The position numbers were made by a program, and so were the translations under genes. Under the pieces are notes generated by a model. That model was not told the DNA's origin and ran no database searches. It saw only the letters and a program-made list of their open reading frames with translations. Positions 1 to 64,000 of a DNA stretch of 64,000 nt are shown here, in pieces (position 1 is the first letter of the stretch; each line of letters opens with the position of its first letter). The stretch spans positions 328,005-392,004 of the forward strand of contig CAVTEW010000001.1 in NCBI GenBank assembly GCA_963733955.1. The letters run 5' to 3'. The DNA comes from an uncultured Acidobacteriota bacterium (lineage in GTDB: Bacteria > Acidobacteriota > Thermoanaerobaculia > UBA5066 > Gp7-AA6).

Positions 1-3000
1 CTTCCAGCCGCCGAGCGTCGCCAAGTCGTTCACGCCGACGGTCATTGGAGCGGGGGGGATCTCCAAGCTGGCGATCGCCCTGTCCAACGGAAACGCCTCC
101 GACGCCACGCTGAACGCCGACTTCGTCGACACGCTGCCGGGACCCGGCCTGGCGATCGCGAACCCGCCCAACCTGACCCTGAGCGCCAATTGCACCGCGG
201 GCAAAGTCGTCGCCGCGGCCGGCGGCACGACGGTGACCTATCAGAGCGGGGGAGTCCTGAAGGGCAACGGCGGCTGCACGATCCAGGTCGACGTCACGTC
301 CGGCACGGTTCGGGTCTACACGAACACGATCGCCGTGGGCGCGGTCCAGACGACGGTGGGAAACAACGTGGTCTCGGCTTCGGCCAACCTGCAGGTGCTG
401 GCGCTGCCGACGGTGGGGAAGGCGTTCTCTCCGATCTCGATTCCCCTCGGATCGAGCTCGACCCTGACCCTGACCCTGGGCAACACGAACGCGTCGGCCC
501 TGACCGTGAACGCGGATTTCGTCGACACGCTGCCGGCCAATCTCGTCCTGGGCACGCCGGCGACCGTCGGCGGCACCTGCGCGGCGGCCAACGTCGTGGC
601 CGCGGCCGGCGGGCCGTCGGTCACGTACAAGAGCGGCGCGACGATCCCGGCGGGAGGCTGCACGATCACCGTCCCGGTCACGTCGGGCCTGGGCGGCACC
701 TACGTGAACACGATTCTCGCGGGCGCGCTCAGCACGACGATCGGCGGCAACCCGGCCGGCGCCTCGGCCACGCTCGACATCCTCGAAGCGGATCTCTCCG
801 TCACGAAGACCGACGGCGTCGCCACGGTCGTTCCGGGAACGGCGACCACCTACACGATCGTCGTGTCCAACGCCGGACCGAGCCCGGTCGCCAACGCGCC
901 GGTCTCCGATCCGCTTCCGGCGGGCATCGGCTCGATGACCTGGACCTGCGCCGCCTCCGCGGGCTCCTCCTGCGGAGCCGCGAGCGGCAGCGGATCGATC
1001 GCCTCGACGGTCTCGCTCCTGCCCGGCGGATCGGCGACCTACGTCGTGCTCGCCAACGTCCTGCCGGCGGCGCTCGGAACGGTCGCGAACACGGCGACGG
1101 TCGCCGCGCCGGCGGGCGTTCCCGATCCCAATCCGGCCAACAACTCGGCCACCGACACGGACAATCTGACTCCGCAGGCGGATCTGCAGGTCGTCAAGGC
1201 CGGTCCGGCCGCCGTCGTGCCGGGTCAGAACATCTCTTACACGATCACGGCCACCAACGCCGGCCCGTCGACCGCGACCACCGTGAGCCTGACCGACCTC
1301 CTTGCGCCGGGCACGACCTTCGTCTCGCTCGCCACGCCGGGAGGCTGGGCCTGTTTGACGCCTCCGGTCGGCGGGACGGGCTCGGTGTCCTGCTCCACCG
1401 CGTCCTTCGCGCCGCCGAGCCCGGCCTCGTTCACTCTCGTGGTCAACCTGGCGTCGTCGGTCTCCGCGGGCACCTCCGTCTCCAACACCGCGACGATCAC
1501 GTCGGCGACGCCCGATCCGAACCCGGGCGACAATGCGAGCACCACGACGGGCACCGCCGCGCCGTCGGCCGACCTCGCGATCGTCAAGACCGGCCCGGCC
1601 ACCGCGGTACCGGGCGGACCCAACCTCGTCTTCACCACGGTCGTGACGAACAACGGTCCCTCCGACGCCCAGGGGGTCTCCGTCGCCGATCCGACTCCGG
1701 CCAACCTCGTCTTCGTCTCCAACGCCGGCGACTGCACCAGCGCGTTCCCGTGCGTCCTGGGCGCCCTGCCCGCCGGCGCCACGCGCAACATCACGACCAC
1801 GTTCCAGATCCCCTCGGCCTATCCCGCGGGAACGCCGATCGACAACACGGCCACGGTGTCCTCCACGACTCCGGATCCGGTCCCGGGCAACAACGCCTCG
1901 ACCGCGACGGTCCTCGTGCCGACCGGCGTGGCCGACGTCGCCGTCGCCAAGACCGTCGACAATCCCGCTCCCACCGTCGGCTCCAACGTCACGTTCACGG
2001 TGACGGCGTCGGATCTGGGCCCCAGCGACGCGACCGGCGTCGAGGTGACCGACGTGCTCCCGTCGGGACTGACGTTTGTCTCGGCGGCGCCTTCGCAGGG
2101 GTCCTTCGCGCCGGCGACGGGCGTGTGGACCGTGGGCGGGATCGCCGCGGGATCGTCGCAGACGATTCTGATCACGGCCACGGTCACCCAGCCGGGCGTC
2201 ATCGTCAACACCGCCACCAAGACGGCCGGGAACGAGACCGATCCCGACTCGTCCAACAACTCCGGCTCCGCGGTCGTCAGCGGGCCTCCGGCCGTCGCCG
2301 ACATCCAGGTCCAGAAGACCGTGGACGTGCCGGCGCCCGCGGTCGGCGCGAACGTGACGTTCACGATCACCGTCCACAACGCGGGACCGTCGCCGGCGAC
2401 CAACGTGCAGGTGACCGATCTTCTGCCGGCCGGGCTGACCTTCGTGTCCGCGCTTCCCTCCGTGGGCTCCTACGACTCGGTCACCGGCATCTGGTCGATC
2501 GGCGCGATGGCCAACGGGTCGACCGTCACTCTCGGAATCACCGCGAACGTGCCGGGGGCGGGAACGTTCGTCAACACGGCTCAGAAGACGGGCGAGACCG
2601 AGCTCGATCCCAACACCGGCAACGATCAGGCCAGCGCGGTCGTCGTGGCCGGCGGCGGAGGCGGCGCGCTCGCCGACCTCTCTATCCAGAAGACCGATTC
2701 GCCCGATCCCGTCTTCGCCGGACAGACCCTGACCTACACGCTGCTCGTGACCAACCACGGCCCCGACGGCGCCACCGCGGTCACGGTGACCGATCCGCTG
2801 CCCGCCGCGGCGACGCTCGCCTCCGCCTCCGCGAGCCAGGGCGGCTGCGGTGGCACGACGACGGTGGTCTGCACGCTCGGCGGCCTGGCCGCGGGCAACA
2901 GCGCGACGGTGTCCCTGGTGGTGACCGTGTCGGCGGCCGGAGCGCCCGCGATCGTCAACACGGCGACCGTCGCCGCGACGGAGACCGATCCCAATCCGAC

Positions 3001-4588
3001 CGACAACACGGCGACCGCGACGACCGGGGTGACGCCCGTCGCGGACGTGGCCGTCTCCAAGACCGTCTCCAATCCGGCGCCGCTGGTCTCCCAGACGTTC
3101 ACGTTCACCGTGACCGTCTCCAACAACGGCCCCTCCACGGCGACCGGCGTGGCGGTGACCGACGTCCTTCCGGCCAACCTCACGTTTGTCGGCGCGGCGC
3201 CGACACTGGGAGCCTACGCGCCCGGCACGGGAATCTGGACCGTGGGCACGCTGGCCAACGGGCAGATCGAAACCCTGGTGATCACGGTCCTGGCCGCGGC
3301 GCCCGGCGCTTTCACCAACACCGCGGTCAAGACGGGCGAGGTCGAGCTCGATCCCAATCCCGCCAACGACTCCGCGAGCGTCGGAGGCGGCGTCGCCGTC
3401 GTGGCCGACCTGACGATCGTCAAGACGCACGCGCCGGCGACCTTCCTGCGCGGCGCGTCGGGAACCTTCACCTTGACCGTCTCCAACGTGGGGACCGGGC
3501 CGACGACCTCTCCGGTGACCGTCACCGACGGCCTGCCCGCCGGGTTGACGGCGACGGCGGCGTCGGGCACGGGCTGGGGCTGCGTCGTGGGCGCGGCGGT
3601 GGTCTGCGCGCGGTCCGACGTTCTGGCGGCGGGCGCCTCCTGGCCGCCGATCTCCGTGACCGCTTCGGTCGCGCAGTCGGCCGCGGCGAACGTGTCCAAC
3701 ACCGCGACGGTGTCGGGAGGCGGGGACATCGACCCCGCCAACGACTCGTCTACCGACGTCGTTCCGGTCGGCTCGCAGGCCGACCTCGCGCTGGTAAAGA
3801 CCGGTCCGGCCAACGCCATCCCCGGAACCAACATCGTGTACACGCTCGTCGTGACCAACAACGGCCCGTCCGACGCGCTGGGCGTCGTGGTCAGCGACCC
3901 GACCCCGCCCAACCTGACGTTCGTGTCCAACGGCGGCGCCTGCGCGACGGCCTTCCCCTGCAGCCTCGGCACGATCGCCTCGGGCGGCTCGGCCACCATC
4001 ACCGCGACGTTCGCCATCCCGGCCGGGTACACCACGCCGAGCCCGATCGTGAACAGCGCCTCGGTGACCGGCGCCACTCCCGATCCGACGCCGGCCAACA
4101 ACGCGTCGAGCGCGTCGACCGCGGTCTCCGCGGACCTGGAAGCGGTGAAGACGTCGAGCACGCCGACGATCCTGCTGGGGATTCCCTTCAGCTATCAGAT
4201 TGTCGTGACCAACCACGGGCCGTCCGACGCGACCGGCGTGACGCTCACCGACCCGCTGCCGGCCCAGGTCACGTTCCAGTCGGCGACGGCGACGCAGGGC
4301 GCGTGCTCGGGAACGACCACCGTGACCTGCGCGCTGGGAACGCTCGCCAACGGAGCGTCCGCCACCGTGGTGATCACCGTGGTGCCTCCGACGACCGCCG
4401 CTCCCGGCCCGGTCGCCAACACGGCCATGGTCGCGGCCAACGAGTCCGATCCGGACCCGACCAACAACTCCAGCACCGCCACCGCCGTGCTCGGAAGCCC
4501 GGCCATCCCGACGCTTTCGCAGTGGGCGCTGGCCGGCCTCGCGCTCGCGCTGGCCGCGGCGGGCGTCTGGGCTTCGAGAAGGCCGTAG
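1..4588 (+). CDS. Giant repetitive surface protein made of DUF11-type repeats with a C-terminal IPTL-CTERM sorting signal. 5'-partial: the reading frame is open from window position 2.
   Basis: Frame-2 translation runs from nt 2 and is built of ~120-aa repeats (ADLxxxKT...VTNxGPSxA...DPxPxNN). It ends in IPTLSQWALAGLALALAAAGVWASRRP, i.e. IPTL motif plus hydrophobic helix plus basic tail. Stop at 4586-4588. Confidence 0.8.
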   Translation, partial: FQPPSVAKSFTPTVIGAGGISKLAIALSNGNASDATLNADFVDTLPGPGLAIANPPNLTLSANCTAGKVVAAAGGTTVTYQSGGVLKGNGGCTIQVDVTSGTVRVYTNTIAVGAVQTTVGNNVVSASANLQVLALPTVGKAFSPISIPLGSSSTLTLTLGNTNASALTVNADFVDTLPANLVLGTPATVGGTCAAANVVAAAGGPSVTYKSGATIPAGGCTITVPVTSGLGGTYVNTILAGALSTTIGGNPAGASATLDILEADLSVTKTDGVATVVPGTATTYTIVVSNAGPSPVANAPVSDPLPAGIGSMTWTCAASAGSSCGAASGSGSIASTVSLLPGGSATYVVLANVLPAALGTVANTATVAAPAGVPDPNPANNSATDTDNLTPQADLQVVKAGPAAVVPGQNISYTITATNAGPSTATTVSLTDLLAPGTTFVSLATPGGWACLTPPVGGTGSVSCSTASFAPPSPASFTLVVNLASSVSAGTSVSNTATITSATPDPNPGDNASTTTGTAAPSADLAIVKTGPATAVPGGPNLVFTTVVTNNGPSDAQGVSVADPTPANLVFVSNAGDCTSAFPCVLGALPAGATRNITTTFQIPSAYPAGTPIDNTATVSSTTPDPVPGNNASTATVLVPTGVADVAVAKTVDNPAPTVGSNVTFTVTASDLGPSDATGVEVTDVLPSGLTFVSAAPSQGSFAPATGVWTVGGIAAGSSQTILITATVTQPGVIVNTATKTAGNETDPDSSNNSGSAVVSGPPAVADIQVQKTVDVPAPAVGANVTFTITVHNAGPSPATNVQVTDLLPAGLTFVSALPSVGSYDSVTGIWSIGAMANGSTVTLGITANVPGAGTFVNTAQKTGETELDPNTGNDQASAVVVAGGGGGALADLSIQKTDSPDPVFAGQTLTYTLLVTNHGPDGATAVTVTDPLPAAATLASASASQGGCGGTTTVVCTLGGLAAGNSATVSLVVTVSAAGAPAIVNTATVAATETDPNPTDNTATATTGVTPVADVAVSKTVSNPAPLVSQTFTFTVTVSNNGPSTATGVAVTDVLPANLTFVGAAPTLGAYAPGTGIWTVGTLANGQIETLVITVLAAAPGAFTNTAVKTGEVELDPNPANDSASVGGGVAVVADLTIVKTHAPATFLRGASGTFTLTVSNVGTGPTTSPVTVTDGLPAGLTATAASGTGWGCVVGAAVVCARSDVLAAGASWPPISVTASVAQSAAANVSNTATVSGGGDIDPANDSSTDVVPVGSQADLALVKTGPANAIPGTNIVYTLVVTNNGPSDALGVVVSDPTPPNLTFVSNGGACATAFPCSLGTIASGGSATITATFAIPAGYTTPSPIVNSASVTGATPDPTPANNASSASTAVSADLEAVKTSSTPTILLGIPFSYQIVVTNHGPSDATGVTLTDPLPAQVTFQSATATQGACSGTTTVTCALGTLANGASATVVITVVPPTTAAPGPVANTAMVAANESDPDPTNNSSTATAVLGSPAIPTLSQWALAGLALALAAAGVWASRRP

Positions 4589-4768
4589 GCCGTCCGCCGT
4601 CCGCCGTTCTTCGCCCGGGCGTGTCAGCGGAGGCCGGCTCCGGTGACGACATTTGACGGTGCCTGGATTTTCGGCGAGGGCCAAGCCCCGGCTCACCAGA
4701 AGTTTGTGCGCGGCGGCCGGCCTGGCTCTCTCCTTGCAAAAAAAAAGGGCAGCGATCCGAGAAACGAA

Positions 4769-5131
4769 ATGTCTCGCCCTACACAGACCACCGAGGCCGT
4801 CTTCACGTTCACGGCCTACGACGTCTCCGTCGACCGGGACTCCGTCGCATCCTGGGATCTCGGCCGCGACGGAACCGGTTTCGCGGTGCAGCTGTCCGGG
4901 CCGCTCGACGAGCGCTGGATGCGCTGCTACACGCTGGCGCGCGTCCACACCCCGGGTTGCGGCCGGTTCCATGTGGATCCGGAAAAGAAGATCGTGTGGT
5001 TCGCCTGCCGGTCCGATGACAACGCCGGAAAGATCCAGCCGGTCCTCGACGTGCTGGCCCGGCTGGTGGCGGCGGCCAACGAGGCCGCGGAATCCGAAGC
5101 CTGGGAGCAGTGGGGGGAAGCGAAGGTCTGA
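4769..5131 (+). CDS. Hypothetical protein of about 120 aa.
   Basis: ATG at 4769 follows an A-rich tract. Clean ORF (MSRPTQTTEAVFTFTAYDVS...) with no recognisable domain. Confidence 0.45.
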   Translation: MSRPTQTTEAVFTFTAYDVSVDRDSVASWDLGRDGTGFAVQLSGPLDERWMRCYTLARVHTPGCGRFHVDPEKKIVWFACRSDDNAGKIQPVLDVLARLVAAANEAAESEAWEQWGEAKV

Positions 5132-5216
5132 CGCGGCGGCCGGATATAGCACAAATGCTATATCTCTCCGGCTTCGAGCGGGATAGTCTCGCGTTCGTGG
5201 CGAGGATCTCCCCGGC

Positions 5217-5732
5217 GTGAGCGCGGCCGAAGGCATCGAGCAGTCCGTCCGGGCCGCTCTGGACGCGCTCGGGGCCCGTTACGAGGTTCTTCCCTGCGAC
5301 CCCGCTCTGGCCGACACCGCCGCGTTCTGCGCGCACTACGGGATCGCTCCGGCGATCTCGGCGAACACGATCCTGATCGCCTCGCGCAAGGACCCGAAGC
5401 GGTACGCGGTCTGTCTGGCCCTGGCCACCACGAAGCTCGACGTCAATCACAAGGTCGCCGAGCTCCTGGGGATCAAGAAGCTCTCCTTCGCGTCCGGAGA
5501 CGAAACCGTGGCTCTCACCGGGATGATGATCGGAGGCGTCACTCCGTTCGGATTGGCGCCGGATCTACCGATCTACGTGGACGGCCGGATCCTGTCTCTC
5601 GACGGCGTCGTCGTCGGCGGCGGGAGCCGCTCCTGCAAGCTCAAGATCGCGCCGGACGTCTTTGCCCGGATGCCCGGCGTGCAGGTGGTCGAGGGGTTGG
5701 CGGTGGATCGGGAGGGGGCGTCCTCGTCCTGA
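5217..5732 (+). CDS. YbaK/ProX-type aminoacyl-tRNA deacylase domain protein.
   Basis: GTG start at 5217. Translation has the YbaK-like motifs (KNLLLxxKK-like region, GGVTPFGL, cis-editing domain fold). Confidence 0.6.
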   Translation: MSAAEGIEQSVRAALDALGARYEVLPCDPALADTAAFCAHYGIAPAISANTILIASRKDPKRYAVCLALATTKLDVNHKVAELLGIKKLSFASGDETVALTGMMIGGVTPFGLAPDLPIYVDGRILSLDGVVVGGGSRSCKLKIAPDVFARMPGVQVVEGLAVDREGASSS

Positions 5733-5766
5733 GTTCTAAGTTCTAAGTTCTGAGTTTCAGGTTCTG
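5733..5766. repeat. Heptanucleotide tandem repeat, (AGTTCTR)n, about 4.5 units, between convergent genes.
   Basis: Sequence read directly: gagttctaagttctaagttctgagtttcaggttctgagttcc. Confidence 0.7.
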
Positions 5767-5777
5767 AGTTCCCGCCC

Positions 5778-6194
5778 TCAACGCAGCTTGTGCAGCAGGA
5801 CGTGCTGGGTTTTCTGCTGCTGGTAGCCGCGTCGTTCGTAGAATCGATGCGCGGCGTCCCGTTCCACCCGGGAGCGAACGCGCACGGAGCGAAACCCCCG
5901 CCGCAGGCACCAGGCCTCGGCGGCCACCACGAGCTCGCCGCCGAGCCCCTGTCCGCGATGGTCCTTGCTCACCACCAGGCCCTTGATCTCGGCCACGCCG
6001 TCGTGGGTCAGGGAGAAGTCGCCCCCGATGTGAATCCACCCGGCGACCGCGCCGTCCTCGAGCTCCGCCACGAGAAGGGCCTCGTCTCCCGACCGCCGCA
6101 CATGGCTGAAGCGGGGCTCGATCTCGGGGAGAGTCGCGGGATAGCCCAACTGCGTGGCGAGGTCGGCCACCGCCGGCAGGTCGTTGGGCGTCAT
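5778..6194 (-). CDS. GNAT family N-acetyltransferase.
   Basis: MTPNDLPAVADL...GLVVSKDHRGQGLGGELVVAAEAWCLRRGF...RFYERRGY shows the acetyl-CoA-binding motif (Q/RxxGxG/A). The ORF in the track extends further upstream with non-protein-like sequence, so the internal ATG at 6194 was chosen. Confidence 0.7.
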   Translation of the reverse strand: MTPNDLPAVADLATQLGYPATLPEIEPRFSHVRRSGDEALLVAELEDGAVAGWIHIGGDFSLTHDGVAEIKGLVVSKDHRGQGLGGELVVAAEAWCLRRGFRSVRVRSRVERDAAHRFYERRGYQQQKTQHVLLHKLR

Positions 6195-6306
6195 GTCGCG
6201 GATGCGCACGGAATGACCATTATGAGCCCGACCGGAGCGCCCGTCGCGACACCGGGAAAGGACACCGGGCCGTTGCGGCCGCTTTTCGGGATATCTTGCG
6301 CCTTCG

Positions 6307-6834
6307 ATGCGCCCGGACGTGCCGGCCCTGGGTCTGCTCTCCGCCATGATCACGCCGGCGGTGCTGATTTCCGCCTGCGGAGCGCTGATCTTCTCCACCT
6401 CCGCGCGCCTGGCCCGCGTCGTCGACCGGGCGCGCAAGCTGGCCCAGCTGGTGGAGGACCTCGCCGCGGGCCGCGTGGCGGACTTCACGGCCGAACGGCG
6501 GCGTGAAGTCGACAGTCAGCTGGAAGTCCAGTCCCGCCGCGTCCTTCTGATCCAGGGGTCGCTGGCCAGCCTCTACGTCTCCCTCTCGACGTTCGTGGCC
6601 ACCACGATCGCGATCGGATTCTCCTTCTTCGCCTCGTTCGCGGGCTGGATTCCGTTCGTGCTGGGCCTGGTCGGCACCTTCGTCCTCTTCTACGGCTGCA
6701 TCCTTCTCATCCGGGAGGCGCGGCTGGCCATCCAGGCTGTCAAGTCGGAGCTCGCCTTCGCGCAGGTCCTGCGCGAGCTCTACGAAGCCCGCAACGCCGC
6801 CAACCGTCCCATCGGCTTCGACGCAAGCCGATAG
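6307..6834 (+). CDS. DUF2721-family membrane protein.
   Basis: MITPAVLISACGALIFSTSARLARVVDRAR motif and two C-terminal transmembrane segments, typical of DUF2721. Confidence 0.6.
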   Translation: MRPDVPALGLLSAMITPAVLISACGALIFSTSARLARVVDRARKLAQLVEDLAAGRVADFTAERRREVDSQLEVQSRRVLLIQGSLASLYVSLSTFVATTIAIGFSFFASFAGWIPFVLGLVGTFVLFYGCILLIREARLAIQAVKSELAFAQVLRELYEARNAANRPIGFDASR

Positions 6835-6860
6835 AATCGCGGCCGAAGGAACCAACCAGA

Positions 6861-8060
6861 GTGCCGCTCGAAGTCGTCGCCCCCCGCATCCGGGGCTTCC
6901 TCTGCACCAACGCGCATCCCGCCGGATGCGCCGCGGCGGTCGCCCATCAGGTGCGGGCCGCGCAGAAGTCCGGGGGCTCCGCGGCTCCCGCAGGCCGGGC
7001 GCTGGTGATCGGCGCCTCCACCGGCTACGGTCTGGCTTCCTGGATCACCGCCACGTTCGGCTATGGGATGGACACGGTCGGCGCGTTCTTCGAGCGCCCG
7101 CCCTCGGAGAAGAAGACCGCCTCGGCCGGGTTCTACAACGCCTCCGCCGTCGGCCAGTTGGCGTCGCAAGCCGGGCGCCGGGTCGCCGCGGTCAACGGGG
7201 ACGCCTTTTCCAACGACGTCAAGCGCCAGGTGATCGAGCGCCTGCGCCGCGGCTTCGGCCCGCTCGACCTGGTCGTCTACAGCCTGGCCTCGCCGGTGCG
7301 CGTGCATCCCGACGACGGGCGGACGATTCGCTCGAGCCTGAAGCCGGTCGGGAATCCGTACACGACCAAGAGCATCGACCTCGACCGCGGCCGGGTCATC
7401 GACATGCGGCTCGAGCCGGCGGACGAGCAGGAGATCGCCGACACCGTCGCGGTGATGGGCGGCGACGATCTCGAGCGGTGGATCGGCGCGCTGGAAGAGG
7501 CTTCGCTCCTGGCGCCCGGCGCGCGCGTGCTCGCGTATTCCTACATCGGCCCCAAGCTGACCTGGCCGATCTACCGCACCGGAACCATCGGCCTGGCCAA
7601 GGCCGACCTGGAGAAAACGGTCCGTAATCTCGACCGCCGCCTCGCCGCCTCGGTCCAGGGACGCGCCTGGGTCTCGGTCAACGCGGCCGTCGTGACGCAG
7701 GCGTCGTCGGCCATTCCCGGCGTTCCGCTGTATCTGGCCCTGGCGGGAAAGGTGCTGGGCGAGAAAGGGCTCCTCGAATATCCCATCGATCAGATCCTCC
7801 GCCTCTTCGCGAAGCACGCCGGGCCCGGCCGCTCGCCCGCTTTCGACGAGGAGGGGCGCATCCGCCTCGACGACCGGGAGATGCGCGACGAGGTGCAGAG
7901 CGTGATCTCGGAGCGTTGGCGCGCGGTCACCACGGAGACGCTGCCGGTCCTGGCCGACTTCGGCGGCTTCCAGCGCGATTTCCGGCGGCTGTTCGGCTTC
8001 GAGATCGACGGCGTCGACTACGCGCAGCCGGTCGAGATCGACGCGGCCCTTCCCGAGTAG
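6861..8060 (+). CDS. fabV: trans-2-enoyl-CoA/ACP reductase (NADH), FabV type.
   Basis: GTG start. Translation reads ...PRIRGFLCTNAHPAGC...ALVIGASTGYGLASWIT...YSYIGPKLTWPIYRTGTIGLAKADLE, matching the TER/FabV hallmark regions over the full ~400-aa length. Confidence 0.85.
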   Translation: MPLEVVAPRIRGFLCTNAHPAGCAAAVAHQVRAAQKSGGSAAPAGRALVIGASTGYGLASWITATFGYGMDTVGAFFERPPSEKKTASAGFYNASAVGQLASQAGRRVAAVNGDAFSNDVKRQVIERLRRGFGPLDLVVYSLASPVRVHPDDGRTIRSSLKPVGNPYTTKSIDLDRGRVIDMRLEPADEQEIADTVAVMGGDDLERWIGALEEASLLAPGARVLAYSYIGPKLTWPIYRTGTIGLAKADLEKTVRNLDRRLAASVQGRAWVSVNAAVVTQASSAIPGVPLYLALAGKVLGEKGLLEYPIDQILRLFAKHAGPGRSPAFDEEGRIRLDDREMRDEVQSVISERWRAVTTETLPVLADFGGFQRDFRRLFGFEIDGVDYAQPVEIDAALPE

Positions 8061-8234
8061 TCGCGGCTCGACTGCCTGCGCCGGGGGTCAGGCGGTCGCC
8101 GAACGGGGACAATCGCGGAGAACGTCCTCGCCCGATGTCGCCTGGAAGCGCCCGCGGCACTGAGGGTTAGACGTGGCCCGGGGAACCGGGGCTCCGGCAT
8201 GGCCGTTGCGAATCAAGGTCGTGGAGGATGGACC

Positions 8235-8606
8235 ATGACCAAGAATGCGAAATCGCTGATCGTCGGTGCGGCTCTGGCGCTGGAGCTTTCCCTGATGCCG
8301 GCTGGAGCGTCGGCGCAGACCCGGGGGCGCGGCGTGCATCGCGGCCCGAGAGTCTCCGTCTCCGGCCGTTTCGGCGGGCGCTTCCGGGGAGGTCCGGCGC
8401 GCGGACACGGCCGCGTCTTCGTCGGGCCGACGCGATTTTCTCACCGGGCCTTCTTCGCCGGCCCGCGCTTGCGTCACCGCTTCGTCGGCGGCGGGTTCCG
8501 GCCTTTCCGGACCGTGCGCGTCTTCGTGTACGACCCGTTTCCGCACTGGATCTATCGGCGGGTCTATGACGGCTATGACCCCTACGATCCGTTTTGCCCG
8601 TACTAG
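8235..8606 (+). CDS. Small secreted Gly/Arg-rich protein with a signal peptide.
   Basis: GGAGGA RBS 6 nt before ATG 8235. N-terminus MTKNAKSLIVGAALALELSLMPAGASAQT is a signal peptide, followed by low-complexity G/R/F-rich sequence. Confidence 0.5.
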   Translation: MTKNAKSLIVGAALALELSLMPAGASAQTRGRGVHRGPRVSVSGRFGGRFRGGPARGHGRVFVGPTRFSHRAFFAGPRLRHRFVGGGFRPFRTVRVFVYDPFPHWIYRRVYDGYDPYDPFCPY

Positions 8607-8821
8607 ACCCTCGCCTACGCTACGGTTCGCGAACGAGAGCGCGGGCGGGGACGCACCGAGCGCTCGTAGAGCGCGACAAGCGGCGGGTCCGCCCGCCGCT
8701 AACCCCCGCCCCTACGCAACCGTTGGCATTCGTGCCGTAGGGGCGGCCCTTGTGGCCGCCCGCGCTCCGGTTTCGACGCTGCGGTATCGCGCCGGCGGTC
8801 GAGACCGCAAGCCGTCCGTCC

Positions 8822-9475
8822 TCACTTCCTCAGCAGCTTGAAGGCGTGGCTCCAGGTCCCCGTGCGGATGCCGTAGAGCACCCAGAGGATGCACATCGGC
8901 TCGAGCAGACGCGCGCCCTCGATGCCTCCGATGTCGATCGAGGGCCACCCGAACGACGTGAGGATCTCGGCCACGGTCTTCCTGGCCGCGGCGTCGTTGC
9001 CGCAGAAGAGCATGTCCGGCGGCCCGCCGGGAAATTGCGGGCGGAACATGAACGCGTTGCCCACGATGTTGAAAGCCTTCACGACGCGCGCCCCGGGAAG
9101 CCAGCGCTGCACCTGCTCGCCGCCGGAGTCGACGTGGCCCAGCGCCAGGGAGGGCGGGGCCCCTTCCTTGTAGACGAGGGGATTGGTCGCGTCGATGACG
9201 ATCTTGCCCGCGAGATTTTCGGGGCCGGCCAGCCGCAGCGCGTTCTCCGTTCCGCTCCAGAGCGTCGCCAGCACGGCCACGTCGGCGAACCGCGCGGCGT
9301 CGGCGAAGGTCCCCCCGGACGCCTTCGCGCCCGCGCCGGCGACCCAGGCGGCGACTTTCTCGTTCCTGGCGTCGCGCGCGCCCATCTTGACCTCGTGCCC
9401 GAGCGCCGCGAACGCCGAGCCCAGCGCCTTTCCCACGTCTCCCGATCCGAGAATGCCGATCTTCATCTTGTCCAT
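8822..9475 (-). CDS. NADP oxidoreductase, F420-dependent-type (NpdG/ProC-like Rossmann protein).
   Basis: MKIGILGSGDVGKALG dinucleotide-binding motif at the N-terminus. Length ~217 aa, typical of the NADP_oxidored_F420 family. Confidence 0.65.
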   Translation of the reverse strand: MDKMKIGILGSGDVGKALGSAFAALGHEVKMGARDARNEKVAAWVAGAGAKASGGTFADAARFADVAVLATLWSGTENALRLAGPENLAGKIVIDATNPLVYKEGAPPSLALGHVDSGGEQVQRWLPGARVVKAFNIVGNAFMFRPQFPGGPPDMLFCGNDAAARKTVAEILTSFGWPSIDIGGIEGARLLEPMCILWVLYGIRTGTWSHAFKLLRK

Positions 9476-9816
9476 GGCCGGAGTCTAACCCGATGCATCC
9501 GGAGCCGATCGACGCTCAGCGTGTGAGAGACTCCCTCCGAAACACTTGCCGAGGTGAGGGTGGAGATCCGCGACGTCGGGGCCTTTCTCTCCTACTGGGA
9601 GCGTGTGCGCGAGCGGACCAACCGCGTCGCCGGGCGCAGCGCCGATGGCGGCCTGGAAGTGGCTCCGCGCGGTTGGTGGAGCACGAGGCGCATCCTCGGG
9701 GACAGATCGACGTCTCTCTGGGGATGCTCGGAGTTTCCACGCCCCCGCTCTATGGCCTGACCGAGCAAGGAGTGCGCGCGCGAAGCGCGGCCCGTTCCTG
9801 AACGGAGGAGGACGAC

Positions 9817-10356
9817 ATGCGACGACTGTGGCCCCTCATCTGGATCGTGGGCTTCGCGGCCTGCTCGGCCGGCTCCATTCAGCCGATCGAGATCGATCTG
9901 TCCAAGCACACCCCGACGCCGGCGCCTCCCGCGCCGACGGCCACGCCCGCGCCGGCTCCGACCGCGCCGCCGCCGCCTCCTCCTCCCGCCGCAGCCCCGG
10001 AATCGGCGCCGGTGTCCGGCTCCGCGGGGAGCCCGGCGGACGTCGTGCGCGCGCAGGGCGAGGCGTACAACCGCCACGATCTCGAAGGCGTGCTCGAGCG
10101 TTTCGCGCCCGACGCCGTCCTCTACGACTTTCCGGATCGTGTGACCGCCTCCGGGATCGACCAGATCCGCTCCCGCTTCGCGGCTCGTTTCGCCGCAGCG
10201 CCGGACGTGCGGTTGACGCTGCAGGAGGAGATGGTCCAGGGCAACTTCGTGATCGACCGGGTCGCGGTAGCCGGATTCGCCGGCGCTCCCCCGACGCTCG
10301 TCGTGATCTCGGAGGTCCGCGATGGCAAAGTGCGCCGCGCGTGGCTCCTGCGCTGA
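9817..10356 (+). CDS. Lipoprotein with a Pro-rich linker and an NTF2/SnoaL-like domain.
   Basis: Signal peptide with lipobox (VGFAAC), then a PAPT-rich linker, then SnoaL-like C-terminal part (AYNRHDLEGVLERFAPDAVLYDFP...). Confidence 0.55.
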   Translation: MRRLWPLIWIVGFAACSAGSIQPIEIDLSKHTPTPAPPAPTATPAPAPTAPPPPPPPAAAPESAPVSGSAGSPADVVRAQGEAYNRHDLEGVLERFAPDAVLYDFPDRVTASGIDQIRSRFAARFAAAPDVRLTLQEEMVQGNFVIDRVAVAGFAGAPPTLVVISEVRDGKVRRAWLLR

Positions 10357-10360
10357 ACCG

Positions 10361-11095
10361 GTGAAAACGGCTCGGGCGATCCTTCTCGCTCTTCTGCTGC
10401 TGGCGCCTTCGCTCGCGGCCGCCGAGGAGCCGTGCCTCTACCGCGCCACGCTGGTGCAGGCCGCTCCCGGCAAGCTCCTCGATCTGATCGATCTGTACAA
10501 GGCGAACCTGCCGTCCCTGGCCCAGGGCGGCGACGAGGCGCCCGTCTGGATGCGCCACAGCCAGGGCGACCGCTGGGATCTGCTCCTGCTCTTTCCCATG
10601 GGCTCCTGGGCCGAGTACGACCGGCCCGAGCGGTTGGCGCGCCGCAAAAAGACGTCGCTGTACTCCGATGCGGTCCAGGCGAGGCTCCGCGCGGATGTCG
10701 CGCGGCAGGAGGACGTGTTCGTCGAGGGTCCGCCCCTGGCGCAGGTGCGGGCGGCGGCGGACAAGGCCGGCTTCTTTCATGTCGAGATGTTCGAAGCGCT
10801 GCCCGGACGGCTGGCCGACTTGCGCCGGGAGCGCGAGATGGAAGATGCGTACTCCCAACGTCTCAAACGCCCGCAAAACTTGATCTTCGTGCGCGCCGCC
10901 GGCGCGGCGTGGGACCTCTTCACCGTCGGCTGCTACCGGGATCTCAAGCACTACGCGGAGAGCGCGGACATTCCCCAGGCCGATCAGGACGCTGCGGCCC
11001 GGGCGGCCGGTTTCGCTTCGGCCGCCGACATCGGCCCGTACCTGCGCACGTTGATCGCCCTGCACCACGACACGCTCGCGACGGCGGTCCGATAG
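10361..11095 (+). CDS. Secreted hypothetical protein.
   Basis: GTG at 10361 gives a signal peptide (VKTARAILLALLLLAPSLAAAEE). The alternative ATG at 10322 overlaps the previous gene. No recognisable domain. Confidence 0.45.
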   Translation: MKTARAILLALLLLAPSLAAAEEPCLYRATLVQAAPGKLLDLIDLYKANLPSLAQGGDEAPVWMRHSQGDRWDLLLLFPMGSWAEYDRPERLARRKKTSLYSDAVQARLRADVARQEDVFVEGPPLAQVRAAADKAGFFHVEMFEALPGRLADLRREREMEDAYSQRLKRPQNLIFVRAAGAAWDLFTVGCYRDLKHYAESADIPQADQDAAARAAGFASAADIGPYLRTLIALHHDTLATAVR

Positions 11096-11106
11096 CGGGA
11101 ACGCGG

Positions 11107-11767
11107 ATGTTCGTCGGGCACTTCGGCCTCGGGTTCGCCGCCAAGGCAGCGGCTCCGCGGATCTCGCTGGGGACGATTTTTCTCGCCGTCCAGTGGGCCG
11201 ACCTTCTCTGGCCCCTCTTTCTGCTTCTCGGGGTGGAGCACGTTCGCATCGTGCCCGGGACCCCCGGGCGACGCCCCTGGACCTCTACGACTACCCGTGG
11301 AGCCACAGCCTGATCGCGCTCTCCGCCTGGGGCCTCCTGTTCGCGGCGGCGCATTGGGCCAGGAAGCGGGACGCCGCGGCGGCGCTGCTGCTCTTCTTCG
11401 CCGTGATCAGCCATTGGTTCCTGGACGTGGCGATGCACCGCCCCGACCTGCCCGTCTTCCTCCGCGGCCCCTACGTCGGGCTCGGACTCTGGAACTCGAT
11501 CCCGGCCACGCTCGCCGTGGAAGGCGCGGTCTACGCGATCGGGATCGGGGTCTACGTTGGCGCGACGCGGCCGACGGACCGCAAGGCGTCTGGTCGCTCT
11601 GGCTTCTCGTAGGAATGCTCGCGGCGATGTGGCTGGGCGCGATGCTTGCACCTCCACCGCCGGAGGTGCGGGCGCTGGCGGTGACCGGCGCGGCGACGGG
11701 TTGGCTCGTGGTCCTTCCGTGGGGCTTTTGGATCGACCGCCACCGCGCGCGGCGCGTGCCGCTGTAA
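11107..11767 (+). pseudogene. Membrane protein (YdjM-like membrane-bound hydrolase family?) interrupted by two frameshifts.
   Basis: Protein-like hydrophobic translation continues across three frames. MFVGHFGLGFAAK...IVPGTPG is in frame 1 up to ~11270. ATPLDLYDYPWSHSLIAL...GATRPTDRKAS is in frame 0 up to ~11580. GVWSLWLLVGMLAAMWLGAML...DRHRARRVPL is in frame 2 to 11767. The switches coincide with C/G homopolymer runs. Confidence 0.5.
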
Positions 11768-11819
11768 CGTTCGGGTCGGAGGCGGCATCGATTCGATGAG
11801 AATGCGATCACGCGAAGGG

Positions 11820-12275
11820 ATGTGCGGGCGGCGGGCTTCGATGCTCGCCGCCGCGCTCGTGGCGGCGTGCGCCGCGTTCGCCTGCAAGGACTCCAACACG
11901 ATGACCAATCCGGTTCCCCCGACCGCGACCCCGGTGTCGGGCTCCGGCACACCGACGCCGATTCCCTCGGTCATCCCGTTCCCGCCGACGCCGACCGTGG
12001 GGACGCCGCCGCCCACGCCGCTGCCTCCCGGCCAGTTCACCCCGACTCCCGTCCCCACCGGTCCGACGCCGGCGGCGACGGGCACCCCGGGTCCGACCGT
12101 GACCGGCCTGGCCACGCCGCCTCCGACCTCGACGCCGTTCCTGTCGCCGATTCCTTCGCCCACGTCGATCTTTCAGTCGCCCACGCCGGTTCCTTCGGGC
12201 ACGCCGATCTTCCAGACGCCGACGCCGGTGCCCAGCCCGACCTCGATCTTTCTGACGCCGACGCCGATCATCTGA
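11820..12275 (+). CDS. Pro/Thr-rich low-complexity lipoprotein.
   Basis: MCGRRASMLAAALVAACAAFAC contains a lipobox. The rest is TPxP-rich with repeated PTSIF(Q)SPTPVPS units. Confidence 0.5.
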   Translation: MCGRRASMLAAALVAACAAFACKDSNTMTNPVPPTATPVSGSGTPTPIPSVIPFPPTPTVGTPPPTPLPPGQFTPTPVPTGPTPAATGTPGPTVTGLATPPPTSTPFLSPIPSPTSIFQSPTPVPSGTPIFQTPTPVPSPTSIFLTPTPII

Positions 12276-12369
12276 GCGCGGCGTACCCTGCTTCCCCCGA
12301 GAAGCGGCGGTTCGTCCCCACGGAGTCTGACCAGGCGGCGGCTAATGAAGGTCGCGGCGACCGTGTCCG

Positions 12370-13053
12370 GTGACTACAATGAGTCCAATGGCCGGCCGGA
12401 CGTCCGCAGCCTTGTTCTTTGTCGCTCTCATGGGCTGCGGCGAAGCACGTGCCTTGACGCTCTACCGAGTCGAGCTCAAGGGCGGCGGCGTCGTTTTTGC
12501 CGAGAGCAAGCCGGAAGCCGAGGGAGCGACCCTCGTGTTTCGCTCATCTCCCCAGGGCATTTTGGTCGCCTTGCGGGCCTCGGGCGTCGCGAGAGTCGTT
12601 CCCATCGACAGTCTGGACAAGGCGCCGCTCGATCTTGGCGGCGCCGTGGTGCGGAGTCCGGCTTTTACGGGAGGAGCCGCGCCGCCCCCAGTGCCTCTCG
12701 AAAGCACCGCGCCGACCGCCCCGCCGCCGGCTCCGCGACGCTATGCGCCGGGAGATGATCAACCGGGAAATCGCGTCGCTTTTCCCGTCTCCCGCGATGA
12801 CCTCCTCCCCGGCAACTATCGGCCCTATCCGGCCGGCCCGGGCGGCCAAACGGCGCCGCTGCCCCTGCTGGCCGACGGAGCCGCCACGCCGAAAGCTGGG
12901 TTACTGGCCGAGCCTCCACACGCGATCGTCGTGGAGGACCCGCCCTGCACCCTCAACAGGAGCGTGTCTCCGCCTGGCCTCGCTTTCGCCGAGTATCCGC
13001 GCGTGGACGACCAGACGCCGAAGGCTGCGGCGAAACTCGACGTCCCTTTCTGA
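12370..13053 (+). CDS. Hypothetical lipoprotein.
   Basis: Signal peptide plus lipobox (FFVALMGCGEA). No recognisable domain. Confidence 0.45.
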   Translation: MTTMSPMAGRTSAALFFVALMGCGEARALTLYRVELKGGGVVFAESKPEAEGATLVFRSSPQGILVALRASGVARVVPIDSLDKAPLDLGGAVVRSPAFTGGAAPPPVPLESTAPTAPPPAPRRYAPGDDQPGNRVAFPVSRDDLLPGNYRPYPAGPGGQTAPLPLLADGAATPKAGLLAEPPHAIVVEDPPCTLNRSVSPPGLAFAEYPRVDDQTPKAAAKLDVPF

Positions 13054-13132
13054 CGGAGGGTTGCGCGGTCGCTTTTTCGAAGCGGTCGAATGTCTCTTTG
13101 CTTCCGGGAGGCCAAGGCGTCAGAATCTGGAC

Positions 13133-14452
13133 ATGAGGGTCCACCGCATCCGACAGTCTCTTGCGTTCGTGCTCCTGACCGCGTCTCTGTCCGGCGTGGC
13201 CCGTGCCGCTCTGCCGTTCGTCGAGGATGACTACGCCAAGGCGATCGCGGCCGCCCGCGGCCGTCACGTTCCGATCTTCCTCGAGGCCTGGGCGCCCTGG
13301 TGACACACGTGCCGCTCGATGCGGGCTTTTGTCTTCACCGACAAGAAGCTCGAGCGGCGCGCCGGACAGTTCGTCTGGCTCTCCATCAACACCGAAAAGA
13401 AGGACAACGCTCCGGTCCTGGCGAAGTTCCCCGTCGAGGCCTGGCCGTCCTTCTTCGTGATCGATCCGCAATCGGACAAGGTGCTCGTGCGCTGGGTCGG
13501 CGGAGCGACGGCGGTTCAGGTCGGCAAGATCCTCGACGACGGGCGCTCCGCGGCGGGCGGCCGGCAACGCGGCGTCGACGAGATCCTCGCGCGCGCCGAT
13601 CGCCTCTACGGCGCCGGCAAGAACGCCGAAGCGGCCCGCGAGTACCGGGCTGCGCTGTCCGCGGCGCCGGCCGGCTGGCCGCACTACGCCCGCGCGACCG
13701 AGTCGCTGCTCTTCGCGCTCGACGTGCTTCGCGAATCCAGGCCCTGCGCGGAGACGGCCCGGGACGCCTTCCGCAAGCTCGCCCGGACGTCTTCGGCCGC
13801 CAACGTCGCCAGCCTCGGCCTGACCTGCGCGGCCCGCATCGACGCCTCGGATCCCGCGCGGCCGCAGCTGCTCGCCGCGCTGGCCGACGACGCGCGCGCC
13901 GTGATCGCGGCGCCTCCGGCCGACACCGCCGCGGACGACGTGTCTTCGGTCTACGAGTCGCTGGCCGACGAGCGGGAGGACGCTAAGGACGAAGAGGGAC
14001 GCCGCAAGGCGCTCGCGGCCTGGGCCGCGTACCTGGAGAAGCAGGCCGCGGCGGCGGGGACTCCGGCCGCGCGGATGGTCTTCGACTCGCACCGCGTGAG
14101 CGCCTACCTCGAGCTCGGCGAGCCCGAGCGGGCCATCCCGATGCTGGAAGCCTCGCAGCGGGACGCGCCCGACGACTACAATCCGCCCGCGCGTCTGGCC
14201 CTGGCCTACCGGGCCATGCGCCGCTGGGATGACGCGCTCGCCGCGTCCGACCGCGCGCTGGCGCGGGCCTACGGGCCGCGCAAGATCGGGATCCTGACCG
14301 CGCGCGCGGAGATCTACGCCGGCAAGGGGGACGCCGCCGGAGCCCGCAGGACGCTCCAGGAGGCCGTGGCGTTCGCCGAGAGCCTTCCGGAGGGACAGCG
14401 CTCGGAGAGGACGATCGCGGGACTCAAGAAGAAACTCGCGAACGCGAGCTGA
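13133..14452 (+). CDS. Candidate selenoprotein: secreted thioredoxin-fold (Thioredoxin_7/DsbD-gamma-like) domain protein with a TPR-like C-terminal half. In-frame TGA at 13301-13303 is read as Sec in a W-U-H-T-C (UxxC) active site.
   Basis: ATG 13133 gives signal peptide MRVHRIRQSLAFVLLTASLSGVARA. Translation reads ...HVPIFLEAWAPW[TGA]HTCRSMRAFVFTDKKLERRAGQFVWLSINTEKKDNAPVLAKFPVEAWPSFFVIDPQSDKVLVRWVGG, a complete thioredoxin fold. The track ORFs 12497..13303 and 13319..14452 share one frame and are separated only by this TGA. A hairpin starts 8 nt downstream. Confidence 0.65.
13311..13358 (+). promoter_or_regulatory. Candidate bacterial SECIS hairpin downstream of the in-frame UGA of the thioredoxin-like gene.
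   Basis: gccgctcga (13311-13319) is the perfect reverse complement of tcgagcggc (13350-13358). With the outer G-U pair and further G-C pairs the stem reaches ~12 bp. The intervening 30 nt contain GGGC and a further small cuuc/gaag stem. Confidence 0.45.
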
Positions 14453-14479
14453 AGTCTCACCGGCCGGCGGACTGACCGC

Positions 14480-15097
14480 TTAGGCCACGTAGAGGATCAC
14501 GGCCACGAAGTGGGCCACGCTTCCGCCGATCACGAAGAGGTGGAAGATGCCGTGGCTGTGGGCGTACTTCTCGTCGACGAGATAGAAGAAGACGCCGGCG
14601 GTGTAGAGGAGGCCGCCGGTCACCAGCCAGGCCATACCGGCCGCGCCGAGCGACCGGTAGAGAGGGACCGCGGCGACCAGGGCGAGCCAGCCCATCAGCA
14701 GATACAAGGAGACCGAGACCGGCCGTACCCGCTTGGGCAGCAGGAACTCCTGGAGGATGCCCACGGCGGCCAGGAACCAGATCACCGCCAGGAGCCGCGT
14801 TCCCTCCGGTCCCCGCAGGCTGATGGTCGCGAAGGGCGTGTAGGTCCCGGCGATCAGGACGTAGATGCTGGTGTGGTCCAGCCGGCGAAACACGCGCTTG
14901 GCCGGTCCCGACAGCGCATGGTAGAGCGTGGAAAAAAGGTAGAGCGCCACGAGGGAACCGCCGTAGACGGCGAAGCTCGCGATCTTCCGAGCATCTCCCG
15001 ATCGGATCGAGGCGGAGAGCAGCGCGGCCAGGCCTCCCACGGCGAAGATGGAGCCGCCCAGGTGGGTCGTGCTGTTGAAGATCTCGCCGCGGACCAT
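14480..15097 (-). CDS. Hemolysin III family (PAQR) membrane protein.
   Basis: MVRGEIFNSTTHLGGSIFAV... has seven predicted TM segments and the conserved HxxxH/SHGIFH region near the C-terminus. Start chosen at the ATG that gives the canonical EIFNxxTH N-terminus. Confidence 0.75.
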   Translation of the reverse strand: MVRGEIFNSTTHLGGSIFAVGGLAALLSASIRSGDARKIASFAVYGGSLVALYLFSTLYHALSGPAKRVFRRLDHTSIYVLIAGTYTPFATISLRGPEGTRLLAVIWFLAAVGILQEFLLPKRVRPVSVSLYLLMGWLALVAAVPLYRSLGAAGMAWLVTGGLLYTAGVFFYLVDEKYAHSHGIFHLFVIGGSVAHFVAVILYVA

Positions 15098-15114
15098 GAG
15101 CTTCCTCCGCGCCC

Positions 15115-15858
15115 TCACGCCGCCGGGAGAAACTCGGACAGGACCGGCGCAGGGCCGGGTTGGGAGAAGAGCGCCAGCGCGGCGCGCACGACCGAGGCCT
15201 GGAGCGGCGCGTCGTCGGGGCGCCCCAGGGGATAGCCCAGCGGATACGGGACGGACAACGCGCGGGGAACCCCGACCCTCCGGGTGATCTCCGGGAGCAT
15301 CGTCACCGAGGTCGTGGCCACGCCGCGCCGCTCGACCTCCGCCGCGATCAGACCGACGGTCTGGTGGCACATCGGTCACACCGGGACGAGCAAGACCGCG
15401 TCCGCGCCGTCCTGGACGAGGCGATCGGCGATCCCAGGAGCCGTCTCGGCGACGAACCGGCCCGGAGCGGTGACCGAGCCCATGACCGAGAAGGCACGCG
15501 GCGAGAGCGAGCCGATCTCCCCGCGGCCGGCCATCTCGCGCAGGCGGTCCAGCGGAAAAGCGAGGTTGCGATCCTGCTCGAAGCCGGCGTGGTCGAAGGC
15601 GTCCGACCTTTGATCGATGCGCAGGCGCGACACGTCCGCGTCGGAAGGAATCTCGCGGCTGGAGAAGTCTCCGCCCCGCACCGTGAGGTCGAAGGGCGCC
15701 TGCTCGGGCAGGGAGACGCCGCCGGTCGTGATCAGCGCGACGCGCGATCGGTTCAGCGCCTTGCGGGGAGCCGCCCAGGGGATCGGATCGACGCGGCGGA
15801 ACCGGTACCCCAGGAGGAAGAGCCGTTCCTTGAGCGAAAGATCCGAGAACGAAGCCAT
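15115..15858 (-). CDS. Candidate selenoprotein of the glycine/sarcosine/betaine/proline reductase component B (GRDB/PrdB-like) family. In-frame TGA at 15376-15378 is read as Sec in a U-P-M-C (UxxC) motif.
   Basis: Track ORFs 15376..15858 and 15115..15372 are in the same frame, separated only by TGA then CCG. Joined they read ...RLVQDGADAVLLVPV[U]PMCHQTVGLIAAEVERRGVATTSV. This has the pattern of the GrdB/PrdB Sec region (DAVILTST-U-GTC...) and PrdB-like size (~247 aa). A hairpin CAGACC-GUC-GGUCUG begins 12 nt after the UGA. Confidence 0.65.
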
Positions 15859-15916
15859 GGACCTCCTTCTGCGTGGCCTCTGACGAGGTTATGCCGGTTG
15901 CCCCGATCCTCGCCTG

Positions 15917-16249
15917 ATGCGATCGCATCGCGGCGTCCGACCGGTCGCGCGTCGATTATCCTCGGGCGCATGCGCGCCGCCGACCGCCCGACACCGCCGC
16001 GTCGAAGCGGGCGAATTCCAGCGGCCGCCGCGGCGGTCCTCGGCGTGGCGCTGCCGCGGCTACGTCTTCGTGACGCTCGATCGGGCCCTGGAGGATCCGG
16101 CCTACGCGTCGCCGGATGCCTTCGTGGGCGGCGGCGGGATTTCCTGGCTGCACCGCTGGGCGATCACGCGGGGCGCCGGCCTCGTTCAACCGGCAGAGCC
16201 GCCGGCGCCGCGCTTCGTCCTGGAGGCCGCGGTCGTGTCCAAGGAATGA
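15917..16249 (+). pseudogene. Possible 3' remnant of a polysaccharide-deacetylase-family gene.
   Basis: Only the C-terminal-like segment RGYVFVTLDRALEDPAYASPDAFVGGGGISWLHRWA resembles the ends of NodB-type deacetylases. There is no catalytic domain upstream and the N-terminal part of the ORF is not protein-like. Confidence 0.25.
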
Positions 16250-16268
16250 ACCCGAGGCGGGCCGCCGC

Positions 16269-17423
16269 TCAGCGCGTCAGCAGGATCGAGACCGAATGGC
16301 TCTCGGAGTTCGCGGTGACCGCGTCGGCGCGTCCGTCGCCGTCGAAGTCCGCGAGGACCACGCGCCACGCTTCAGCGCCGCCGTGCGGGACCGTCGCCAC
16401 CCGCGCGGCCGACAAGCCGTCCGGCCCGCCGAAGGCGACGGTCAGATCGCTGGTGCCCCCATTGGCAGTAACCGCGTCGTCGAATCCGTCGCCGTCGACG
16501 TCTCCCACGGCGATGTCACCGGAGGCCCGGCCGGTCGGGATTTTGCCGCCCAGCCGAAAGTGCCCGCGGCCGTCTCCCAGGAGGAACGTCAACCCGTCGC
16601 CGGAGGGGTCGTCGATGTGTCCCGAGTAGTTGGCGACGGCGAGATCGATCTTCCCGTCGCGGTTGAAGTCGCCCGCGGCGACGGCGAACGGGCACGGCCC
16701 CGCCGGCGTCGGAGGATCGGCCGCGCCGGTGAAGTGCCCGCGTCCGTCGCCGGCGAGGACGGTGATGGCCCGCTCGACCATATTCGGGGCCACGATGTCG
16801 CAACGGCCGTCTCCGGTCACGTCGCGCAGCAGGAGATTGCGGTAGGGCTTGCGTCCCGCCTCGACCGTCATTCCGGGGACGGCGAACCGTCCTTGTCCCA
16901 GCCCGCGAAGGACGGTGAACCGATTTTCGGCCCAACTGTCGATGACCAGGTCCCGGTGGCCGTCGCCGTCGATGTCGCATGCGCCGATCGAGTGCGGATG
17001 CGGGTTGCTGTGGACCGCCAGCGGCGAGCCTGGCGCGGGACGCAAGCCGCCGCGCCCGTCGCCCAGCAGAATCGTGACGCGGGGCGTCCCGTGGTTGGCG
17101 ATGGCCAGGTCCAGCTTGCCGTCTCGATCGAGGTCGGCGACGGCGATTGCGGTCGGGGAGGGGCCGGCCGGGAAGGACCCGCCGCGCGTGAATCCGCCGC
17201 GCCCGTCGCCTCGGAAGACGGTCACGTCGTCGGTTCCGCCGCTGGCCACGAGCAGGTCGAGCTTGCCGTCGCCGTCGAAGTCGCCGGCCGCGACCGCATT
17301 GGGCCGGCGGCCGCCATCCATCGCGACGAGGCGGGGTGGGCGAAAGGGCGACGGGCGCCGGGCCGGCGCCTCCGCGAGACCGACGAGGATGGGGATCGCG
17401 AACAGCGCGGCCCGGGCTCTCAT
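16269..17423 (-). CDS. Secreted FG-GAP/VCBS repeat protein (integrin-alpha-like beta-propeller).
   Basis: Signal peptide MRARAALFAIPILVGLAEA. Seven repeats of the DxDGDGxxDL(V/A)(V/A)AN calcium-binding motif (e.g. GDFDGDGKLDLLVAS, ADLDRDGKLDLAIAN). Confidence 0.75.
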   Translation of the reverse strand: MRARAALFAIPILVGLAEAPARRPSPFRPPRLVAMDGGRRPNAVAAGDFDGDGKLDLLVASGGTDDVTVFRGDGRGGFTRGGSFPAGPSPTAIAVADLDRDGKLDLAIANHGTPRVTILLGDGRGGLRPAPGSPLAVHSNPHPHSIGACDIDGDGHRDLVIDSWAENRFTVLRGLGQGRFAVPGMTVEAGRKPYRNLLLRDVTGDGRCDIVAPNMVERAITVLAGDGRGHFTGAADPPTPAGPCPFAVAAGDFNRDGKIDLAVANYSGHIDDPSGDGLTFLLGDGRGHFRLGGKIPTGRASGDIAVGDVDGDGFDDAVTANGGTSDLTVAFGGPDGLSAARVATVPHGGAEAWRVVLADFDGDGRADAVTANSESHSVSILLTR

Positions 17424-17467
17424 GCCGGGAAGGACGCCCGGACCGACGGCGGCGTTAGCCGGACTGC

Positions 17468-17974
17468 TCAGCCTTTCGTTCGACGAAAGCGAAGCGTCTC
17501 GCCCGTGCGCACGTCGCGGACAACGATCGCTCCCGGCTCGATGTGGAAGCTCCAGCTCCCGGGAACCGGATTCTGGAACGCGCTCTGGCACATTCCGGCG
17601 AGCGTCTTCCCCTCGAACCCGTCGCCCTCCGGCACCAGGTGCGTGTCGCACCCCGGCCCGTCCTCCTTCGTCCAGGCGATGCGGATCCCGTCGGCTTCCC
17701 GGGCAACCCGGAGGTTGCCCCGCAGGCTCACGTTGGCCTGCTCGTACTTGCCGAGGATCGTCACGTCGAACTGGTAGGCGTTGGGGACGTTGGGCAGCGG
17801 GCGCGCCGGCTGGATGGTCAGCTTGAGGTGGTTGGCCGGTCCCGCTCCCTCGTAGAAGCCGTTGAGCTGCCGGGCGATCTGCAGGGAGGGTTCCTGGGCC
17901 GAAAGGACCGCCGCGGCGCCGGCCAGGACCCAGAGCGCCGGAAGGAGGCTGCGTGTTCGAAGATGACGGCGCAT
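17468..17974 (-). CDS. Secreted hypothetical protein.
   Basis: GAGGAAAGA RBS before ATG 17974. Signal peptide MRRHLRTRSLLPALWVLAGAAAVLSAQ. No recognisable domain. Confidence 0.45.
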   Translation of the reverse strand: MRRHLRTRSLLPALWVLAGAAAVLSAQEPSLQIARQLNGFYEGAGPANHLKLTIQPARPLPNVPNAYQFDVTILGKYEQANVSLRGNLRVAREADGIRIAWTKEDGPGCDTHLVPEGDGFEGKTLAGMCQSAFQNPVPGSWSFHIEPGAIVVRDVRTGETLRFRRTKG

Positions 17975-18106
17975 GTCTTTCCTCACAGCTGGCAACGCGT
18001 GCCCGGGCTCGGGCATTCCGATCTCTCGTGCGTGACCGCCGCGCTTGCTCGACCAGAGCATGATGGAATCCGAGGCTGGCTCGCTGCTCGATGAACCGAT
18101 GAACCG

Positions 18107-18322
18107 ATGAACCGATTCTACGATTCGGTCGGGGTGGAGGTTCTGGACCCCCGCAGCTCGCACCGACAGTTGCGCTGCCGCAAGTGCGGCGCGACCTGGA
18201 GGCCCCGGCGAGACGTGTCGGGACGGCTCAAACGCGAGGACTGGGTCTGCTGGCGCGGCTGCAACTCGGCCGCCCTGCCGGCGGGAGACGCAGAGCTTGA
18301 TCCGGAGGCACCCGAGTCCTAG
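18107..18322 (+). CDS. Small hypothetical CxxC...CxxC (zinc-ribbon-like) protein.
   Basis: ORF MNRFYDSVGVEVLDPRSSHRQLRCRKCGATW...CWRGC. An 8-mer tandem repeat (atgaaccg x3) sits at its start. Confidence 0.3.
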   Translation: MNRFYDSVGVEVLDPRSSHRQLRCRKCGATWRPRRDVSGRLKREDWVCWRGCNSAALPAGDAELDPEAPES

Positions 18323-18653
18323 GATCCCGTCCCATCGTTCGCGACCGGGTTGGTGATTGCTCGGGCGATCTATCGATCCGTCGATGGGCGAAGAAGCCGC
18401 CCGCAGTCACCGGCGTTGGCCTTGGCGGCACGCGGCGGCCGGGCCGCGGAGAGTCGCCACCGGGCCGCCGCTCCGGTCACTCGGGCACAGAAACGGCCTG
18501 GCATCGTGGTCACCGTGGCGTGTGCCCTCGGACAGGGCCGCCCCCGGGCAACGCCGGCCCCTGCAGGCTCGCCTCCGGACTCCAGTCCAGGGACGCTCGC
18601 CCCGGCGCGGATCCTCGGTGCGCGGCGGGCCGCGGGCTGCTAGCCTTGGACCC

Positions 18654-19037
18654 GTGAGTGCTACGGAAAAATCGGACGTCCGATTGCCGTCGCGGGTTCG
18701 CGCGGCCCGGGCCATCGCGATCGGGGCCGATTTTCTCCAGATCGTGGTCTTTCCGGTGTTCTGGCCCGGCGCGGCCTCCATCGTCAACGATGCCCTGGAC
18801 GCCGCCGTGGCTCTGGCGATGCTCGTCCTGGTCGGATGGCACTGGGCCTTCCTTCCGACGTTTCTGGCCGAGCTCATCCCCTTTTTCGATCTCGTTCCGA
18901 CCTGGACGGCCGCCGTGTTCCTCGCCACGCGCGGGGCGGGGCGGCCTTCGAAGGTTCAGGACCCCGGGGCGATCGACACGAGCGTCGTCTCTTCTTCCCC
19001 GGTTGGACCTGAATCCGGCGGCAAGTCGGTGATCTAA
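18654..19037 (+). CDS. Small hydrophobic membrane protein.
   Basis: GTG 18654. Sequence ...IGADFLQIVVFPVFWPGAASIVNDALDAAVALAMLVLVGWHWAFLPTFLAELIPFFDLVPTW has two TM helices. The upstream part of the track ORF is not protein-like. Confidence 0.4.
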   Translation: MSATEKSDVRLPSRVRAARAIAIGADFLQIVVFPVFWPGAASIVNDALDAAVALAMLVLVGWHWAFLPTFLAELIPFFDLVPTWTAAVFLATRGAGRPSKVQDPGAIDTSVVSSSPVGPESGGKSVI

Positions 19038-19048
19038 TTGCTTAGTCG

Positions 19049-19097
19049 GGACTCGGGACTCGGGACTCGGGACTCGGGACTCGGGACTCGGGACTTG
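19049..19097. repeat. Heptanucleotide tandem repeat (CGGGACT) x7 in the msrA leader region.
   Basis: Sequence tcgggactcgggactcgggactcgggactcgggactcgggactcgggacttgagg. Confidence 0.8.
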
Positions 19098-19106
19098 AGG
19101 TCAAAC

Positions 19107-19583
19107 ATGAAAACCGAAAGAGCGACGTTTGCCGCGGGATGTTTCTGGGGAGTCGAAGCCGCCTTCCGGCAGGTGCCCGGCGTCGTGGCGACGACCGTGG
19201 GCTACACCGGGGGCCGCACGGAGAACCCGACCTACAAGGACGTGTGCACCGACCGAACCGGCCATGCCGAAGTGGTGGAAGTCGAGTTCGATCCTTCGCG
19301 CGTGACCTTCGGGAAGCTTCTCGAGGTCTTCTGGGGGGAGCACGACCCGACGCAGTTGAATCGGCAGGGGCCGGACGTCGGAACGCAATACCGCTCGGCC
19401 GTGTTCTTCCATTCGCCGGAGCAGCGGGCCGAGGCGGAGCGCTCGAAGAAGGCGCTGGAAGAGAGCGGTCGGTACGGCAGGCCGGTCGTGACGGAGATCG
19501 TTCCCGCGCCGGCGTTCTTCGCCGCCGAGGAATACCATCAGTGTTATCTGGAGAAACGCGGGCTCGCGACCTGCAAGATCTAG
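19107..19583 (+). CDS. msrA: Peptide methionine-S-sulfoxide reductase MsrA.
   Basis: FAAGCFWGVEAAF active-site motif plus the full MsrA fold (VGYTGG...YHQCYL). Active-site residue is Cys, not Sec. Confidence 0.9.
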   Translation: MKTERATFAAGCFWGVEAAFRQVPGVVATTVGYTGGRTENPTYKDVCTDRTGHAEVVEVEFDPSRVTFGKLLEVFWGEHDPTQLNRQGPDVGTQYRSAVFFHSPEQRAEAERSKKALEESGRYGRPVVTEIVPAPAFFAAEEYHQCYLEKRGLATCKI

Positions 19584-19987
19584 CGGGGCCGGCGTCCCGG
19601 GGGTATCATTGGGTCGTCGCACTCGATTCGCGACGGAGGCTCGTGGATGAAACGGGTTGTCTTGATCCCGATCGAACCGGGAAAGAAGAATTCCGAACGG
19701 CGGGGGGTGCAGCGACGCATGAGCGTGCCTCGGCGGGTCCGGCCGGCGCGCGCGGCGGCGGCCGCTCCGGCGCGCGGGGCCGCAAGCGCGTCCTCCGAGC
19801 GGAGGGACTCGGCCGATCGCCGGCGCCTTCCCGACCGTCGGCTCGGCCTGAAAATCGACATGGATTGGTCGGAGCTCGAGTAAAGATGCCGGCCGTCGCG
19901 GAGCGCTCCCCGGCCGGCTGATCCTGTTCCCTCTCGATCCCGCGGCGGACCTCGGGATTTCGGCGGTAAACTTTTTCTTGGAATTCG

Positions 19988-20482
19988 ATGGCTGACTGGG
20001 CTCGACTTTCCGACGAAGAATTGGCCCGGCGGGGACGCGACCTCGTCCGACGCCGACAGTATTCTCTGGGACAAGAGATTCTGGCCGAATATTGCTCACG
20101 CCAGGTCGCTCAGGATCGGGCGATCGGCGCGGCTGTCATGGCGGCGTACGGTCTGGCGATCGGCATGACCGGGGACCTGCAGGAAGGGCTGGAAACCTGC
20201 CAGCGGGCCCTTTCCGCCGATCGCCGCAACGCGGAAATCTGGGCGGCGGTCGCCCGCCTGGCCATGCACGCCGGAATCCGCAAGAAAGCCGTGGACGCGG
20301 TCGCGCGCGGCCTGGCCATGGCGCCCCGCAGCCGCGACCTGCTCGAGCTGCGCGATGCCCTGGGGGAGCGGCGACGCCCGGTGGTTCCGTTCCTCGGGCG
20401 CGACAACGCCGTCAACGTCCGTCTCGGCCGCGTCCTGCACCGCCTTCGCAAGAGCGGCCCGGGCGGAACGAAACCGGCCTGA
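19988..20482 (+). CDS. Hypothetical TPR-like helical protein.
   Basis: ORF with alpha-helical repeat character (AEIWAAVARLAMHAG...AVARGLAMAP). Confidence 0.4.
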   Translation: MADWARLSDEELARRGRDLVRRRQYSLGQEILAEYCSRQVAQDRAIGAAVMAAYGLAIGMTGDLQEGLETCQRALSADRRNAEIWAAVARLAMHAGIRKKAVDAVARGLAMAPRSRDLLELRDALGERRRPVVPFLGRDNAVNVRLGRVLHRLRKSGPGGTKPA

Positions 20483-20554
20483 CCGGGCCGTCGGGGGCGA
20501 TCCTCTGAGACGCCTCGAGGTGCCCGAGCGCTTGATCCGTTCTTCTGACTTGTC

Positions 20555-20588
20555 TCGTCACTGGTCACTGGTCACTGGTCACTCGTCA
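20555..20588. repeat. Heptanucleotide tandem repeat (TCACTGG), about 4.5 units, immediately upstream of glpK.
   Basis: Sequence cactggtcactggtcactggtcactcgtcactg. Confidence 0.75.
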
Positions 20589-20595
20589 CTGAATC

Positions 20596-22101
20596 ATGCG
20601 TGACTACATCGCGGCCATCGACCAGGGGACCACCGGGACGCGCTGCATCCTGTTCGACCGCGAGGGGCGCCCGGCCGCCTCCGCGTACCGGGAGCACCGG
20701 CAGATTCTTCCGCAGCCCGGCTGGGTGGAGCACGATGCGTCGGAGATCTGGGATCGGACCGGACAGGTCGTCGCCGAGGCTCTGCGCGCGGTCCCTCGGG
20801 GCCGGGTGCTCGCCGTCGGCGTGACCAATCAGCGCGAAACGGTCGTGGCCTGGGACCGCCGCGACGGGCGTCCGCTGTTCCACGCCATCGTCTGGCAGGA
20901 CACCCGGACGGCGCAGCGCTGCCGGCTCTGGATCGAGCAGGGGTGGGAAGAGGACGTCCGGGAGCGCACCGGACTGCCGATCTCGACCTACTTCTCGGCC
21001 AGCAAGATCGGATGGCTCCTCGAACACGTCGAGGGACTCCGCGATCTCGCCGCCGCGGGGCACGCCTGCGTCGGCACGATGGACGCCTGGATCATCTGGA
21101 ACCTGACCGGAGGGGCGCGCGGGGGAGCCCTGGTGACGGACCCGACCAACGCGTCCCGGACTCTGCTCTGCAATCTCGCCGGGCTCTCGTGGGATCCCGT
21201 CCTGCTCGATCGGTTCGGAGTGTCCGAGAGCCTGCTTCCGGCGATCCGGCCGTCGGTGGCCGGGGAGCCCTACGGGCAGACATCCCGGGAAGGGCCGTTC
21301 GGCGCGGCGATTCCCGTCTGCGGCGATCTCGGCGACCAGCAGGCTGCGCTCTTCGGACAGGCCTGCTTCGCCGCGGGCGCCGCCAAGAACACCTACGGCA
21401 CGGGATCGTTTCTTCTGCAGCACACCGGCGAGATCCCGCCCAGGAGCGTCTCCGGGCTCCTGGCCACGGCGGCCGGCGCGACCGGCGGGGAACGCGCCTA
21501 CGCGTTGGAAGGCGCCGTGGCGGTCACAGGCTCCGCGGTGCAGTGGCTCCGGGACGGCCTGGGGCTCATCGCCAGCGCCGCGGAGACCGAGGCCGTCGCC
21601 GGAACCGTTCCCGACGCCGGAGGGGTGTACTTCGTTCCCGCATTCTCGGGTCTCTTCGCGCCGTACTGGGACATGCGCGCCCGCGGCGCCATCGTGGGCC
21701 TGACCCGCTTCGCGTCCAGGGCCCACCTGGTCCGGGCCACGCTCGAGGCCATTTGTTTCCAGACCCGGGAAGTGGCCGACGCGATGGCCGCCGACTGCGG
21801 ACGGCCTCTGGACGTCCTCAAGGTGGACGGGGGCGCGAGCGTCAACGACCTGCTCATGCAGATGCAGGCCGACATCCTCGGCGCGCCGGTTCTCCGACCC
21901 GTGGTTCGAGAGACGACCGCGCTCGGCGCCGCCTTCGCCGCCGGGTTGGGCGCCGGAGTCTTCGCTACCCCGCGCGAGCTGACGCGCCTGTGGAGGGCGG
22001 AGCGCACGTTCGAGCCCTCCTGGGACGACGGCCGCCGCGAGCAGGCCCTGCGCGGATGGAAACGCGCGGTCGAACGGTCGCGCGACTGGTTGGAAGAGTG
22101 A
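20596..22101 (+). CDS. glpK: Glycerol kinase.
   Basis: MRDYIAAIDQGTTGTRCILFD... has the FGGY N-terminal and C-terminal domains and the GTGSF and GGAS motifs. Length ~500 aa. Confidence 0.9.
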   Translation: MRDYIAAIDQGTTGTRCILFDREGRPAASAYREHRQILPQPGWVEHDASEIWDRTGQVVAEALRAVPRGRVLAVGVTNQRETVVAWDRRDGRPLFHAIVWQDTRTAQRCRLWIEQGWEEDVRERTGLPISTYFSASKIGWLLEHVEGLRDLAAAGHACVGTMDAWIIWNLTGGARGGALVTDPTNASRTLLCNLAGLSWDPVLLDRFGVSESLLPAIRPSVAGEPYGQTSREGPFGAAIPVCGDLGDQQAALFGQACFAAGAAKNTYGTGSFLLQHTGEIPPRSVSGLLATAAGATGGERAYALEGAVAVTGSAVQWLRDGLGLIASAAETEAVAGTVPDAGGVYFVPAFSGLFAPYWDMRARGAIVGLTRFASRAHLVRATLEAICFQTREVADAMAADCGRPLDVLKVDGGASVNDLLMQMQADILGAPVLRPVVRETTALGAAFAAGLGAGVFATPRELTRLWRAERTFEPSWDDGRREQALRGWKRAVERSRDWLEE

Positions 22102-22119
22102 CGGCCGACGGGCCGGACC

Positions 22120-22854
22120 TCAGGAGGTCGGACTCGCGGCGACCGTGGCCATCCACTTCTCGAACGCCGCGAGGTCGTCCCCTTTGAGGCGGCGCCGGAC
22201 CCCGGCGGCATGGGTCGAGAGCACCGAGGGATCGTCGAAGGGCAGACGCTCGTACATTCGGCCTCCCTTCTCATGGCAGAGGCAGCGGCGCGCGACCACG
22301 GGCCGCACCACGGCCTGGAAGAGATCCACCCCGGCGGCCGCGGCGCTCGGGATCTCCGGCGGCGCCTGGCGCAGATAGCCGTCCGCGTGCGCGCCGTTCC
22401 CGCACGCGCCGGCGCCGGCCGCGTGCGTGAAGTGGACGAGGTCCCGCCCGCGGCTCGGATGCACGTACTCGCCCTTGATCTCCAGCCGATCTCCCGGCTG
22501 CGCCTCCAGCCAGGCTCCTCCGCAGGTCAGGTCGTGAACGACGTGCACCGGCCCGGCCATGTCGACGGCGGGTCCGGCGCCGGCGGGCTGAGCGGAGAGG
22601 ACGCGCACGTCGAGCTCTTCGAACTCCCGGGAATTGGCGTGCCGGGTTCGGCGCGGCGCGGCTTCGACGCGGACGATCGCGGTGATCTCGACGTGCGGAC
22701 TGCGGCGGTGCGTTCGGGCCGGCGAAAGGGCCGGAGCGCAGACTGCGGAGGCGCACAAGACCAGCAGGACCGAGACGGACCGACCGCGCACCGCGTCATT
22801 CTCGCGCAAGCGCCGGAATGGTGTCTCGGGGGACATGTCGCAGAGACAAGACAC
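22120..22854 (-). CDS. Hypothetical exported protein.
   Basis: Long ORF with a hydrophobic N-terminus (SVSVLLVLCASAVCAPALS). No confident domain call. Confidence 0.35.
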   Translation of the reverse strand: MSCLCDMSPETPFRRLRENDAVRGRSVSVLLVLCASAVCAPALSPARTHRRSPHVEITAIVRVEAAPRRTRHANSREFEELDVRVLSAQPAGAGPAVDMAGPVHVVHDLTCGGAWLEAQPGDRLEIKGEYVHPSRGRDLVHFTHAAGAGACGNGAHADGYLRQAPPEIPSAAAAGVDLFQAVVRPVVARRCLCHEKGGRMYERLPFDDPSVLSTHAAGVRRRLKGDDLAAFEKWMATVAASPTS

Positions 22855-22940
22855 GACGCGTTTTACTGCGGTAACTCTCGCCCTGCGAGGCGTTTGCGAA
22901 TCCGCCGGGCTGGCACCGGCATTGCGATGAAGAGCCGCAG

Positions 22941-23474
22941 ATGCACCCCAGAGATCGGCGACCGCGGCAGGCCGGCTTCACGTTGATCGAAGTTCTGATC
23001 ACCGTCTCGGTGATCGGAATCCTCGCGGGGATCGCCCTTCCGGGATTGCATCGGGCCATTCGCAGCGCCAAGCAGCGCCAGACCATGTGCGACATGCGCA
23101 CGCTGGGCGCGGCCCTGGAAGCCTATGCCGTCGACCACAACGTGTATCCGGCGGCGTCGGGCTCCTGCGTTCCGGGCATCGCGTTTCCGCCCGCGGAACC
23201 TCTGAAACCGAACGCCTTCGCGGGCCTGGTGCCCACCTACATCGCGCATTCGCCTTTGCGCGACGGATGGGGCCGCGTGTTCGGCTACTCGCTGGACGCC
23301 TCCGGCGAGTTCTACCTCATCCAATCCCGGGGCGAGGACGGCGACGAGTTCGAAAAGCTGCTCTGCGGCCCGACGGAAGACTTCAACGACGACATCGCCT
23401 ACTCCAACGGCAACTTCGTTCAGTGGCCGTCGGGAGGAATTCCTCCCAGCACGCTGTCGAAGCTGGTGCCGTAA
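22941..23474 (+). CDS. Prepilin-type N-terminal cleavage/methylation domain protein (GspG-like pseudopilin / type IV pilin-like).
   Basis: RQAGFTLIEVLITVSVIGILAGIALP is the class III signal peptide / N-methylation motif (G-FTLIEV). The C-terminal part is GspG-like. Confidence 0.8.
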   Translation: MHPRDRRPRQAGFTLIEVLITVSVIGILAGIALPGLHRAIRSAKQRQTMCDMRTLGAALEAYAVDHNVYPAASGSCVPGIAFPPAEPLKPNAFAGLVPTYIAHSPLRDGWGRVFGYSLDASGEFYLIQSRGEDGDEFEKLLCGPTEDFNDDIAYSNGNFVQWPSGGIPPSTLSKLVP

Positions 23475-23485
23475 CCGTCGCCTCC

Positions 23486-23600
23486 GCTGCGCTCTCGATC
23501 TGCGCCTTCGGCGCACCGGCGTTTGGCTCGCCCAAAGGGGCTCGACCAAACGCCTGACCGCTCGCTGCGCTTCGGCTCCCGCGGCGCGCGCCTGCTCCTT
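23486..23600. repeat. Structured intergenic repeat element, copy 1, placed directly after the pseudopilin stop codon. It has two hairpins and is followed by CCTCACG heptamer repeats at ~23700-23736.
   Basis: Hairpin 1 is tgcgcc-ttcg-ggcgca (UUCG loop). Hairpin 2 is GGCGTTTGG...CCAAACGCC, a 9-bp perfect stem. The 3' end is gctcccgcggcgcgcgcc. The element is homologous to 25447-25572. Confidence 0.6.
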
Positions 23601-24030
23601 CGCTTCCGCTCAGGAGACTACGCGCGCCGCGAGCTTTAGGACGTGTAGGTAGATTCGAGAATTCGATTGACTAGGGTTTGAGAGGGCGTTCTCGGCTCCT
23701 CACTCCTCACGCCTCACGCCTCACGCGCCTCGAATCAATCCCTGTCGCGGTCGCCGGGGACGACGGTGATCACGCCCATCATCGGGAGAGCCCGCCGGGC
23801 TGCCCTTCGCCGAGGGCGTCGGAGCGAACCAGCACTTTCCGTGTCCAAAACCCACCGAAAACGAGACATCACGCCTTCACTCTTTCATTTTTCTCGGGAG
23901 GAGCTGTTCCCGGGCGGGAGTCTTCCGATCTGGGCGGGCCCTGGGAGGCCGGGTGGTGGACCTTCAGCGTGAAACCGGAATCACCGGTTTTCGTACCAGC
24001 GAACACCGAATGCACTCGAAGGAGGACACG

Positions 24031-25080
24031 ATGTCACATTCCCTGCTCTCTCGACGCCTGGTTCCGGCGGCCGTTTGCCTGGCCGTCGCGGCATCGGTCG
24101 AGGCCCAGGCGCCCCTGAGGCTGCCGCAAGCCAGTCCCGCCGCGGTGGTCAGTCAGACGGTCGGCCTGACCGAGATCGAGATCTCCTACCACCGGCCGGC
24201 GGTCAACGGCCGGAAAGTCTGGGGAGGCCTGGTGCCCTACGGCGAACCCTGGCGCGCAGGCGCCAACGAGAACACCACGATTCGATTTTCCACGCCGGTG
24301 AAGGTCGAGGGCCAGCCGCTCGCAGCGGGCGCCTACGGCCTTCACATGATTCCCGGCGAGAAGGAATGGGCGATCGCGTTCTCCAAAGTGAGTTGGGCCT
24401 GGGGCAGCTTCAGCTATGACGCGAAGGAGGACGCGCTGCGAGTCACCGCGGCTCCCCACGAGGCGCCCTTCGAGGAGCGTCTCTCCTACCGCTTCGACGA
24501 TCCGACCGACACCGCGGTCACGGCGACCCTTCGCTGGGAAAAGATGGCGATTCCGTTCCGGGTGGAGGTCGACACGCCGGCGGTCGTGGTCGAGGACCTG
24601 CGCAACCAGCTGCGCGGCCTGCCGCGCTTTTCCTGGCAGGGATGGAACCAGGCGGCGGCCTACTGCGCGCAGCACGGCGTCAACCTCGACGAGGCCTTGA
24701 AATGGTCCGACCAGTCGATCGGCCTCAACGAAAACTTCCAGAACCTGCGGGTCAAGGCCACGCTTCTGGAGAAGAAAGGCGATGCCAAGACCGCCGAAGC
24801 GCTTCGGGCGCGATCCTTCAAGATCGCCACGGAAGTCGACCTGAATCTCTACGGCTACCAGCTGATGGGACAGAAGAAGCTCGAAGACGCGATCGCGATC
24901 TTCCAGCGCAACGCGAGCGAGCATCCGCAGTCCTGGAACGTGTGGGACAGCCTGGCCGAGGGCTATGCCACGGCCGGAAACAAGAAGGCGGCCATCGACA
25001 ACTACTCCAAGGCGCTGGGCATGGCGCCGGAAACGCAGCACAAGCGCATCGAAGAGGCCATCGCCACGCTCAAGGCCTAA
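24031..25080 (+). CDS. Secreted DUF2911 domain protein with C-terminal TPR repeats.
   Basis: AAGGAGGA RBS. Signal peptide MSHSLLSRRLVPAAVCLAVAASVEAQA. DUF2911-like N-terminal half (ISYHRPAVNGRKVWGGLVPYGEPWRAGANENTTI...). TPR-like C-terminus (YGYQLMGQKKLEDAIAIFQRN...). Confidence 0.65.
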   Translation: MSHSLLSRRLVPAAVCLAVAASVEAQAPLRLPQASPAAVVSQTVGLTEIEISYHRPAVNGRKVWGGLVPYGEPWRAGANENTTIRFSTPVKVEGQPLAAGAYGLHMIPGEKEWAIAFSKVSWAWGSFSYDAKEDALRVTAAPHEAPFEERLSYRFDDPTDTAVTATLRWEKMAIPFRVEVDTPAVVVEDLRNQLRGLPRFSWQGWNQAAAYCAQHGVNLDEALKWSDQSIGLNENFQNLRVKATLLEKKGDAKTAEALRARSFKIATEVDLNLYGYQLMGQKKLEDAIAIFQRNASEHPQSWNVWDSLAEGYATAGNKKAAIDNYSKALGMAPETQHKRIEEAIATLKA

Positions 25081-25211
25081 CCGAGGGCACCCCGGGGCCG
25101 GCGGTGTCTCCGGGGGGGCCTCCTTCTCCGGGGAGATGGGCGGTCCGGCGGCTGCTGGTCTCCGGTTCGCTTTTTGCATGAGGCAGGGGCGGCGCGACAG
25201 TCTTAGCAGCA

Positions 25212-25442
25212 ATGCAACCGCAGACCACCAAGCTCCTCCGGCGACGATGCAGGCGATGCCGAACGACCTACTTGAACGAAGTGCCGGGGGTGCTCAAGGG
25301 GGGCGAGTTCTGGCCGAGCCGGTGCCCGACGTGCGGCCGGCTCGAAGTGGACTTCATCGCCGAGGCCAACTGGGTCGACGAAGGGGCGACCGGCGTCGTT
25401 CCCCTCGCGGCGCGGCCAGCGGAGGCGTGGAAGGCGCGATAA
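25212..25442 (+). CDS. Small CxxC...CxxC zinc-ribbon protein.
   Basis: ORF reads RRRCRRCRTTY...SRCPTCGRLE. A copy of the structured repeat element begins right after its stop. Confidence 0.4.
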   Translation: MQPQTTKLLRRRCRRCRTTYLNEVPGVLKGGEFWPSRCPTCGRLEVDFIAEANWVDEGATGVVPLAARPAEAWKAR

Positions 25443-25446
25443 GGCC

Positions 25447-25572
25447 GTCGCTCCCGCTTGCTCCGGATCTGCGCCCTCTGGGCGCACCGGTCCGCGGCTC
25501 GGCCGGATGCGGGCTCGACCGCGGCCCTGATCCGTCGCTGCGCTCTCGCTCCCGCGGCGCGCGCCTCCCGCC
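25447..25572. repeat. Structured intergenic repeat element, copy 2, followed by CCTCCCG/CCTCACG heptamer repeats at 25563-25610.
   Basis: Hairpin 1 is tgcgccc-tct-gggcgca. Hairpin 2 is GGTCCGCGG...CCGCGGCCC. Both sides of stem 2 are changed relative to copy 1, a compensatory substitution. The 3' end gctcccgcggcgcgcgcc is shared. Confidence 0.6.
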
Positions 25573-25586
25573 TCCCGCCTCCCGCG

Positions 25587-25988
25587 TCACGCCTCATACC
25601 TCACGCCCGGCAGGAGTTTCTTTGGGGCCACGGCGCGGTAGCTTTCCGCGATCCAGGTCTTGAGGATCTCGGTCGGCGGATCGTCGCCCGCCGAAAACGA
25701 CGCGGTCACCCAACCCGACTTTCCGAGTCCGTAGCCGGTCGGCTTGGTGAAGGGCAGGTCGAGCGCCGCCTCGCGCGACTCGGAGAGCTTGACGGACATG
25801 CCCATGGGCCCGCCGGGAATCGGATCGGCCCCCAGGAAGACGAACACCTTCCCACGCACTTTGACGACCCGTTCGCCCCACGGAAAATCCTCGGCCGCCT
25901 CGGGAAAGCCCAGGGCGAACCGGCGCAGCTCGCGGGAGGCGCGCGCGAGGGCGGTCCCGGCGCCCCGGGACGGGTTCGACGGCTTCAC
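25587..25988 (-). CDS. MmcQ/YjbR family DNA-binding protein.
   Basis: [31 protein letters not shown]...[17 protein letters not shown] is the YjbR fold signature. GTG start overlaps the upstream stop (GTGA). Confidence 0.65.
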
Positions 25989-26587
25989 GCGAAGCGCCGC
26001 GCGTCCAGAATCTCTCCCGTGGCGCTGCCCTCCACGCAGTCCACGTACGCCAGGGCCAGCCTGTCCGCCGGAAGGCCGCCGGCCGGATCTCGGCCCATGG
26101 CGGCCAACGTCTCGGCGACCCAGGGGGGGCGGACCGCGTTGATCCGGATCTTCCGCGGCATCTCCAGCGCCGCCGCGCGGCAAAAGGCCTCCACGGCGGC
26201 GTTGACCGGAGAGATCGCCGCGCTTCCCGGCGTGGGCTCGACCGAGAGCACGCCGCTCGTGAGGGTGAAGGATCCGGCGTCGCGCGCGTGTTCCAGGCCC
26301 AGACGCACGAGGTTGATCTGGCCCATTTCTTTGCTGTCCAGACCGAGCCGGAAGTCTTCTTCGCTCAGGCTCATGAGCGGGCCGAATTTCGCCAGTCCTG
26401 CCGCGCAAATCAGCGCGTCGAAACATCCGATCCCGTCATAGAGCCGGCGGATGGAGTCCGCCGAGCCGATGTCGACCCGGCGCTCGGCGCGCGTGCGCGC
26501 CACCGGAACGACCTCATGGCGTCCCTCGAGCGCCCCAACCACGGCCGCTCCGATCGTCCCGCTGGCTCCGACCACGACGACGCGCAT
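25985..26587 (-). CDS. Short-chain dehydrogenase/reductase (atypical NAD(P)-binding Rossmann protein).
   Basis: [20 protein letters not shown] is the N-terminal TGxxxGxG-type motif. Length ~200 aa. Confidence 0.65.
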
Positions 26588-26802
26588 AGATTCCTCCGCG
26601 CTCCGATTCTATGGCCCCGCCGCGGGAGCCCCCGCAGGAGCCGCCGGCGAGGCGGGAGCCGCATACGCGCTCCGGCCCATCCTCGATTCAGGAAAACACG
26701 AGGGCACATCCGCCGCGCCGGCGCCGCGCCGCGGGCTCCGGGAATAAAACCCCGGCCCGCGGAAATCGTTATGTGAGGCAGGAGTCGTCTGGAGTTGAAA
26801 TC

Positions 26803-28896
26803 ATGGAAGTCCTGAGCCGTTCGATTCCCCGCCCGGTGCCCTCCCGCGAGGAGAGGCTGGGCCTGGTCCTCTCCGCGATCGCGCGGACGATGGCCGAGAG
26901 CCTGGAGCTCAAGGACATCTTCGCGCGCGTCGCCGAGGCCACCCGACAGGTCCTGCCGTTCGAAACCATGGGAGTCAGCGTGGTCCACGACCCCTCGACC
27001 CCGTTCGAAAACGTGGACGACGTCGCGTTCTCGGCGTACGCGGTCGCGGGCAACGCCACGGTCGAGGAGATCGGGCAGTACCGGAGGTCCGACGTTTCGC
27101 CCGGTGTGCGCCTGACCGAGTTCGGAAAAGTGTCGCGTTACGCCGACGTCTCGGCGGTGCTCGATCCGGCGTTCCTTCTCGACCGCCGGATCCAAAGCCT
27201 CGATTGCCGGTCCCTCATGGCCAGCCTCCTTCCGGCGGCGCGCCCGCTCGGCACGATCTGGTTTGCCTCGTCGCAGGCCGGAGCCTTCGATCGAGAGGAC
27301 GAGGCCGCGGTCCTCGCCATCGCGGACCTCGTCGCCATCGCGCTCCAGCACGACCAGCTTTTCCGGCAGGAGCGGGACCGGCGGCGCAGGAGCGAGGCGC
27401 TGGAGGCGCTGCTGCCGACGCTGTCGAAGGCGCTGGACATCCGGGACGTCTTCGATCAGCTTTCCGACGCCATCGGAGAGATCCTGCCGCACGACCGGCT
27501 GGCGCTGGGCCTCTTCTCCGAGGACCGCAAGACGGTGCGGGTCCACGCCTACACCGGCGAGCGCGTGCCCGATCTCCCGGAGACCATCTCCGTCGACGGC
27601 GATCCGGCCACCGACGCGGACTGGACCTTCTTCCTCGTCCGGGACCTGCGGCAGGAGCCCGGGTGCTGCGGCGGCAAGTACGAGACCATGAAACAGGACG
27701 GGATGCGGTCGCTTCTGCGCGTCCCGGTGCGCCTCAACGGGGAGATCGTGGGGGGCCTGAATTTCCTCTCCCGGACGGTCGGACAGTACCGCGAAGAGGA
27801 CGCCGACATCGCGCGCCGGATCGCCGATCAGGTCGCCCTCGTGCTCTCGCACGAAAAGCTGGCCGAGGAGGCGCGGCTGGCCGCGGCGGCGCGGGAAGAG
27901 GCGCAGCGGCTGGAGAGTCGCCTGGCCGCCCTCTCCGAGCAGCTGGCGTCCTACATGGGCGACCCGCGGAGAATCATCGGGAAGTCGAAGAGCTGGCGCG
28001 AGGTGCTCGACCTCGTCTCCAAGGTCGCGCCGACGGAGACGACCGTGCTCCTGACCGGCGAGTCCGGCACCGGAAAAGAAGTCGTGGCGCGCGCGGTCCA
28101 TGCCGCCTCGCCGCGCTCGGACAAGCCCTTTCTGGCCATCAACTGCGCCGCGCTTCCCGAGCAGCTCCTGGAATCCGAGCTCTTCGGATACGAGCGCGGC
28201 GCGTTCACCGGCGCTCTGCAATCCCGCGCCGGGAAGATCGAGCAGGCCGCCGGAGGCGTGCTCTTCCTGGACGAAGTCGCCGAGATGTCTCCGGCCGTCC
28301 AGGCCAAGTTCCTGCGCGTGCTCCAGGAGCGCGAGTTCCAGAGGCTGGGCGGCTCGCGCGTGCAGAAGGCGGACGTCCGGGTCATCGCGGCGACCAACCG
28401 CGATCTCTCCGCCGCGCTCGCGCGCGGAGACTTTCGCGAGGACCTCTACTACCGCCTGAGCGTCTTCGGAATCGCGCTGCCTCCGCTGCGTGAGAGGAAG
28501 GACGACATCCTGCCGCTGGCGGAGGCCTTCGCCGAGGAGATCGGGAAGACGGTCAGCCGGCCCTGCGCGGGCATTTCCCGGGACGCCGGGGCGGCCCTGC
28601 TCGCCTACTCCTGGCCCGGGAACGTGCGGGAGCTGCGCAACGCGATCGAGCGGGCCATCATCCTCTGCGACGGCGGCCTGATCACCGCCGAGCACCTGCC
28701 CGCGCCGAAATCGGGAAACGGCAAGAGCGCCGGGCCGCCGGCGCCGCCGCCCGATCAGAACCTCTCAGACGTCGAGCGCAGCCTCGTGGAAAACGCCTTG
28801 AAGGAGGCGCGGAACAACAAGGCCCTGGCCGCCCGGCGCCTGGGCATCACCCGTTCGCAGCTCTACTCGCGCATCCAGAAATACAGCATCACCTGA
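26803..28896 (+). CDS. Sigma-54-dependent transcriptional activator with two N-terminal GAF domains, an AAA+ sigma-54 interaction domain and a C-terminal Fis-type HTH.
   Basis: Central domain motifs: [15 protein letters not shown] (Walker A), GAFTGA, and [15 protein letters not shown]-like context. C-terminus ends [20 protein letters not shown] (HTH_8). Confidence 0.85.
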
Positions 28897-28935
28897 GCCG
28901 TCCGGATCGGTCCTGGATTCCGGTCGGCCGCGGCC

Positions 28936-30351
28936 TCAGTGGAGATGCGCGGAGGGGTTTCCGGGCGGCAGGGCCGCGAAGGCGGGATGGTCGGGTTTGC
29001 CGCGCGTCAGGATGATCGCGTAGAGAAACGGCGCGAAGCTCGTGCCCTTCCGGCCGTTGATCGCGACGATGGGCGTTCCGTCGGAATCGAAGTGGGCCGC
29101 CGCGGCGATGTCCTGCTCGAGCGCCTCTCGGACCCTGGGGGAGGCGAAGCAGGAGTCCATCTGGTCCCGGGACAGGAACCGCGAGGCGATCGACATCGCC
29201 GCGTTTCCCGTCAGGCCCTCCTGCTTCTCGAAGAGAGCCGCGGCGAGGTCCGGCTCCTTGCCGGTCGGCTCGGCGCAGATCCGCAGCCTGGCGGCGACGC
29301 AGCGCACGTCGTCCCCCTCCTTGCCCGGCTGCAGGAGGGAATTACAGCGGCCGTCCAGCGGGAACTGCCGGGCGTCGACGCTGTAGCTGCCGGGCGGGAC
29401 GCTCTCGCGCAGCGTGTGGAGCGTCTGGTTCAGGCTCGCGCAGTGCTCGCAGAGGATGTCGGTGAACTCGGTGATCCGCACCGGCGCCATCTCCGCGCCG
29501 ACGAGCGCGCGCGGCGGAGGCAGGGGCTGCGGAGCCGACGCGCGGTAGATCGCCAGCGAGTCCGCGAGGGTCTGTTTCATCTGGGGGTCCAGAGACTGGA
29601 CGAGGTCGGTGAGGGCCTTGTCCCGGTCGGGGTACCCCGTCCCGGTGGAGGCTCCGTCCGCGGGGGCCTGCGAATCGGAGGAATCGGAAGGCCGGGCGGC
29701 CGTCTCCACGGCGCGGCGTCCGGCCTCTTCGGTGGACCTGGGCGTCGAGAGACCCGGATAGAGGAGGAGCAGAAACGCGGCGCCGGCGACGACGCCGGCC
29801 AGGACCGCCGCCTGCGGCCAGGGCCCGAGCCCGGCAGGACGCCAGGGTCGAAGGGCGACGACGGCGTAGGCCGCGACGAGAACGTCCATTCCGAGGCAGC
29901 CGAGGCAGACCGCGCCGGCGGCGAAGCTCGCCGCGAGCATCACCGCGGCGACGACAACGCCCGCGAGCGCGGTGAGCCGGACGGCCGAAAGGATCCGCAC
30001 CGCGGGCCTTGCCTGCGCGGCGCGCAGGAGTCCGGCCAGCGCGAGCGCGAAGGCCGCCGCGCTCCACACCAGCCCCCAGCCGGCGACGGGAAGCCCGGTG
30101 AGCCGCTGGATCGCGGACGCGAACGCGCCGTTCCAGACCGCCGAGCAATCGAGCTTGCCTTCGGCCGCGCAGAACGACCCTGCGCCCGAGCGCAGCAGCA
30201 CGAGCTCCATCCAGAGAAACACCGACCAGAGAGCGCAAAGGGCGCCCAGGACCACGAGCTTCGTCCAGGCCGAGGCGTCGATCGTGGCGACGGCTTCGGC
30301 TGAGCGGGCGTCCACCTCCGGTTGTTTCTTTTTCTTCTCCAAGCGGCTCAT
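28936..30351 (-). CDS. VKOR (vitamin K epoxide reductase) membrane domain fused to a periplasmic DsbA-like thioredoxin domain; a disulfide-bond-forming protein.
   Basis: N-terminal half has 4-5 TM segments with a CxxC in a helix (AVCLGCLGMD), typical of VKOR. C-terminal half has a thioredoxin-type CxxC (ITEFTDILCEHCASL) and DsbA-like length. Confidence 0.7.
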   Translation of the reverse strand: MSRLEKKKKQPEVDARSAEAVATIDASAWTKLVVLGALCALWSVFLWMELVLLRSGAGSFCAAEGKLDCSAVWNGAFASAIQRLTGLPVAGWGLVWSAAAFALALAGLLRAAQARPAVRILSAVRLTALAGVVVAAVMLAASFAAGAVCLGCLGMDVLVAAYAVVALRPWRPAGLGPWPQAAVLAGVVAGAAFLLLLYPGLSTPRSTEEAGRRAVETAARPSDSSDSQAPADGASTGTGYPDRDKALTDLVQSLDPQMKQTLADSLAIYRASAPQPLPPPRALVGAEMAPVRITEFTDILCEHCASLNQTLHTLRESVPPGSYSVDARQFPLDGRCNSLLQPGKEGDDVRCVAARLRICAEPTGKEPDLAAALFEKQEGLTGNAAMSIASRFLSRDQMDSCFASPRVREALEQDIAAAAHFDSDGTPIVAINGRKGTSFAPFLYAIILTRGKPDHPAFAALPPGNPSAHLH

Positions 30352-30624
30352 TCTGGCACGGCCGGGGACGCGGGTCCGCGACCCGGGCTCCCGCCCCGGC
30401 GAGTGCCGATTTCTCATCACACTGTCGAGAAACCCGCAGACACAACCTCCCCGGTCGGCCGGCGGGAGCACACGACTCGGGAGCGCAGGCCTCTCATTGC
30501 AGGAGCTTTCCCCGCTTTCCGCGCGCCCGGGCCGCCGTGGCACGAAACGTGGGATTGCCGACTGCCGGCGGCGGCGGTCGATTTGGAGACTCGCCGTTCG
30601 TCCTACTCAAGGAGAGCGACGCCG

Positions 30625-30915
30625 ATGTCTCAACGATGCGTGGAAATGTTGCTGGGAAAGATCCTGACGGACGAGGATTTTCGGCGGTCCTTTTTTTCTT
30701 CACGGGCGTTGCCCGATCGGACTCCCAATTTCGAGGTCGCCGCGTCCCAGGGCCTGGAGCTGACGCCGGTCGAGCGCAGCGCGCTGTCGGCGTTGAAGCG
30801 CCGCCGGTTCGACCTGATCGCCCAGACGCTCGATCCCCGCATCGCGCGGTCCAACGTCTCCTCGCGGGAGACGCCGGCGTCCTCCGCGCGGTGCGAAACC
30901 AAGGACTATTCATGA
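30625..30915 (+). CDS. Small protein (96 aa) translationally coupled to the downstream tolC. The N-terminal 60 aa resemble leader-like small proteins of the LTDExFRxxFF type (Franean1_4349-like, from memory).
   Basis: AAGGAGAG RBS 9 nt before ATG 30625. Translation MSQRCVEMLLGKILTDEDFRRSFFSSRALPDRTPNFEVAASQGLELTPVERSALSALKRRRFDLIAQTLDPRIA. Its TGA stop overlaps the tolC ATG (ttcATGAaa at 30912-30915). Confidence 0.5.
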   Translation: MSQRCVEMLLGKILTDEDFRRSFFSSRALPDRTPNFEVAASQGLELTPVERSALSALKRRRFDLIAQTLDPRIARSNVSSRETPASSARCETKDYS

Positions 30916-32510
30916 AATGGCTTTCGGCTTCTTCGATGCTTCTGGCCGGCGCAATTCTCTCCGCGGCCGAGCCCGCGCCGCGGCCGCTGGCGCTGTCCCT
31001 CGCGGACGCCACCCGGCGGGCCCTCCAGCGCAACACCAGCCTCGCGGTCGAGCGCGAGAACGTCGTCCAGGCGGACTCCGGTGTAACCAGCGCGCGGGGC
31101 GCCTATGACGTTCTCTGGAGCGCGAACTTCGCGTGGGAGAAGAACACCGATCCGGTCAACTCGATCTTCTCGGGAGCGCCGGCGGGACTGCTCGCTCCGG
31201 ACAACCAGAGCGTCGAGGCCTCGACCGGCCTCTCGCAGCTTCTGCCCACGGGGGGATCGGTCTCGCTCTTCACCAACTGGGGCCGCGCGACGACCAACGG
31301 AGTCTTCACGATTCTGTCTCCGGCCTACGACACCGGCGTGGGCGTGTCGTTCGCGCAGCCGCTCCTTCGGAATCTCCGCGTGGATCCCGCGCGCGAGGCG
31401 ATCCGGGTCGCCGCGGCGGTCCGCAGCGCTTCGCGGGCGCGCTTGGCGCGGACGGTCTCCGAGACGGTCGCGGTGGTGGACACCGCATACTGGAGCCTGG
31501 TCGCCGCGCGGCGGGACGTCGTCTCCCTGGAGAGCTCCGTCGAGCTGGCCGGCCGCCAGCTCTCCGAGACGAAGACCCGGGCCGAGGCCGGCACGCTGGC
31601 CCGGACGGACGTCGCCCAGCCCACGGCGGAGCTCGAGCGGCGCAAGGGCGACCTCGCCCTGGCGCGCCGGCGGGTGGAAGAGGCCGAGAACGCGCTGAAG
31701 CTGCTGGTCCTGGGCGACCCGAGCGATCCGGATTGGGCCGCGGACCTCGTGCCGGGCGACGCTGCCGAGACGGACGTGCAGAAGCCGAGCCTCTCCGACT
31801 CCCTGGCCGCGGGGCTGGCCCGGCGTCCGGAGATCGCGGAGGCCCGCGCCCAACGCGAGCGCGCCCGGGTCCAGGTGGAGGGACGCCGGAGCGACCTCCT
31901 GCCGCGCCTCGACGTCGTCGCGTCCTACCAGCGCCGCGGGCTCGCCGGAGGCGTGAACCCGGACGCCGTGGGCTTCACCGGGGAGCCTGTCGTCGCGCCG
32001 GCGCCACTGTCCGGAGGGGCCGGACGCTCCTACGGGACGATCGGCGAGAACCGATTCCCCGACGCGTCGGCGGGCCTGGCCTTTTCGTTTCCGCTGGGGA
32101 ACCGCACGGCGAAGGCGAATCTCGCGGCGGCCAGGTCGCGGGTCGCGCAGACCTCCTACGGAATCACCGCCGCACAGCAGCAGGTCGGCGCCGAAGTGCG
32201 CAACGCGGTCTTCGCTCTGGAGACGGCCGTGCAGCGCATCGCGGCCGCCCGCGCCGCGCGCGCGGCCGCGGAGACGCAGCTCTCCTCGGAAGAGGAGCGA
32301 TTTCAGGCGGGGCTCTCGACGAATTTCCTGGTTTTGACGCGCCAGAACGATTTGACCAACGCCCGGGTCACGGAGACCTCGGCGCTGACCGACTACCGCA
32401 AGGCCGACACCGAGCTCGACCAGGCCGAGGGGGTCCTGCTCGAGCGACGCGGCATCACGATCGACGATTCGGGGAGGAGCAACGCTTCGGGTTCCGGAGG
32501 TGTTCGATGA
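30912..32510 (+). CDS. TolC-family outer membrane efflux protein.
   Basis: Signal peptide MKWLSASSMLLAGAILSAAEP. Two tandem OEP repeats (LSLADATRRALQRN..., ...LSDSLAAGLARRPEIAEARAQRERA...). Length ~530 aa. Confidence 0.85.
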   Translation: MKWLSASSMLLAGAILSAAEPAPRPLALSLADATRRALQRNTSLAVERENVVQADSGVTSARGAYDVLWSANFAWEKNTDPVNSIFSGAPAGLLAPDNQSVEASTGLSQLLPTGGSVSLFTNWGRATTNGVFTILSPAYDTGVGVSFAQPLLRNLRVDPAREAIRVAAAVRSASRARLARTVSETVAVVDTAYWSLVAARRDVVSLESSVELAGRQLSETKTRAEAGTLARTDVAQPTAELERRKGDLALARRRVEEAENALKLLVLGDPSDPDWAADLVPGDAAETDVQKPSLSDSLAAGLARRPEIAEARAQRERARVQVEGRRSDLLPRLDVVASYQRRGLAGGVNPDAVGFTGEPVVAPAPLSGGAGRSYGTIGENRFPDASAGLAFSFPLGNRTAKANLAAARSRVAQTSYGITAAQQQVGAEVRNAVFALETAVQRIAAARAARAAAETQLSSEEERFQAGLSTNFLVLTRQNDLTNARVTETSALTDYRKADTELDQAEGVLLERRGITIDDSGRSNASGSGGVR

Positions 32511-32529
32511 AGGGGGAGGTTTCTCTGTC

Positions 32530-33681
32530 ATGAAGAAACGGATGATTCTCATGTTGATCGCGGTGGCCGTCTTCCTCACGGCCGTCGGCGCGGTGAAGAC
32601 CGTGCAGGTGCGGGCGGCCATCGCGCACTACAAGTCTTTTCAGCCGCCGCCCGAGGCGGTGACCACGATCGTGGCCCGCCGGGAAGAGTGGCCGGCGAGC
32701 TTCTCCGCCATCGGCACGGTGGCCGCCGTCCACGGTGTCACGGTCAGCGCGGACCTGCCGGGGGTGGTCGACCGGATCCACTTCGAGTCGGGTGTGTTCG
32801 TCCGCGAGGGCACCGTCCTCGTCGAGCTCGACACCCGCCAGGAGCGGGCGCAGCTCGCCGCCGCGATCGCGGCGCAGAAGCTGGCGCGCCTGAACTTCGA
32901 CCGGCTCTCCGGGCTTCGCGACAAGGGAGTCATCTCCGAGTCGGACTACGACAAGGCCGCGGCCGAGCAGACCGAGGGCGAGGCCAAGGTCGGCGAGATC
33001 CGGGCCACGATCGCGCGCAAGACCATCCGCGCTCCCTTTTCCGGGGTCCTGGGAATCCGCCAGATCAACCTCGGGCAGTACCTTGCCGGAGGCGCCGCGA
33101 TCGTGCCGCTGCAGTCTCTCGATCCGATCTACGTGAACTTTTCACTGCCGCAGCAGGACGTCGGCCGCCTTCAGATCGGCGCCGCGGTCCGCGTGAGCAC
33201 GGACGCTTCGCCGGGGGACGCTCCCGCGGCGGCCGGCCGGGCCGAGCGCGCCGGGAAGATCACCGCCGTCGATTCCGTCGTCAACGAAGAGACCCGGAAC
33301 GTTCAGGTCCAGGCGACGCTGGCCAACCCGGAGCAGAAACTCAAGCCCGGAATGTTCGTACAGGCCCAGGTCCTCCTGCCGGCGTCCTCCGCGGTCGTCT
33401 CGCTCCCCGCCTCGGCGATCAACTACGCGCCCTACGGCGACTCCGTCTTCGTCGTCGCGGACCTGAAGGCCCGCGACGGGAAGGCCTACCGCGGCGTGCG
33501 CCAGCAGTTCGTGAAGCTCGGCCCCGCCCGCGGCGATCAGGTCGCGGTGACCTCCGGCGTCCAGGCGGGCGAAGAGGTCGTGACGTCGGGGGTCTTCAAG
33601 CTGCGCAACGGCGCCGCCGTCCAGATCAATAACAAGGTCCAGCCGGCGGACAACCCGGCTCCCAGGCCCGAGGATTCCTAA
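32530..33681 (+). CDS. Efflux RND transporter periplasmic adaptor subunit (HlyD/MFP family).
   Basis: N-terminal TM anchor, coiled-coil hairpin, and beta-barrel/MP domain motifs (IRAPFSGVLGIRQINLGQYL...). It lies between tolC and the RND permease. Confidence 0.85.
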   Translation: MKKRMILMLIAVAVFLTAVGAVKTVQVRAAIAHYKSFQPPPEAVTTIVARREEWPASFSAIGTVAAVHGVTVSADLPGVVDRIHFESGVFVREGTVLVELDTRQERAQLAAAIAAQKLARLNFDRLSGLRDKGVISESDYDKAAAEQTEGEAKVGEIRATIARKTIRAPFSGVLGIRQINLGQYLAGGAAIVPLQSLDPIYVNFSLPQQDVGRLQIGAAVRVSTDASPGDAPAAAGRAERAGKITAVDSVVNEETRNVQVQATLANPEQKLKPGMFVQAQVLLPASSAVVSLPASAINYAPYGDSVFVVADLKARDGKAYRGVRQQFVKLGPARGDQVAVTSGVQAGEEVVTSGVFKLRNGAAVQINNKVQPADNPAPRPEDS

Positions 33682-33682
33682 G

Positions 33683-36600
33683 ATGAAATTCACCGATCTG
33701 TTCATCCGACGGCCCGTCCTGGCCATCGTGGTCAACCTGGTGATCCTGATCGCCGGGGTGCAGGCGATCCGCTCGCTCTCGGTGCGCCAGTTTCCGCGCA
33801 GCGACATCGCCGTGGTCAAGGTCACGACCAGCTACGTCGGCGCCAACGCCGATCTGGTCAGAGGGTTCATCACCACGCCGCTCGAGCGCGTGATCGCCAG
33901 CGCCGACGGCATCGACTACATGGAATCCTCGAGCGCCCAGGGCGTCTCGACGATCACCGTGCACTTGAAGCTGAACTACGACACCAACGCCGCGCTGACC
34001 CAGGTCCAGGCCAAGGTGGCCCAGGTCCGCAACGACCTGCCCCCCGAGGCCGAGGCGCCGGTGATCGAGCTGGAGACCGCGGACACGCAGTTCGCCTCGA
34101 TGTACATCGGGTTTTCGTCGCCCGAGCTCGACCAGAACCAGATCACCGATTACCTGACGCGCGTCGTGCAGCCCAAGCTCTCGGCGATCTCCGGAGTGCA
34201 GCGCGCCGACATTCTCGGCAGCCGCACCTTCGCCATGCGCGTCTGGTTGAAGCCCGACAAGATGGCCGCGCTCCAGATCTCGCCGTCGCAGGTGCGTGAC
34301 GCGCTGGCGAACAACAACTATCTGGCCGCCCTGGGCCGGACCAAGGGCTCCATGGTCTCGGTCAACCTGGTCGCCAACACGAACCTCAAGACGGCCGAGG
34401 AGTTCAAGAACCTGGTGGTCAAGGAGGACAAGGGCGTCATCGTCCGGCTGGGCGAGATCGCCGACGTCGTGCTCGGCGCGGAGGACTACGAGTCCGACGT
34501 GCGCTTCAACGGCCAGACCGCGACTTTCATGGGCGTCTGGGTCCTGCCGACGGCCAACTCGCTCGACGTGATCCGCAAGGTGCGCGCGGCGCTGCCGGAG
34601 ATCCAGTCCCAGCTTCCCGCCGGGATGAAAGTCGGGATTCCCTACGACTCGACCGGATACATCCAGGACGCCATCAACGAAGTCTTGAAGACGCTGTCCA
34701 TCACTCTTCTGATCGTCATCGTCGTGATCTTCCTCTTCCTGGGGTCCTTCCGCTCGGTGCTCATCCCGATCATCGCGATCCCCGTGTCGCTGGTGGGCGC
34801 GGTCTTCCTGATGCTGGTGGCCGGCTTCACCATCAATCTGCTGACGCTTCTGGGCATCGTGCTCTCGGTCGGCCTGGTGGTCGACGACGCCATCATCATC
34901 GTCGAGAACGTGGAGCGGCACCTCCATCTGGGGGAGACGCCGTACCAGGCGGCGATCCGCGCCGCCCGCGAGCTGCGCGGCCCGATCATCGCCATGACCA
35001 TCACGCTCGCCGCGGTGTACGCCCCCATCGGCATCCAGGGGGGCCTGACCGGCGCGCTCTTCCGCGAGTTCGCCTTCACTCTGGCCGGCGCCGTGATCAT
35101 TTCCGGCGTCGTGGCGCTGACGCTCTCGCCGATGATGGCCTCCAAGCTCCTGCGCGCGGGAGACACCGAGCGCGGGTTCGCCGGCTGGGTCAACCGGCGC
35201 TTCGAGGGCGTCCGGAGCACCTACGGGCGCCTTCTGACCGGCACGCTCCAGTACCGGCCGGTCGTCTTCACGCTGTGGGCGATCGTCGCCCTCCTGATCG
35301 TTCCGTTTTACATGTTTTCGCAGAAGGAGCTCGCGCCCAACGAGGATCAGAGCGTGGTGTTCGGAATCGTGCAGGCCGCGCCCAACGCCACCATCGACCA
35401 GACCAAGCTCTTCGCCTCGCAGGTCCACGACGCCTACCGCTCGTTCCCCGAGGCCGAGAGCATCTTCCAGATCACGTCCCCGACCGGCGGGTTCGGCGGC
35501 ATGGTCACCAAGCCCTGGAGCCAGCGCAAGAAGACGACCGAACAGCTCCAGGTCGAAGCGGCGGCCAAGGTCTCGAAGATCCCCGGCGTGCGCGTGATCT
35601 CGCTCATTCCGCCGGCCCTTCCTGGAGGCGGCGATTTCCCGGTCGACTTCGTCATCGCCTCGACCGCGGAGCCGCAGCGCCTGACCGAGTTCGCCAACCA
35701 GCTCGTGCAGAAGGCCTTCGCCAGCGGCCTCTTCATGTTCGCCGACTCGGATCTGAAGTTCGACCAGCCGCAGGCCGAGGTCGTCTTCGATCGCGACAAG
35801 GTCCGCGCCCAGGGCGTCGACCTCTCGCAGGCGGGTCGGGATCTCTCGACCATGCTCGGAGGCGACTACGTCAACCGCTTCTCGATCCAGGGCCGGAGCT
35901 ACAAGGTCATCCCCCAGGTCAAGCGCGCGGAGCGTCTGACGCCGCAGCAGCTCGAGCAGATCTACGTCAAGGGCGCGGGCGACAAGCTCGTGCCTCTGTC
36001 GACCTTCGCCTCGTTGAAGACCACGACCGAGCCGCGGGAGTTGAAGCGCTTCCAGCAGTTGAACGCGGTCCGGATCCAGGGCGTCATCCCGCCGGGCGTG
36101 TCGCTCGACAAGGCGCTCAAGTTCCTGGAAGACGAAGCGGCCAAGTCTCTGCCCAAGGGCTTCACCGTCGACTACGCGGGCGAATCGCGGCAGCTGCGGA
36201 CCGAAGGAGGCAAGTTCCTCGGCACGTTCCTGCTGTCGGGCATCCTCATCTACCTGGTGCTCGCCGCCCAGTTCGAGAGCTTCCGCGATCCGTTCATCGT
36301 CCTGGCCGGCTCGGTCCCGCTGGCGCTCTCGGGGTCCCTGCTCTTCTCCTTCCTGGGCTTCACGACCCTGAACATCTACAGCCAGGTCGGTCTGATCACG
36401 CTGGTCGGCCTGGTGGCCAAGAACGGCATCCTGATCGTCGAGTTCGCCAACAACCTCCAGGAGGAAGGCAAGAGCAAGATCGAGGCGGTCATCGAGGCCG
36501 CGACGACCCGGCTGCGCCCGATCCTGATGACCACCGCCGCGACGGTCATGGGGCACTTCCCGCTCGTGTTCGCCACCGGCCCGGGGGCCGGCGCGCGCAA

Positions 36601-36766
36601 CTCGATCGGCATGATGCTGGTGACCGGCATGATCATCGGGACGGCCTTCACGCTCTTCGTCGTGCCGTCGATCTACGTGCTGGTGGCGCGGACGCGCGCG
36701 CGGTCGGCGTCGGGCGGCCTGGAGGAGTCCGAGCCGGAGGCCCCCGCGCTGGAAGCCGCCGTCTGA
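33683..36766 (+). CDS. RND superfamily efflux permease (AcrB/MdtB/HAE1-like), 12 TM segments.
   Basis: 1027-aa ORF with the two large periplasmic loops and conserved TM4/TM10 regions (GLVVDDAIIIVENVERH..., AKNGILIVEFANNL...). Start is 2 nt after the adaptor stop. Confidence 0.9.
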   Translation: MKFTDLFIRRPVLAIVVNLVILIAGVQAIRSLSVRQFPRSDIAVVKVTTSYVGANADLVRGFITTPLERVIASADGIDYMESSSAQGVSTITVHLKLNYDTNAALTQVQAKVAQVRNDLPPEAEAPVIELETADTQFASMYIGFSSPELDQNQITDYLTRVVQPKLSAISGVQRADILGSRTFAMRVWLKPDKMAALQISPSQVRDALANNNYLAALGRTKGSMVSVNLVANTNLKTAEEFKNLVVKEDKGVIVRLGEIADVVLGAEDYESDVRFNGQTATFMGVWVLPTANSLDVIRKVRAALPEIQSQLPAGMKVGIPYDSTGYIQDAINEVLKTLSITLLIVIVVIFLFLGSFRSVLIPIIAIPVSLVGAVFLMLVAGFTINLLTLLGIVLSVGLVVDDAIIIVENVERHLHLGETPYQAAIRAARELRGPIIAMTITLAAVYAPIGIQGGLTGALFREFAFTLAGAVIISGVVALTLSPMMASKLLRAGDTERGFAGWVNRRFEGVRSTYGRLLTGTLQYRPVVFTLWAIVALLIVPFYMFSQKELAPNEDQSVVFGIVQAAPNATIDQTKLFASQVHDAYRSFPEAESIFQITSPTGGFGGMVTKPWSQRKKTTEQLQVEAAAKVSKIPGVRVISLIPPALPGGGDFPVDFVIASTAEPQRLTEFANQLVQKAFASGLFMFADSDLKFDQPQAEVVFDRDKVRAQGVDLSQAGRDLSTMLGGDYVNRFSIQGRSYKVIPQVKRAERLTPQQLEQIYVKGAGDKLVPLSTFASLKTTTEPRELKRFQQLNAVRIQGVIPPGVSLDKALKFLEDEAAKSLPKGFTVDYAGESRQLRTEGGKFLGTFLLSGILIYLVLAAQFESFRDPFIVLAGSVPLALSGSLLFSFLGFTTLNIYSQVGLITLVGLVAKNGILIVEFANNLQEEGKSKIEAVIEAATTRLRPILMTTAATVMGHFPLVFATGPGAGARNSIGMMLVTGMIIGTAFTLFVVPSIYVLVARTRARSASGGLEESEPEAPALEAAV

Positions 36767-36794
36767 CCGGAATCCCGGGGAAAGGAGACACGCC

Positions 36795-37304
36795 ATGTGG
36801 GACGAGGTGGTCGAGAAAGAGGTCCGCTTGCTCTACCAGGACCTTTCGGGTCGATGGAACCGGCGCGACGCCGACGGGATCGCCGAGCTCTTCGAGGAGC
36901 AGGGCTCCCTGGTCGGTTTCGATGGGGACCCGGTCGACGGACGCGCGCGGATCGCGGCGCATCTGAAGGCGCTCTTCGCCAAGCCGAAGACGCCGGCCTA
37001 CGCCGCGCAGGTCGAAGACATCCGTCTGGTGACGCCCGAGGTGGCCGTGTTGCGGGCCGTCGCGGGAATCGTGCTTCCGGGCGGGCCGGCCGCGGGCTCG
37101 GTGACCGCCCTTCAGACCCTGGTGGCGGCGAAGGGCCGCGATCGTTGGGCGATTGCGCTCTTTCACAGCAGTCCCGCCTTGGGGCACGAGGGACCGGAAG
37201 CGGTTCTCGCTCCCCGGTCCGCACCGGCGCCGCCGCCGCTTTCGATCGCAGTCGAGAGGCGGCCGCTCGAGCGGGCCCGCCGAGTCATGTCGCTCGCTCC
37301 ATGA
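36795..37304 (+). CDS. SgcJ/EcaC-family NTF2-like (DUF4440) protein.
   Basis: MWDEVVEKEVRLLYQDLSGRWNRRDADGIAELFEEQGSLVGFDG... matches the SgcJ/EcaC pattern. Confidence 0.6.
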   Translation: MWDEVVEKEVRLLYQDLSGRWNRRDADGIAELFEEQGSLVGFDGDPVDGRARIAAHLKALFAKPKTPAYAAQVEDIRLVTPEVAVLRAVAGIVLPGGPAAGSVTALQTLVAAKGRDRWAIALFHSSPALGHEGPEAVLAPRSAPAPPPLSIAVERRPLERARRVMSLAP

Positions 37305-37317
37305 GGAGATTCCAGAT

Positions 37318-38290
37318 GCAATCCTCCGCTCCAAAGCACTCCGCGGCGGTTCCGGAGCCGGCGGCCGATGTTTCGGCTCGGCGATCGGCAGCGGAAATGC
37401 CAGCGCGCGGCCGAGGCATGGGCTTCTTCGCTCGCACGCTGTCCCACAGCGCCACGATGGGATTCACCGTGATGGGCTTCACGCTCCAGATCCCCATCGG
37501 CACGGCCGTGGGCCGATGGCTGAGCCGGATGATCGCGCTGCCCCAGTTGAAGAAATTGGTCGACGCGCGGATTCCCTGGACGCCGCTTTGCAAGCCGCTC
37601 TCGGAGGCCACCGTCGTCCTGATCAGCACAGGCGGGGTGCACTTGAAGAGCGATCCGCCGTTTCACCTGAACAGCGACTCGTCCTTCCGCGTCATCCCCG
37701 GGGACGCGAAACAGGGCGATCTGGCCATCTCCCACCAGGCCTACGACCGCACGGACGCGTGGAAGGACATCAACCTCGTCTTTCCGATCGAGAGGCTGCG
37801 CGAGCTCGAGAGGGAGCGAGTGCTCGGACGGCTCGCCGCCGAGCACTACGGCTTCGGCCTGATGGGCAGCGCCCGGAAGCTGATGCCGTCGATCCGGGAG
37901 GTCGCGCGGCGCGTCCGGGCGTCGGGCGTCGATCTGGCTCTGCTGGTGCCCGCTTGACCCATCTGCACGCGGTCCGTCGGACTGCTTGCCAGAGAGATCG
38001 AGGCCCAGGGCGTCACGACGGTCGCGCTGGCCCTGGTGAAAGAAGTCGCGGTGGCCGCTCGCGCGCCGCGCTTCCTCTACGTGCACTGGCCCTTCGGCCA
38101 CGCCCTGGGCGAGCCCGGCAACGTCACCCAGCAACGCACCGTGCTTCACGACATGCTCTCGATGGCTGTCGCCGCGCCGCGTCCCGGCCTGGTCCTCGAC
38201 CTGCCGTACCGCTGGCGGCGCGAGACGTACGCGCCGAAAATCGACTGGAAGACTCCGAGCAAGGTGGTCGCCGCCGCGTTGTCGTCCTGA
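37318..38290 (+). CDS. Candidate selenoprotein, second GRDB/PrdB-like family member. In-frame TGA at 37955-37957 is read as Sec in a U-P-I-C (UxxC) motif.
   Basis: GAGGAG RBS 7 nt before ATG 37318. Translation reads ...VRASGVDLALLVPA[TGA]PICTRSVGLLAREIEAQGVTTVALALVKEVAVAARAPRFLYVHWPFGH... and continues in frame to 38290, merging track ORFs 36797..37957 and 38036..38290. It is a paralog (~35% identity) of 15115..15858 with the Sec at the homologous position. Hairpin GCGGUCC-GUC-GGACUGC begins 12 nt after the UGA. Confidence 0.65.
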
Positions 38291-38351
38291 GCCCGAGCGG
38301 CTAGCGCTCGCGGAGCAAGACCGTCGTGATCGAAAGCCCTGAGGAGGGGAC

Positions 38352-38927
38352 ATGCGGAAGCTGATCGCGGGAATGAAGATCTCTGCCGACGGGAAGATGG
38401 AAGGTCCCGAGGGCATGGCGGATTGGGTCGAAGCGTGGTCGGACGATTACGGCGTGATCCCGCAAGTGGACGCGTGCCTGCTCGGCGGAAAGATGTACCC
38501 CGGCTACGAGGGGTATTGGACCGGGATACGCGACGAGCCGGGCAAACCCGCCTGGATCACCGGCAAGGCGCCGACGGAGGCGGAGGTCGCCTACGCTCGC
38601 TTCGCCGCGCAGACCCCGCACTACGTCCTCTCGAGCACGCTGACGTCGGCTCGCTGGCCGCAGACGACCTTCCTTCGGGGATTGGAAGACGTCTCCGCGC
38701 TGAAGGAGAAACCCGGCAAGAGCATCTACCTCGTCGGCGGCGCGCAGACGACGGCGAGCTTGATCGAGGCCGGGCTCGTGGACGAGCTGCGGCTCATCGT
38801 CTATCCGCTGATCGCCGGCGAAGGGAAGGCGCTCTTCGCCGCGGCGACACGCCGTCGTCCGCTGGAGCTACGGAACGTTCAGCAGCTTCCAGGCGGGCGC
38901 GTCAGCCTGATCTACGGAGTCGGCTAG
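38352..38927 (+). CDS. Dihydrofolate reductase family protein (RibD C-terminal domain type).
   Basis: MRKLIAGMKISADGKMEG...YLVGGAQTTASLIEAGLVDELRLIVYPLIAGEGKALF matches the RibD_C/DHFR-like pattern. Confidence 0.7.
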   Translation: MRKLIAGMKISADGKMEGPEGMADWVEAWSDDYGVIPQVDACLLGGKMYPGYEGYWTGIRDEPGKPAWITGKAPTEAEVAYARFAAQTPHYVLSSTLTSARWPQTTFLRGLEDVSALKEKPGKSIYLVGGAQTTASLIEAGLVDELRLIVYPLIAGEGKALFAAATRRRPLELRNVQQLPGGRVSLIYGVG

Positions 38928-39007
38928 CCGAGTACGACGGCACGAGGAGTCCCCGGCAGAGTCAGAAGTCTCCCGCGTCCCTCCGTGTCCGCAGCGACGA
39001 GACGGAA

Positions 39008-39211
39008 TCAGCCAATCCTGGTGCCGGGGCAGATGAGCAGGGTACGGGTGCAACCGACGCTGCAGAAATCGCCGCACGTATCACCTGTACCGGCGCCTCT
39101 GCCCGCCTTGACGTTCTTCCCCTGGCTCTTCGAATCCAGATCACGGATCGTTTCCTTCTTCAGCTTGAGCGGCTTGGCCCCCTGGCGACCCGTGGACTTC
39201 TTCGCGACCAT
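39008..39211 (-). CDS. Candidate orphan RiPP precursor peptide (67 aa). Leader resembles the double-glycine KLKLNKETIxxL...KGG type (GG-Bacteroidales/TIGR04149-like, from memory), with a 4-Cys core.
   Basis: Perfect RBS GGCAAGGAGGAAGAC-ATG. Translation MVAKKSTGRQGAKPLKLKKETIRDLDSKSQGKNVKAG|RGAGTGDTCGDFCSVGCTRTLLICPGTRIG. The leader shares KxTxR and KNVKxG with the ORF at 43275. Confidence 0.5.
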   Translation of the reverse strand: MVAKKSTGRQGAKPLKLKKETIRDLDSKSQGKNVKAGRGAGTGDTCGDFCSVGCTRTLLICPGTRIG

Positions 39212-39393
39212 GTCTTCCTCCTTGCCTGCGACCTGTAGAGCAAACCGCGGACCACCGGAGCCGAGGCCTGATTCCATTGAGCTTGCGCGTTCCGGCCTTT
39301 CGCGCTGCGGCGCAATTTGAGCCCATAAGGAGTCTCATCCTGCGACAACGCCCAGGACATCGCCGATCCTCGCGCCGGCGGTCCGCGCGGCGA

Positions 39394-40164
39394 TCAGCGC
39401 GGGTCGTAGGGCACCGCGGGCGCGATGCGGCCGGACCGGCAGGCGCGCTCGGCCGCGTGCGAGAAGACGTAAACGCCGGCCGGATCGCTCTGGCCGTGGT
39501 TGCCCCAGGCGCCTTCCTGGGACACGATCGCGATCGCGTTGTTGAAGAGATAGACGTTGTACCAGCCGTCCGAGTCGAAGCTCGCCCAACGGTTTCCCGG
39601 GTTGAGCGTGCCGCACTCCGCTGGACCGTAGGGCCGGTGCGTCGTCGAGACGCAGATCTCCTTCTTCTCGAGGTCGGCGCGATGGACGCAGACGAAATCG
39701 CCGACGAAATCCTCCGAGTCGTGGCAGGGGTAGGGCGTCACGCCGGAGGTGGGCCAGGACTTCACAGGCGCCAATCGGGAGAGGACTCCTTTCAAGTCCG
39801 GCGACGGCTCGGGGCTCTCCTCCATCGAGGGAAGAGCGGCGAAGTCCGCCGTTCGTACCCAGCCGTATTTCCGGCTGCCGCGCGCTCCGAGATAGACCGC
39901 GCACGCGAGCGGGTCCGGAGCCGCGTTCGGGCTCGGACGGCTCGCTTCCACCAGGTCGCCGAGCACGACGAAGCTCCTGAGCCTCTGGGGAGCGGCCGAT
40001 TCTTGCGCCGGCCGGGAATAGAAGTAGGCCCGCGCTTCCCGGGCCACCATCGGTTCGAAGAGATTTTCATCCTGCGTCTTGTCGCAGGGTTGTTCGGCTC
40101 GCGATGGAGCGGCCGTGCCAACCACCACCAGAAACGCCAGCCACAGGCGCCGTCGCGTTCTCAT
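39394..40164 (-). CDS. Secreted Cys-containing hypothetical protein.
   Basis: Signal peptide MRTRRRLWLAFLVVVGTAAPSRA. 8 Cys residues. No domain recognised. Confidence 0.45.
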   Translation of the reverse strand: MRTRRRLWLAFLVVVGTAAPSRAEQPCDKTQDENLFEPMVAREARAYFYSRPAQESAAPQRLRSFVVLGDLVEASRPSPNAAPDPLACAVYLGARGSRKYGWVRTADFAALPSMEESPEPSPDLKGVLSRLAPVKSWPTSGVTPYPCHDSEDFVGDFVCVHRADLEKKEICVSTTHRPYGPAECGTLNPGNRWASFDSDGWYNVYLFNNAIAIVSQEGAWGNHGQSDPAGVYVFSHAAERACRSGRIAPAVPYDPR

Positions 40165-40530
40165 GGCCGCATCCTGTCGCGGACATGTGGCGATCGCGTG
40201 GCATTTCGAAGACAAGATGGGGGCGCGGCCGTCGGGCTCTGCCGGGTCAGGTCTGCCCCCGGAACGTCAGGGATTCGCGGCGGCCGGCGCTTTCGACTCG
40301 ACAGCCTTCCCGCGGGGCGGCGCATGCTCGACGTACGTGTCGAACCAGCGCAGCTCCTCGTACGCCAGCTGCTCGTTGGACTCCATCGCCGCGCACCTGT
40401 GCGGTTCGTGCGCGGCGGTCCGCTGCCTGCCGCCATCGCCTCCCAGGTACGACGGACCCTCATCCATGTCCGCCAAAACCGTCTCCGCGCGGGATGTAGG
40501 CTATAAACGATCCAACGGGAGGAGTGAACG

Positions 40531-40713
40531 ATGGGCGACTACAGAATGCCCGAACCGCTTCGGTGCCCGAAAACGGGGCAGACCTGGAACATGCGCGTCG
40601 CCGATGACAAGCGCCTCGAGCTTATCCGGTGCGAAAGTTGCGGAGAGATGCACACGTTGAAGGACCTTCTCGAGGCGGGGAGCTCGAAGGTGCCGGTGAT
40701 CCCGACGCGCTGA
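40531..40713 (+). CDS. Small (60 aa) zinc-ribbon protein.
   Basis: GGGAGGAG RBS 7 nt before ATG. CPKTGQ...CESCGEM is a CxxxG...CxxC pair. Confidence 0.5.
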
Positions 40714-40736
40714 AAAGACCTCCCCCCCTCTTTCTC

Positions 40737-41153
40737 TCAGGACTTCGCTTTCTTCGAAGGTTTCGACTTGCCAAATCCGTTGAAGGCGACGGCCTGGCGA
40801 ACGAGCGCCTTGAAGGCGGACTCGTCTACGTCTTCTCCTTCGTGGATGTCGATCGCGCGGCGGACATGTCCGTCGAGACTCGAGTTGAAGAGACGGGCCG
40901 GATCCTTCAGGGACGCGCCCCTGGCGAAGGTGAGCTTCACGTGAGTCTTGTAGGACTCGCCGGTGCAGAGGATGCCGTCGTGCGACCAGACCGGATTCAT
41001 CCACTTCCACTCCTCGACGACGTCCGGGTCCGCCTTCTTGATGAGCTTGCGCATTCGGCTGAGGGTTGCCCCGCGCCAGTCCCCGAGCTCGGCGATTCTT
41101 TTCGAGATGAGCTCCGATGCCGGCTGACTCTGTTTCGCGTCCGACTTTTTCAT
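40737..41153 (-). CDS. DUF1801 (YdhG-like) domain protein.
   Basis: AGGAGGA RBS. Translation [76 protein letters not shown] matches the DUF1801 pattern. Confidence 0.7.
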
Positions 41154-41175
41154 GTTTTCCTCCTGGAAACCGCGA

Positions 41176-41598
41176 TCAAGCGTTCGCCGGCGCGGCCTGC
41201 TGGTTGCGCCAGAAGAAGTACGAGAGCCCCCAGAGCGCGCCGGTGCCCGCCGCCCAGGCCCACACCGCCGGGCCGTCGCCGACCGCAAAGTGGGCGATGA
41301 GCGCCGAGGCGAGGGTGATGGCGAAGCCGCCGTAGGCCCACTCCTTGAGTCGCGCCGGCACCGGCGCGAGCAACAGCACGACGCCGAGGAGCTTGGCCCA
41401 CGAGAGCTCCACCCGGAAGTAGGCGGGGAAGCCGAGGTGGGTGAACATCTCCGCCAACTGCGGCAGGCGCAGTTGCGCGTAGGCGGTGAAGCCCATCTGC
41501 AGGCAGAGGAGCGCGGTGACGGTCCAATAGACGATGGTCCTGGCTTTGACTGTGGTCCTGACGGCGGCGAGGGTCGGGTTCTGAAGGATCGATTCCAT
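41176..41598 (-). CDS. DoxX-like family membrane protein.
   Basis: Four TM helices. The sequence [50 protein letters not shown] is typical of DoxX_2. Confidence 0.65.
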
Positions 41599-41617
41599 GG
41601 GATTCCTCCTTTCCGGT

Positions 41618-42190
41618 TCAACTTTTCGGGGCGCTGGGCGGCCAACCTTGCGCCTCTACGCCGAACTGGTTCGCGTACTCCGCGTTCAATCGCTGCCAGC
41701 CGCCGAACTTGATGGCCTCGGGGCCGACCATGCGGCCGATGGGATCTCCGCCGAGCAGATGATCCAGGACGTCGAAGGAGATGTGCCACCCGGCGGCACC
41801 CATCGAGATGAAGCGGCGATCGATGTTGTGCCACAGCGTCAGGCGCGTGCCGCCGCCTGAGCCTTCGAGCTCCCACCGGATGTCCTGGCCGCCCCAGTTG
41901 AACTCGAGCAGCCTCGGCGCTTCGGCCCGCCTCACGGTGGTCTCGGAAACCACCGGCGTGGGCGCTCCCACCGTGGTGAGCTTCACCGTGGCTCCGGCCG
42001 TTCCCAGGCTCCCATCGGCATCGAAGGGTGCCCACTCGCGAAGATCCGCCGGGTCGGTCAGCGCACGCCAGACTTTTTCCGGCGGGTGGCGCAGGTCTCT
42101 GACGAGGACGAGCGTCCACTTCTCTCCGTCCTTTCGGACCTGGGCCCCGCGCGCCGGGCCCGGCGCGTACTGCTCGCGATCGGTCCTCAT
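41618..42190 (-). CDS. SRPBCC-superfamily protein (AHSA1 / activator of Hsp90 ATPase-like).
   Basis: GEKWTLVLVRDLRHPPEKVWRALTDPADLREWAPF... is the typical AHSA1 N-terminal signature. It is the usual operon partner of ArsR. Confidence 0.7.
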   Translation of the reverse strand: MRTDREQYAPGPARGAQVRKDGEKWTLVLVRDLRHPPEKVWRALTDPADLREWAPFDADGSLGTAGATVKLTTVGAPTPVVSETTVRRAEAPRLLEFNWGGQDIRWELEGSGGGTRLTLWHNIDRRFISMGAAGWHISFDVLDHLLGGDPIGRMVGPEAIKFGGWQRLNAEYANQFGVEAQGWPPSAPKS

Positions 42191-42200
42191 CCTCTTCTCC

Positions 42201-42599
42201 TTAGCGTGAAGAGCGTGCCAGCTGGGTCAGCTGAACGAGGTTGCCGCAGGTATCGTTCAGCATCGCAATGGTCGAGCCGGTCACGTCGGTCGGCGGCATC
42301 GTGAACGCGGCGCCGCGGGCCTTGATGCGCTCGTGGTCGCCCTTGATGTCGTCGGTGTCAAACATGGCTGCGGGCTGGCCCTGCTGAAATATCGCCTGCT
42401 GATACGCTTTGGCTGCGGGATTGTTGTTCAGCGCCAGCTGCAGCTGCGTGCCGTCCGGCTCCTCGGGCGAGGCGACGGTCAGCCAGCGAAACGGGCCCTG
42501 ACTGAAATCGGCTTTCTTGGCAAAGCCCAGGACCTCGGTATAGAAGCGCAGGGCCTTGTCCTGGTCGTCCACGTAGACGCTGGTCAATTTGATTTTCAT
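42201..42599 (-). CDS. VOC (glyoxalase/bleomycin-resistance) family protein.
   Basis: MKIKLTSVYVDDQDKALRFYTEVLGF... has the paired beta-alpha-beta-beta-beta module and a conserved His/Glu pattern. Confidence 0.75.
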   Translation of the reverse strand: MKIKLTSVYVDDQDKALRFYTEVLGFAKKADFSQGPFRWLTVASPEEPDGTQLQLALNNNPAAKAYQQAIFQQGQPAAMFDTDDIKGDHERIKARGAAFTMPPTDVTGSTIAMLNDTCGNLVQLTQLARSSR

Positions 42600-42979
42600 T
42601 TCGTTTCTCCTTTGTCACGTTTGCGGTTTGCGCTGCGTCCCCTTTTCCTGGTCTTCCTTGTCGTTGGGGTGGATCGATCCATGCGGTCGAGGTGGCGTTC
42701 GAGGGCATCGAGGTGAGCGGACCAGAACCTGCGGAACGGAGCCAGCCAGGCATCCAGCTCCTGAAACGGCTCCGGTTTCAGCCGGTAGAGACGGCGCTGT
42801 GCGTCGACCGTGGATTCCACGAAACCGGCCTCGCGCAGCACCCTCAGGTGCTTGGACACGGTCGGCTGCGGCATGCGAAGCTGACGCTCGATCGCACCGA
42901 CCGACTGCTGCGACGAGACCAGAAGGCCCAGGATCGCGCGACGGTTCGGCTCCGCGAGGATTTCGAAGACGGTCTCCAC
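42596..42979 (-). CDS. ArsR/SmtB family transcriptional regulator, first gene of a five-gene stress operon.
   Basis: GTG start at 42979. FEILAEPNRRAILGLLVSSQQSVGAIERQLRMPQPTVSKHLRVLREAGFV is the HTH_20 motif. ATGA overlap with the downstream VOC gene. Confidence 0.8.
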   Translation of the reverse strand: METVFEILAEPNRRAILGLLVSSQQSVGAIERQLRMPQPTVSKHLRVLREAGFVESTVDAQRRLYRLKPEPFQELDAWLAPFRRFWSAHLDALERHLDRMDRSTPTTRKTRKRGRSANRKRDKGETK

Positions 42980-42985
42980 GCTTCG

Positions 42986-43015
42986 AATATACTCATTAGC
43001 GCATATGCGTGTCAA
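42986..43015 (-). promoter_or_regulatory. Sigma70-type promoter of the arsR operon with an embedded 10-bp palindromic operator; likely leaderless.
   Basis: On the minus strand: TTGACA-N18-TATATT-cgaagc-GTG(start). The perfect palindrome CGCATATGCG (43000-43009) lies between -35 and -10. Confidence 0.6.
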
Positions 43016-43274
43016 GGCATATAAGGCCAGGCCGAAGTTCGAACATCCGGAGGCTCGTTTCAAGACCCTGGTCCTCCACGATGGCACCACGCCGTGAAAG
43101 CCGAAACTGCGTCCCCGGCGAGCCAAGCCGTTCCAGGGTAAGACATTGCCGGCCGCGCGCGCTTTCTGGCATCGAACGTGATCAGAGGCAGGCAGGCCGG
43201 AAGTCGAAGCGGAGCCGGCTGGCGGGGACCTTGCCCTGGAGAGAGGTCGGGCAGGTCCGAAAGGAAAGACCACA

Positions 43275-43444
43275 TGACGATCAGATCCGCGGGAAAGTCG
43301 ACGCGTAACGTGAAAGACCGCAAGGAAGTCAAGAATCTGCCGGTGAAAAGAACGAGCCTCCGTCAGTTCAAGAACGTCAAGGGCGGCTCCCGCCAATCGG
43401 CGCGTCACTTCAATGGGTTCGTGGGTCGCATCAGTAGCGGTTGA
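43275..43444 (+). CDS. Candidate leader-type peptide (56 aa) related to the 39008..39211 precursor, transcribed divergently from arsR.
   Basis: GGAAAG RBS 6 nt before ATG. Translation MTIRSAGKSTRNVKDRKEVKNLPVKRTSLRQFKNVKGG|SRQSARHFNGFVGRISSG. It shares KxLx(L/V)K(K/R)xT(I/S)LRx(L/F) and KNVK(A/G)G with peptide A. Confidence 0.4.
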
Positions 43445-43890
43445 GCGATGGGCTCTCCGAACGGCGTCCGGCCACCGCGGGACTCAAACGGGCTGGAGAC
43501 GCGGACGGGACCTTCAATGCCATCGATGAGCCGGTGGTGCGGGGCGGAAGCGACGTCGGCACAAGCAGCGTCTCGTTTCATCCCTTCAGGATCGCGAGAA
43601 AGGACCAGTAACTCCACTCGCTTTTCCCGGTCTGCGGGGGATCGTCCGGAACCGGCGCCCACTTTGCCGTAGACAGTCTCAACTCAATCGTGTCGTAGAA
43701 CGTTCTCCACAATGGCGCTTCGGAAGCGCGGGCCCGAGCGAGCGCAGGCTCCGTCCTCTGCGGACCAACTCGATTTCGAGGGTCCTGGCGGCGAGGACTT
43801 TCGCGGCCGGGGCTCACACTGCGGCGATTGTCAACGTGCAAGCCCCGGCGGCGCGAGACGTCGCCGCCGCAGTCGCTCGAAGCGGATCTT

Positions 43891-45645
43891 TCAGCGGCAG
43901 CCGTTCCTCCGGCGACACTGGTTGTAGATCTGGACGCAGAAGCGCGTGCTCGAGGGATCGCCGTCCATGCAGCTGTCCCGCTCGTCGCGGCAGGCCTTGC
44001 ACTCGGGCGGGGGAGGCGGCGGCGCGGGAATCTCGATCGGGTCGACCCGGGCAAAGTACACCGACAGGCCGGGCACGTCGGGAAGGCCCGCGGGCGCGGC
44101 CGCCGAGGCCCATGCGACGTAGGCGCGCCCTTGCGCGCAGGCGATGCCGTTGTAGTCGCCGAACTTGCCGCGGCCCTTGTCGTCCTTGGGAGGCAGGCAT
44201 GAGAGGCCGGAGGGGCAGCCTCCGTGAGAGAGATCGCATCGGGGAGTGCTCGCCCGAGGCGCAGGGCAGCCGCCGGTGCCGGCCTGGGCCCAGAACGGGC
44301 ACGGCAGGCAGAAGCCTGCGCGCTGCGGCTGCTGGGAACAGGCCGCGGCTTCCTCCTTGCCGCCGCCGCCAGGCCAGCCCGAATCGCACTGGCGATCGAT
44401 GGCGTCGGAGACCTCGACCTCGCCGAGGTCCGGTCCACCGACGAAGTACTCGGTGTTGTCGTTGTGGCTGCCGGTCCGGCTTCTGCGGTCGTACCAGCCC
44501 ACGAAGACCTTCCCCTGCGTCGCGCAGGCCCACGGATGGTAGCGTTCTCCCCGCGGTTCGAGGTTGACGACGCGCCGGCTGGGAAACTCCTCGTTTCGGG
44601 AGAGCGAAGTCACGTTGTCGGTCGACAGGAGCACCACGTCGTGGTTGCCCGGGCTCGTCTCGTCGGCGTAGGCGACGAAGACGCGGAGCGGGTCGTTCCC
44701 GTCGACGGCGACGGTCGGGCCCGCCAGGATGTTCCCGACGTTGCAGCGATCGAGTCCCGCGATGGTGTTGGAGCCCTCGCACTTGACGCCGGTGAAATGG
44801 CCGATGCGTGAGGGCGCGCTGCGCCCCGCCGAGTCCGTCCAGCGAGGCTGAAAGCCGAGATTGCAGGGACTGAACCGCTGCAGCAGGAGGTCGCCGTTCG
44901 TTCGGGCGGTCGCCGAGATGACGTAGACGAAGCCGTCCGGTCCCACGGTCGCTCGGGGATAGTCGCCGCGCCGCTGCGAAGGAGGCAGGTTTCTCTCCAC
45001 GCTCCGGCGAAGCCACGTCTTTCCGCCGTCGGCGGAGCAGCCGATCATGGAGAAGTAATCCGTGTCGTCCCGCTTGTTGCGCCAGGCGATGTAGATCTGA
45101 TCCTGGCCCGGCCTCCGGTCGCCGGCGAGGTGCGGTTGATCCGAGGTGCAGCGGCCGGCCGGGACGCACCGCGCGGGCCGCAGCGTCCGATTCTTCCCCA
45201 TCTTCCTGGCGGTGAAGAGGAACTTGTGTCCGTGCCGGGAGGAGGCGATGAGGCCGTCGGAGGCGCTTCCCATCGTGGCGAAATAGAATTTGCCCTTTCC
45301 CGTCCAGGCGAGCGATGGATCGCGTGACGAGTGCATTCCCTTCGGCAGGTCTTTGCCCTCGATCGGAACGAAGACCCCGGTCTCCCAGCGAAAGAGACGC
45401 TGCCGTGAGGGCGGGATGTCGAGGGCCCTCACGCCGTTGACGGCCAGCAGGATCTCGTTTCCGTCGCCCGAGACCGCCAGCTCGATCTCGCCCGGTCCCG
45501 GAACCACGAACCGGTGTTCGCTCGCCTCCAGGCTCATGTGAGTCTGCGCCGATGCGGAGAGCGCCAGCAGGACGAGCGCGACGCCGACCGCCGGCCTTGC
45601 GGATCTCGGGAACCGGGCCACATTCCGCCCTGGAAGGAAAGACAC
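43891..45645 (-). CDS. Secreted BNR/Asp-box repeat (sialidase-like beta-propeller) protein with a Cys-rich C-terminal region.
   Basis: Signal peptide ...VGVALVLLALSASAQT. BNR motif SADGGKTW. Propeller-like repeats. C-terminal ~120 aa contain many Cys (CLPCPFW...CKACRDERDSC...). Confidence 0.55.
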   Translation of the reverse strand: MSFLPGRNVARFPRSARPAVGVALVLLALSASAQTHMSLEASEHRFVVPGPGEIELAVSGDGNEILLAVNGVRALDIPPSRQRLFRWETGVFVPIEGKDLPKGMHSSRDPSLAWTGKGKFYFATMGSASDGLIASSRHGHKFLFTARKMGKNRTLRPARCVPAGRCTSDQPHLAGDRRPGQDQIYIAWRNKRDDTDYFSMIGCSADGGKTWLRRSVERNLPPSQRRGDYPRATVGPDGFVYVISATARTNGDLLLQRFSPCNLGFQPRWTDSAGRSAPSRIGHFTGVKCEGSNTIAGLDRCNVGNILAGPTVAVDGNDPLRVFVAYADETSPGNHDVVLLSTDNVTSLSRNEEFPSRRVVNLEPRGERYHPWACATQGKVFVGWYDRRSRTGSHNDNTEYFVGGPDLGEVEVSDAIDRQCDSGWPGGGGKEEAAACSQQPQRAGFCLPCPFWAQAGTGGCPAPRASTPRCDLSHGGCPSGLSCLPPKDDKGRGKFGDYNGIACAQGRAYVAWASAAAPAGLPDVPGLSVYFARVDPIEIPAPPPPPPECKACRDERDSCMDGDPSSTRFCVQIYNQCRRRNGCR

Positions 45646-45782
45646 TCATCCACCTCCGGAAAGAAAGGGACGTCCGACCGCCTTGATTGCCAAGTATCCC
45701 CCGGGCGAGAGGAGAAAGGAGATCCGGCGGCGGGGAGATTGTCGCCCCGAGGAGTCGGTGCGGCGGCTCGATCAGCGACGGT

Positions 45783-47261
45783 CTACCTGCATCGCAGCGC
45801 CGCGGTCGGCGCGATGCGGGAGGCTTTGCGGGCGAAGAAATAGGCGGCCCGCATCGTCGCGAGGACCATCGCCGGCACGACGATGAGATAGACCGTCAGG
45901 TCGACGCTGCCGTTGAACAGCATCGAGTTCATGAGGCGTTCGAGCGCGAACCCCATCACGAGCCCGATCACCGTCCCCGTCGCCACGAGGACGAGACCCT
46001 TGCCCATCATGAGGCGGACGACGTCGAAGGGCCTCGCGCCGATCGCCATGCGGATGCCGATCTCCCGCGTCCGGCGGCTGACGTTGTATGCCACCAGGCC
46101 GTACAGCCCAGCGATCGCGAGCACGAGGCCGATCGCTCCGAGCATCGCGACCACCGTCACCGCCAGGCCCGGTCCCTCCACCGCGGCGTAGCGGTAGAGA
46201 TCCTGATAAAACCTCGCTTCGACCAGAGGCATGTTGGGGTCGAGGGTCCGGACGGCGTTCTGGACGGGCTCGAGCGACTGGAGCGGGTCGCCGGTCGTAC
46301 GCACGAGCAGGACCAGCCGGGCGACGGGATGCTGTAAGAGAGGCAGATACACGAAGTCGACCGGACGGTCCGGTAGGGCGCTGTACTTGATCGTCTTCGC
46401 GACGCCGACGATCTCGACCGCCTGTGTCGTCACGGAGGCCGCGGCAGACCCGGCCAGCCGGAACCGCTTCCCGACGGCGTCCGCGTTGGGCCAGTCCCGG
46501 CCCGGCACCTGGTCTTCTTGGTCCAAGAAGCCGCGGCCGATCGCCGGCTCGACGCCGAGAACCCGGAAGTAGTTGCCGGAGACGAGCACGCCGGCTCGGA
46601 CGGCCGCCGTGGCCCGGGCTCGGCGCTGTAGCCGACGGCGGCGGGGAACGTGCTGGCCACGACGCCGTCGTAGCTCCTGGTCTGGCCGCGGATGTCGAGG
46701 TACTCGCGGTACGAGAAGTTCGCGAAGCGATTGTCGCGGGACGTGCTCACCAGGGTCATGACGCCGTGGGGTCGGCGACCGGATACGGCCGGAAGATCAG
46801 AGCATCGAGCACGGCATCGCCGTCATCCCGATCCCCAGCGCGATCGTGACCACCACGACCACGGTCAGCCCGGGCGCCCGGCGCAGGCTCCGAACCGCGT
46901 AGCGCACGTCGTCCCCGAAGTCCGTCAGCCAGTGAATGCCGCGCGCGTCCCGGATCTCCTCTTTCCGCTGGTCCAGCCCGCGCATCGCGCGCAGGGCGCG
47001 CCGGCGCGCCTCGTCCGGCGAGAGCCCGGCGGCGACCCCCTCGTCGATCTTGTGCTCCAGGTGGAACAGGAGCTCACCAGTGCTCGACGCGCAGGACGAC
47101 GACTCGATCCTCGGTGCCTTCAGGCCTCGGAAAGCGCGACGACGGACGAGATGGCCGACGACAGGCGCTGCCAGTTCGCCGTCTCCGTGTCGAGCTGCCT
47201 CCGGCCCAGGCGGGTGAGCGAGTAGAACTTCGCCCGCCGGTTGTTCTCCGTCTGCTTCCAC
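45783..47261 (-). pseudogene. FtsX/MacB-type ABC transporter permease (ADOP-related, PadR-associated), disrupted by two compensating frameshifts.
   Basis: N-terminal cytoplasmic part plus TM1 (..RRALRAMRGLDQRKEEIRDARGIHWLTDFGDDVRYAVRSLRRAPGLTVVVVVTIALGIGMTA) runs in one frame to a stop at 46797. The conserved NRFANFSYREYLDIRGQTRSYDGV segment is in another frame (46759-~46600). The VSGNYFRVLGVEPAIGRGF...FtsX domain...ALRCR end is back in the first frame (46589-45783). Confidence 0.5.
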
Positions 47262-47455
47262 TCGGCCTTGATCCAGCCTTCCTGCTCCAGCTTGTGCAGG
47301 GCAGGGTAGAGAGACCCCTCGCTGACCTGCAGCACGTCGGAAGAGAGGGATCGCAGACGGAGGCTGATGGCCCAGCCGTGCAGGGGCTGGAGCGCGAGGA
47401 TCTTGAGAAGCAGCAGATCCAGAGTGCCCTGGACGAGATCGGCTGGTTTGCTCAT
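47120..47455 (-). CDS. PadR family transcriptional regulator.
   Basis: MSKPADLVQGTLDLLLLKILALQPLHGWAISLRLRSLSSDVLQVSEGSLYPALHKLEQEGWIKAEW is the PadR winged-HTH signature. It is upstream of the FtsX permease, the ADOP-type arrangement. Confidence 0.8.
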   Translation of the reverse strand: MSKPADLVQGTLDLLLLKILALQPLHGWAISLRLRSLSSDVLQVSEGSLYPALHKLEQEGWIKAEWKQTENNRRAKFYSLTRLGRRQLDTETANWQRLSSAISSVVALSEA

Positions 47456-47464
47456 GCGCGTTGA

Positions 47465-47519
47465 CTCATATATCGGTCTCCGAGGGGAGTCTACGGCCGT
47501 GTCCTCTCGGTAAGCAAGG
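47465..47519 (-). promoter_or_regulatory. Conserved ~55-nt hairpin element, copy A, immediately upstream of the padR start and overlapping the 3' end of aar.
   Basis: Plus-strand sequence ctcatatatcggtctCCGAGGGGAgtctacggccgtgTCCTCTCGGtaagcaagg. It has a 9-bp inverted repeat with one G-U pair, and is ~85% identical to 49525-49582. Confidence 0.55.
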
Positions 47520-48701
47520 AGAAGTCCGGCCGCCCGTCGCTGCGGACCCGAGTCGGGCGATGCGATCGCCGCACAGTCCCTGATCGTTGAAGAACGGCGC
47601 GAGCGCGAATCCGTGTTTTCCGGCGAGAGCCCAGATCTCGTCGACCTGGCCGGGCGAAATGTCGCCCCGGCCGCGGGAGTAGGACTCGCACCGTCCTTCG
47701 AGCGCCAGAAGCATCCCCTCGAGAAGGCAGCCCTGAACGATGTTGGGCGCCGGATGAGGCGCCAGAACGGGGAGCAGGTCGGGGACGAGCTGCAGTCCCC
47801 CGAGGACCTGGCCCATTCCACCGAAGAAAACAATCGGCCGCGGGCCGGGCGACTCGTCCCCATCCCCATCCGCGAGAACATTCTTGGGATAGCCCGCGTC
47901 GCAGACGATCGCGTCCGCACGGACGGATCGCAGCGAAAAGCGGGGCGCGGACAGACTCGCCGCCGCGATGATGATGTCCGCCTCGGGCAGACGCTCCTCC
48001 GGATCGGTCGAGATCGAGACGGCCGTGTCGTCCGAAGCGAAGGCGGACGTCAGCGCTCGCTGGAGTTTCCGCAGGCGGTGCGGATTGCGGGCGCAGAGGA
48101 GGAGGCGCCCGGCCCGGCCCAGGAGATAGCGCGCGCAGCCGGAGCCGACGTCCCCGGTCGCGCCGAGAATGAGGATGGACTGCGAGCCGAGGAACCGCCC
48201 GGCGAGCGCGGACGCCCGCTCGATCGCCTTCACGATGTAGGCGACGGTCAGGGTGTTTCCCGTCGTGAACGCCACGTCCTCGTGGGAGGGAAGGAGGTCG
48301 ACCTTCCCCTCCAGAACGATCGAGCTGAAGCCGCCGAGGGCGGCGACGGCCGCTCCCTCCCTCCGGGCGCAGTCGGCCGCCTCGCGGATCCGCTGGACCT
48401 TCTCCCGCACGGATCCCTGGCCGTCGTCGAGTCCGTCGGGCGCGAGGAACGCGTCCACGTAGACGCCGTGAGCACGCGATCCGTTGGTCGAAAACACCGT
48501 GACGCGGCAGACGGTGCGTGGAGGCAGGTACGGCACGATCTCGCGGATGTCGCGCGCCGAAATGGGCCGGCCGCTCTCGCCCCGCAGCGTCCGGACCACG
48601 GCGGCGGTCTTTTCCCAGCTGTCGAGGTGACCGATGAGCGCGAACCGCGCGGCGGCCGGGCGGCGATCCCCCCGTGGGGCGGTCGCGCCGGCGGGCTTCA
48701 C
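47466..48701 (-). CDS. aar: Long-chain acyl-[ACP] reductase (aldehyde-forming), cyanobacterial AAR type.
   Basis: FALIGHLDSWEKTAAVVRTL (compare MFGLIGHLTSLEQA), GGFSSIVLEG, FTTGNTLTVAYIV, LGATGDVGSGCARYL (NAD(P)-binding) and DAGYPKN all align with cyanobacterial AAR. GTG start overlaps the ado stop (GTGA). Confidence 0.7.
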   Translation of the reverse strand: MKPAGATAPRGDRRPAAARFALIGHLDSWEKTAAVVRTLRGESGRPISARDIREIVPYLPPRTVCRVTVFSTNGSRAHGVYVDAFLAPDGLDDGQGSVREKVQRIREAADCARREGAAVAALGGFSSIVLEGKVDLLPSHEDVAFTTGNTLTVAYIVKAIERASALAGRFLGSQSILILGATGDVGSGCARYLLGRAGRLLLCARNPHRLRKLQRALTSAFASDDTAVSISTDPEERLPEADIIIAAASLSAPRFSLRSVRADAIVCDAGYPKNVLADGDGDESPGPRPIVFFGGMGQVLGGLQLVPDLLPVLAPHPAPNIVQGCLLEGMLLALEGRCESYSRGRGDISPGQVDEIWALAGKHGFALAPFFNDQGLCGDRIARLGSAATGGRTSPCLPRGHGRRLPSETDI

Positions 48702-49459
48702 ACCGGCAAGCGCGTGATCCACTGCAGCGTCTCCTCTCCGGGGAGGCCGACTCGGTCGAGAGACTTCAGATAGAGGTTGATCGCCCCGCCGCGGAGCCGG
48801 ACGATGTCCAGATTCACTTGGGGCAGAGACGGCTTGATGCAGGTCTTTCCACAGAGGAGGCAATCCCCGCGGATGTCCTCCCGCGCCACCATCTCCGCCA
48901 GGACGGACATCACGTTCTCGTGAACGGCCGCGACCTTCTCCCGGAGTCCGACGGGATCGCGCCGGTAGACCTCGGAGAGCAGCTCGATGGCATGCTCGAG
49001 GTGTTCCGTCTCCTCGGCGGCGACCGCCTTGTACGCCCGCCCGAGCCTGCCGGGCGCGACGCGCGCCACAGCCGAGTACATGGAGACGGCGAAGGACTCC
49101 AGCATCAGCTCCTGGATGATCAGGCACGACGTGAAGTCGCCGCGCCCGGCGCTCTGCACGAAGGCGGATCGGATGCGCTTCCAATAGGGCGCGTTCACGT
49201 TCAGCGTCACGCAGAGGCCCATCTCCTCGCCCAGGCGCTGGAACGAGCGGGCGTGCGCCTTCTCCCTCGCCGCGTGCTCGAGGGCTTCGATCTTGTCGTC
49301 CGCGCTCTCGTAGAGATCGACGAGGCTCGCGAAGTTCATCATCCCGACGAGCTCGCCGGTGGCGGACTGAGAAAGAATGCTTTCCCAAACACGGTGCGCC
49401 TCCGCGCCCGCCGGCAACGGATCGCCGGGTATCCCTGACGTCCCTTTCATCGCTTCCAT
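48698..49459 (-). CDS. ado: Aldehyde-deformylating oxygenase (ferritin-like di-iron fatty aldehyde decarbonylase), ADO type.
   Basis: Di-iron ligand motifs are at the spacing expected for ADO: EALEHAAREKAH (ExxH) and AAEETEHLEHA (ExxH). TSCLIIQELMLESFAVSMY is analogous to ADO TPTCLLIQALLIEAFAISAY. Length ~250 aa. GGAGGAGGAG RBS upstream of the ATG. Confidence 0.7.
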   Translation of the reverse strand: MEAMKGTSGIPGDPLPAGAEAHRVWESILSQSATGELVGMMNFASLVDLYESADDKIEALEHAAREKAHARSFQRLGEEMGLCVTLNVNAPYWKRIRSAFVQSAGRGDFTSCLIIQELMLESFAVSMYSAVARVAPGRLGRAYKAVAAEETEHLEHAIELLSEVYRRDPVGLREKVAAVHENVMSVLAEMVAREDIRGDCLLCGKTCIKPSLPQVNLDIVRLRGGAINLYLKSLDRVGLPGEETLQWITRLPV

Positions 49460-49524
49460 CGCTTCCACGTCTCCTCCTCCCGCCCGTCGAAGTCGGGACA
49501 ATCGGGCTCGGGCCCTCCCGGAGC

Positions 49525-49582
49525 CTCACTTTTATCGGTTTCCGAGAGGAGTGTGCGGCGGCGTCCTCTCGGTAAGCAAGGG
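49525..49582 (-). promoter_or_regulatory. Conserved ~55-nt hairpin element, copy B, in the leader region upstream of ado.
   Basis: Plus-strand sequence ctcacttttatcggttTCCGAGAGGAgtgtgcggcggcgTCCTCTCGGtaagcaagg. It has a 9-bp perfect inverted repeat and shares the flanking tatcggt and taagcaagg with copy A. Confidence 0.55.
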
Positions 49583-49687
49583 GTGCATAAAGACGAGTAC
49601 GGAACCGGGAGCCGGAGGTTTCGGGAAAAGCGAGCGGGACCGGGCCGGCCTCAGCCTGGGTCGGATCCCATCCTCCCGGGGGGCGGA

Positions 49688-50701
49688 CTACAGGATTCGC
49701 TCGGAGACTCGGCTTGGCCCCGCTTCCGGGGCTTTCTCGCGCTGGCCGGCCTTGTCCCTTCGATACGCGGCCGGCGGCAAGCGGTACTCGCGCTTGAAGG
49801 CCCGATTAAAGGCCGCTTCGGACTCGTAGCCAACGTCCGACGCGATCTGTGCCACGCCCTGGCTCGTGGCGGCGAGCGCGCGGGCTCCCAACTGAAGCCG
49901 CCATCGCGTCAGATAAGCCATCGGAGGCTGACCCAGGAAGTGCCGGAAGCGCTCCGAGAGCACTGTCCGCGACAGGCCGGCCTCCCGCGCCAGTTCGGCA
50001 ACCGTCCACGGATGCGCGTGCCGATGGTGGAGCAGCGTCAGCGCTCTGCCGACCGCCGGATCGCGGGCGCCCGCGAGCCACCCGGTTTGCCCTTCCGGAA
50101 GCTGCCGGACGTACTTGCGAAGCGTCTCGGCAAAGACGGCCTCCGAAAGCCTCGCCAGCATCGCGTCCGCTCCGGCCTCGCGGTTCGCGGCTTGAGTGAC
50201 GGAGAACCTCAGGGAATTTTCCAGCCATTGTCCCGACGGATCGTCGCGGATATTGACCTTGATGAGGGGCGGCAGGCCACCGAGGAACGCCTGGCTCAAT
50301 TGGGGATCGCAGACCAGGAAACCGCAGATGAACCGGCATGACGCGCCGCCGCCGCCAAAGCGCAGCAGCCCCAGGCCGCGTTTGAGAATGCCCGGAAGGG
50401 CGGCGCCGGCATCGATCGGGGTCACGCAACCGCCGCTGCCCAGCACGTGTCCATGGCCGTGCGGAAACGTGACGAGGTCGCCGGCGGAAAGGTCGACGCG
50501 TTCCCCTTCCTCCAGCTCCACGTAAGCCCGGCCTTCGCTGAGAAGGTGGTAGATGATCACGTGACCGGCCTCTCGCGCGAGCATGGGCGCGATCGCGCGC
50601 GACTGCGGCGACAGGAGGCACCACGGCTCGGAGAACTCCACGTTGAAGAAGATGGCCGAGTCGAGCTTGATGGCGCGAAGAACTTCCGGAAGAGCGTCCA
50701 T
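49688..50701 (-). CDS. AraC family transcriptional regulator (N-terminal cupin sensor plus C-terminal HTH_18).
   Basis: Cupin His motif VTFPHGHGHVLG. C-terminal WTVAELAREAGLSRTVLSERFRHFLGQPPMAYLTRWRLQLGARAL...VGYESEAAFNRAFKREY is the AraC HTH. Confidence 0.8.
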   Translation of the reverse strand: MDALPEVLRAIKLDSAIFFNVEFSEPWCLLSPQSRAIAPMLAREAGHVIIYHLLSEGRAYVELEEGERVDLSAGDLVTFPHGHGHVLGSGGCVTPIDAGAALPGILKRGLGLLRFGGGGASCRFICGFLVCDPQLSQAFLGGLPPLIKVNIRDDPSGQWLENSLRFSVTQAANREAGADAMLARLSEAVFAETLRKYVRQLPEGQTGWLAGARDPAVGRALTLLHHRHAHPWTVAELAREAGLSRTVLSERFRHFLGQPPMAYLTRWRLQLGARALAATSQGVAQIASDVGYESEAAFNRAFKREYRLPPAAYRRDKAGQREKAPEAGPSRVSERIL

Positions 50702-50867
50702 CGAAGTGCGGAGTCTACAACCGCCTTGTCGGCGTCTCCGCTAAGAATCCCGAACGACGAATCAAGCCGAGAGCACGCGCCGGCGCCTCGGTCAAGCAAA
50801 CCGGACGCGCGGGTAACAACTTCAGCGCCGGCGTGGCGCAGAGTCGGCGCTCGAGGAGGAATCACCA

Positions 50868-51701
50868 ATGAGCGCCACAGTCACCACCGCGGCGGCCGCG
50901 GAGATCGACGCCCTGAAGACCCGTCTCAAGGCCACCTGGATGGCCGGCAACTACGACTACTTCTCCCGATTCATGGAGTCGAGCGCGGTCGATTTCCTGG
51001 ATCGATTGGGTGTCGAGGCCGGAGCCTCGCTGCTCGACGTTGCCTGCGGCTCGGGCCAGCTCGGTCTCATCGCAGCGCGTCGGGGCATGCGGGTCACCGG
51101 GATCGACATCGCCAGCAACTCCATTCTGGCCGCGCGCGGCCGCGCCGCCTCCGAAGGACTCGACGCGCGCTTCGACGAGGGAGACGCGGAGGACCTGCCC
51201 TACACGGACGCGAGCTTCGACGTGGTCGCCAGCATCTACGGCGCGATGTTCGCGCCGCGCCCCGAACTCGTGGCGGCCGAGATGCTGCGCGTGTGCCGGC
51301 CGGGCGGCACGATCGCCATGGCCAACTGGACCAGGGAAGGGTTCGTCGGAAAGATGTTCAAGACCTTCGCGCGCTTCCTCGCGCCTCCGGGCATGCCTGC
51401 GCCGGCCCTCTGGGGAGACGAGAGCGTCGTGCGCGAGCGGTTTGGCGCGGGGCTCTTCGACCTGCGGCTGACGCGCGTGTGCTATCGGTTCGACTATCCG
51501 TTTCCGCCGGCCGGGGTCGTGGAGTTCTTCCGCGAGCACTACGGTCCGTCCACGCGCGCCTTTGCCACGCTCGGGGAAGCCGAGGGAGCGACGCTCCGCA
51601 GAGAGCTGACCGATCTGTGGTCTTCGCACAATCAGGCCAACGACGCCTCCCGCACGATCGTCGAGGCGGAGTATCTCGAAGTTGTGGGCGTCCGCGCGTG
51701 A
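50868..51701 (+). CDS. Class I SAM-dependent methyltransferase (Methyltransf_11/25-like).
   Basis: LLDVACGSGQLGLIAARRGMRVTGIDIA is SAM-binding motif I; motif II/III region is VCRPGGTIAMANW. Divergent from the AraC gene. Confidence 0.75.
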   Translation: MSATVTTAAAAEIDALKTRLKATWMAGNYDYFSRFMESSAVDFLDRLGVEAGASLLDVACGSGQLGLIAARRGMRVTGIDIASNSILAARGRAASEGLDARFDEGDAEDLPYTDASFDVVASIYGAMFAPRPELVAAEMLRVCRPGGTIAMANWTREGFVGKMFKTFARFLAPPGMPAPALWGDESVVRERFGAGLFDLRLTRVCYRFDYPFPPAGVVEFFREHYGPSTRAFATLGEAEGATLRRELTDLWSSHNQANDASRTIVEAEYLEVVGVRA

Positions 51702-51749
51702 GTCTCTATTGAAGAAGAGAGGGTCGATCGAGCTCGGGAGGAATCAGAA

Positions 51750-52374
51750 ATGGAGGACCGGATGACGAACGATCGGCAGCTCGTTCTCGAGCGGCAAGAA
51801 CCGCTCCGCGAGCACTACCGCACCAGCCCCGAAGAGGCGTGGATCCGAGACACTGCGCGGACCGTCGCGGACGCGAAATTGGATCCTTTCCACACCCTGG
51901 TTCTCGCGGGTGCAGGGAGAGGAGGGCCCGTGGCGCGTCGGGATCCACCAGGCGGTCGGCGGTTTTCACGACCTTCCCAATCCCGGCGACATCCTCTGCG
52001 CGGCTCTGGCAAGCTGTCTGGAAACCACGCTGAGGATCCTGGCCGCGCGGCTCGGGGTCCCCGTTCGCGATCTCGAGGTCCGAGTCTCAGGCGAGGTCGA
52101 TGTGCGGGGAACCCTGGGGGTGGACCGAGAGACTCCCGTTGGATTCCAGCGTATGGTCTGCAACCTGCGTTGGCGGCTCGAGGACGGGACGACCAGCGAG
52201 CAGGCTGGACGCCTGGCCGCGGCCGCGGAACGCGCCTGCGTGGTGCTCCAGACGCTTCGGCACGGTGTCACGGTCTCGCTGAGACTCGACGATGTGAGCG
52301 ACTCGTCCCGCGGTCTTCCTCGGGAGAGGCCAGTCGGGCCGGCGACGACATCGCCGTCGCCGCGGAAGGGTTGA
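51750..52374 (+). pseudogene. OsmC/Ohr-family peroxiredoxin-like protein with an apparent +1 frameshift near 51905.
   Basis: N-terminal 50 aa (MEDRMTNDRQLVLERQEPLREHYRTSPEEAWIRDTARTVADAKLDPFHTLVLAG) are in frame 0. The OsmC core (GEEGPWRVGIHQAVGGFHDLPNPGDILCAALASCLETTL...AERACVVLQTL) is in frame +1 from a GGG run. Confidence 0.45.
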
Positions 52375-52607
52375 TTACGCCCCTCCGCCAGCGTCGAGGG
52401 ATTCCGCCAGACAATCCGATCAGCCGCGGCCGACCCATCCCGGCGGAGGCGATGTCGTCAGGACGCACGCCGCGGCGTTCACCGCCAGATCGACTTTGCA
52501 AGGCAGTACCCGCGTCCGTTCCCCTGCTCCCATCCTTCTGTCGTAGGATTTGTCTCGACGCCCGGGACTCCCGATCTCGATCTCGGGAAACGCGGAGGAA
52601 GAAGACG

Positions 52608-53384
52608 ATGCGCTCTTCGCTACGGAGGCCCCGGGCCTCGAGATGGATCACCGCCGCCCTTCCGATTCTGATTCTCGTGTTCGGTGCTCGGGCCGCGACG
52701 GCGCAGACGCCGCCCCCAACCAGACCCTCGCCCGCCTACGGCACGACGGATCCGATCCTGTCCCACGTGGGATACAGCGAATTCCTTCCCGCGAGCTCGC
52801 TCTACCAGTACGTGTTGGGGGCTGTCTCCGGGCACGAGGGCCTCTGGTCCGCCGGGGGAGGGATTGCCCTGATCGCGCATCCCCACGTCCCGAGCGGAGC
52901 TCGCCTGGTCTCCCTCGAGCTCGACTATTGCGACACAAACTTGAACGATCACATGTATCTGATCCTCTCGTACTGCGACTACCTCGGGGCCAACTGCCAG
53001 GACCTGGGACAGATCATGACCGCCAAAATACCGTTCGGATCGGGTTGCGGGTCCCTCAGCGTGGACCTGACGCCGAACAACTTCACGCTCGACAACAATG
53101 CCGGACAGCTCCGCCTCACGGCCGGGCTGTCGTCCGGGGATTTCACCAACGTCCTCGTCGGAGTGTACGTCGGTTACAAGCTGCAGGTCAGCGCCGCGCC
53201 CGCGGTCGCGACGTTCGCCGACGTGCCGACTTCGAGCCCGCAGTTCAAGTTCGTCGAGGCGCTCGTCGCCGCCGGCATCACGGCCGGCTGCGGCGGCGGG
53301 AAGTACTGCCCGAACGACGCGATCACGCGCGGGCAGATGGCCGTGTTCCTGGCGACGGCGCTCGGGCTGCACTTTCCCAACTAG
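52608..53384 (+). CDS. Secreted protein with a C-terminal SLH-like (S-layer homology-like) module.
   Basis: GGAGGAAG RBS. Signal peptide MRSSLRRPRASRWITAALPILILVFGARAATAQT. C-terminus FADVPTSSPQFKFVEALVAAGITAGCGGGKYCPNDAITRGQMAVFLATALGL follows the SLH-type F-DV...TRGQ-A pattern. Confidence 0.5.
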   Translation: MRSSLRRPRASRWITAALPILILVFGARAATAQTPPPTRPSPAYGTTDPILSHVGYSEFLPASSLYQYVLGAVSGHEGLWSAGGGIALIAHPHVPSGARLVSLELDYCDTNLNDHMYLILSYCDYLGANCQDLGQIMTAKIPFGSGCGSLSVDLTPNNFTLDNNAGQLRLTAGLSSGDFTNVLVGVYVGYKLQVSAAPAVATFADVPTSSPQFKFVEALVAAGITAGCGGGKYCPNDAITRGQMAVFLATALGLHFPN

Positions 53385-53550
53385 GACGAAGCCGCCCGGG
53401 AGCCGTTGACTTTTGGGATCAGCGCGATTGGCTGACCTCGAGGCGCTTTCGGGAACGGGCGACTGATTGGAGGCCGCCGGGGCAGGCTTCGAATCAGCGA
53501 TTCAGGACGGATCGCCTCCTCCAACCCCCGGCCGTTAGAATCGCCAACCC

Positions 53551-54120
53551 ATGGCCCTCACCGCCGGAACGCGCCTCGGCCCGTACGAGATCCTGACACC
53601 CCTCGGAGCGGGCGGAATGGGAGAGGTCTATCGCGCTCGGGACGGCCAGCTCGGCCGCGACGTCGCCATCAAGGTGCTCCCGGAGGCCGTCGCGCAGAAC
53701 GCCGCGGCTTCCGTCTTTTCGCCGAACGGCCGGTGGCTCGCCTACTGTGTCCTATCCGCCCCCGACAGCCCTTCGCAGGTACTGGTCCGGCCGCTCACGG
53801 GCGGGGGAGGCAAGATCCAGATCACGTCGGACCAGGGAACGTTCCCGGTGTGGACAGACAAGGAGCTCATCTTCCTGGCCGACCGGCAAGTCGTCGCCGT
53901 CGAGGCGCAGACCCAACCGACGTTCCATGCCGGTCCGCGGCGCGATCTTTTCGAGACGCCGTACGACCGCGGCGCCTTGCCGCTGCGAAACTACGACGTC
54001 ACGCGGGACGGCCAGCCGTTCGTGTTCGTCAAGGACGCGTCCGGTCGGGTCCGGAAGCGGATCGACGTGGTGCTCAACTGGTCGGGCGAGGTCGCGAAGG
54101 ACGCGCCAGCGAAGAGGTAG
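53551..54120 (+). pseudogene. In-frame internal-deletion remnant of a Ser/Thr protein kinase - TolB-like beta-propeller protein.
   Basis: First 40 aa are the kinase glycine loop and VAIK lysine ([37 protein letters not shown]). The sequence then jumps directly into the C-terminal end of a TolB-like propeller (SPNGRWLAY...FVFVKD...[12 protein letters not shown]). The catalytic loop, DFG/APE and most propeller blades are absent. Confidence 0.5.
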
Positions 54121-54252
54121 GGCCTGGACCAAACGCGGCGAGCCGGTCGGGCGCGCCCGTTGTCGATCGCGGAGCGCGGGATTCCACGGCGCAAAGTTTG
54201 CAAGCGGGTCTCTGGTTATCGCTTAGGTCCTGGTTGACACAAGGAGGTCAAA

Positions 54253-54750
54253 ATGGCGAAAGCAAAGAGCGCGGTCCCCAAAGGGTTCCACACGGTGACG
54301 CCGCAGCTCACCCTCGAGAACGCGGCGCAGGCGATCGATTGGTACAAGAAAGCGCTCGGTGCGGAAGAGGTCACGCGGGCCGTGGGCCCCGACGGGCAAA
54401 TCATGCACGCGGAGTTGCGTATCGGAGATTCGCTCGTCATGTTGAACGACGCGATGGGCGGCGGCAAGGGTCCCAAGGCGATGGGCGGCTCGCCGGCATC
54501 GCTGTGGGTCTATGTCGAGGATTCCGACGCCCTGTTCCGGCGCGCCGTCGCCGCAGGCGGGCAGGTGCTTCCCGGGCCGATGGGGGCAATGGCAGACCAG
54601 TTCTGGGGCGATCGCTCCGGGACGTTCACCGACCCGCACGGCTACCGCTGGACGATCGCGACTCGCAAGGAAGATCTTTCGCCGCAGGAGATGGACCGGC
54701 GGCAGAAGGAGTGGATGAAGCAGTTCGCGCCGCAGCCGGTCCATAGCTAG
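54253..54750 (+). CDS. VOC family protein (PhnB-like glyoxalase fold).
   Basis: AAGGAGG RBS. HTVTPQLTLENAAQAIDWYKKALGAEEV...GDSLVMLNDA matches the PhnB/3-demethylubiquinone-9-MT-like VOC pattern. Confidence 0.7.
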   Translation: MAKAKSAVPKGFHTVTPQLTLENAAQAIDWYKKALGAEEVTRAVGPDGQIMHAELRIGDSLVMLNDAMGGGKGPKAMGGSPASLWVYVEDSDALFRRAVAAGGQVLPGPMGAMADQFWGDRSGTFTDPHGYRWTIATRKEDLSPQEMDRRQKEWMKQFAPQPVHS

Positions 54751-55100
54751 GCCCGTCGCCGCAGGCGAGCCCGCGCGTCGCTCTCACGGTGATGCTCACG
54801 GCGGCGTCCTGCGGGCGGCGCTGCGCTGAGGTTACGGGATCGACTTACGGTCGATCGGCCCGAAGCGGTCCTGCCCGCGCCGACGGGCTCGCAGCGGCGA
54901 TCGAGCGCCGGCTGGTGAAGAGGAAGGCGGATCCCGCCGACGTCGAGCCCTCCAGACTCGACGATCTGGCGCAACGGGCTGCGAAGCGCAAGCCGGCCGG
55001 CGCCGAGAAGTCGTTGTGAAAAACAAAGGACTGAGCCCGATCCTCTACTGCCGGAGTGTGATTTGGAACGATCCCGGGACTTCGGGGTCTTCCCGCGTGA

Positions 55101-56471
55101 TCAAAGAGCTCCCAGCCGCTCCCCGATCAGCCGGTCGGCACGGGCGAAGTCGACCTCGTCGAGGCTCGCCGCCCGGCTCGTCAACGCGTCGAGGATTTCC
55201 TCCTGAATCACTCCCCGCCGCTTCGCCTCGGCATAGGGAATGGTGTGGAACATCACCATCGAATAGCGGGGGATGAAGCGGCCGGGGTGCCTCTCTTCGA
55301 GGCGAAAGGAAAGGTCCTTCTTCAACTGAAACCTCGGCTCCCGGACGGTCGACCGCATCTCCACGTAGTTCTCCAGGGCCATGTCGGCGATCGCGTCGGT
55401 ATTGGGCCGGCGGCGCGCTTCGAATTCTGCGAAGACCTCGTTCCACGGCCGATTCGGATCCGCCAGACATCGATCGAAGGCGCTGCAATCTTCGAACGCC
55501 GCGTTCATGCCCTGCCCGTGAAAGGGAACGATCGCGTGCGCGGCATCTCCCAGCACGAGGGCGTGATCCTCGAACGACCACGGCGCGCAGCGGATCGTCT
55601 CCAGGTGGCCGGTGGGATTTCCGAAGAAGTCCTCGAGGAGGCCGGGCATGAGCGCGATCGCGTCGCCAAACCGGCGTTCGAAGAGCGCGAGAGCGGCCTC
55701 GGGAGTCGTCAGGGCCTGAAAACTTTCTTCTCCCCGATTCGGCAGAAACAGGGTCGCCGTGAAGCTGCCGTCGGTGTTGGGAAGCGCGATCAGCATGTAT
55801 TCGCCTCTCGGCCAGATGTGCAACGCGTTCTTCTCCATCCGAAACTGCCCGCCTGGCGCCGCGGGGATCGAGAGCTCCTTGTAGCCGTGGCCGAGCGGCT
55901 CCTCGTTGAGGCGTCCGCCCGTCCGTTCCAGAATTGCGGCGCGAACCGCCGAGGCGCTTCCATCCGTCCCGATGAGGACGTCGTAGGGCGTCGTTTGCGG
56001 CTCGGGACTCTCACCGGCTAAGAAGCGCACCAGGCGGTGCGCGAAGTCGACGCCGCAGACCGTCTCTCCGAAGCGGATCGAGACTCGGCCGGTCGAGTCC
56101 GCGGCATCCAGAAGCAGCGTGTTCAGGCCCGCACGCGAGACCGAGTAGATGACTTCATGCGGCTTGTTTCCGTACGGAACGAGCTTGAGACGTCCTTCCT
56201 CGTCGTGAAGCATCCTCCCCACCATCGGAATGAGCTCGGCGCGGACGCTCTCCATCACGCCGACCTCTTCGAGCGCCGCGATGCCGCGGTTGGCGAGCGC
56301 GAGATTGATGGAGCGCCCGGCTGATGTCGCCGCCGCCGGCTTCCGGGGATCGGGGCGGCGCTCGAGGAGCGTCACGCGGTGCCCGCGCCGAGCCAGGAAG
56401 ATCGCCAGGAGCGAGCCGGCGAGACCGGCGCCGACGAGCATGATCCGGGAGGTATCGCGGGGTGTTCTCAC
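55101..56471 (-). CDS. kmo: Kynurenine 3-monooxygenase (FAD-dependent).
   Basis: IMLVGAGLAGSLLAIFLARRGHRVTLLERRPDP is the FAD GxGxxG motif; also RSINLALANRGIAAL, DGSASAVR, GDAAHAIVPFHGQGMNAAFED and the KMO-specific C-terminus FIPRYSMVMFHTIPYAEAKRRGVIQEEIL. Confidence 0.85.
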   Translation of the reverse strand: MRTPRDTSRIMLVGAGLAGSLLAIFLARRGHRVTLLERRPDPRKPAAATSAGRSINLALANRGIAALEEVGVMESVRAELIPMVGRMLHDEEGRLKLVPYGNKPHEVIYSVSRAGLNTLLLDAADSTGRVSIRFGETVCGVDFAHRLVRFLAGESPEPQTTPYDVLIGTDGSASAVRAAILERTGGRLNEEPLGHGYKELSIPAAPGGQFRMEKNALHIWPRGEYMLIALPNTDGSFTATLFLPNRGEESFQALTTPEAALALFERRFGDAIALMPGLLEDFFGNPTGHLETIRCAPWSFEDHALVLGDAAHAIVPFHGQGMNAAFEDCSAFDRCLADPNRPWNEVFAEFEARRRPNTDAIADMALENYVEMRSTVREPRFQLKKDLSFRLEERHPGRFIPRYSMVMFHTIPYAEAKRRGVIQEEILDALTSRAASLDEVDFARADRLIGERLGAL

Positions 56472-56668
56472 AGGGGCGCTCGGAGGCTACACCGAAACGG
56501 AAGCCCCCTCGCCCGTCCGCCTCAGCTCTTCGAGTTGGCGCAGGAACCGGGGTCGAGCTGAAAATCATTTGCCAATTGGTTCCGATGTCCGACTTGGGTC
56601 AGGGGCTCTTCTGCCAATACATGAATTCAGCGTTGACCCCAATTGGGCCACGGTTAGTCAACAACCTC

Positions 56669-57748
56669 TCAGGACCGGGGAGGCACGACGGTTGATCGAA
56701 CCGGCCTCGGCACACGCCGGATCGGAGCCCTGGCCGGGATGGGAAAATCGAGGCGACCGATCTTCCCTGCCGCAGTCGGGCTGAACGAGAGGTTGCCGGC
56801 AGTCTCGGTGAACCAGACGGCGCCCTCCGGCCCGATCGCGATGCCGTATGGCTGGCTGCCCGGCGTCGGAATGGGAAACTCGGTGATCTCGCCCGAAGGG
56901 GTGATCCGTCCGATCTTGTTGCCTTGCATCTCGGTGAACCACAGTGCGCCCGATTCTGCGGTGATGGCGCCGGGCATGCTGTCGGGCGTGGGAATGCGGA
57001 ACTCGGTAATCACGCCCGCGACTGTGATCCGACCGATTCGATTCGCGGCTGTCTCCGTGAACCACAGGTGGCCGTCCGGGCCGACGGTGATCCTCAGAGG
57101 CTCGCTCTGGGGCGGAACGGGAAACTCGGTCAGGTGTCCGTCGGTCGTGATGCGTCCGATGCGGTCGGCATTGCTCTCCGTGAACCAGAGCGCGCCATCC
57201 GGTCCGGCCGCGATCCCCCATGGATGGATCTGATAAGACACTCCGGTCAGATCAAAGAGCTCGAAGCGTCCGGCAGCAGTCATCCGACCGACCTGACCGC
57301 CATCCCACTCCGTGAACCAGAGGTTTCCATCGGAACCGACCGCGAGTTCCAGCGGCCCGTCCTCCTCGAAGAACGCCCCGGCAGGCCCGAACTCCGTGAT
57401 CTGTCCGTCCAACGTGATCCGTCCGATCTTGTCCGCGAAGCCTTCGGTGAACCAGATAGCCCCATCCGGCCCGAGCGTGATCCCTCCCGGCTCGCACTTT
57501 GACGTCGGGACGGGATACTCCGAGAGAGTCCCGGACGTCGTAATTCGCCCGATCCGGTTACCTCTCAGCTCCGTAAACCACATCGCACCGTCCGGACCGG
57601 CTGTCAGGTTCCAGGGAACGCTGTGCGGATCAGGGACGACATATTCAGTGATCGTCTGGGCGAGAGTGTTTCCCGGGAAGCAGAAGACGAGGGCCAGAGT
57701 CAGCGTTACGAGCAGGCTGGTTGGCAGGAGAGACGCTTCTTTGCTCAC
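56669..57748 (-). CDS. Secreted virginiamycin-B-lyase (Vgb)-like beta-propeller protein.
   Basis: Signal peptide followed by 7 repeats of the ...GP(D)GA(L/I)WFTE..N(R/K)IGRIT..G...E(F/Y)..P hallmark of the Vgb/streptogramin lyase family. Confidence 0.7.
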   Translation of the reverse strand: MSKEASLLPTSLLVTLTLALVFCFPGNTLAQTITEYVVPDPHSVPWNLTAGPDGAMWFTELRGNRIGRITTSGTLSEYPVPTSKCEPGGITLGPDGAIWFTEGFADKIGRITLDGQITEFGPAGAFFEEDGPLELAVGSDGNLWFTEWDGGQVGRMTAAGRFELFDLTGVSYQIHPWGIAAGPDGALWFTESNADRIGRITTDGHLTEFPVPPQSEPLRITVGPDGHLWFTETAANRIGRITVAGVITEFRIPTPDSMPGAITAESGALWFTEMQGNKIGRITPSGEITEFPIPTPGSQPYGIAIGPEGAVWFTETAGNLSFSPTAAGKIGRLDFPIPARAPIRRVPRPVRSTVVPPRS

Positions 57749-57921
57749 GAGACCGCGGCGAGTCTATCAATGCCGGCGCCGCCCGCGCCGAGTGCGTGGA
57801 AGCGGGCGGGGGCAATACTCGTCCCTACGAAGACCAAGACGACGAGATCCCTCGCTATCGCTCGAGATGACAGCGTCAGAGTAGCCGCTGGGGGTGACGG
57901 CGTGAGAGGGGGGCGCGGCTC

Positions 57922-59220
57922 TCACAGAGCGCTCCGAAGAGTCGTGACGAAGCGGTGGACCTCCTCGTACCGGTTGTAGAGAGGGACGGGCGCCACCCGA
58001 ATCACGTCCGGCTCGCGCCAGTCGCAGGTGACGCCGGATGCTTCGAGTTTTTCAAGGACGGCTCTTCCCGAGCCGTTTGAATGCGCCTTCACGCGTAACG
58101 AGAGCTGGCATCCCCTCCGGCGCGGGTCTTGCGGCGTGAGGATCTCGACCGAATCGCCGATTTCCCGGGCAAGCAGCCATTCGAGGTAGCCCGTGAGACG
58201 GAGCGATTTCTTCCGCAGCGGCTCCATTCCCCCCGCTTCCGTGAAAACGTCGAGCGAAGCGCGAATGGCCGCGAGCGAGAGGATCGGAGGGTTCGAGAGC
58301 TGCCATCCCTCCGCGCCGGGGATCGGTCGAAAGCCGGGCTCCATCCGGAATCGAGACGCCTTGTCGTGGCCCCACCAGCCGGCCAGACGCGGCAGATCGC
58401 GCGACGCGCCGTAGCCGTGCCGCTCGTGGACGAAGCAGCCGCCCACCGAGCCGGGGCCCGAGTTCAGGTACTTGTAGGTGCACCAGACGGCGAAATCCAC
58501 GTCCCAGTCGTGGAGGGAGAGAACCAGGTTGCCCGCCGCGTGAGCCAGATCAAAGCCGACCACGCACCCCTTCGCGTGGGCGAGCCGCGTGATCGTCGCG
58601 ATGTCGAACGCCTGGCCCGTGTAGTACTGGACGCCGGGAAGGAGGACCAGGGCGATCGAATCGCCGTCGCAGTCGAGGACTTCGGCGACGCGCGCGGCAT
58701 CGAGGGTAAGTTCTCCCTCGCGCGGCCGCAGGCGAACGAGCGCTTCGGCCGGGTCGAATCCGTGGAATCTGGCCTGAGACTCGACCGCATAGTCGTCCGA
58801 GGGAAACGCGTGCTCCTCGAGAAGAATCCGGTGCCGCTCCGGAGTGGGCCGGTAGAAGCTCGCCATCATCAGGTGGAGGTTGACGGTGAGCGAGTTCATT
58901 GTCACGACTTCGCTCGGGACTGCGCCCACCAGATTCGCCATCGGCCCGGCGAGGAGCTCGTGGTAAGGCATCCACGGGTTCGCCCCCGAAAAATGCGCCT
59001 TGACGGCGAGCCGCTTCCACTTCTCGAGCTCTTGCTCGACGTACGTTGGAGTCCTCTTCGGAAGGAGCCCCAGCGAATTGCCCGCGAAATAGATTTCTTC
59101 CTCGGCGCTTTCGCTTCTGGGAATGTGAAATTCGTCCCGGAACCGGGCGAGCGAGTCGTCGCGGTCCAGGGCCGCCGCGAAATCGCGTCCGGGCTTGAAA
59201 GACCCGCTCGGCTCGCTCAC
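57922..59220 (-). CDS. kynU: Kynureninase (PLP-dependent).
   Basis: Full-length match to kynureninase architecture (YFAGNSLGLLPK..., FDLAHAAGNLVLSLHDWDVDFAVWCTYKYLNSGPG... with the PLP lysine in the CTYKYLN context). GTG start overlaps the ACMSD stop (GTGA). Confidence 0.85.
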   Translation of the reverse strand: MSEPSGSFKPGRDFAAALDRDDSLARFRDEFHIPRSESAEEEIYFAGNSLGLLPKRTPTYVEQELEKWKRLAVKAHFSGANPWMPYHELLAGPMANLVGAVPSEVVTMNSLTVNLHLMMASFYRPTPERHRILLEEHAFPSDDYAVESQARFHGFDPAEALVRLRPREGELTLDAARVAEVLDCDGDSIALVLLPGVQYYTGQAFDIATITRLAHAKGCVVGFDLAHAAGNLVLSLHDWDVDFAVWCTYKYLNSGPGSVGGCFVHERHGYGASRDLPRLAGWWGHDKASRFRMEPGFRPIPGAEGWQLSNPPILSLAAIRASLDVFTEAGGMEPLRKKSLRLTGYLEWLLAREIGDSVEILTPQDPRRRGCQLSLRVKAHSNGSGRAVLEKLEASGVTCDWREPDVIRVAPVPLYNRYEEVHRFVTTLRSAL

Positions 59221-60245
59221 CGTTTGCCCGACTCTCCACCGAAGCGTCCGGCGGGAAGGCCGAGCCATTCGAGCGCCGTGCCATGCAGCAGCCGCGCGCG
59301 GGTGGCCTCCGGGAATCCGCACGAATCGATCAGCTCCCCCGCGCGAGTCTCGCCGAGGGGGTAGGGATAGTCGCTTCCGAGAGCGATCCGATCGGCGCCC
59401 ATCAAATCCACGAGGTAGCGCAGCATCAGCGGGTCGTGCACGAGCGAGTCGAGATAGATCCGCCGGAGGTATTCACGAGGGGACACGTCGTTGGAGACGG
59501 CGCACAGATCGGGCCGCGCTTCAAAACCTCGGACGATCCGCCCGATCGTCGCCGGAAACGCGCCGCCGCCGTGCGCGAAGGCGATCCGCAGGGACGGGAG
59601 CCTCTCGAGCACTCCGCCGAAGATGAGCGAGCAGATCGCGAGCGAAGTCTCCGCGGGCATTCCCACGAGCCAGGGGAGCCAGTAACGCGTCATCCGATCC
59701 CGGCCGGCCATCTCCCAGGGGTGGACGAAGACGGCCGCCCCGAGCGTCGCGGCCGCCTCGAAGATCGGAAAGATCTCCGGGCTGTCGAGGTTCGCCCCGT
59801 TGACGTTCGAGCCGATCTCGACGCCCGGGAGTCCGAGGTCCCGCACGCAGCGCTCCAGCTCGCGAATCGCGAGGTCGGGGCTCTGCATCGGGATCGTTCC
59901 GAGCCCGGAGAACCGCGCCGGGTGCGCGGCCACGACCCCGGCGATGTGGTCGTTCAAGCGCCTCGCGAGCTCGAGCGCGCGATCCGGCTCCGCCCAGTAG
60001 CTGAACAGGACCGGAACGGTCGAGAGAACCTGCACGTCGATGCCCGCCGCGTCGCACTCGGCCAACCGCGTCTCGACGTCCCAGTTGTTGCTTTCGATCT
60101 CGCGGAAGACAGAACCCTGGACGATCATCCGCGCGCGGCCGGGCGCGTAATGGTCGAGTTGAACGAACCGTTCGCCTCCCGGCGCCTTGCGGAAGTCGGG
60201 CAGCGTCTCGGGAAGAATGTGAGTGTGGACGTCGATCTTCAGCAA
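59217..60245 (-). CDS. 2-amino-3-carboxymuconate-6-semialdehyde decarboxylase (amidohydrolase_2 family).
   Basis: MLKIDVHTHILPETLPDF..., QVLSTVPVLFSYWAEP, VFVHPWEMAGRDRMTRYWLPWLVGMPAETSLAICSLIFGGVLERLPSLRIAFAHGGGAFP and ALVHDPLMLRYL are near-collinear with human/Pseudomonas ACMSD. Confidence 0.85.
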   Translation of the reverse strand: MLKIDVHTHILPETLPDFRKAPGGERFVQLDHYAPGRARMIVQGSVFREIESNNWDVETRLAECDAAGIDVQVLSTVPVLFSYWAEPDRALELARRLNDHIAGVVAAHPARFSGLGTIPMQSPDLAIRELERCVRDLGLPGVEIGSNVNGANLDSPEIFPIFEAAATLGAAVFVHPWEMAGRDRMTRYWLPWLVGMPAETSLAICSLIFGGVLERLPSLRIAFAHGGGAFPATIGRIVRGFEARPDLCAVSNDVSPREYLRRIYLDSLVHDPLMLRYLVDLMGADRIALGSDYPYPLGETRAGELIDSCGFPEATRARLLHGTALEWLGLPAGRFGGESGKR

Positions 60246-60246
60246 G

Positions 60247-60762
60247 TCAGCGGGTCGCCGCGGGCATCACCACCCCACACTTCCTGCAGGTGCGTTTCAT
60301 CTCGTCGGCGAAGAACCGATCGAAGATAGGCGGAAAGTCCGTTTCGACGTTCTGGAGTGTGAAGAACTCTTCGTACAGCAGGGACGTGCAGTGGTCGCAA
60401 TACCACTGGAGCCCGTCTTTCTCGTGCGGGAGCCGCTTGCGTTCGATGACGAGGCCCACGGAATTCGGCATCCGCTGGGGCGAATGCGGAACGCGCGGCG
60501 GAAGGAGAAAGATCTCGCCGGCGTGAATCGGGACGTCCACGACCTTGCCGCCCTGGATCGTCTTGAGGACCATCTCGCCTTCGAGCTGATAGAAGAACTC
60601 GGGTCCCTCGTCGATGTGGTAGTCCTTGCGGTTGTTCGGCCCGCCGACGACCATGACGATGAAATCGTCTTGCTCGAAGACCTTCTTGTTGCCCACCGGC
60701 GGCTTGAGCTCGCTCCGGTGCTCGTCGATCCACCGCTCGAAATTCAGCGCCTTCGATTCCAT
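60247..60762 (-). CDS. 3-hydroxyanthranilate 3,4-dioxygenase (cupin) with a C-terminal rubredoxin-like CxxC...CxxC site.
   Basis: [32 protein letters not shown]..., [14 protein letters not shown] and GLVIERKR are HAAO signatures. C-terminus is WYCDHC...CRKCG. Confidence 0.85.
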
Positions 60763-60788
60763 GGCGTTCCTCTCGTAGTATATGCGTC

Positions 60789-61187
60789 GTGAATCCCTCG
60801 CCGGACAAGCCGGAAATCGTCTCCGCGCGCGCGCCGCGGCCCCTCGGTCCCTATCCGCACGCCCGGCGGCTCGGGAATCTGCTCTTCCTGTCCGGGATCG
60901 GCCCGCGGCATCGGGAGACCGAGCGGATTCCCGAGGGCATCGAGGCTCAGACGCTCGCGTGCATCGAGAACGTCAGGGCGATTCTCGAGGATGCCGGGAG
61001 CTCGCTCGAGAAGGTGGTCGACGTGACGGTCTTTCTGACGAACATCGACCGCGACTTCGCCGCCTTCAATCGCGTTTACGCGGAGTGCTTCGAGACGCTG
61101 CAAAGCCGGCCGACGAGAACGACCGTCGGCGTCGTCGCTCTCCCGGTTCCGATCTCGGTCGAGCTGAAGGTCATCGCGGAGGGCTGA
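60789..61187 (+). CDS. RidA/YjgF family protein (candidate 2-aminomuconate deaminase).
   Basis: [20 protein letters not shown]...[22 protein letters not shown]...[10 protein letters not shown] is the RidA fold. Placement between HAAO and TDO suggests the 2-aminomuconate deaminase role. Confidence 0.7.
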
Positions 61188-61190
61188 AGC

Positions 61191-62297
61191 TCATCGAGGA
61201 GTCTGGAACCGGAATCCCATCCGGCTCCTCACATCGGGAGGAAGCTTCGGAAGCGCCGACCGGGGAATGAAGAAGCTCGAGAGCGCCGAGAGGTCCGCGA
61301 AGACCTTGTGACGCTCGGCCGCCCGATCGAGATACTCGTGGCCCGACGTGCCCCCGGTGCCGATGCGGGTGCCGATCATTCGCATCGCCATCTGGGCGTG
61401 GCGCTGGCGCCAGGTCGTGAAATTCCGTTCGATGTCCGTCAGGATCGCCAGCAACCGGAACGGCAGGTGCAGAATCGGCTCATCCCGATAGAGATTGATC
61501 AGGAGCGCCGCCTGGAGCGCGAGCCGGGAGAAGTGACGTCCCGGCCCGGCAACGGGCGCGGGTTCGTCAGCCCTCTGCTCGAACAAATCCGCGAAACGTC
61601 GCGCTGTCGCCTCGACTCCCGCCAGCTGTGTGGCCTTCTCGTCTTCGGTGAGCGTCGGGTTGCTCCGGATCGAGGCGCGGTCGGCAACGAGCATGGCCTC
61701 GACCGCCCGCCGATACTCCCGCCAGAAGTCGAAATCGCCGAATTGGAGGAAGGGCGTCCGCTCGAGCCAGCCCTGGATCAATTCGAAGAGAGAGGGCTCT
61801 TTCTCCGCGGCCTCGGCGCGCGCGGCATCGTCTCGCTGGAAGCGCGAGGTGTAAGGAGCATCGCTGATCTGAAGGCGTTCCGCGCGCCGCATTCCCAGCT
61901 TGTTTTCGATCAAACGGAATTGCACGCTCTGAAAACCGGAGGCCGGAATCAGCTCGTCCCGAAAATCGAGGAAGTCCAGGGGGGTCATGGTTTCCAGAAC
62001 GTCGATCTGTTGAATCAGGACGCGCTGGATCTCGACGACGCGCCCGAGTCGCAGGACCGCCTGCCCCAGCTCCTCCTCGGGAACGGATGTGCTTCGAAAG
62101 GTCGCGAGCACCGCGTCGAGCTCCCACAGGATCTGCTTGAACCACAGCTCGTAAGCCTGGTGGACGATGAGGAAGAGCATCTCGTCGTGTGCGGGCTTGC
62201 CGTGGAGGGCGCTCTGCATCTGCTGGCAGCCGAGCAGCCGATCGAGCTGGAGGTAGTCCGCGTAATAGAGAGGTCTGCGGGGCTTGTCGTTTTTCAT
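61191..62297 (-). CDS. kynA: Tryptophan 2,3-dioxygenase (heme).
   Basis: YYADYLQLDRLLGCQQ..., HDEMLFLIVHQAYELWFKQILWELD and the conserved C-terminal TGGTSGHEYL are TDO signatures. Confidence 0.85.
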   Translation of the reverse strand: MKNDKPRRPLYYADYLQLDRLLGCQQMQSALHGKPAHDEMLFLIVHQAYELWFKQILWELDAVLATFRSTSVPEEELGQAVLRLGRVVEIQRVLIQQIDVLETMTPLDFLDFRDELIPASGFQSVQFRLIENKLGMRRAERLQISDAPYTSRFQRDDAARAEAAEKEPSLFELIQGWLERTPFLQFGDFDFWREYRRAVEAMLVADRASIRSNPTLTEDEKATQLAGVEATARRFADLFEQRADEPAPVAGPGRHFSRLALQAALLINLYRDEPILHLPFRLLAILTDIERNFTTWRQRHAQMAMRMIGTRIGTGGTSGHEYLDRAAERHKVFADLSALSSFFIPRSALPKLPPDVRSRMGFRFQTPR

Positions 62298-62330
62298 GTT
62301 GGTGAGCTTCGTACCATAAGATTCTCGGCT

Positions 62331-63782
62331 GTGAAACGCATCCTCAACTTTATCGACGGCCAGTTCCGGCCTCCCCGCTCGGACCGATACCTTCCCGACG
62401 TGGACCCGGCGACGGGGCAGGTCATCGCGGAGATCCCGCTGAGCGGGCCGGAAGACGTCGACGCCGCCGTCGCCGCCGCGTCGCGAGCGTTCCCATCGTG
62501 GCGCAGGACACCTGCCGAAGAACGGTCACGGCTCCTGATCCGGGTTGCCGAGCTCATCATGGCTGAAGAGAACTTCGAGGATCTGGCGCGGCTCGAATCG
62601 GAAGACTCCGGGAAGCCGATCGCGCTCGCCCGCCGGATGGACGTGCCCCGAGCCATCCTGAACTTTCGCTTCTTCGCGACGGCGATCCTGCACGCCGAAA
62701 CATCCTGCCACAGCACCGACGATCGGGCGCTCAACTACACTCTCCGCCAGCCCCTGGGCGTCGCCGGGTTGATCTCACCCTGGAACCTGCCGCTGTACCT
62801 TCTGACCTGGAAGATCGCTCCGGCCATCGCCGCCGGAAATTGTTGCGTGGCGAAGCCGTCGGAGCTGACGCCGCTGACCGCCGACCGGCTGGCCGCGTTG
62901 ATCGTGGAGGCGGGCATTCCGCCCGGTGTCGTCAATATCGTGCACGGCCCCGGAGGGAGCGCCGGCCGCGCACTCACGTCGCATCCGAACGTCCCGCTCA
63001 TCTCGTTCACGGGAGGAACGAAAACGGGCGCGGACGTGATGGCCCAGGCGGGACCGCTTTTCAAGAAAGTGTCTCTGGAGCTCGGCGGGAAGAACGCGAA
63101 CATCGTGTTCGCGGACGCCGATCTCGAGGAGGCCGTCGCCACGTCGATTCCGTCGAGCTTCTCCAACCAGGGAGAGATCTGCCTCTGCGGATCGCGCCTG
63201 TTCGTCGAGAAGACGGTCTACGGCGAATTCCTCGACCGCTTTCTGGACGGCACGAAGAAACTCAGGATCGGCGACCCACTGGACGCCGCGACCGACGTGG
63301 GCGCGCTCGTGAGCGAGGCCCACCTTCGCAAGGTCGAAGGCTACGTCGCGCTCGCGAAAGAGGAAGGCGGCACGATTCTCACCGGCGGCAAGCGTCCCGC
63401 GAAGCTGCCGGAGCGCGTCCGGGACGGGTACTTTCTCGAGCCGACGGTGATCACCGGGCTCGACTGCGGCAAGCGTGTCATGCAGGAGGAGATCTTCGGG
63501 CCCGTCGTCACCGTCACGCCCTTCGATTCTCCCGAGGAGGCGATCGCCTATGCCAACGGCACGCGCTATGGCCTCTCGGCGAGCGTCTGGACCCGGGATC
63601 TTCAGAAGGCCCACCGCGTCGCCGCCGCGATCGAGAGCGGGACGGTGTGGGTCAACACCTGGCTCCTGCGGGATCTTCGGGTTCCCTTCGGCGGAATGAA
63701 GGAGAGCGGCGTCGGACGCGAAGGCGGATTCGCGTCCCTCGACTTCTTCACCGAAGCGAAGAACGTCTGCGTCAAGTTGTGA
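62331..63782 (+). CDS. 2-aminomuconate-6-semialdehyde dehydrogenase (NAD+-dependent aldehyde dehydrogenase family).
   Basis: GTG start. ALDH motifs present: LELGGKNANIVFADADL (catalytic Glu), FSNQGEICLCGSRLFV (catalytic Cys) and the FTGGTKTG region. Kynurenine-cluster context. Confidence 0.8.
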   Translation: MKRILNFIDGQFRPPRSDRYLPDVDPATGQVIAEIPLSGPEDVDAAVAAASRAFPSWRRTPAEERSRLLIRVAELIMAEENFEDLARLESEDSGKPIALARRMDVPRAILNFRFFATAILHAETSCHSTDDRALNYTLRQPLGVAGLISPWNLPLYLLTWKIAPAIAAGNCCVAKPSELTPLTADRLAALIVEAGIPPGVVNIVHGPGGSAGRALTSHPNVPLISFTGGTKTGADVMAQAGPLFKKVSLELGGKNANIVFADADLEEAVATSIPSSFSNQGEICLCGSRLFVEKTVYGEFLDRFLDGTKKLRIGDPLDAATDVGALVSEAHLRKVEGYVALAKEEGGTILTGGKRPAKLPERVRDGYFLEPTVITGLDCGKRVMQEEIFGPVVTVTPFDSPEEAIAYANGTRYGLSASVWTRDLQKAHRVAAAIESGTVWVNTWLLRDLRVPFGGMKESGVGREGGFASLDFFTEAKNVCVKL

Positions 63783-64000
63783 GAATGGACCGCCGATGAG
63801 GGCCAACGCGGAAGCCCTGACTCCGCAAGCAGGATCCGTTCAGCCGGGGGGTCCAGGGGAGTCGACAGGCGATGAGCGGTGAGCGATGAGCGAGGAGCGG
63901 GAAGCGGTGCGACCAATGCCTCGCAAAGGCTGCGACGAGCGTTCCAGCGACGGCCCGGTTTTCCCCTCGCCGGCCCGGCCGAAGCGTGCCGACGAGGGAG

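Follow-up and report, generated by a model that had tools for sequence, protein, structure and literature searches.

The window, by which we mean the whole 64-kb stretch of DNA analysed (G+C ∼70%), contains two open reading frames, 12497..13303 and 13319..14452, that lie in one frame and are parted only by the TGA at 13301..13303 followed by CAC ACG TGC CGC TCG. This arrangement had been proposed in the original prediction, and both the ORF coordinates and the translation bore it out. From the ATG at 13133 to the stop at 14450..14452 the frame meets a single internal TGA, at codon 57. The translation begins MRVHRIRQSLAFVLLTASLSGVARA, continues with ALPF...FLEAWAPW, and resumes after the TGA with HTCRSMRAFVFTD; around codon 57 the product reads MRVHRIRQSLAFVLLTASLSGVARA-ALPF...HVPIFLEAWAPW[TGA]HTCRSMRAFVFTDKK... 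Full-length Cys orthologues of 440-450 aa aligned with the 13133..14452 product from end to end. The features of the locus are collected in Table 1.

Table 1. Features of the candidate selenoprotein locus and of two further TGA sites (window coordinates).
Feature	Position	Strand	Details and evidence
Terminator-like hairpin after the upstream gene (end 13053)	13066..13088	+	10-bp stem, then T-run; consensus scan, pattern match only
Complete gene of the probable selenoprotein	13133..14452	+	439 codons plus TGA stop, Sec at codon 57; translation, end-to-end Cys orthologues, coding signal on both sides
Signal-peptide-like N-terminus	13133..13207	+	MRVHRIRQS / LAFVLLTASLSGV / ARA-A; putative cleavage between ARA and A
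Thioredoxin_7 / DsbD-gamma-like Trx domain	13223..13468	+	aa 31-112 by Pfam; fold reaches ∼aa 142
UGA probably read as selenocysteine, codon 57	13301..13303	+	N-terminal nucleophilic position of the redox motif; TGA 68/80 loci, TGC/TGT 12/80
U-H-T-C redox motif (UxxC)	13301..13312	+	W-[U/C]-H-[T/S]-C invariant in 81/81 sequences
Candidate SECIS hairpin	13308..13361	+	12-bp lower stem, internal loop, 7-bp upper stem, 6-nt loop UUCACC; ∼54 nt
Pro105 of the invariant W-P	13445..13447	+	W104 and P105 invariant in alignments A1 and A3
TPR-like all-helical solenoid, C-terminal	13571..14440	+	∼aa 147-436, ∼15 helices, ∼290 aa; AF2 on P0009 (helices 151-440), Foldseek
Cys205 at the start of a TPR-like helix	13745..13747	+	Invariant column, alignments A1 and A3
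Cys232 near the end of the following helix	13826..13828	+	Invariant column, alignments A1 and A3
Second TGA site, GrdB/PrdB-family protein	15376..15378	-	VPV[TGA]PMCHQTVG
Third TGA site, GrdB/PrdB-family protein	37955..37957	+	VPA[TGA]PICTRSVG

The protein starts with a signal-peptide-like segment whose hydropathy reaches a window value of 2.1 at aa 9-20 and whose pLDDT is low in the AF2 model described below. An equivalent N-terminus (basic, then hydrophobic, then AxA) is kept in 78 of 79 loci, in Sec and Cys forms alike, which agrees with the signal peptide that had been predicted. Since it is so conserved, the protein is most likely exported, and the sequence makes a secreted or periplasmic location probable. 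The gene is neighboured in the window by genes for a hemolysin-III protein, a GrdB-like protein, an FG-GAP protein and MsrA, with a VKOR-DsbA fusion farther off. The terminator-like hairpin behind the upstream gene may form the 5′ boundary of the transcription unit, as far as a pattern match can suggest. No CcdA gene adjoins 13133..14452. Across 80 orthologous loci we found no conserved gene neighbour pointing to a pathway (no neighbour cluster is shared by more than 17 of the 80), nor were CcdA/DsbD, VKOR or Msr found as conserved operon partners. With no neighbour conserved across these loci, the gene appears to stand alone.

These 80 loci, one per species, were taken from GTDB-representative genomes, almost all of them Thermoanaerobaculia or Acidobacteriota MAGs. 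Read directly from the DNA, codon 57 is TGA in 68 loci and TGC or TGT in the remaining 12, and no other sense or stop codon occurs; the recurrence of TGA at one codon, with Cys codons as the alternative, is not attributable to chance. Sec and Cys forms share the context EAWAPW[U/C]HTCRSM, in which the H, T, C, R, S and M are invariant among the Cys forms. Aligned full-length homologues show EAWAPWCHTCRSM opposite EAWAPW[TGA]HTCRSM of the window, so that the TGA corresponds to the first Cys of WCHTC; Cys-bearing orthologues with their Cys at exactly this position had been expected, and this alignment supplies them. Upstream of the TGA, the 30 codons 5′ of it are stop-free in every Sec-form locus and retain the peptide P-I/L-F-x-E-A-W-A-P-W. 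The UGA is thus embedded in an ORF conserved as protein on both sides, and it pairs with Cys at the redox position in the ratio of 68 TGA to 12 TGC/TGT.

Several simpler readings of the TGA were rejected on these grounds. A read error for TGC or TGT is excluded by the presence of the TGA in 68 independent assemblies, that is, in 68 of 80 species-level relatives. The same recurrence, together with the conserved, stop-free upstream peptide, rules out a pseudogene, and in-frame conservation of the N-terminal peptide in all Sec-form loci rules out a pair of separate genes; the orthologues are one gene, as anticipated. Because TGA serves as the normal stop of 47 of the 66 predicted genes in the window, UGA is not globally reassigned. 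In a neighbour-joining (NJ) tree of the sampled family, Fitch parsimony assigned Sec to the root and counted about five Sec/Cys switches. The ancestor of the family appears to have used Sec, which was later exchanged for Cys several times, and the hairpin downstream of the UGA decayed following such exchanges.

With Cys placed at codon 57, the product scored 33.5 bits against Pfam Thioredoxin_7 (PF13899; cutoff 27), covering profile positions 3-83 of 83, while the match to PF00085 Thioredoxin was borderline and weaker (23.7 bits, cutoff 23.5). The PF13899 match spans codon 57, and the thioredoxin fold therefore runs intact across the TGA junction, as had been claimed. An AlphaFold2 (AF2) model was built on the Cys orthologue P0009, which is 68% identical to the window protein; in the model (pLDDT 88, pTM 0.82) residues 33-146 adopt a thioredoxin fold, and C-H-T-C falls after strand 52-57 and before helix 62-71. 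The domain combines a thioredoxin fold with a CxxC-type motif at the N-terminus of helix α-1 and a cis-Pro loop; from general knowledge of thioredoxin folds, we take Pro105 to mark this putative loop of the active site.

The remainder of the P0009 model is a helical-repeat solenoid, so that the proposed architecture of a thioredoxin domain plus helical repeats was seen in the predicted structure, and Foldseek matched the model to LGN, CTPR and other TPR proteins. The earlier description of the C-terminal half as TPR-rich stands as regards this architecture, but the Pfam TPR models scored only below threshold (TPR_12, 28.5 against 30.1; TPR_19 likewise below). The two invariant cysteines of the solenoid are placed in adjacent antiparallel helices of the model and may form a Cys205-Cys232 disulfide.

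We then turned to the mRNA downstream of the UGA. A 9-12-bp hairpin with the arms gccgctcga and tcgagcggc had been noted there, and both arms were found (13311..13319 and 13350..13358), lying within the lower stem of the extended hairpin listed in Table 1. This hairpin starts 4 nt 3′ of the UGA and its loop begins 30 nt past it. Its minimum free energy is -31.9 kcal/mol (z = -3.45; 1 of 200 shuffled sequences was equally stable). Across the family the same codons fold more stably in Sec than in Cys forms (-30.2 versus -22.8 kcal/mol, p = 2e-6). RNAalifold alone, run on 69 Sec-form sequences, returned 3 consensus pairs, as the register of the stem shifts between clades. A 21-pair consensus was therefore drawn by hand from single-sequence folds and afterwards tested by pair counts and slid controls; to some degree it is fitted to the data. 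In 61 distinct Sec-form sequences its pairing amounts to 82%, compared with 32-55% when the partners are slid, and in the Cys forms to 59% (p = 5e-7 for Sec versus Cys). Pairs 24-48 (GC, CG, AU) and 27-45 changed on both sides; covariation is limited to 5 pairs with such changes, and the counts are inflated by related sequences. Synonymous-codon entropy within the hairpin is likewise lower in Sec than in Cys forms: 0.22 versus 1.19 bits at Leu+16, 0.0 versus 0.98 at Ala+20 and 0.43 versus 1.0 at Asp+13. The rare Arg codon AGG occurs in this region in 44 of the 69 Sec forms.

The bSECIS model prescribes a loop of 3-9 nt, an upper stem of 4-16 bp, a spacing of 16-37 nt and an energy of ≤ -7.5 kcal/mol; in addition, the bSECISearch consensus asks for a G within the two leading positions of the loop (PMC13188914 Fig. 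2). The hairpin's 6-nt loop, 7-bp upper stem, 30-nt spacing and energy all lie within these limits, but the loop, UUCACC, carries no G at position 1 or 2. A smaller alternative hairpin, with the stem GAUG/CGUC and the loop AGGGCCUU, at 18-19 nt past the UGA, fits the model in 51-59 of the 69 sequences. We rejected it as the main element, since in the window it is unstable at -0.5 kcal/mol, no covariation was seen in it, and it cannot form together with the stronger, covarying hairpin. At Rfam gathering thresholds the whole window gave zero matches. The suggestion that the structure is consistent with a bacterial SECIS thus holds for its conservation, its decay in Cys forms and its size, spacing and energy, but not for the loop G. 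We regard the 13308..13361 hairpin as a probable, non-canonical SECIS.

Regarding the capacity to decode UGA, a scan of the predicted proteins and ARAGORN found no selA, selB, selC or selD in the 64-kb window, and ARAGORN found no tRNA of any kind there. On a related locus, L063, ARAGORN located a tRNA-SeC(tca); the TGA-form orthologue is 9.3 kb away, and Rfam confirmed the tRNA with 69.6 bits against a threshold of 47. No sel gene lies beside it within the 580 nt of flank. We scanned the window for TGAs that have coding signal before and after them; this returned codon 57, two GrdB-like sites and one lower-scoring antisense match, which we judged to be spurious. The TGAs of both GrdB/PrdB-family sites align with the Cys of PVCPxC in full-length homologues, and the homologues nearest to the two proteins are cut short at 160 aa. 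In both, a stem of 6-7 bp capped by a GUC triloop lies 18 nt past the UGA, a geometry canonical for bSECIS elements, and the TGA of the site at 15376..15378 is retained in the nearest relative, L001. Acidobacteriota are documented users of Sec (PMC12013277); our literature search found no paper linking Thermoanaerobaculia with selenocysteine. The presence of three Sec genes within 64 kb suggests that these uncultured Acidobacteriota use selenium more heavily than the literature records.

Could the TGA nevertheless be a genuine stop, leaving a 56-codon leader ORF and a separate 377-aa cytoplasmic TPR protein started at the ATG at 13319, or a pseudogene? Public annotation speaks for it: NCBI/JGI and gene callers treat ∼100 of the best 120 entries as a 'tetratricopeptide repeat protein' of 377-385 aa, the Met at codon 63 is invariant, and TGA is the main stop codon of the organism. 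However, Met63 is just as invariant in the full-length Cys forms, which marks this Met as structural and not as a start signal. Splitting the gene would cut the thioredoxin fold after strand β-1, removing the nucleophile, and would leave the signal peptide on a 56-aa fragment. In each Sec-form locus the upstream 30 codons encode a conserved peptide in this frame and contain no stop, and the stop codon at position 57 is always TGA, never TAA or TAG, exactly where 12 relatives carry Cys. A genuine stop is extremely unlikely.

The UGA might also be recoded other than as Sec, either by near-cognate read-through with Trp or Cys, which the downstream hairpin would stimulate, or by Sec-tRNA machinery that delivers Cys under selenium scarcity, which would often leave Cys as the working residue. 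Stable structures downstream of a stop codon promote read-through in general, and the loop of this hairpin does not follow the canonical bSECIS rule. Against this, the codon sits at a catalytic Cys site where Cys codons are the only alternative in 80 species, the classic Sec/Cys signature; with Trp there, the redox chemistry would be lost; a TGA-form relative carries a tRNA-Sec; and the same window holds two GrdB/PrdB-type UxxC sites with canonical SECIS features. We consider such recoding very unlikely. A further proposal makes the UGA a selenium-sensing switch: with selenium present the complete enzyme would be produced, without it translation would stop after 56 residues, and synthesis of the TPR-bearing enzyme would thereby follow the selenium supply. 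Dependence on selenium is inherent to translation past every bacterial Sec-UGA; the gene is monocistronic and lacks a conserved partner, which makes regulation at the UGA itself plausible; and the repeated Sec-to-Cys replacements suggest that lineages differ in their tolerance of selenium dependence. Yet nothing in the sequence separates the switch from ordinary Sec insertion, and it would refine the main explanation without replacing any of it; as a distinct explanation it is highly unlikely. Collectively, we conclude with strong confidence that the TGA at 13301..13303 is a Sec codon and that 13133..14452 is a real selenoprotein gene.

Thioredoxin-fold UxxC proteins are the commonest type of bacterial selenoprotein. 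Published inventories list UxxC members of the types Thioredoxin (PF00085), thiol:disulfide interchange (PF13098), thiol-disulfide isomerase-like, DsbA-like and DsbG-like (PMC9312934; PMC13188914 Table 1), and those of 2022 and 2026, the latter with 119 families, also include a Trx7/PDZ type with a CxxU motif (PMC9312934; PMC13188914). The window protein resembles the listed UxxC selenoproteins in having Sec for the N-terminal nucleophilic Cys of CxxC, a thioredoxin fold, Cys-form homologues and a hairpin after the UGA in the coding region, and several of the listed families are also exported. It differs from them in its best Pfam match (PF13899, not PF00085 or PF13098), in the dipeptide H-T (WUHTC), in its C-terminal 290-aa TPR-like solenoid and in the concentration of the family in Thermoanaerobaculia. 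The PF00085 UxxC class is defined by 100-aa cytoplasmic thioredoxins, whereas the window protein has a signal peptide and a TPR solenoid. Neither inventory contains a Thioredoxin_7-TPR UxxC family, and a literature search found no description of a Trx-TPR selenoprotein.

None of the curated NCBIfam selenoprotein models came near its cutoff with the window protein (TsoB NF045694, 25.2 against 805; Trx7/PDZ NF041199, 16.1 against 300; VPGUxxT NF041383, 16.2 against 275; PDO_seleno_TRX TIGR02187, 12.3 against 185). The Trx7/PDZ selenoprotein is similar in that a Sec-bearing Thioredoxin_7-type domain is fused to a protein-binding module, but it carries Sec in the second, C-terminal place of a CxxU motif and its module is PDZ, as opposed to UxxC and TPR in the window protein; the low score shows that the latter is not a member. 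DsbD gamma and related exported thioredoxin proteins (1vrs_D, 3f9u, 2kuc) use Cys and have no TPR domain, and compared with DsbD the window protein lacks the membrane (beta) and alpha domains as well as a CcdA next door.

The top PDB matches of the model in Foldseek were structures of CnoX/YbbN (3qou and 3qdn; E = 7.6e-6 and 1.7e-5, at 13% identity and a global TM of 0.21-0.32), which share the order of an N-terminal thioredoxin domain and a C-terminal TPR domain; phmmer against the PDB returned matches to the thioredoxin domain only, and YbbN was not listed at E ≤ 0.01. CnoX is cytoplasmic, works with GroEL/DnaK, has about four TPR motifs and in E. coli carries SQHC in place of CxxC (PMC8129009, PMC6282202, PMC10998233). 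Unlike CnoX, the window protein has a Sec-containing UxxC, a solenoid of ∼7 repeats and a signal peptide, and a cytoplasmic location is at odds with the signal-peptide-like N-terminus of 78 of 79 loci. CnoX/YbbN is the closest solved architecture and, by analogy, a plausible model of the way in which a redox centre and a client-binding repeat domain work together, the likeness being one of architecture and fold at 13% identity.

The evidence strongly supports the recoding of UGA-57 as selenocysteine, probably steered by the extended mRNA hairpin that starts 4 nt downstream; helix α-1 of the DsbD-gamma/Thioredoxin_7-type domain would then have a U-H-T-C redox centre at its N-terminus. By the established chemistry of thioredoxins and selenoproteins, the U57 selenolate would attack a substrate disulfide or sulfenate, and Cys60 would resolve the intermediate via a selenenylsulfide. 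The fused 290-aa TPR-like solenoid could serve as a client-binding module, which by analogy would make the protein an extracytoplasmic counterpart of the Trx-TPR chaperedoxin CnoX/YbbN. The redox partner, either a CcdA/DsbD-type reductant or a VKOR/DsbB-type oxidant, would be encoded elsewhere than next door. We have good confidence in this account as a whole, that is, in a periplasmic thioredoxin-fold selenoprotein with hairpin-directed recoding of UGA-57 and a predicted redox and client-binding action. The specific role of a client-binding reductase or isomerase is a tentative assignment and, on balance, somewhat doubtful. A broader reading has nearly even chances: that the protein represents an uncatalogued family of exported, Sec-containing Trx-TPR 'seleno-chaperedoxins', ancestral and near-universal in Thermoanaerobaculia, which obtain Sec through a hairpin without the loop G. 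If it were true, a lineage-specific mode of SelB-SECIS recognition would be implied, and every Sec-form member would be mis-annotated as a truncated TPR protein.

The extent of truncation in the databases can be gauged from homology searches. Of the best 120 database entries, ∼100 are 'tetratricopeptide repeat proteins' of 377-385 aa that start at the Met six codons past the TGA, and ∼20 are homologues of 411-471 aa (most of them 437-471 aa) that are full length and carry the thioredoxin domain. A full HMMER scan assigned 494 clusters at 50% identity to the family (E ≤ 1e-30), and ∼47 of the best 150 HMMER matches begin exactly at the post-UGA Met. BSepDB and similar homology-based resources may hold the family under a generic class. 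Selenoproteins of the thioredoxin type are numerous and well known; the result is solid but unsurprising, and conceptually incremental, as the thioredoxin-fold UxxC kind is already the commonest in bacteria.

Its value lies in the correction of annotation and in SECIS evolution rather than in conceptual surprise. The hairpin decays once Sec is lost, and the 68 Sec-form and 12 Cys-form orthologues provide a clean natural series for studying how SECIS elements evolve, one that also suits the testing of a SECIS at odds with the loop rule of bSECISearch. The family is systematically truncated in public databases, where its entries lose both the signal peptide and the catalytic domain. Most Thermoanaerobaculia, a class widespread in soil and sediment, have this protein, and correcting the annotation alters both its predicted localization and its predicted function.

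Twelve orthologues of the thioredoxin-TPR (Trx-TPR) gene carry a Cys codon in place of the Sec-UGA at codon 57 (loci L016, L020, L022, L026, L027, L029, L031, L032, L034, L035, L036 and L062). Most fall into one clade and a few are isolated cases; the Sec-form locus L013 is nested among them. The hairpin 3′ of codon 57 is partly decayed in these Cys forms (38–81% paired) and looks like a 'fossil SECIS' caught at differing stages. For three family members (L062, L067 and L077), the contig is assigned to Eisenbacteria/Eiseniibacteriota or Myxococcaceae by its label, not to Acidobacteriota; these labels could reflect either horizontal transfer or mis-binning.

Codon comparison of Sec and Cys forms also pointed to possible synonymous constraint immediately 3′ of the main hairpin, the candidate SECIS. 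Three synonymous sites, Ala+20 (GCC), Gln+22 (CAG) and Val+24 (GUC), were fixed in 69 Sec forms but varied in the Cys forms, and a small hairpin, CGGA[CAG]UUCG, was predicted here in many sequences. The segment may be a second SECIS element, or may be under some other constraint.

Two further selenoprotein candidates in the window are paralogues of each other (35% identity). The product of candidate no. 2 reads ...DAVLLVPV[TGA]PMCHQTVG..., and alignment with full-length homologues placed its TGA opposite the Cys of PVCPxC; its nearest homologues are cut off at 160 aa. As this product scored below the equivalog cutoffs for both PrdB (133.8 versus 300) and selenoprotein B (62 versus 65.45), it is a divergent, short member of the GrdB/PrdB family. 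Candidate no. 3 reads ...DLALLVPA[TGA]PICTRSVG.... In candidate no. 2, the UGA is followed after 18 nt by a 6-bp stem that is capped by a GUC triloop, and a stem and GUC triloop of the same geometry are found 18 nt 3′ of the UGA in no. 3.

A tRNA-Sec with anticodon UCA (Rfam RF01852, 69.6 bits) was found in a relative, at 20573..20666 (−) of locus L063, on the contig of a Thermoanaerobaculia MAG and 9.3 kb from the TGA-form Trx-TPR gene of the same genome. No sel gene was found beside it in the flank covered, 580 nt.

Features of the window, with coordinates
Feature	Position	Strand	Remarks
GrdB/PrdB-family selenoprotein candidate no. 2	15115..15858	−	247 aa; TGA at 15376..15378
Selenoprotein candidate no. 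3	37418..38290	+	TGA at 37955..37957; Pfam GRDB match, 3e-8
Possible synonymous constraint just 3′ of main hairpin	13361..13375		Alignment columns 61–75 past UGA
C205 and C232 of Trx-TPR protein	13745..13747 and 13826..13828		Invariant; adjacent helices of TPR-like domain
VKOR-DsbA fusion protein	28936..30351	−	Pfam VKOR, then Thioredoxin_4/DSBA
Very large repeat protein	2..4588	+	>1500 aa, extending past window start; many ...VTNxGPSxA... units; C-terminal hydrophobic tail
Apparent kynurenine/3-hydroxyanthranilate degradation cluster	55101..63782
FAD monooxygenase of this cluster	55101..56441		Pfam-confirmed
Beta-propeller, virginiamycin-B-lyase family	56669..57748

Elsewhere in the window, the very large repeat protein looks, from its sequence, like a cell-surface protein. 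The apparent degradation cluster includes kynureninase-like, amidohydrolase, 3-HAO-like cupin, RidA-like and aldehyde-dehydrogenase-like ORFs, all recognized by reading their sequence alone.

Within the Trx-TPR protein, C205 and C232 may be joined in a structural disulfide or may act as a second redox pair; a structural disulfide, if formed, would be consistent with export of the protein. The VKOR-DsbA fusion indicates that this organism has an extracytoplasmic pathway for oxidative disulfide formation, which is relevant background to a periplasmic thioredoxin-like selenoprotein.

Follow-up and report, generated by a model that had tools for sequence, protein, structure and literature searches.

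Results

A short gene with a conserved leader and a cysteine-rich core

The window, by which we mean the whole stretch of 64,000 nucleotides that was analysed, carries on its minus strand at 39008..39211 an open reading frame with an ATG start and 67 codons plus stop, which on the strength of its translation, its GC3, selection relative to an ortholog and its family we read as a precursor peptide gene, probably for a class I lanthipeptide prepeptide of the LanA type. The translation is identical, letter for letter, to the one from which the original prediction started, and the perfect Shine-Dalgarno sequence described there is indeed present: read from the sequence, AAGGAGGA (39216..39223, minus strand) ends 4 nt before the ATG, and AGGAGG-like sites also precede most paralogs. 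An alternative reading of 89 aa is possible from an ATG at 39277, but the 67-aa start is taken as correct because all homologs begin M-V/T-x-K-K.

As the window is 68% GC and its ORF listing is crowded with dozens of spurious overlapping frames, many of them similar in size to this one, a frame of 67 codons is by itself no proof of a gene. There is nevertheless only a negligible chance that this one arose by accident in GC-rich DNA, given its Shine-Dalgarno sequence, its codon bias, the selection acting on it and its hundreds of homologs. GC3 in the precursor frame is 0.78, consistent with the surrounding genes, and a scan of species-representative genomes recovered an ortholog of 93% identity, L002, from the Acidobacteriota MAG MFD06085.bin.1.160, where the neighbouring genes are the same. 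The two regions share 88-91% nucleotide identity, and the precursor genes within them differ by 12 synonymous changes and by 5 non-synonymous ones, most of them conservative, and by no indels, with all four cysteines kept (pN 0.033, pS 0.245, pN/pS ~0.13; binomial p = 7.7e-5 against neutrality). A protein search returned an entry identical to the window peptide (P0001) and seven short relatives, and a family profile made from a full-length alignment of 28 members, searched against 5.8 billion protein sequences, extended the family, at E ≤ 0.1, to 572 or more small proteins with lengths of about 48-89 aa. The window peptide has no name in the protein collection searched, the best 120 of the 572 family proteins are nameless or 'hypothetical protein' in their sources, and a literature search for the leader string found no papers. 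Because the GC3, the purifying selection relative to L002, the 572-member family and the combination of an invariant leader with diverging cores all agree, the gene is real and is under purifying selection.

The leader (residues 1-37, MVAKKSTGRQGAKPLKLKKETIRDLDSKSQGKNVKAG; 39101..39211, minus strand) contains a box, formed by L15, L17, K19 and L25, that fits LxLxKx5L residue for residue, and the LKLKKETIRDL stretch within it is invariant in the alignment. It ends in a double-glycine-type site, A36-G37 (VKAG); most relatives have VKGG, and VKAG or IKAG is found in the window peptide, L002, P0240 and the in-cluster paralogs L003_11745, L007c and L016_3409. The core that would be released (residues 38-67, RGAGTGDTCGDFCSVGCTRTLLICPGTRIG; 39011..39100, minus strand) is 30 residues long and contains 4 Cys, 6 Ser/Thr and 7 Gly. 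Across the homologs the N-terminal half is nearly invariant (M-V/T-x-K-K ... LKLKKETIRDL ... VKGG) and the C-terminal halves are rich in Cys, Ser and Thr; in the first eight homologs LKLKKETIRDL did not vary at all and the cores diverged in both length and sequence. Among 42 family members, the leaders are free of Cys (0% of residues) and the cores have 12.3% of it; Cys and Ser/Thr occur together in 40 of the 42 cores, and their numbers are often equal. The original prediction of a RiPP precursor with a double-glycine-type leader end and a Gly/Cys-rich core of 30 residues and four cysteines is thus borne out by the counts and by the pattern among relatives, whose leaders are conserved and whose Cys-rich cores are hypervariable.

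Three copies of the gene that stand alone (in the window, in L002 and as P0240, described below) share the core pattern GT-x-D-(T/S)-C-G-x-(F/Y)-C-S-(V/L)-G-C-x-R-T-x3-C, in which four Cys and four Ser/Thr are conserved. A peptide encoded within an enzyme cluster (L004, at 4627) has a core stretch, SVGC..TLL.C.GT, in common with the window peptide. A different kind of cargo is seen in L012 (892-1119) and L015 (2805-3041), where a leader of the form LKLKKETIRNL...VKGG is joined to a core without Cys, NEVIVAFEEGDPDKPI(I/V)VGSPWN; the L015 core scores above the Pfam cut-offs of Phage_base_V (25.5 vs 23.8 bits) and DUF6484 (29.4 vs 27.6 bits), so that a VgrG/gp5 OB-fold-like tail stands behind a lanthipeptide-type leader.

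The gene stands apart from any modification enzyme

A six-frame regular-expression scan found no leader-bearing ORF in the window other than the precursor, and tblastn searches found no homolog of LanB, LanC, EamA, HtrA, the C39-ABC exporter or the HlyD adaptor of the related clusters anywhere in its 64 kb. When the cluster activator was used as the query, the sole match was a generic GAF-domain sigma-54 activator at 26611-28896. We also scanned 22 other likely genes of the window against Pfam, choosing those nearest to the peptide and the largest elsewhere; these belong only to housekeeping or catabolic families, among them an RND efflux system, a VKOR-DsbA fusion, RibD_C and a kynurenine-pathway set, or, in three cases, to no Pfam family. 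That neither a maturase nor an exporter lies nearby therefore holds over the whole window as far as these searches reach, and since the gene is apart from any maturase, processing would have to occur in trans, as had been proposed.

Several neighbours deserve mention in their own right. Directly upstream of the peptide and on the same strand, 39394-40215 encodes a protein of 273 aa whose N-terminus resembles a signal peptide. L002 has it too (89% aa identity) and all other leader-family loci lack it; since it has no Pfam match and is not found alongside the leader family in other places, we treat it as an unrelated neighbour. The VKOR-DsbA/thioredoxin fusion protein (28936-30543, minus strand) adjoins the RND efflux operon, which consists of an OEP gene (30537-32510), an HlyD-type adaptor (32500-33681) and a 1027-aa RND pump (33683-36766). 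The fusion protein, the RND operon and the GAF-domain activator lie ~2-10 kb from the peptide and are probably unrelated to it. Farther away, 43891-45645 (minus strand) encodes a Cys-rich protein of 584 aa whose start resembles a signal peptide and which has no Pfam match.

The isolation of the gene is shared by the other copies with the same core type. Around L002, no LanB or LanC is found over 20 kb. P0240, which is 64% identical to the window peptide, stands alone at L020 in a different neighbourhood (amidase, DUF4833), with no LanB or LanC within 7-10 kb. At L020, 1.5 kb from P0240, three more small ORFs (8829-9407) have GG-type leader ends, VKGG, IKGG and VRGG; they lack the LKLKKET box and their cores are mostly Cys-free.

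The same leader occurs in LanB/LanC clusters

The sister MAG that holds L002 carries, on a second contig (L003), a cluster of peptides with the same leader: six on one strand and a seventh after LanB, together with two intact LanC genes, one EamA transporter gene and a full-length LanB of 1085 aa, the latter with Pfam matches to Lant_dehydr_N (8.5e-168) and Lant_dehydr_C (6e-68). A third LanC copy in L003 (5917-7187) is split over three reading frames, which points either to a pseudogene or to an error in the assembly of long reads. A cluster with the same layout, again with LanB and LanC, is present in a Thermoanaerobaculia MAG (L004). A metagenome scan with the leader-only alignment added 11 mostly short contigs, in which LanC directly follows the peptides in L006, L008, L011 and L013, and LanB follows them in L007. 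LanB homologs led to two longer contigs, L016 and L017, in which the gene order is EamA, a C39-ABC exporter, an HlyD adaptor, a sigma-54 activator, 3-8 leader peptides, LanC and LanB. Both enzymes thus lie beside the leader family in L003, L004, L016 and L017, and LanC does so in L018 as well. All loci of the leader family that could be traced to a named genome belong to Acidobacteriota.

The LanBC island of L003 and L004 lies between gltX (L003 2841-4274 and L004 2711-4135, minus strand) and htrA-hsp20-clpB (L003 16224-20182 and L004 12150-14751, both minus strand), and L016 and L017 have the same htrA side (13.3-17.9 kb). The LanB proteins of L003 and L004 are only ~60% identical, so that the site of the island looks conserved and its contents look to be turning over fast. 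The gltX gene encodes glutamyl-tRNA synthetase, which charges the tRNA used by LanB as co-substrate; its adjacency to the island may be functional or may be merely inherited gene order.

The original prediction also mentioned processing by a C39 peptidase, and Peptidase_C39 ABC exporters are in fact encoded in the related clusters of L016 (1-645) and L017 (1661-4771), where they have an N-terminal cyclic-nucleotide-binding domain (PF00027) and are followed by a PspF-like sigma-54 activator without a sensory domain. The adaptors of these two clusters are of the HlyD/AprE type. The window peptide has an A-G site, and as far as the available flanks extend, neither the window nor L003 nor L004 shows a C39-ABC exporter.

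The exporters and the GG-type site would also suit a double-glycine bacteriocin or signalling peptide of the ordinary, unmodified sort, whose only link to lanthipeptides is the leader used for export, and the wholly Cys-free peptides that bear this leader in L012 and L015 (L015b) could be cited in the same sense. We regard this as a very unlikely account of the window peptide, because four Cys and four Ser/Thr are held in register across three lineages, which is a signature of lanthionine substrates, and because the leader family adjoins LanB and LanC, not exporters alone.

Class assignment and the curated leader models

Since the enzymes that accompany the leader are LanB and LanC, the peptide is assigned to the class I lanthipeptide precursors. 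This is consistent with the LxLxKx5L leader motif described for class I LanAs of Bacteroidetes; many of those leaders have a Gly-Gly end, and a C39 protease gene is often found in their clusters (Walker et al., 2020; PMC7268733).

The window peptide itself is at a distance from all the curated models. It has no match in Pfam, and at E ≤ 10 none to NF038153 (lant_leader_L1a), NF038158 (L1b) or the NHLP and Nif11 leader models of NCBIfam. Its score with TIGR04363 (FxLD-family lanthipeptide) is 14.3 bits (E = 0.031) against a cut-off of 30, over residues 34-55 only. When ten paralogs were compared with the same models, NF038153, the class I lanthipeptide leader L1a, was the one approached most often and most closely, with sub-threshold scores of 8.6-17.6 bits in 7 of the 10 (cut-off 22 bits); NF038158 matched 2 of the 10 (cut-off 27 bits). 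The leader type has therefore already been described, and the branch to which the window peptide belongs is too divergent for the curated models.

The family named in the original prediction was a different one: the leader had been likened to that of TIGR04149, with maturation by a radical-SAM/SPASM enzyme, and a search against TIGR04149, NHLP and Nif11 had been proposed as the check. There is a superficial likeness of leaders, LKLxKETIxxL...GG, and one paralog in ten does match TIGR04149, at 11.2 bits against a cut-off of 25. The window peptide, however, shows no match to TIGR04149 at E ≤ 10 (cut-off 25 bits), nor to the other two. Among the ~45 leader peptides examined, moreover, none has a radical-SAM/SPASM gene beside it, and the neighbours are always LanC or LanB. 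The only Radical_SAM gene encountered, in L016, L017 and L019, adjoins QueC and lies beyond htrA-hsp20-clpB from the cluster, and for both reasons is read as unrelated to the peptides. A precursor of the TIGR04149 type whose radical-SAM/SPASM maturase is encoded elsewhere is accordingly hard to credit, and neither the family nor the maturase of the original prediction can be retained.

A shared putative sigma-54-type promoter

Upstream of the precursor gene lies a putative sigma-54-type -24/-12 promoter, TGGTCCGCGGTTTGCT (39239..39254, minus strand), which begins 43 nt upstream of the ATG and has, correctly spaced, the GG and GC that are invariant in the consensus TGGCAC-N5-TTGCW. It is the sole match to TGG-N8-TTGCT in the window, where 0.69 would be expected by chance, and L002 and L020 have kept it, roughly as far from their start codons. 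A somewhat wider motif, TGG-N8-TTGC[AT], likewise stands upstream of the first precursors in L003, L005, L016 and L017: over 384 kb of strand positions, 12 of its 26 matches fall just upstream of leader peptides, compared with 0.8 expected (p = 4e-12). A scan around the precursor gene found no sigma-70 promoter and no intrinsic terminator.

Two further elements accompany the promoter. The first, CTCAATGG (39274..39281, minus strand), lies about 20-27 nt upstream of the -24 box, forms nearly invariant columns in the promoter alignment and is also found in the promoters of in-cluster precursors. The second, TGTCGCAGGATGAGACT (39331..39347, minus strand), about 77-93 nt upstream of the -24 box (about 80-95 nt in the aligned promoters), was picked out by eye, as was its resemblance to TGTCGCAGAACGATACT at the same position in L017 and to TGT-N11-ACA elements in L005, L013 and L016; with low confidence, we propose it as a possible activator-binding site. 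Taken together, the common promoter motif, the shared elements and the activator encoded in L016 and L017 suggest that stand-alone and in-cluster precursors form one regulon.

Other lanthipeptide genes in the same genome

The original prediction called for a search of the genome for paralogous leaders, and these exist: the 861,091-bp contig from which the window is taken has at least three further family precursors on record, P0204, P0232 and P0248, all outside the window. The RibD_C protein of the window and the window peptide are recorded on a contig of this length, and the same length is on record for these three precursors and for P0251. P0232, P0248 and P0251 have exact protein matches on L018, an ENA contig of 39 kb. 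The layout of L018 is precursors, LanC with one frameshift, a 71-aa N-terminal remnant of LanB and unrelated genes; the remnant (2564-2779), which is P0251, comes directly after LanC and is followed by glyoxalase, YCII and RibD_C. It is through the protein identity between the 861-kb contig and L018 that a LanC can be placed among the precursors of this genome, and, judged from the same identities, the window's own genome holds a decayed lanthipeptide locus in which LanB has been deleted.

The claim that the window peptide is modified in trans has its main weakness in the intact LanB that it presumes for this genome. This weakness is also the ground for a different account, in which the genome has lost LanB and the window gene is either a decaying leftover or encodes a peptide that is exported unmodified by a C39 exporter, for example in disulfide-bonded form. 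The LanC-linked locus on the window's contig, as known through L018, keeps only the 71-aa remnant, with P0251 identical on both contigs; a close LanB ortholog was not found, as no LanB closer than 65-69% to the sister-genome enzyme is present in the protein database searched; and the frameshifted LanC copy in L003 indicates that such loci do decay. A search for 90%-identity clusters of the genes that flank the sister-genome cluster returned only singletons and so gave no pointer to the contig of this genome with the equivalent locus. We nonetheless think such a relic unlikely. Relative to L002 the gene has accumulated 12 synonymous changes against 5 that are mostly conservative, has no indels and has kept its four Cys, its start, Shine-Dalgarno sequence and sigma-54-type promoter are intact, and the same core type with the same promoter persists alone in a third lineage, L020. 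LanB, moreover, is common in such bacteria (1496 homologs at E ≤ 1e-50), and the best candidate, P0038, of 893 aa on a 3,226,042-bp contig, may be the enzyme of this genome.

Discussion

We consider it likely that the window ORF is a stand-alone precursor of the class I lanthipeptide type (LanA), with a 37-residue leader and a 30-residue core, encoded away from its enzymes. Several observations count against this assignment: the window peptide reaches no curated leader model, its cleavage site would be AG, not GG, the 64 kb of the window contain no LanB, LanC or exporter, the only lanthipeptide locus that could be traced to its contig (through L018) has a LanB remnant and, in L018, a frameshifted LanC, and the database holds no LanB closer than 65-69% to the sister-genome enzyme. 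The original prediction was, on this reading, right in kind, as the peptide appears to be a RiPP with a GG-type leader that would be processed in trans, and wrong in family, as the enzymes point to a class I lanthipeptide; it is therefore partly supported.

In LanB/LanC systems, LanB binds the leader, glutamylates Ser and Thr in a Glu-tRNA(Glu)-dependent reaction and eliminates glutamate, and LanC forms the thioether rings. From this established behaviour and from the content of the related clusters, a pathway for the window peptide can be proposed. Transcription would start at the sigma-54 promoter, driven by the PspF-like activator that is encoded in the cluster. A full-length LanB, which we infer to be encoded elsewhere in the genome, would bind the leader, glutamylate core Ser/Thr residues with Glu-tRNA(Glu) and eliminate glutamate to leave Dha and Dhb, to which LanC would add the Cys thiols, giving up to four (methyl)lanthionine rings. 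The C39-peptidase ABC exporter and its HlyD-type adaptor would then cut after VKAG and export the product. T42, T/S45, S52 and T57, which the three stand-alone copies have in common, pair in number with C46, C50, C54 and C61, although any particular ring pattern drawn from them, such as T42-C46, T45-C50, S52-C54 and T57-C61, would be a guess.

Prochlorosin-like precursors that lie far from their synthetase defeat neighbourhood-based mining, and a survey of lanthipeptides covered seven genes either side of each LanC-domain protein (PMC7268733). Because such tools look only a few genes away from the enzymes, stand-alone precursors like the one described here would escape them, and the shared sigma-54 promoter may serve as a sequence tag with which other dispersed precursors can be found. 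In the literature searched we found no characterised lanthipeptide product from Acidobacteriota, a soil phylum that has received little study, only predicted gene clusters. As its core type is kept in three lineages, the window peptide is a concrete candidate for co-expression with the LanB and LanC of the sister genome. The finding leaves the understanding of lanthipeptide biosynthesis unchanged; the points of modest interest are the conservation of stand-alone precursors, their common sigma-54 promoter and an uncharacterised acidobacterial branch of the leader family.

The closest known systems include the class I LanAs of Bacteroidetes (PMC7268733; NF038153 and NF038158), with which the window peptide shares the leader box L15-x-L17-x-K19-x5-L25, a double-glycine-type end and a Cys/Ser/Thr core; the separate LanB and LanC and the C39-peptidase ABC exporter of those systems are also present in the related clusters of its family. 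Unlike them, the family described here belongs to Acidobacteriota (Thermoanaerobaculia-like MAGs), scores below the curated cut-offs and has clusters that include an EamA transporter and a sigma-54 activator, and the window peptide has an AG site and a solitary gene, with at least 25 kb between it and any enzyme in both directions. The radical-SAM precursors of TIGR04149 (GG_sam_targ_CFB) have a similar leader, LKLxKETIxxL...GG, but the window family falls below the cut-off of that HMM and has no radical-SAM maturase.

The nisin-type class I systems (FNLD-box leader, NisB/NisC, NisP, NisT) use the same pair of enzymes as the window family, and by our own reading the FNLD box resembles the IRDLD of the window leader as a short hydrophobic/acidic box. 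Unlike nisin, the window family has another leader family, a GG-type cleavage site instead of one for a subtilisin, an exporter with an HlyD adaptor, and precursors that are numerous and dispersed.

A further parallel is with the prochlorosins of class II, where one ProcM serves many ProcA peptides and where, likewise, a conserved leader precedes hypervariable cores and some precursors are encoded far from the synthetase. The prochlorosins rely on a single LanM and a Nif11-type leader, whereas the window family has separate LanB and LanC and an unrelated leader. It is a tentative and still somewhat doubtful idea that Acidobacteriota have, in class I with LanB and LanC, an equivalent of the prochlorosin system, in which one set of enzymes would serve many fast-evolving precursors, some of them encoded at scattered sites on the chromosome, that share a leader and a single sigma-54 regulon with a cluster-encoded activator. 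The leader might also be reusable on cargo that is not lanthipeptide, such as the VgrG/gp5-like cores of L012 and L015, and the window peptide would then be a conserved, remotely encoded member of such a system.

Follow-up and report, generated by a model that had tools for sequence, protein, structure and literature searches.

A native acidobacterial gene pair from a candidate sister family of the alkane-forming AAR/ADO enzymes of cyanobacteria

A 64,000-nucleotide stretch of DNA from an uncultured, soil-type acidobacterium (hereafter the window) carries two adjacent genes whose products are related to the enzymes of cyanobacterial alkane synthesis, aldehyde-deformylating oxygenase (ADO) and acyl-ACP reductase (AAR). 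We favor, with modest confidence, the view that these genes are native to Thermoanaerobaculia, that they represent an ancient and uncharacterised family standing as sister to that module, and that they work by the mechanism proposed below. Textbooks present the ADO/AAR pathway as the way in which cyanobacteria make alkanes, and biofuel engineers use it heavily; it is held back by the very low turnover of ADO and by the dependence of that enzyme on an external ferredoxin system. The sister family is widespread in abundant soil and freshwater heterotrophs; it has kept the catalytic core, has added a conserved Cys-rich loop, and almost always has its own reductase encoded next to it. Estimates of non-phototrophic alkane production have been drawn from matches to KEGG K14331 in metagenomes (PMC10176705, PMC13170169). 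If the family makes hydrocarbons, it would provide a biochemical basis for those estimates and a new enzyme scaffold for engineers; if it makes something else, it would belong to a new lipid pathway, and inferences from K14331-based surveys would need correction. The function of the family is directly testable in a cultured carrier, Algoriphagus zhangzhouensis DSM 25035.

Both open reading frames lie on the minus strand where the first-pass annotation had placed them, with ado, coding for the ADO-like ferritin-like di-iron oxygenase, at 48698..49468 and aar, coding for the AAR-like NAD(P)H-dependent acyl-thioester reductase (411 aa), at 47466..48701. The ado stop codon TGA (48700-48698) and the aar start codon GTG (48701-48699) overlap by four bases (GTGA), and the order of the genes and their translational coupling resemble those of cyanobacteria, as had been noted. 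The ado frame encodes 256 aa if translation begins at GTG 49468 and 253 aa if it begins at ATG 49459, and its N terminus contains a three-codon tandem duplication (EAM-EAM). Translation probably starts at the GTG, three codons upstream of the ATG chosen earlier, because in sequence comparisons the homologues begin with V-E-A and because a Shine-Dalgarno sequence, GGAGGAGGAG, can be read from the sequence at 49471..49480 (minus strand); it is conserved upstream of ado in a related locus, L008. The neighbors are those described at first pass: a padR-family regulator gene (47120..47455, minus strand; PF03551, 77 bits) located 10 nt downstream of the aar stop codon, a MacB/FtsX-type ('ADOP') permease gene (45783..47123, minus strand; PF02687, 54 bits on the C-terminal part), and an AraC/cupin regulator gene. 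The context had been called Acidobacteria-like, and the genome is indeed acidobacterial.

A PadR-type element is present in two copies on the minus strand. Copy 1, of about 55 nt (49526..49581), is separated by ~45 nt from the ado Shine-Dalgarno sequence downstream of it and contains the inverted repeat TTACCGAGAGG...CCTCTCGGAAA. Copy 2 (47471..47519) lies inside the 3' end of aar, just upstream of padR. The copies are 88% identical over 49 nt and contain the exact 18-mer CTTGCTTACCGAGAGGAC, which occurs twice in the window versus 0.04 times expected by chance. Both ado and padR are preceded by this 18-nt core with its inverted repeat, a putative operator. In related loci, the element directly precedes the padR start codon (L007, L008, L042, and L061) or lies upstream of a GntR-ABC...ado-aar operon (L001 and L004), and PadR genes 91 to 93% identical to that of the window come after aar in L007 and L008. 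The duplication of the element before ado and padR suggests co-regulation by the downstream PadR, which is likely the regulator acting on both copies. A sigma-70 promoter scan of positions 47000-50900 yielded no promoter match and no consensus hexamers in the element, for which reason we describe it only as a candidate promoter. A terminator scan of the same region found only chance-level terminators, inside aar, and Rfam and tRNA scans of the window returned no matches, the repeated element thus corresponding to no known RNA family.

The upstream gene had been proposed to code for an ADO homologue, and both sequence and fold argue for this assignment. The protein scored 49.2 bits against Pfam PF11266, above the gathering score of 28, and matched ADO chains of the PDB with E = 5e-11 in a sequence search; there were also weak matches to PF02915. 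Its AlphaFold model (pLDDT 93) has the eight-helix ferritin-like fold of cyanobacterial ADO (cADO; PDB 2OC5, 4RC5, and 6JZU_B), and its top 26 PDB fold matches were all ADO chains, not other ferritin-like proteins, with TM (target) values of 0.80 to 0.87. Superposition on ADO chains gave a TM of 0.85 and an rmsd of ~2.4 A at 18 to 22% identity. In contrast, the score of 50.0 bits against NCBIfam TIGR04059 is below the equivalog cut-off of 222.65.

In the predicted active site, residues E36, E66, H69, E121, E150, and H153 align with the six identical di-iron ligands of cADO and are invariant in 34 family members as well as in the cyanobacterial representatives. The segment TSCLIIQELMLESFAVSMY and the two ExxH motifs reported at first pass (E66-K-A-H69 and E150-T-E-H153) were recovered. 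The helix-4 motif C-L-x-I-Q-x-x-x-x-E-x-F-A-x-x-x-Y and a helix-3 aromatic pair are shared with cADO; in the alignment, C112, Q116, A124, and Y128 are common to the true cyanobacterial enzyme, and F43, Q116, Y128, and E149 are the equivalents of cADO residues. Arg62 of cADO, on the other hand, is not kept and corresponds to a variable position, A68, and I27/V28 of cADO, which we take to be hydrophobic tunnel positions of helix 1, are replaced by the polar Q31/S32. The family also has three extra invariant residues relative to cADO, H62, H156, and H180. From helix geometry alone, H156 and H180 are equidistant from the turn between helices 5 and 6, and H62 is one turn from E66, so that the three histidines may cluster together.

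The ADO-like protein further differs from cADO by an insertion of ~14 residues between helices 6 and 7, which contains a Cys triad, C200/C203/C207, and K209. This loop, with the pattern C200-x2-C203-x3-C207 and a variable fourth position (Asp in the window copy, His or Cys elsewhere), is present in all non-cyanobacterial ADO-like subfamilies and aligns with a gap in cADO. Its pattern suggests binding of an Fe-S cluster or another metal. The loop is missing from cADO, which depends on external ferredoxin. As a functional analogy only, rubrerythrin combines a ferritin-like di-iron site with a built-in Cys-ligated metal center for electron delivery, the latter being putative in our protein; however, rubrerythrin is a peroxidase, and it uses a C-terminal rubredoxin domain with two CxxC pairs rather than an internal C-x2-C-x3-C loop. 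We tentatively raise the possibility, to which we give less than even weight, that the non-cyanobacterial ADO-like proteins constitute an enzyme class of their own, in which an Fe-S or other metal center with Cys ligands is built in near the di-iron site. They might then be self-contained or differently reduced deformylases, representing an unrecognised alkane route in heterotrophs of soil, among them Acidobacteriota, Planctomycetota, and Bacteroidota, or else, with the AAR-like reductase, they might initiate a new lipid pathway elaborated by DUF3419, GNAT, and desaturase proteins in other lineages.

The assignment of the downstream gene as an AAR homologue was likewise upheld, and for both proteins the similarity greatly exceeds what chance would produce. 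Using phmmer, the protein matched AAR (PDB 6JZQ) over its full length (residues 20-366) with E = 5e-29, and the best PDB match of its model (pLDDT 85) was the AAR chain 6JZU_A (Foldseek E = 3e-26, TM 0.85, 28 to 29% identity). The peptides FALIGHL, GGFSSIVLEG, FTTGNTLT, GATGDVGS, and DAGYPKN cited in the first-pass annotation are all present, and the dinucleotide motif GATGD(I/V)G, TTGNT, and DxGYPxN are common to the cyanobacterial enzyme, which also has an ADO-type partner. The catalytic Cys and the NADPH glycine motif are intact: C325 aligns with the catalytic C294 of Synechococcus elongatus AAR, and both C325 and G180-x2-G183-D184-x-G186 are invariant in 22 AAR-like family members. Unlike cyanobacterial AAR, the window protein has N- and C-terminal extensions, the C-terminal tail being encoded by the padR upstream element, through which the last ~17 aar codons run, and an insertion around residues 275-290 that is modeled with low confidence. 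Its score against NCBIfam TIGR04058, 129.7 bits, is below the equivalog cut-off of 449.7. The protein also scored 88 bits against the PigE N-terminal domain. The thioester-reductase domain of PigE (PDB 4PPM) has an AAR-type fold and sequence similarity to it (E = 4e-16), and the carmabin 'TAD' domain (PDB 9E4S) has an AAR-type fold (Foldseek E = 1e-17). Both are domains of larger natural-product enzymes, less similar to the window protein than AAR and without an ADO-type partner, and they show that the AAR fold releases aldehydes beyond alkane synthesis too.

By analogy, the most likely function of the pair is the conversion of an acyl-thioester to an aldehyde and then to a di-iron oxidation product, probably an alkane plus formate; the hydrocarbon production envisaged at first pass is plausible. 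Transcription probably starts at the PadR-type promoter/operator element before ado. The AAR-like enzyme would take an acyl chain, presumably from acyl-ACP or acyl-CoA, onto Cys325 and, with GATGDVG as the NAD(P)H-binding site, reduce the thioester to release a fatty aldehyde. The translationally coupled ADO-like protein would bind two irons through E36, E66/H69, E121, and E150/H153 and oxidatively process the aldehyde with O2, by analogy through C1-C2 scission to a Cn-1 alkane and formate. Electrons would probably enter through the Cys loop between helices 6 and 7.

Members of the non-cyanobacterial ADO/AAR-like family were found in at least 335 GTDB species, among Acidobacteriota, Planctomycetota, Bacteroidota, Verrucomicrobiota, Gemmatimonadota, and Ignavibacteria, and their hosts, unlike cyanobacteria, are non-phototrophs. 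The claim that essentially only cyanobacteria have the module therefore holds for the canonical clade only. With the profile of the family, a true cyanobacterial ADO representative reached a score of only 70 bits. Of 80 related loci from six phyla, nearly all that reach far enough downstream have ado immediately ahead of the reductase gene, as cyanobacteria do; representatives of distant subfamilies are on contigs of only ~1.5 kb. Methyltransferase-ADO-like fusion proteins also exist. A 538-aa ADO-AAR fusion protein (P0277) considered as Rosetta-stone evidence was rejected as a garbled, frameshifted read-through. No publication on this family was found in the literature on ADO/AAR in Acidobacteria, Bacteroidetes, or Kitasatospora or with DUF3419, GNAT, or desaturase.

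Gene contexts in other lineages bear on the nature of the product. In about 20 of the 80 loci, the pair occurs with genes for a GNAT acyltransferase, a DUF3419 (BtaA-like) protein, and a membrane desaturase, and the set GNAT - ado - aar - DUF3419 (- FA_desaturase) is kept in Bryobacterales, Bacteroidota, Verrucomicrobiota, Gemmatimonadota, Ignavibacteria, and one Thermoanaerobaculia genome (L015); DUF3419 also adjoins a different ADO-like subfamily in L084. This association is difficult to square with an end product as inert as an alkane. Along with the methyltransferase fusions, the polar Q31/S32 near the metal site, and the additional invariant histidines, it would fit a pair that has the same fold but stands at the center of a pathway to a lipid or signal molecule. 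In that case the AAR-like enzyme would make an aldehyde or handle another thioester, and the ADO-like enzyme would hydroxylate, desaturate, or cleave another C-C bond, generating a functionalised lipid that is elaborated elsewhere by DUF3419 (through BtaA-like aminocarboxypropyl transfer), GNAT, and desaturase. That ADO-like enzymes can perform other chemistry is indicated by these contexts and by BioE, an ADO-like ferritin-like di-iron oxygenase of biotin synthesis in Weeksellaceae, which cleaves acyl-CoA/ACP at C7-C8 and thus oxidises acyl thioesters at mid-chain rather than aldehydes (PMC12704756). Like the window protein, BioE is a di-iron enzyme from outside the cyanobacteria, and among characterised proteins cADO is the one nearest to it (~20% identity). 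BioE acts on long acyl chains, and in some genomes a GntR-family regulator accompanies it. However, its ligands are E26/E53/H56/E125/E155/H158, and it is encoded in bio operons with no need of an AAR-type partner (PMC12704756); compared by this published numbering only, the helix-2 and helix-4 glutamates are 72 residues apart in BioE versus 55 in the window protein. The BioE ligand pattern and the location with bioFDBA and a MocR-type BioL were not found here, the annotated window neighbors being PadR, FtsX, AraC, and methyltransferase genes rather than bio genes, and BioE was not among the matches listed for the family profile. Moreover, genes for DUF3419, GNAT, and desaturase proteins are missing from the window and from its nearest relatives, the only universal linkage is that of ado with aar, and the tunnel and second sphere of cADO are for the most part conserved. 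We therefore regard a different chemistry as possible but less likely, and we retain the aldehyde-processing route as our working model.

Two further explanations concern the history of the pair. The first-pass annotation regarded it as a cyanobacterial-type alkane module acquired recently by horizontal transfer into an acidobacterium, a view that could draw on the cyanobacterial gene order and coupling and on the description of ADO as 'unique to cyanobacteria' (PMC3903477). Yet the two proteins are only ~20% and ~29% identical to their cyanobacterial counterparts, both miss the equivalog cut-offs, and the Cys-loop insertion and the many non-cyanobacterial carriers speak against such a source. 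The phylogeny and composition analyses suggested at first pass also went against transfer. A neighbor-joining tree of the ADO-like family follows taxonomy and places the window copy inside a Thermoanaerobaculia clade, whereas cyanobacterial ADO has a long branch of its own, and the GC and GC3 contents of ado and aar are those of the neighboring genes. The dN/dS values versus relatives, 0.12 to 0.18 for ado and 0.16 to 0.25 for aar, indicate purifying selection. On these grounds we reject a recent import from cyanobacteria, which appears extremely improbable; the pair is native to its lineage and vertically inherited within the class. It might instead be a decaying remnant without current function. 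Homologues of the six genes that precede ado in relatives (GntR, ABC ATPase, ABC-2 membrane protein, TPR, DUF4386, and DinB genes of L004-L011) were not found within the 64 kb, which would correspond to their loss, and the adjacent permease gene is apparently degraded. It has ~445 codons, half the normal length (902 aa in relatives); a tblastn search with the 902-aa permease of L008 matched only two parts of it, and its frame-1 translation shows an in-frame stop followed by an out-of-frame stretch. Decay could also be read into the continuation of the aar frame into the padR element. Nevertheless, both frames are intact with all catalytic residues kept, and the dN/dS values of 0.12 to 0.25 speak for constraint; we thus rejected pseudogenisation of the pair, which we consider unlikely. 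The Shine-Dalgarno sequence and the upstream element are also preserved directly before ado, and the overlap between the aar tail and the element is found in L008 as well.

The two minus-strand ORFs overlap as the first-pass annotation had described: the GTG start codon of aar (48701-48699; the gene ends at 47466) shares bases with the TGA stop codon of ado (48700-48698), forming a GTGA overlap. The peptide motifs quoted there were all found in window translations, and Pfam agreed on the neighbors, namely PadR, an FtsX-type permease and a cupin/AraC regulator. The start codon of ado is more likely GTG 49468 than ATG 49459, because homologues open with V-E-A and a Shine-Dalgarno sequence (GGAGGAGGAG) precedes the gene at 49480-49471 (minus strand). 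The 5′ end of ado contains a 9-nt tandem duplication (GAAGCGATG twice, 49448-49465, minus strand), which adds three codons relative to the closest homologues and yields EAM-EAM.

The ado product matched the Pfam Ald_deCOase model with 49 bits (threshold 28), covering just two thirds of it. In phmmer searches of the PDB, ADO chains were its sole matches, with E values down to 5e-11. The first 26 PDB folds matching its AlphaFold model (pLDDT 93) were also ADO chains (TM ~0.85, rmsd ~2.4 Å, 18-22% identity), and the next fold, PaaA, followed after a large gap. All six di-iron ligands (E36, E66, H69, E121, E150, H153) are invariant, as is the helix-4 signature common to cyanobacterial ADO (cADO), i.e., C112, Q116, A124 and Y128. 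Among the cADO residues compared, four have equivalents in the ADO-like protein (F43, Q116, Y128, E149), and none was found for Arg62. The AAR-like protein aligned end to end with AAR of S. elongatus (6JZQ; E = 5e-29), its C325 being the aligned partner of the catalytic C294. This cysteine and the intact GATGDVG dinucleotide motif are invariant across the family, and the structural model (pLDDT 85) matched AAR with a TM of 0.85 and 28-29% identity. Scores against the NCBIfam equivalogs were 50 bits for ADO (cut-off 222.65) and 129.7 bits for AAR (cut-off 449.7). Taken together, motifs, folds and scores indicate that both proteins are genuine, distant homologues of ADO and AAR and not orthologues of the cyanobacterial enzymes. 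Thus, the homology initially proposed holds, but the label "cyanobacterial-type" does not.

Compared with cADO, all non-cyanobacterial subfamilies carry ~14 inserted residues between helices 6 and 7. The insertion reads (H/D)-C-x2-C-x3-C-x-K in the core family, has four Cys in two sister subfamilies, and is a two- or three-Cys variant in the 280-aa and methyltransferase-fused subfamilies. The fourth position of the motif can be His, Asp or Cys, a variability that, in our reading, fits an Fe-S or redox metal site better than an element with a purely structural role. As ADO chemistry uses four external electrons, an attractive reading is that the insertion may serve as a built-in electron-entry center. 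Three further histidines (H62, H156, H180) are invariant in the core family.

ADO has been termed "unique to cyanobacteria" (PMC3903477). When each GTDB species was scanned through a single genome, at least 335 encoding stretches were recovered. The closest carriers (82-90%) are Thermoanaerobaculia and Acidobacteriota MAGs, and others belong to Acidobacteriaceae, Bryobacterales, Planctomycetota (Schlesneria), Bacteroidota (including the cultured Algoriphagus zhangzhouensis DSM 25035), Verrucomicrobiota, Gemmatimonadota and Ignavibacteriales. Metagenome relatives form ~120 clusters, the best being 90-91% identical, and many carry the automatic pipeline label "fatty aldehyde decarbonylase." Among 1.84 billion proteins, the family profile retrieved just 221 representatives; a genuine cyanobacterial ADO representative (P0360, 389 bits on TIGR04059) scored only 70 bits against this profile. 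We fetched 80 of the GTDB loci, and almost every one with enough downstream DNA has an AAR-like gene within a few dozen bases after ado. The exceptions are L016, where it is on the opposite strand 1.3 kb off, L024, where a redoxin-like ORF separates the two genes, and L030, where none was found. Flavobacteriaceae have been credited with alkane production from annotated decarbonylase/ADO genes in a metagenome survey (PMC10176705), and a later one used the same method, screening MAGs with KEGG K14331 (PMC13170169); neither includes biochemistry. Our literature search found no characterization of the non-cyanobacterial ADO/AAR-like family. The pair is a real, conserved, uncharacterized variant of a known two-enzyme system.

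Horizontal acquisition, as first proposed, was contradicted by the phylogeny and base composition. In a neighbor-joining tree, sequences cluster by taxon; the window is placed beside L004 within a Thermoanaerobaculia clade, and cyanobacterial ADO forms a long separate branch. The GC level is flat across the region, and GC/GC3 values (0.66/0.87 for ado, 0.70/0.84 for aar) are like those of the neighbors. The dN/dS ratios against three relatives are 0.12-0.25 for both genes. Therefore, recent transfer from cyanobacteria is not supported, and both genes are under purifying selection.

In the closest relatives (L004, L005, L007-L009, L011), the operon comprises genes for GntR, an ABC ATPase, an ABC-2 membrane protein, a TPR protein, DUF4386 and a DinB-like protein, followed by ado and aar; in L007 and L008, padR and a 902-aa MacB/FtsX permease gene come next. 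A shorter version, GntR-ABC-membrane-ado-aar, occurs at ~40 Acidobacteriaceae loci. None of the GntR, ABC ATPase, ABC-2, TPR, DUF4386 or DinB-like genes was found in the 64-kb window, nor were GNAT, DUF3419 or desaturase genes. A conserved ~55-nt element with the sequence CCCCTTGCTTACCGAGAGGA-N10-TAGACTCCyCTCGGAAACCGATATG and an inverted repeat is duplicated in the window, its copies flanking ado-aar: one is directly upstream of ado (49526-49581, minus strand; inverted repeat TTACCGAGAGG...CCTCTCGGAAA) and the other at the 3′ end of aar, before padR (47471-47519, minus strand). In four further genomes (L007:7872, L008:7845, L042:9535, L061:5750) the element is located immediately before the padR start codon, and in L001 and L004 it is found upstream of the long operon (L001:3260, L004:1239). 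It had no match in Rfam and contains no consensus sigma-70 hexamers. It is probably a PadR promoter/operator. Comparison of window 49469-49600 with L004:1220-6000 showed that relatives hold six genes between the element and ado. Their absence from the window's 64 kb, together with the alignment, suggests that a deletion of ~4.7 kb joined the element to the ado ribosome-binding site. The MacB/FtsX ("ADOP") permease gene after padR (45783-47123, minus strand) has ~445 codons, versus 902 aa in L007 and L008. An in-frame stop interrupts it near 46797, and the reading frame is shifted over part of 46600-46800 or thereabouts, so that either the gene has decayed into a pseudogene or the assembly contains errors here.

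The two genes represent a universally conserved unit, whose simplest mechanism would be the cyanobacterial one, conversion of a thioester to an aldehyde and then to alkane plus formate. Taken as one claim with native origin and PadR control, this is the account toward which we lean, with limited confidence. The main rival, in which the ADO-like enzyme would catalyze a different kind of oxidation within a lipid pathway, appears less likely. Three observations speak for it. Helix 1 of the ADO-like protein has polar substitutions. At ~20 loci from five phyla, plus the Thermoanaerobaculia locus L015, the pair is part of an alternative set, GNAT acyltransferase (350-400 aa)-ado-aar-DUF3419 (BtaA-like), usually with a membrane FA_desaturase (e.g., L068:4896-9779 of A. 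zhangzhouensis DSM 25035, L022:3400-8934, L056, L016, L032). The carriers belong to Bacteroidota, Bryobacterales, Verrucomicrobiota, Ignavibacteria, Gemmatimonadota and, with L015, Thermoanaerobaculia, and the set possibly encodes an unknown lipid pathway. There is also a precedent: in biotin synthesis, acyl thioesters are cleaved by BioE, itself a di-iron enzyme of the ADO-like type (PMC12704756). The window protein itself is not BioE, since ligand spacing and operon context both differ.

DUF3419 also adjoins a member of a different ADO-like subfamily, the four-Cys protein P0257 (L084:3-1532), whose other flank is a gene fragment with an HPFFFEHPLDH motif, which we take to resemble an AfsA-type (butyrolactone synthase) hotdog domain. 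Three metagenome proteins of 561-605 aa (P0273, P0298, P0307) combine an N-terminal class I SAM methyltransferase with a C-terminal ADO-like di-iron domain, and these fusions make up another uncharacterized branch of the superfamily. Elsewhere in the window, GC drops from ~0.70 in the first 33 kb to 0.63-0.66 at about 33000-44000 and 54000-64000.

Follow-up and report, generated by a model that had tools for sequence, protein, structure and literature searches.

Two copies of a repeat of about 55 nt accompany a pair of genes for ADO-like and AAR-like proteins in the window, the whole 64-kb stretch of acidobacterial DNA that was analysed. Taken as a whole, the sequence evidence is probably best explained if each copy is a promoter overlapped by a palindromic operator and works as DNA, not as an RNA element. 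The element would be part of a highly conserved Acidobacteriota operon in which padR (TIGR03433) is followed by a gene for an ADOP permease. The analysis establishes its sequence conservation, position, palindromy and gene associations, and the absence of covariation between its arms.

The two copies in the window

Both copies lie on the minus strand, which is the gene-sense orientation, as direct repeats, and all the genes are on that strand as well. An earlier sequence-only reading had placed them correctly (copy A at 47465-47527, copy B at 49525-49589). The features, all on the minus strand, are as follows.

45783..47116, remnant of an ADOP duplicated permease, without residues ~227-627 of ~900, in three frames
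47120..47455, padR, 111 aa, single-domain, TIGR03433 padR_acidobact, presumed repressor of both copies
47456..47471, lineage-specific insertion ATATGAGTCAACGCGC of 16 nt between copy A and the padR ATG
47465..47527, copy A, putative resident padR promoter-operator, in the same place relative to padR in ~50 genomes
47517-47512, copy A, -35-like TTGCTT
47510-47502, copy A, left arm CCGAGAGGA
47493-47488, copy A, -10-like TAGACT
47488-47480, copy A, right arm TCCCCTCGG
47481-47472, copy A, GGAGACCGAT
47466..48722, AAR-like reductase, its 3' end running through copy A, stop TGA at 47466-47468
48698..49468, ADO-like ferritin-type di-iron protein (Pfam PF11266, E 7e-13)
49469..49524, leader from copy B to the ADO-like start, with Shine-Dalgarno GGAGGAGGAG
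49525..49589, copy B, putative extra padR-type promoter-operator upstream of the ADO-like gene
49579-49574, copy B, -35-like TTGCTT
49572-49564, copy B, left arm CCGAGAGGA
49555-49550, copy B, -10-like CACACT
49550-49542, copy B, right arm TCCTCTCGG
49543-49534, copy B, GGAAACCGAT
49688..50701, AraC-family regulator (Cupin_6 + HTH_18) immediately upstream of copy B

Within the window there are just two instances of the 18-mer CCTTGCTTACCGAGAGGA, both on the minus strand (47502-47519 and 49564-49581), against an expectation of 0 from 100 shuffles. A profile made from relatives (nhmmer) matches the window only at copy A (50 bits, E 1e-14) and copy B (51 bits, E 5e-15). The identity of the two, first put at about 85%, is 42/48 (87.5%) over the conserved core. 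This is an ordinary value: the mean for unrelated members of the family is 83.4%, and 33% of pairs equal or exceed the figure for A and B. Each copy has the 9-bp inverted repeat described earlier, CCGAGAGGA ... TCCyCTCGG. The G-U wobble ascribed to copy A is found on the plus (antisense) strand only, and on the mRNA-sense strand the pair is an A.C mismatch. The overlap of copy A with the aar stop is real and goes further than was stated: the AAR-like ORF reads through the copy, so that the repeat supplies its last ~18 codons.

The window PadR matches Pfam PF03551 (E 8e-22) and scores 148 bits with TIGR03433, above the cut-off of 101.8. The labels "ado" and "aar" were over-calls, as the scores are far under the equivalog cut-offs: 50.1 bits against 222.65 for TIGR04059 (ADO) and 129.7 bits against 449.7 for TIGR04058 (AAR). 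The ADO-like gene likely starts with the GTG at 49468, which relatives conserve as GTGGAAGC.

The anatomy of the element is CCCC-TTGCTT (-35-like), an 18-nt spacer, TAnACT (-10-like), GGAAACCGAT and ATG. An imperfect palindrome, CCGAGrGGAG(N11)CTCCyCTmGG, straddles the -10. In canonical copies the ATG comes straight after ACCGAT, and the inverted repeat is 6-37 nt ahead of it. The ATG is offset by +15 in the window, +27 in L075 and +10 in L023, and by 0 elsewhere.

Conservation of the element across the Acidobacteriota

Reference genomes were scanned with an exact pattern in which the stem was free and the outer 11 and 10 nt were fixed. The scan gave 64 stretches, of which ~58 are real, nearly all from Acidobacteriota and from several classes; L018, L036, L052, L060 and L063, matches of other lengths or phyla, were discarded as chance. 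The length is 48 nt throughout the ~58 copies. The padR ATG is directly abutted by ~50 of the 58, in one orientation, and these continue at once with ATGAGCAAACC..., encoding MSKP.DLVQGTLD. The abutting PadR genes have 84-94% amino acid identity to the window PadR (tblastn), and two PadR paralogs with 51-60% identity lack the element. After padR there is usually an ADOP of ~900 aa, or DUF4386. Exact-pattern matches number one per genome, rarely two, 4.4 Mb contigs included. The check for further copies in other genomes thus returned ~58, preceding mostly padR.

Conservation of the outer columns is partly ascertainment, since the pattern fixed them; four copies found independently (both in L075, L076, L069:2613) have 1 base difference each there. 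The TAnACT columns (T35, A36, A38, C39 and T40) are present in 48-57 of the 58 copies. Conservation sets in abruptly at CCCC-TTGCTT and is absent from the sequence upstream of it. A mini-ORF starting at ATGAG after the element was considered and rejected, its reading frames differing between copies and not being conserved. Partial tandem duplications are present at the element in L011, L053 and L066.

Extra copies, which suggest a PadR regulon, stand ahead of ado-aar (in the window and, as homologous copies, in L075 and L076), of DUF4386 in L042, of a gene for a small secreted protein in L012, L069 and L054, and of a GntR-ABC cluster in L001/L002. The arms and spacing of copy B are kept in three relatives, while the flanking sequence has diverged. 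An intrinsic link between the repeat and the ado-aar cassette is not supported: ~17 other ado-aar loci are without it, so the element belongs to padR and not to ado-aar. A likeness between ado leaders in relatives with and without the motif was not accepted as shared ancestry, because only the Shine-Dalgarno/start region aligns.

The proposed promoter-operator and the competing explanations

From these observations we infer promoter activity, a transcription start and PadR as the binding protein. The presumed start lies ~7 nt past the -10, at the GG of GGAAACCGAT, which would give a leader of ~10 nt before the ATG. One half-site would fall inside the spacer and the other over the -10 to +1 region, so that a bound dimer would occlude RNA polymerase. 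The likeliest binder would be the PadR encoded just downstream, acting as an autorepressor that is released by some ligand. The -35 reading is supported by the promoter of a paralog, ccccTTGACA-17-TACCCT-8-ATG. A scan for the strict sigma-70 consensus called neither copy (TTGCTT 3/6, TAGACT 4/6, CACACT 3/6), and the -10 of copy B is degraded (CACACT). TTGCTT as the -12 box of a sigma-54 promoter was rejected by eye, as neither copy has GG at the correct -24 spacing.

Copy B appears to be a second copy; behind it comes what resembles a degraded start of padR, joined to the leader of the ADO-like and AAR-like genes. The leader likely holds a remnant of padR codons ~3-11 ahead of the Shine-Dalgarno, to judge from the letters of CCCGACTTCGACGGGC against GCCGACCTCGTCCAGGGC; in L076, AGCCAGACGACCTCG in the leader matches AACCAGCCGACCTCG in padR at 13/15 positions in an alignment by eye. 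One repressor would control both enzymes and padR-ADOP, and transcripts from copy B would probably read through into padR. The position of copy B ahead of alkane-pathway-like genes probably places their control together with that of padR. The proposal of a shared operator giving PadR-linked co-regulation is supported: ~50 of 58 copies abut the ATG of an orthologous PadR, they are palindromic, and there are extra copies elsewhere.

The same promoter may be read by a different protein, with the palindrome or the -35 flank bound by the AraC/cupin neighbour or by a global factor. An AraC-family gene precedes the extra copy at three loci, so another regulator is conceivable; these AraC/Cupin_6 homologs (41-46% identity) adjoin the extra copy in the window, L012 and L069, and AraC-type activators commonly act beside the -35. 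Most canonical copies, however, have no AraC neighbour (only L012, L069 and, not adjacent, L019 do), whereas the PadR gene is the one constant partner of the element, and a perfect dyad is better matched to a symmetric wHTH dimer than to AraC with its direct repeats. We regard an AraC or global regulator as rather unlikely.

A structured RNA leader, as had been suggested, that acted in cis on the translation or stability of the ado and padR mRNAs would need a start upstream of CCCCTTGCTT and transcription of the whole hairpin. Copy B and some canonical copies do fold stably (z -2.95 and -4.5), and a read-through transcript from copy B would include all of copy A. Yet z-scores span +0.29 to -4.5, so that stability is not conserved, and copy A (z +0.29) and L014 fold no better than shuffles. 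Mismatches at two stem positions are uncompensated (G.A in 24/58, A.C in 15/58), and covariation of the arms is not significant (Fisher p 0.15 and 0.09). The 3' part of the loop (TAnACT) is conserved as much as the stem, and the upstream sequence has nothing conserved to serve as a leader promoter. Rfam gave no relevant match to the element at the gathering threshold or at E<=10. Compensation, conserved stability and a curated family, the marks of a structured cis-regulatory RNA, are all lacking, and the RNA leader is very improbable.

Equally poor are the prospects of the repeats as the duplication footprint of an inserted mobile ado-aar cassette or as a REP/MITE-type mobile repeat. A 2-kb two-gene unit is bracketed by direct repeats, the context of ado-aar varies among relatives, and in L012 and L069, with AraC homologs only 41-46% identical, a "copy - gene - copy - padR" layout brackets a different gene. 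Against the footprint, in L014 and L064 the element and padR come directly after ado-aar, with no copy upstream of ado. Copy A would thus be padR's resident promoter, and copy B would be younger than the aar/padR junction. A and B are no more alike than copies from unrelated genomes, terminal inverted repeats and target duplications are absent, and padR-like 5' codons follow copy B, which would hence derive from a padR gene. No locus was found with a single copy between AraC and padR, as an exact empty site would have. A generic REP is excluded, on exact-pattern matches, since the element stands in one place and one direction at the padR ATG in ~50 genomes and numbers one or two per genome, unlike a dispersed repeat.

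It is likewise hardly to be expected that the palindrome doubles as a recombination site, att-like or through hairpin-induced template switching, at which genes are repeatedly captured between the promoter and padR. There are at least 3-4 independent recruitments after ACCGAT-ATGAG (window/L075/L076, L012/L069, L042, L001/L002), along with the tandem duplications mentioned above, and the window, L075 and L023 each have a small insertion at this point, but nothing more is needed for this than ordinary recombination, illegitimate or homologous, at a highly conserved sequence. No recombinase gene adjoins the element in the window, where the neighbouring genes are AraC, methyltransferase, OsmC and PadR, with no integrase among them. 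Integron attC/attI cores (R''/R', RYYYAAC / GTTRRRY) are absent from the element in both copies.

Relation to known systems and significance

The putative promoter-operator was compared with those of C. difficile cdPadR1, L. lactis LmrR, B. cereus bcPadR1 and Listeria LftR/LstR. Single-domain PadR proteins autoregulate, their dimers binding to inverted repeats within the promoters of their own genes (PMC5050560, PMC6624303, PMC5728393). The element resembles these subfamily-2 promoters in having a small (~110 aa) PadR gene directly downstream, an inverted repeat in that gene's own promoter, a membrane transporter downstream and sites at further promoters (PMC5050560, PMC6624303). GGAG(N11)CTCC has the same geometry as the cdPadR1 site, TACT(N11-12)AGTA (PMC5050560). 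The half-sites themselves are G/C-rich and unrelated to ATGT/ACAT or TACT/AGTA, and neither copy has an ATGT/ACAT dyad of the ATGT-N8/10-ACAT motif of LmrR/PadR-type operators. The spacer is GC-rich instead of AT-rich, and the palindrome can reach 13+5+13 bp, exceeding a typical single-dimer PadR site. A further difference is that the whole putative promoter, the 10-nt leader and the first codons are conserved near base-for-base across classes of the phylum.

The NCBIfam families TIGR03433 and TIGR03434 describe the proteins alone; the window PadR passes the TIGR03433 cut-off and has ADOP downstream, and the element marks one very conserved ortholog group but not the two paralogs sampled. The searchable literature held no description of a cis-element for padR_acidobact/ADOP, and searches on ADOP and on operators returned nothing specific.

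The cyanobacterial ado-aar operon (TIGR04059/TIGR04058) has the same two folds in the same order, with genes overlapping or adjacent. The pair in the window differs in scores far below the equivalog cut-offs, in hosts among the Acidobacteriota/Gemmatimonadota, in a Cys-rich C-terminal extension of the ADO-like protein, and in predicted control by PadR-type or GntR-type operator promoters. Literature on ADO/AAR in Acidobacteria returned nothing specific.

Pairs of padR_acidobact and ADOP are a hallmark of Acidobacteria genomes, and a phylum-wide, sharply defined cis-element offers a direct handle on them. The ADO/AAR-like pair of soil Acidobacteriota would be wired to different repressors, PadR-type or GntR-type, according to lineage. 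For genome scanning, the lesson is that what looks like an RNA hairpin or the scar of an insertion may be a palindromic operator. The association with ADO/AAR-like lipid-modifying enzymes, DUF4386 membrane proteins and a secreted protein probably indicates a response to membrane-active or lipophilic stress. A bolder extension, which we consider unlikely, is that the promoter-operator, conserved near base-for-base across the phylum, is portable and its palindrome a recombination hot spot that captures accessory genes. ADO/AAR-like genes, DUF4386, the secreted protein and GntR-ABC would, on the same slim chance, have been caught repeatedly between the promoter and padR, or behind duplicates of the element. 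If this were true, the element would be a simple promoter-capture platform by which a PadR stress regulon is built in Acidobacteriota.

The window locus and its two copies

Every gene of the region is on the minus strand; in gene order these are:

49688-50701 (-), AraC/Cupin_6 regulator gene
48698-49468 (-), ADO-like gene
47466-48722 (-), AAR-like gene
47120-47455 (-), padR (TIGR03433)
45783-47116 (-), ADOP permease gene (TIGR03434), degraded

The two repeats lie where the sequence-only reading placed them. On the sense strand copy A, before padR, is CCTTGCTTACCGAGAGGAC-ACGGCCGTAGAC-TCCCCTCGGAGACCGAT and copy B, before the ADO-like gene, is CCTTGCTTACCGAGAGGAC-GCCGCCGCACAC-TCCTCTCGGAAACCGAT. 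Their common 18-mer is found two times in the window, where 0 are expected, and a profile derived from relatives matches the 64-kb window at these two sites only. Copy A had been described as overlapping the aar stop; the stop (47466-47468) is indeed inside it, but the AAR-like ORF in fact runs through the copy. No terminator-like site was found between aar and padR, and transcription from copy B probably extends into padR.

The window ADOP has lost ~400 internal residues (~227-627 of 900) and the remainder lies in three reading frames. It is a remnant, either a pseudogene or the result of assembly frameshifts added to a real deletion. Diverged coding repeats form a long array of ~366-nt units at 800-4500 (0.8-4.5 kb) and arrays of ~150-nt units at 16300-17300 (16.3-17.3 kb) and ~125-nt units at 56800-57620 (56.8-57.6 kb); repeats of this kind typify genes for large, repetitive surface or beta-propeller proteins, and they have no relation to the element.

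The element as a control region of padR

Further copies were sought, as had been proposed, in a scan of one genome per species with a pattern with fixed outer flanks and a free stem (CCTTGCTTACC N27-37 GGARACCGAT). Of 64 stretches, ~58 were judged real; the others, with other lengths, other phyla and unrelated interiors, were rejected. Real copies have a constant length of 48 nt and occur in Thermoanaerobaculia, Vicinamibacteria, Bryobacterales, Acidobacteriaceae, Acidiferrales and unclassified Acidobacteriota. In ~50 copies the element is followed directly by ATGAGCAAACCnnnCGACCTCGTCCAGGGCACCCTCGAC, the start of a PadR gene whose product is 84-94% identical to the window PadR; two further padR paralogs of these loci, at 51-60% identity, lack it. 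Behind padR there is usually an ADOP (~900 aa, starting ~6 nt on) and sometimes a DUF4386 membrane protein gene. Position, PadR identity and the next gene therefore identify the element as the 5' control region of a single padR-ADOP operon that is highly conserved. Over the ~120 nt compared, the element and padR start of VBMI01000156.1 (locus L048, binned as 'Methanobacteriota archaeon') are identical to those of QHXX01000034.1 (L017, an Acidobacteria gp22 MAG), and the former contig is probably mis-binned.

In column counts across 58 distinct copies, conservation sets in abruptly at CC-CCTTGCTTACC, with no conserved sequence upstream. TTGCTT is followed after 18 nt by TAnACT (T 55, A 55, n, A 48, C 55, T 57; variants TAGACT, TACACT and TATACT), and the ATG is sixteen nt beyond. 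This arrangement suggests a sigma-70-type promoter with TTGCTT as -35 and TAnACT as -10, predicted to start transcription near the GG of GGAAACCGAT with a leader of ~10 nt. The reading is supported by a padR paralog in L055, which has ccccTTGACA-17-TACCCT-8-ATG in the same place; because a strict consensus scan called neither window copy, the promoter is treated here as a candidate. The -35-like TTGCTTA (window 47512-47517) is complementary, with one G-U, to TGAGCAA at the padR start (47448-47455), also in canonical copies (those abutting the padR ATG), whose predicted folds pair the two; extra copies, those without padR behind them, keep ATGAG and not CAA. The complementarity might be due to chance, or it might mark an outer dyad.

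The left arm of the inverted repeat lies within the spacer and the right arm spans the -10 to +1 region; many copies have a longer repeat, CCGAGGGGAGTCT-N5-AGACTCCCCTCGG. For a repressor operator, an imperfect dyad lying over the -10 of the regulator's own gene is the classical layout. Single-domain PadR proteins are autoregulatory, binding to inverted repeats within their own promoters (PMC5050560, PMC6624303, PMC5728393). The half-site spacing, GGAG(N11)CTCC, is like that of the cdPadR1 site, TACT(N11-12)AGTA (PMC5050560), but the half-site sequence differs from known PadR operators, lacks their ATGT-N8-ACAT motif and is new. With a padR gene, a dyad in its own promoter and appropriate spacing, the element is predicted to work like an autoregulated PadR operator-promoter, at which the PadR encoded downstream would bind the dyad and control its own synthesis.

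The alternative of an RNA leader is not supported. The 'G-U wobble' said to keep copy A paired exists on the antisense strand only, the mRNA sense having an A.C mismatch. The arms carry G.A at positions 20/46 in 24/58 copies and A.C at 23/43 in 15/58, and show no significant covariation across the 58 (Fisher p 0.09 and 0.15). Predicted hairpin stability varies widely: copy A (z +0.29) and L014 (z -0.6) fold no better than shuffled sequence, and at the other extreme the fold is strongly stable (z -4.5). Rfam returned no match. A structured RNA was rejected on these uncompensated mismatches, the variable stability and the Rfam blank. REP/MITE and integron-site identities were likewise rejected, a generic REP being contradicted by the position at padR starts and by the one, rarely two, exact-pattern hits per genome.

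Origin of the copies and extra copies

Copy A represents the resident, predicted promoter-operator of padR. Relative to canonical copies it has 16 nt inserted before the padR ATG (28 nt in L075, 14 nt in L023). In L014 and L064, DinB-ado-aar leads directly into the element, padR and ADOP, and ado has no copy ahead of it; the aar/padR junction is therefore older than copy B, contrary to the proposal that the repeats are the footprint of a cassette insertion. Copy B is common to the window, L076 and L075, the last having the complete layout of copy, ado, aar, copy, padR and ADOP. Behind it in all three are ATGAG, 13-30 nt, a stretch like padR codons ~3-11 (AGCCAGACGACCTCG in L076, AACCAGCCGACCTCG in padR), a Shine-Dalgarno and the ado start. 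These short similarities suggest that copy B is a padR promoter and padR 5' end joined to the ado leader. A-B identity is ordinary (87.5%; family mean 83.4%) and each copy is matched more closely in other genomes, so there is no sign of recent in-situ or target-site duplication.

Extra copies occur as follows:

L042, before a DUF4386 gene that is itself ahead of padR
L012 (-) 1391-575 and L069 2613-3504, before a secreted-protein gene, in the layout copy, gene, copy, padR
L054 5284-5920, before the same secreted-protein gene, alone
L001/L002, 100-150 nt upstream of a GntR-ABC...DinB-ado-aar cluster, with a recognisable padR 5' remnant

The element is present once each in L001 and L002, upstream of the GntR-ABC operon. 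The secreted protein is conserved, ~170-180 aa, and has no Pfam match. In L012 and L069 its gene is bracketed by two copies exactly like ado-aar in the window, and an AraC/Cupin_6 gene lies ahead of the extra copy in all three. The earlier idea of a shared operator is supported by these copies before other genes, by the dyad over the -10 and by the abutting padR starts; the extra copies would fit a small PadR regulon made by reusing one promoter-operator.

The padR control region is partially duplicated in tandem in L011 (4941-5044), L053 (860-708, -) and L066 (1434-1538), in the order full element, ~8 padR codons, second -10/right half-site, GGAAACCGAT and true ATG. The small insertions in copy A, L075 and L023 are at the same point. 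The palindrome may also favour rearrangements.

The ADO-like/AAR-like pair and its control

The 'ado-aar' label is too strong, and ADO-like/AAR-like is the better name. The window pair (47466-49468, -) has only distant kinship to the cyanobacterial alkane enzymes, scoring 50 bits against a cut-off of 222.65 (ADO-like) and 129.7 against 449.7 (AAR-like). The family (homologs P0001-P0120) has >340 members, from Acidobacteriota/Gemmatimonadota MAGs. A Cys-rich C-terminal extension (CLLCGKTCIKPSLP) is present in the ADO-like protein, and the AAR-like protein is also similar to PigE in its N-terminal part. Close ADO-like relatives (81-92% identity) are from Acidobacteriota MAGs, most in the context DinB-ado-aar-peptidase with no repeat nearby, so that relatives with ado-aar and no repeat do exist.

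Ahead of the GntR-ABC operon is a second conserved operator-promoter, cTTGC...GTGTTGTAGTnnACTACATCACC, which has a GntR-type dyad; L008 and L090 carry this site in front of ado-aar itself. GntR-type sites are:

L008, ~5900-6000
L090, ~2170-2260
L001, 1340-1385
L002, 1395-1440
L004, 1265-1300

With PadR-type sites in some lineages and GntR-type sites in others, one and the same enzyme pair would come under different repressors. No description of the element was found in Rfam or the searchable literature. For the enigmatic PadR-ADOP system of Acidobacteria it is the first cis-regulatory handle, and it ties the ADO/AAR-like enzymes to that system.
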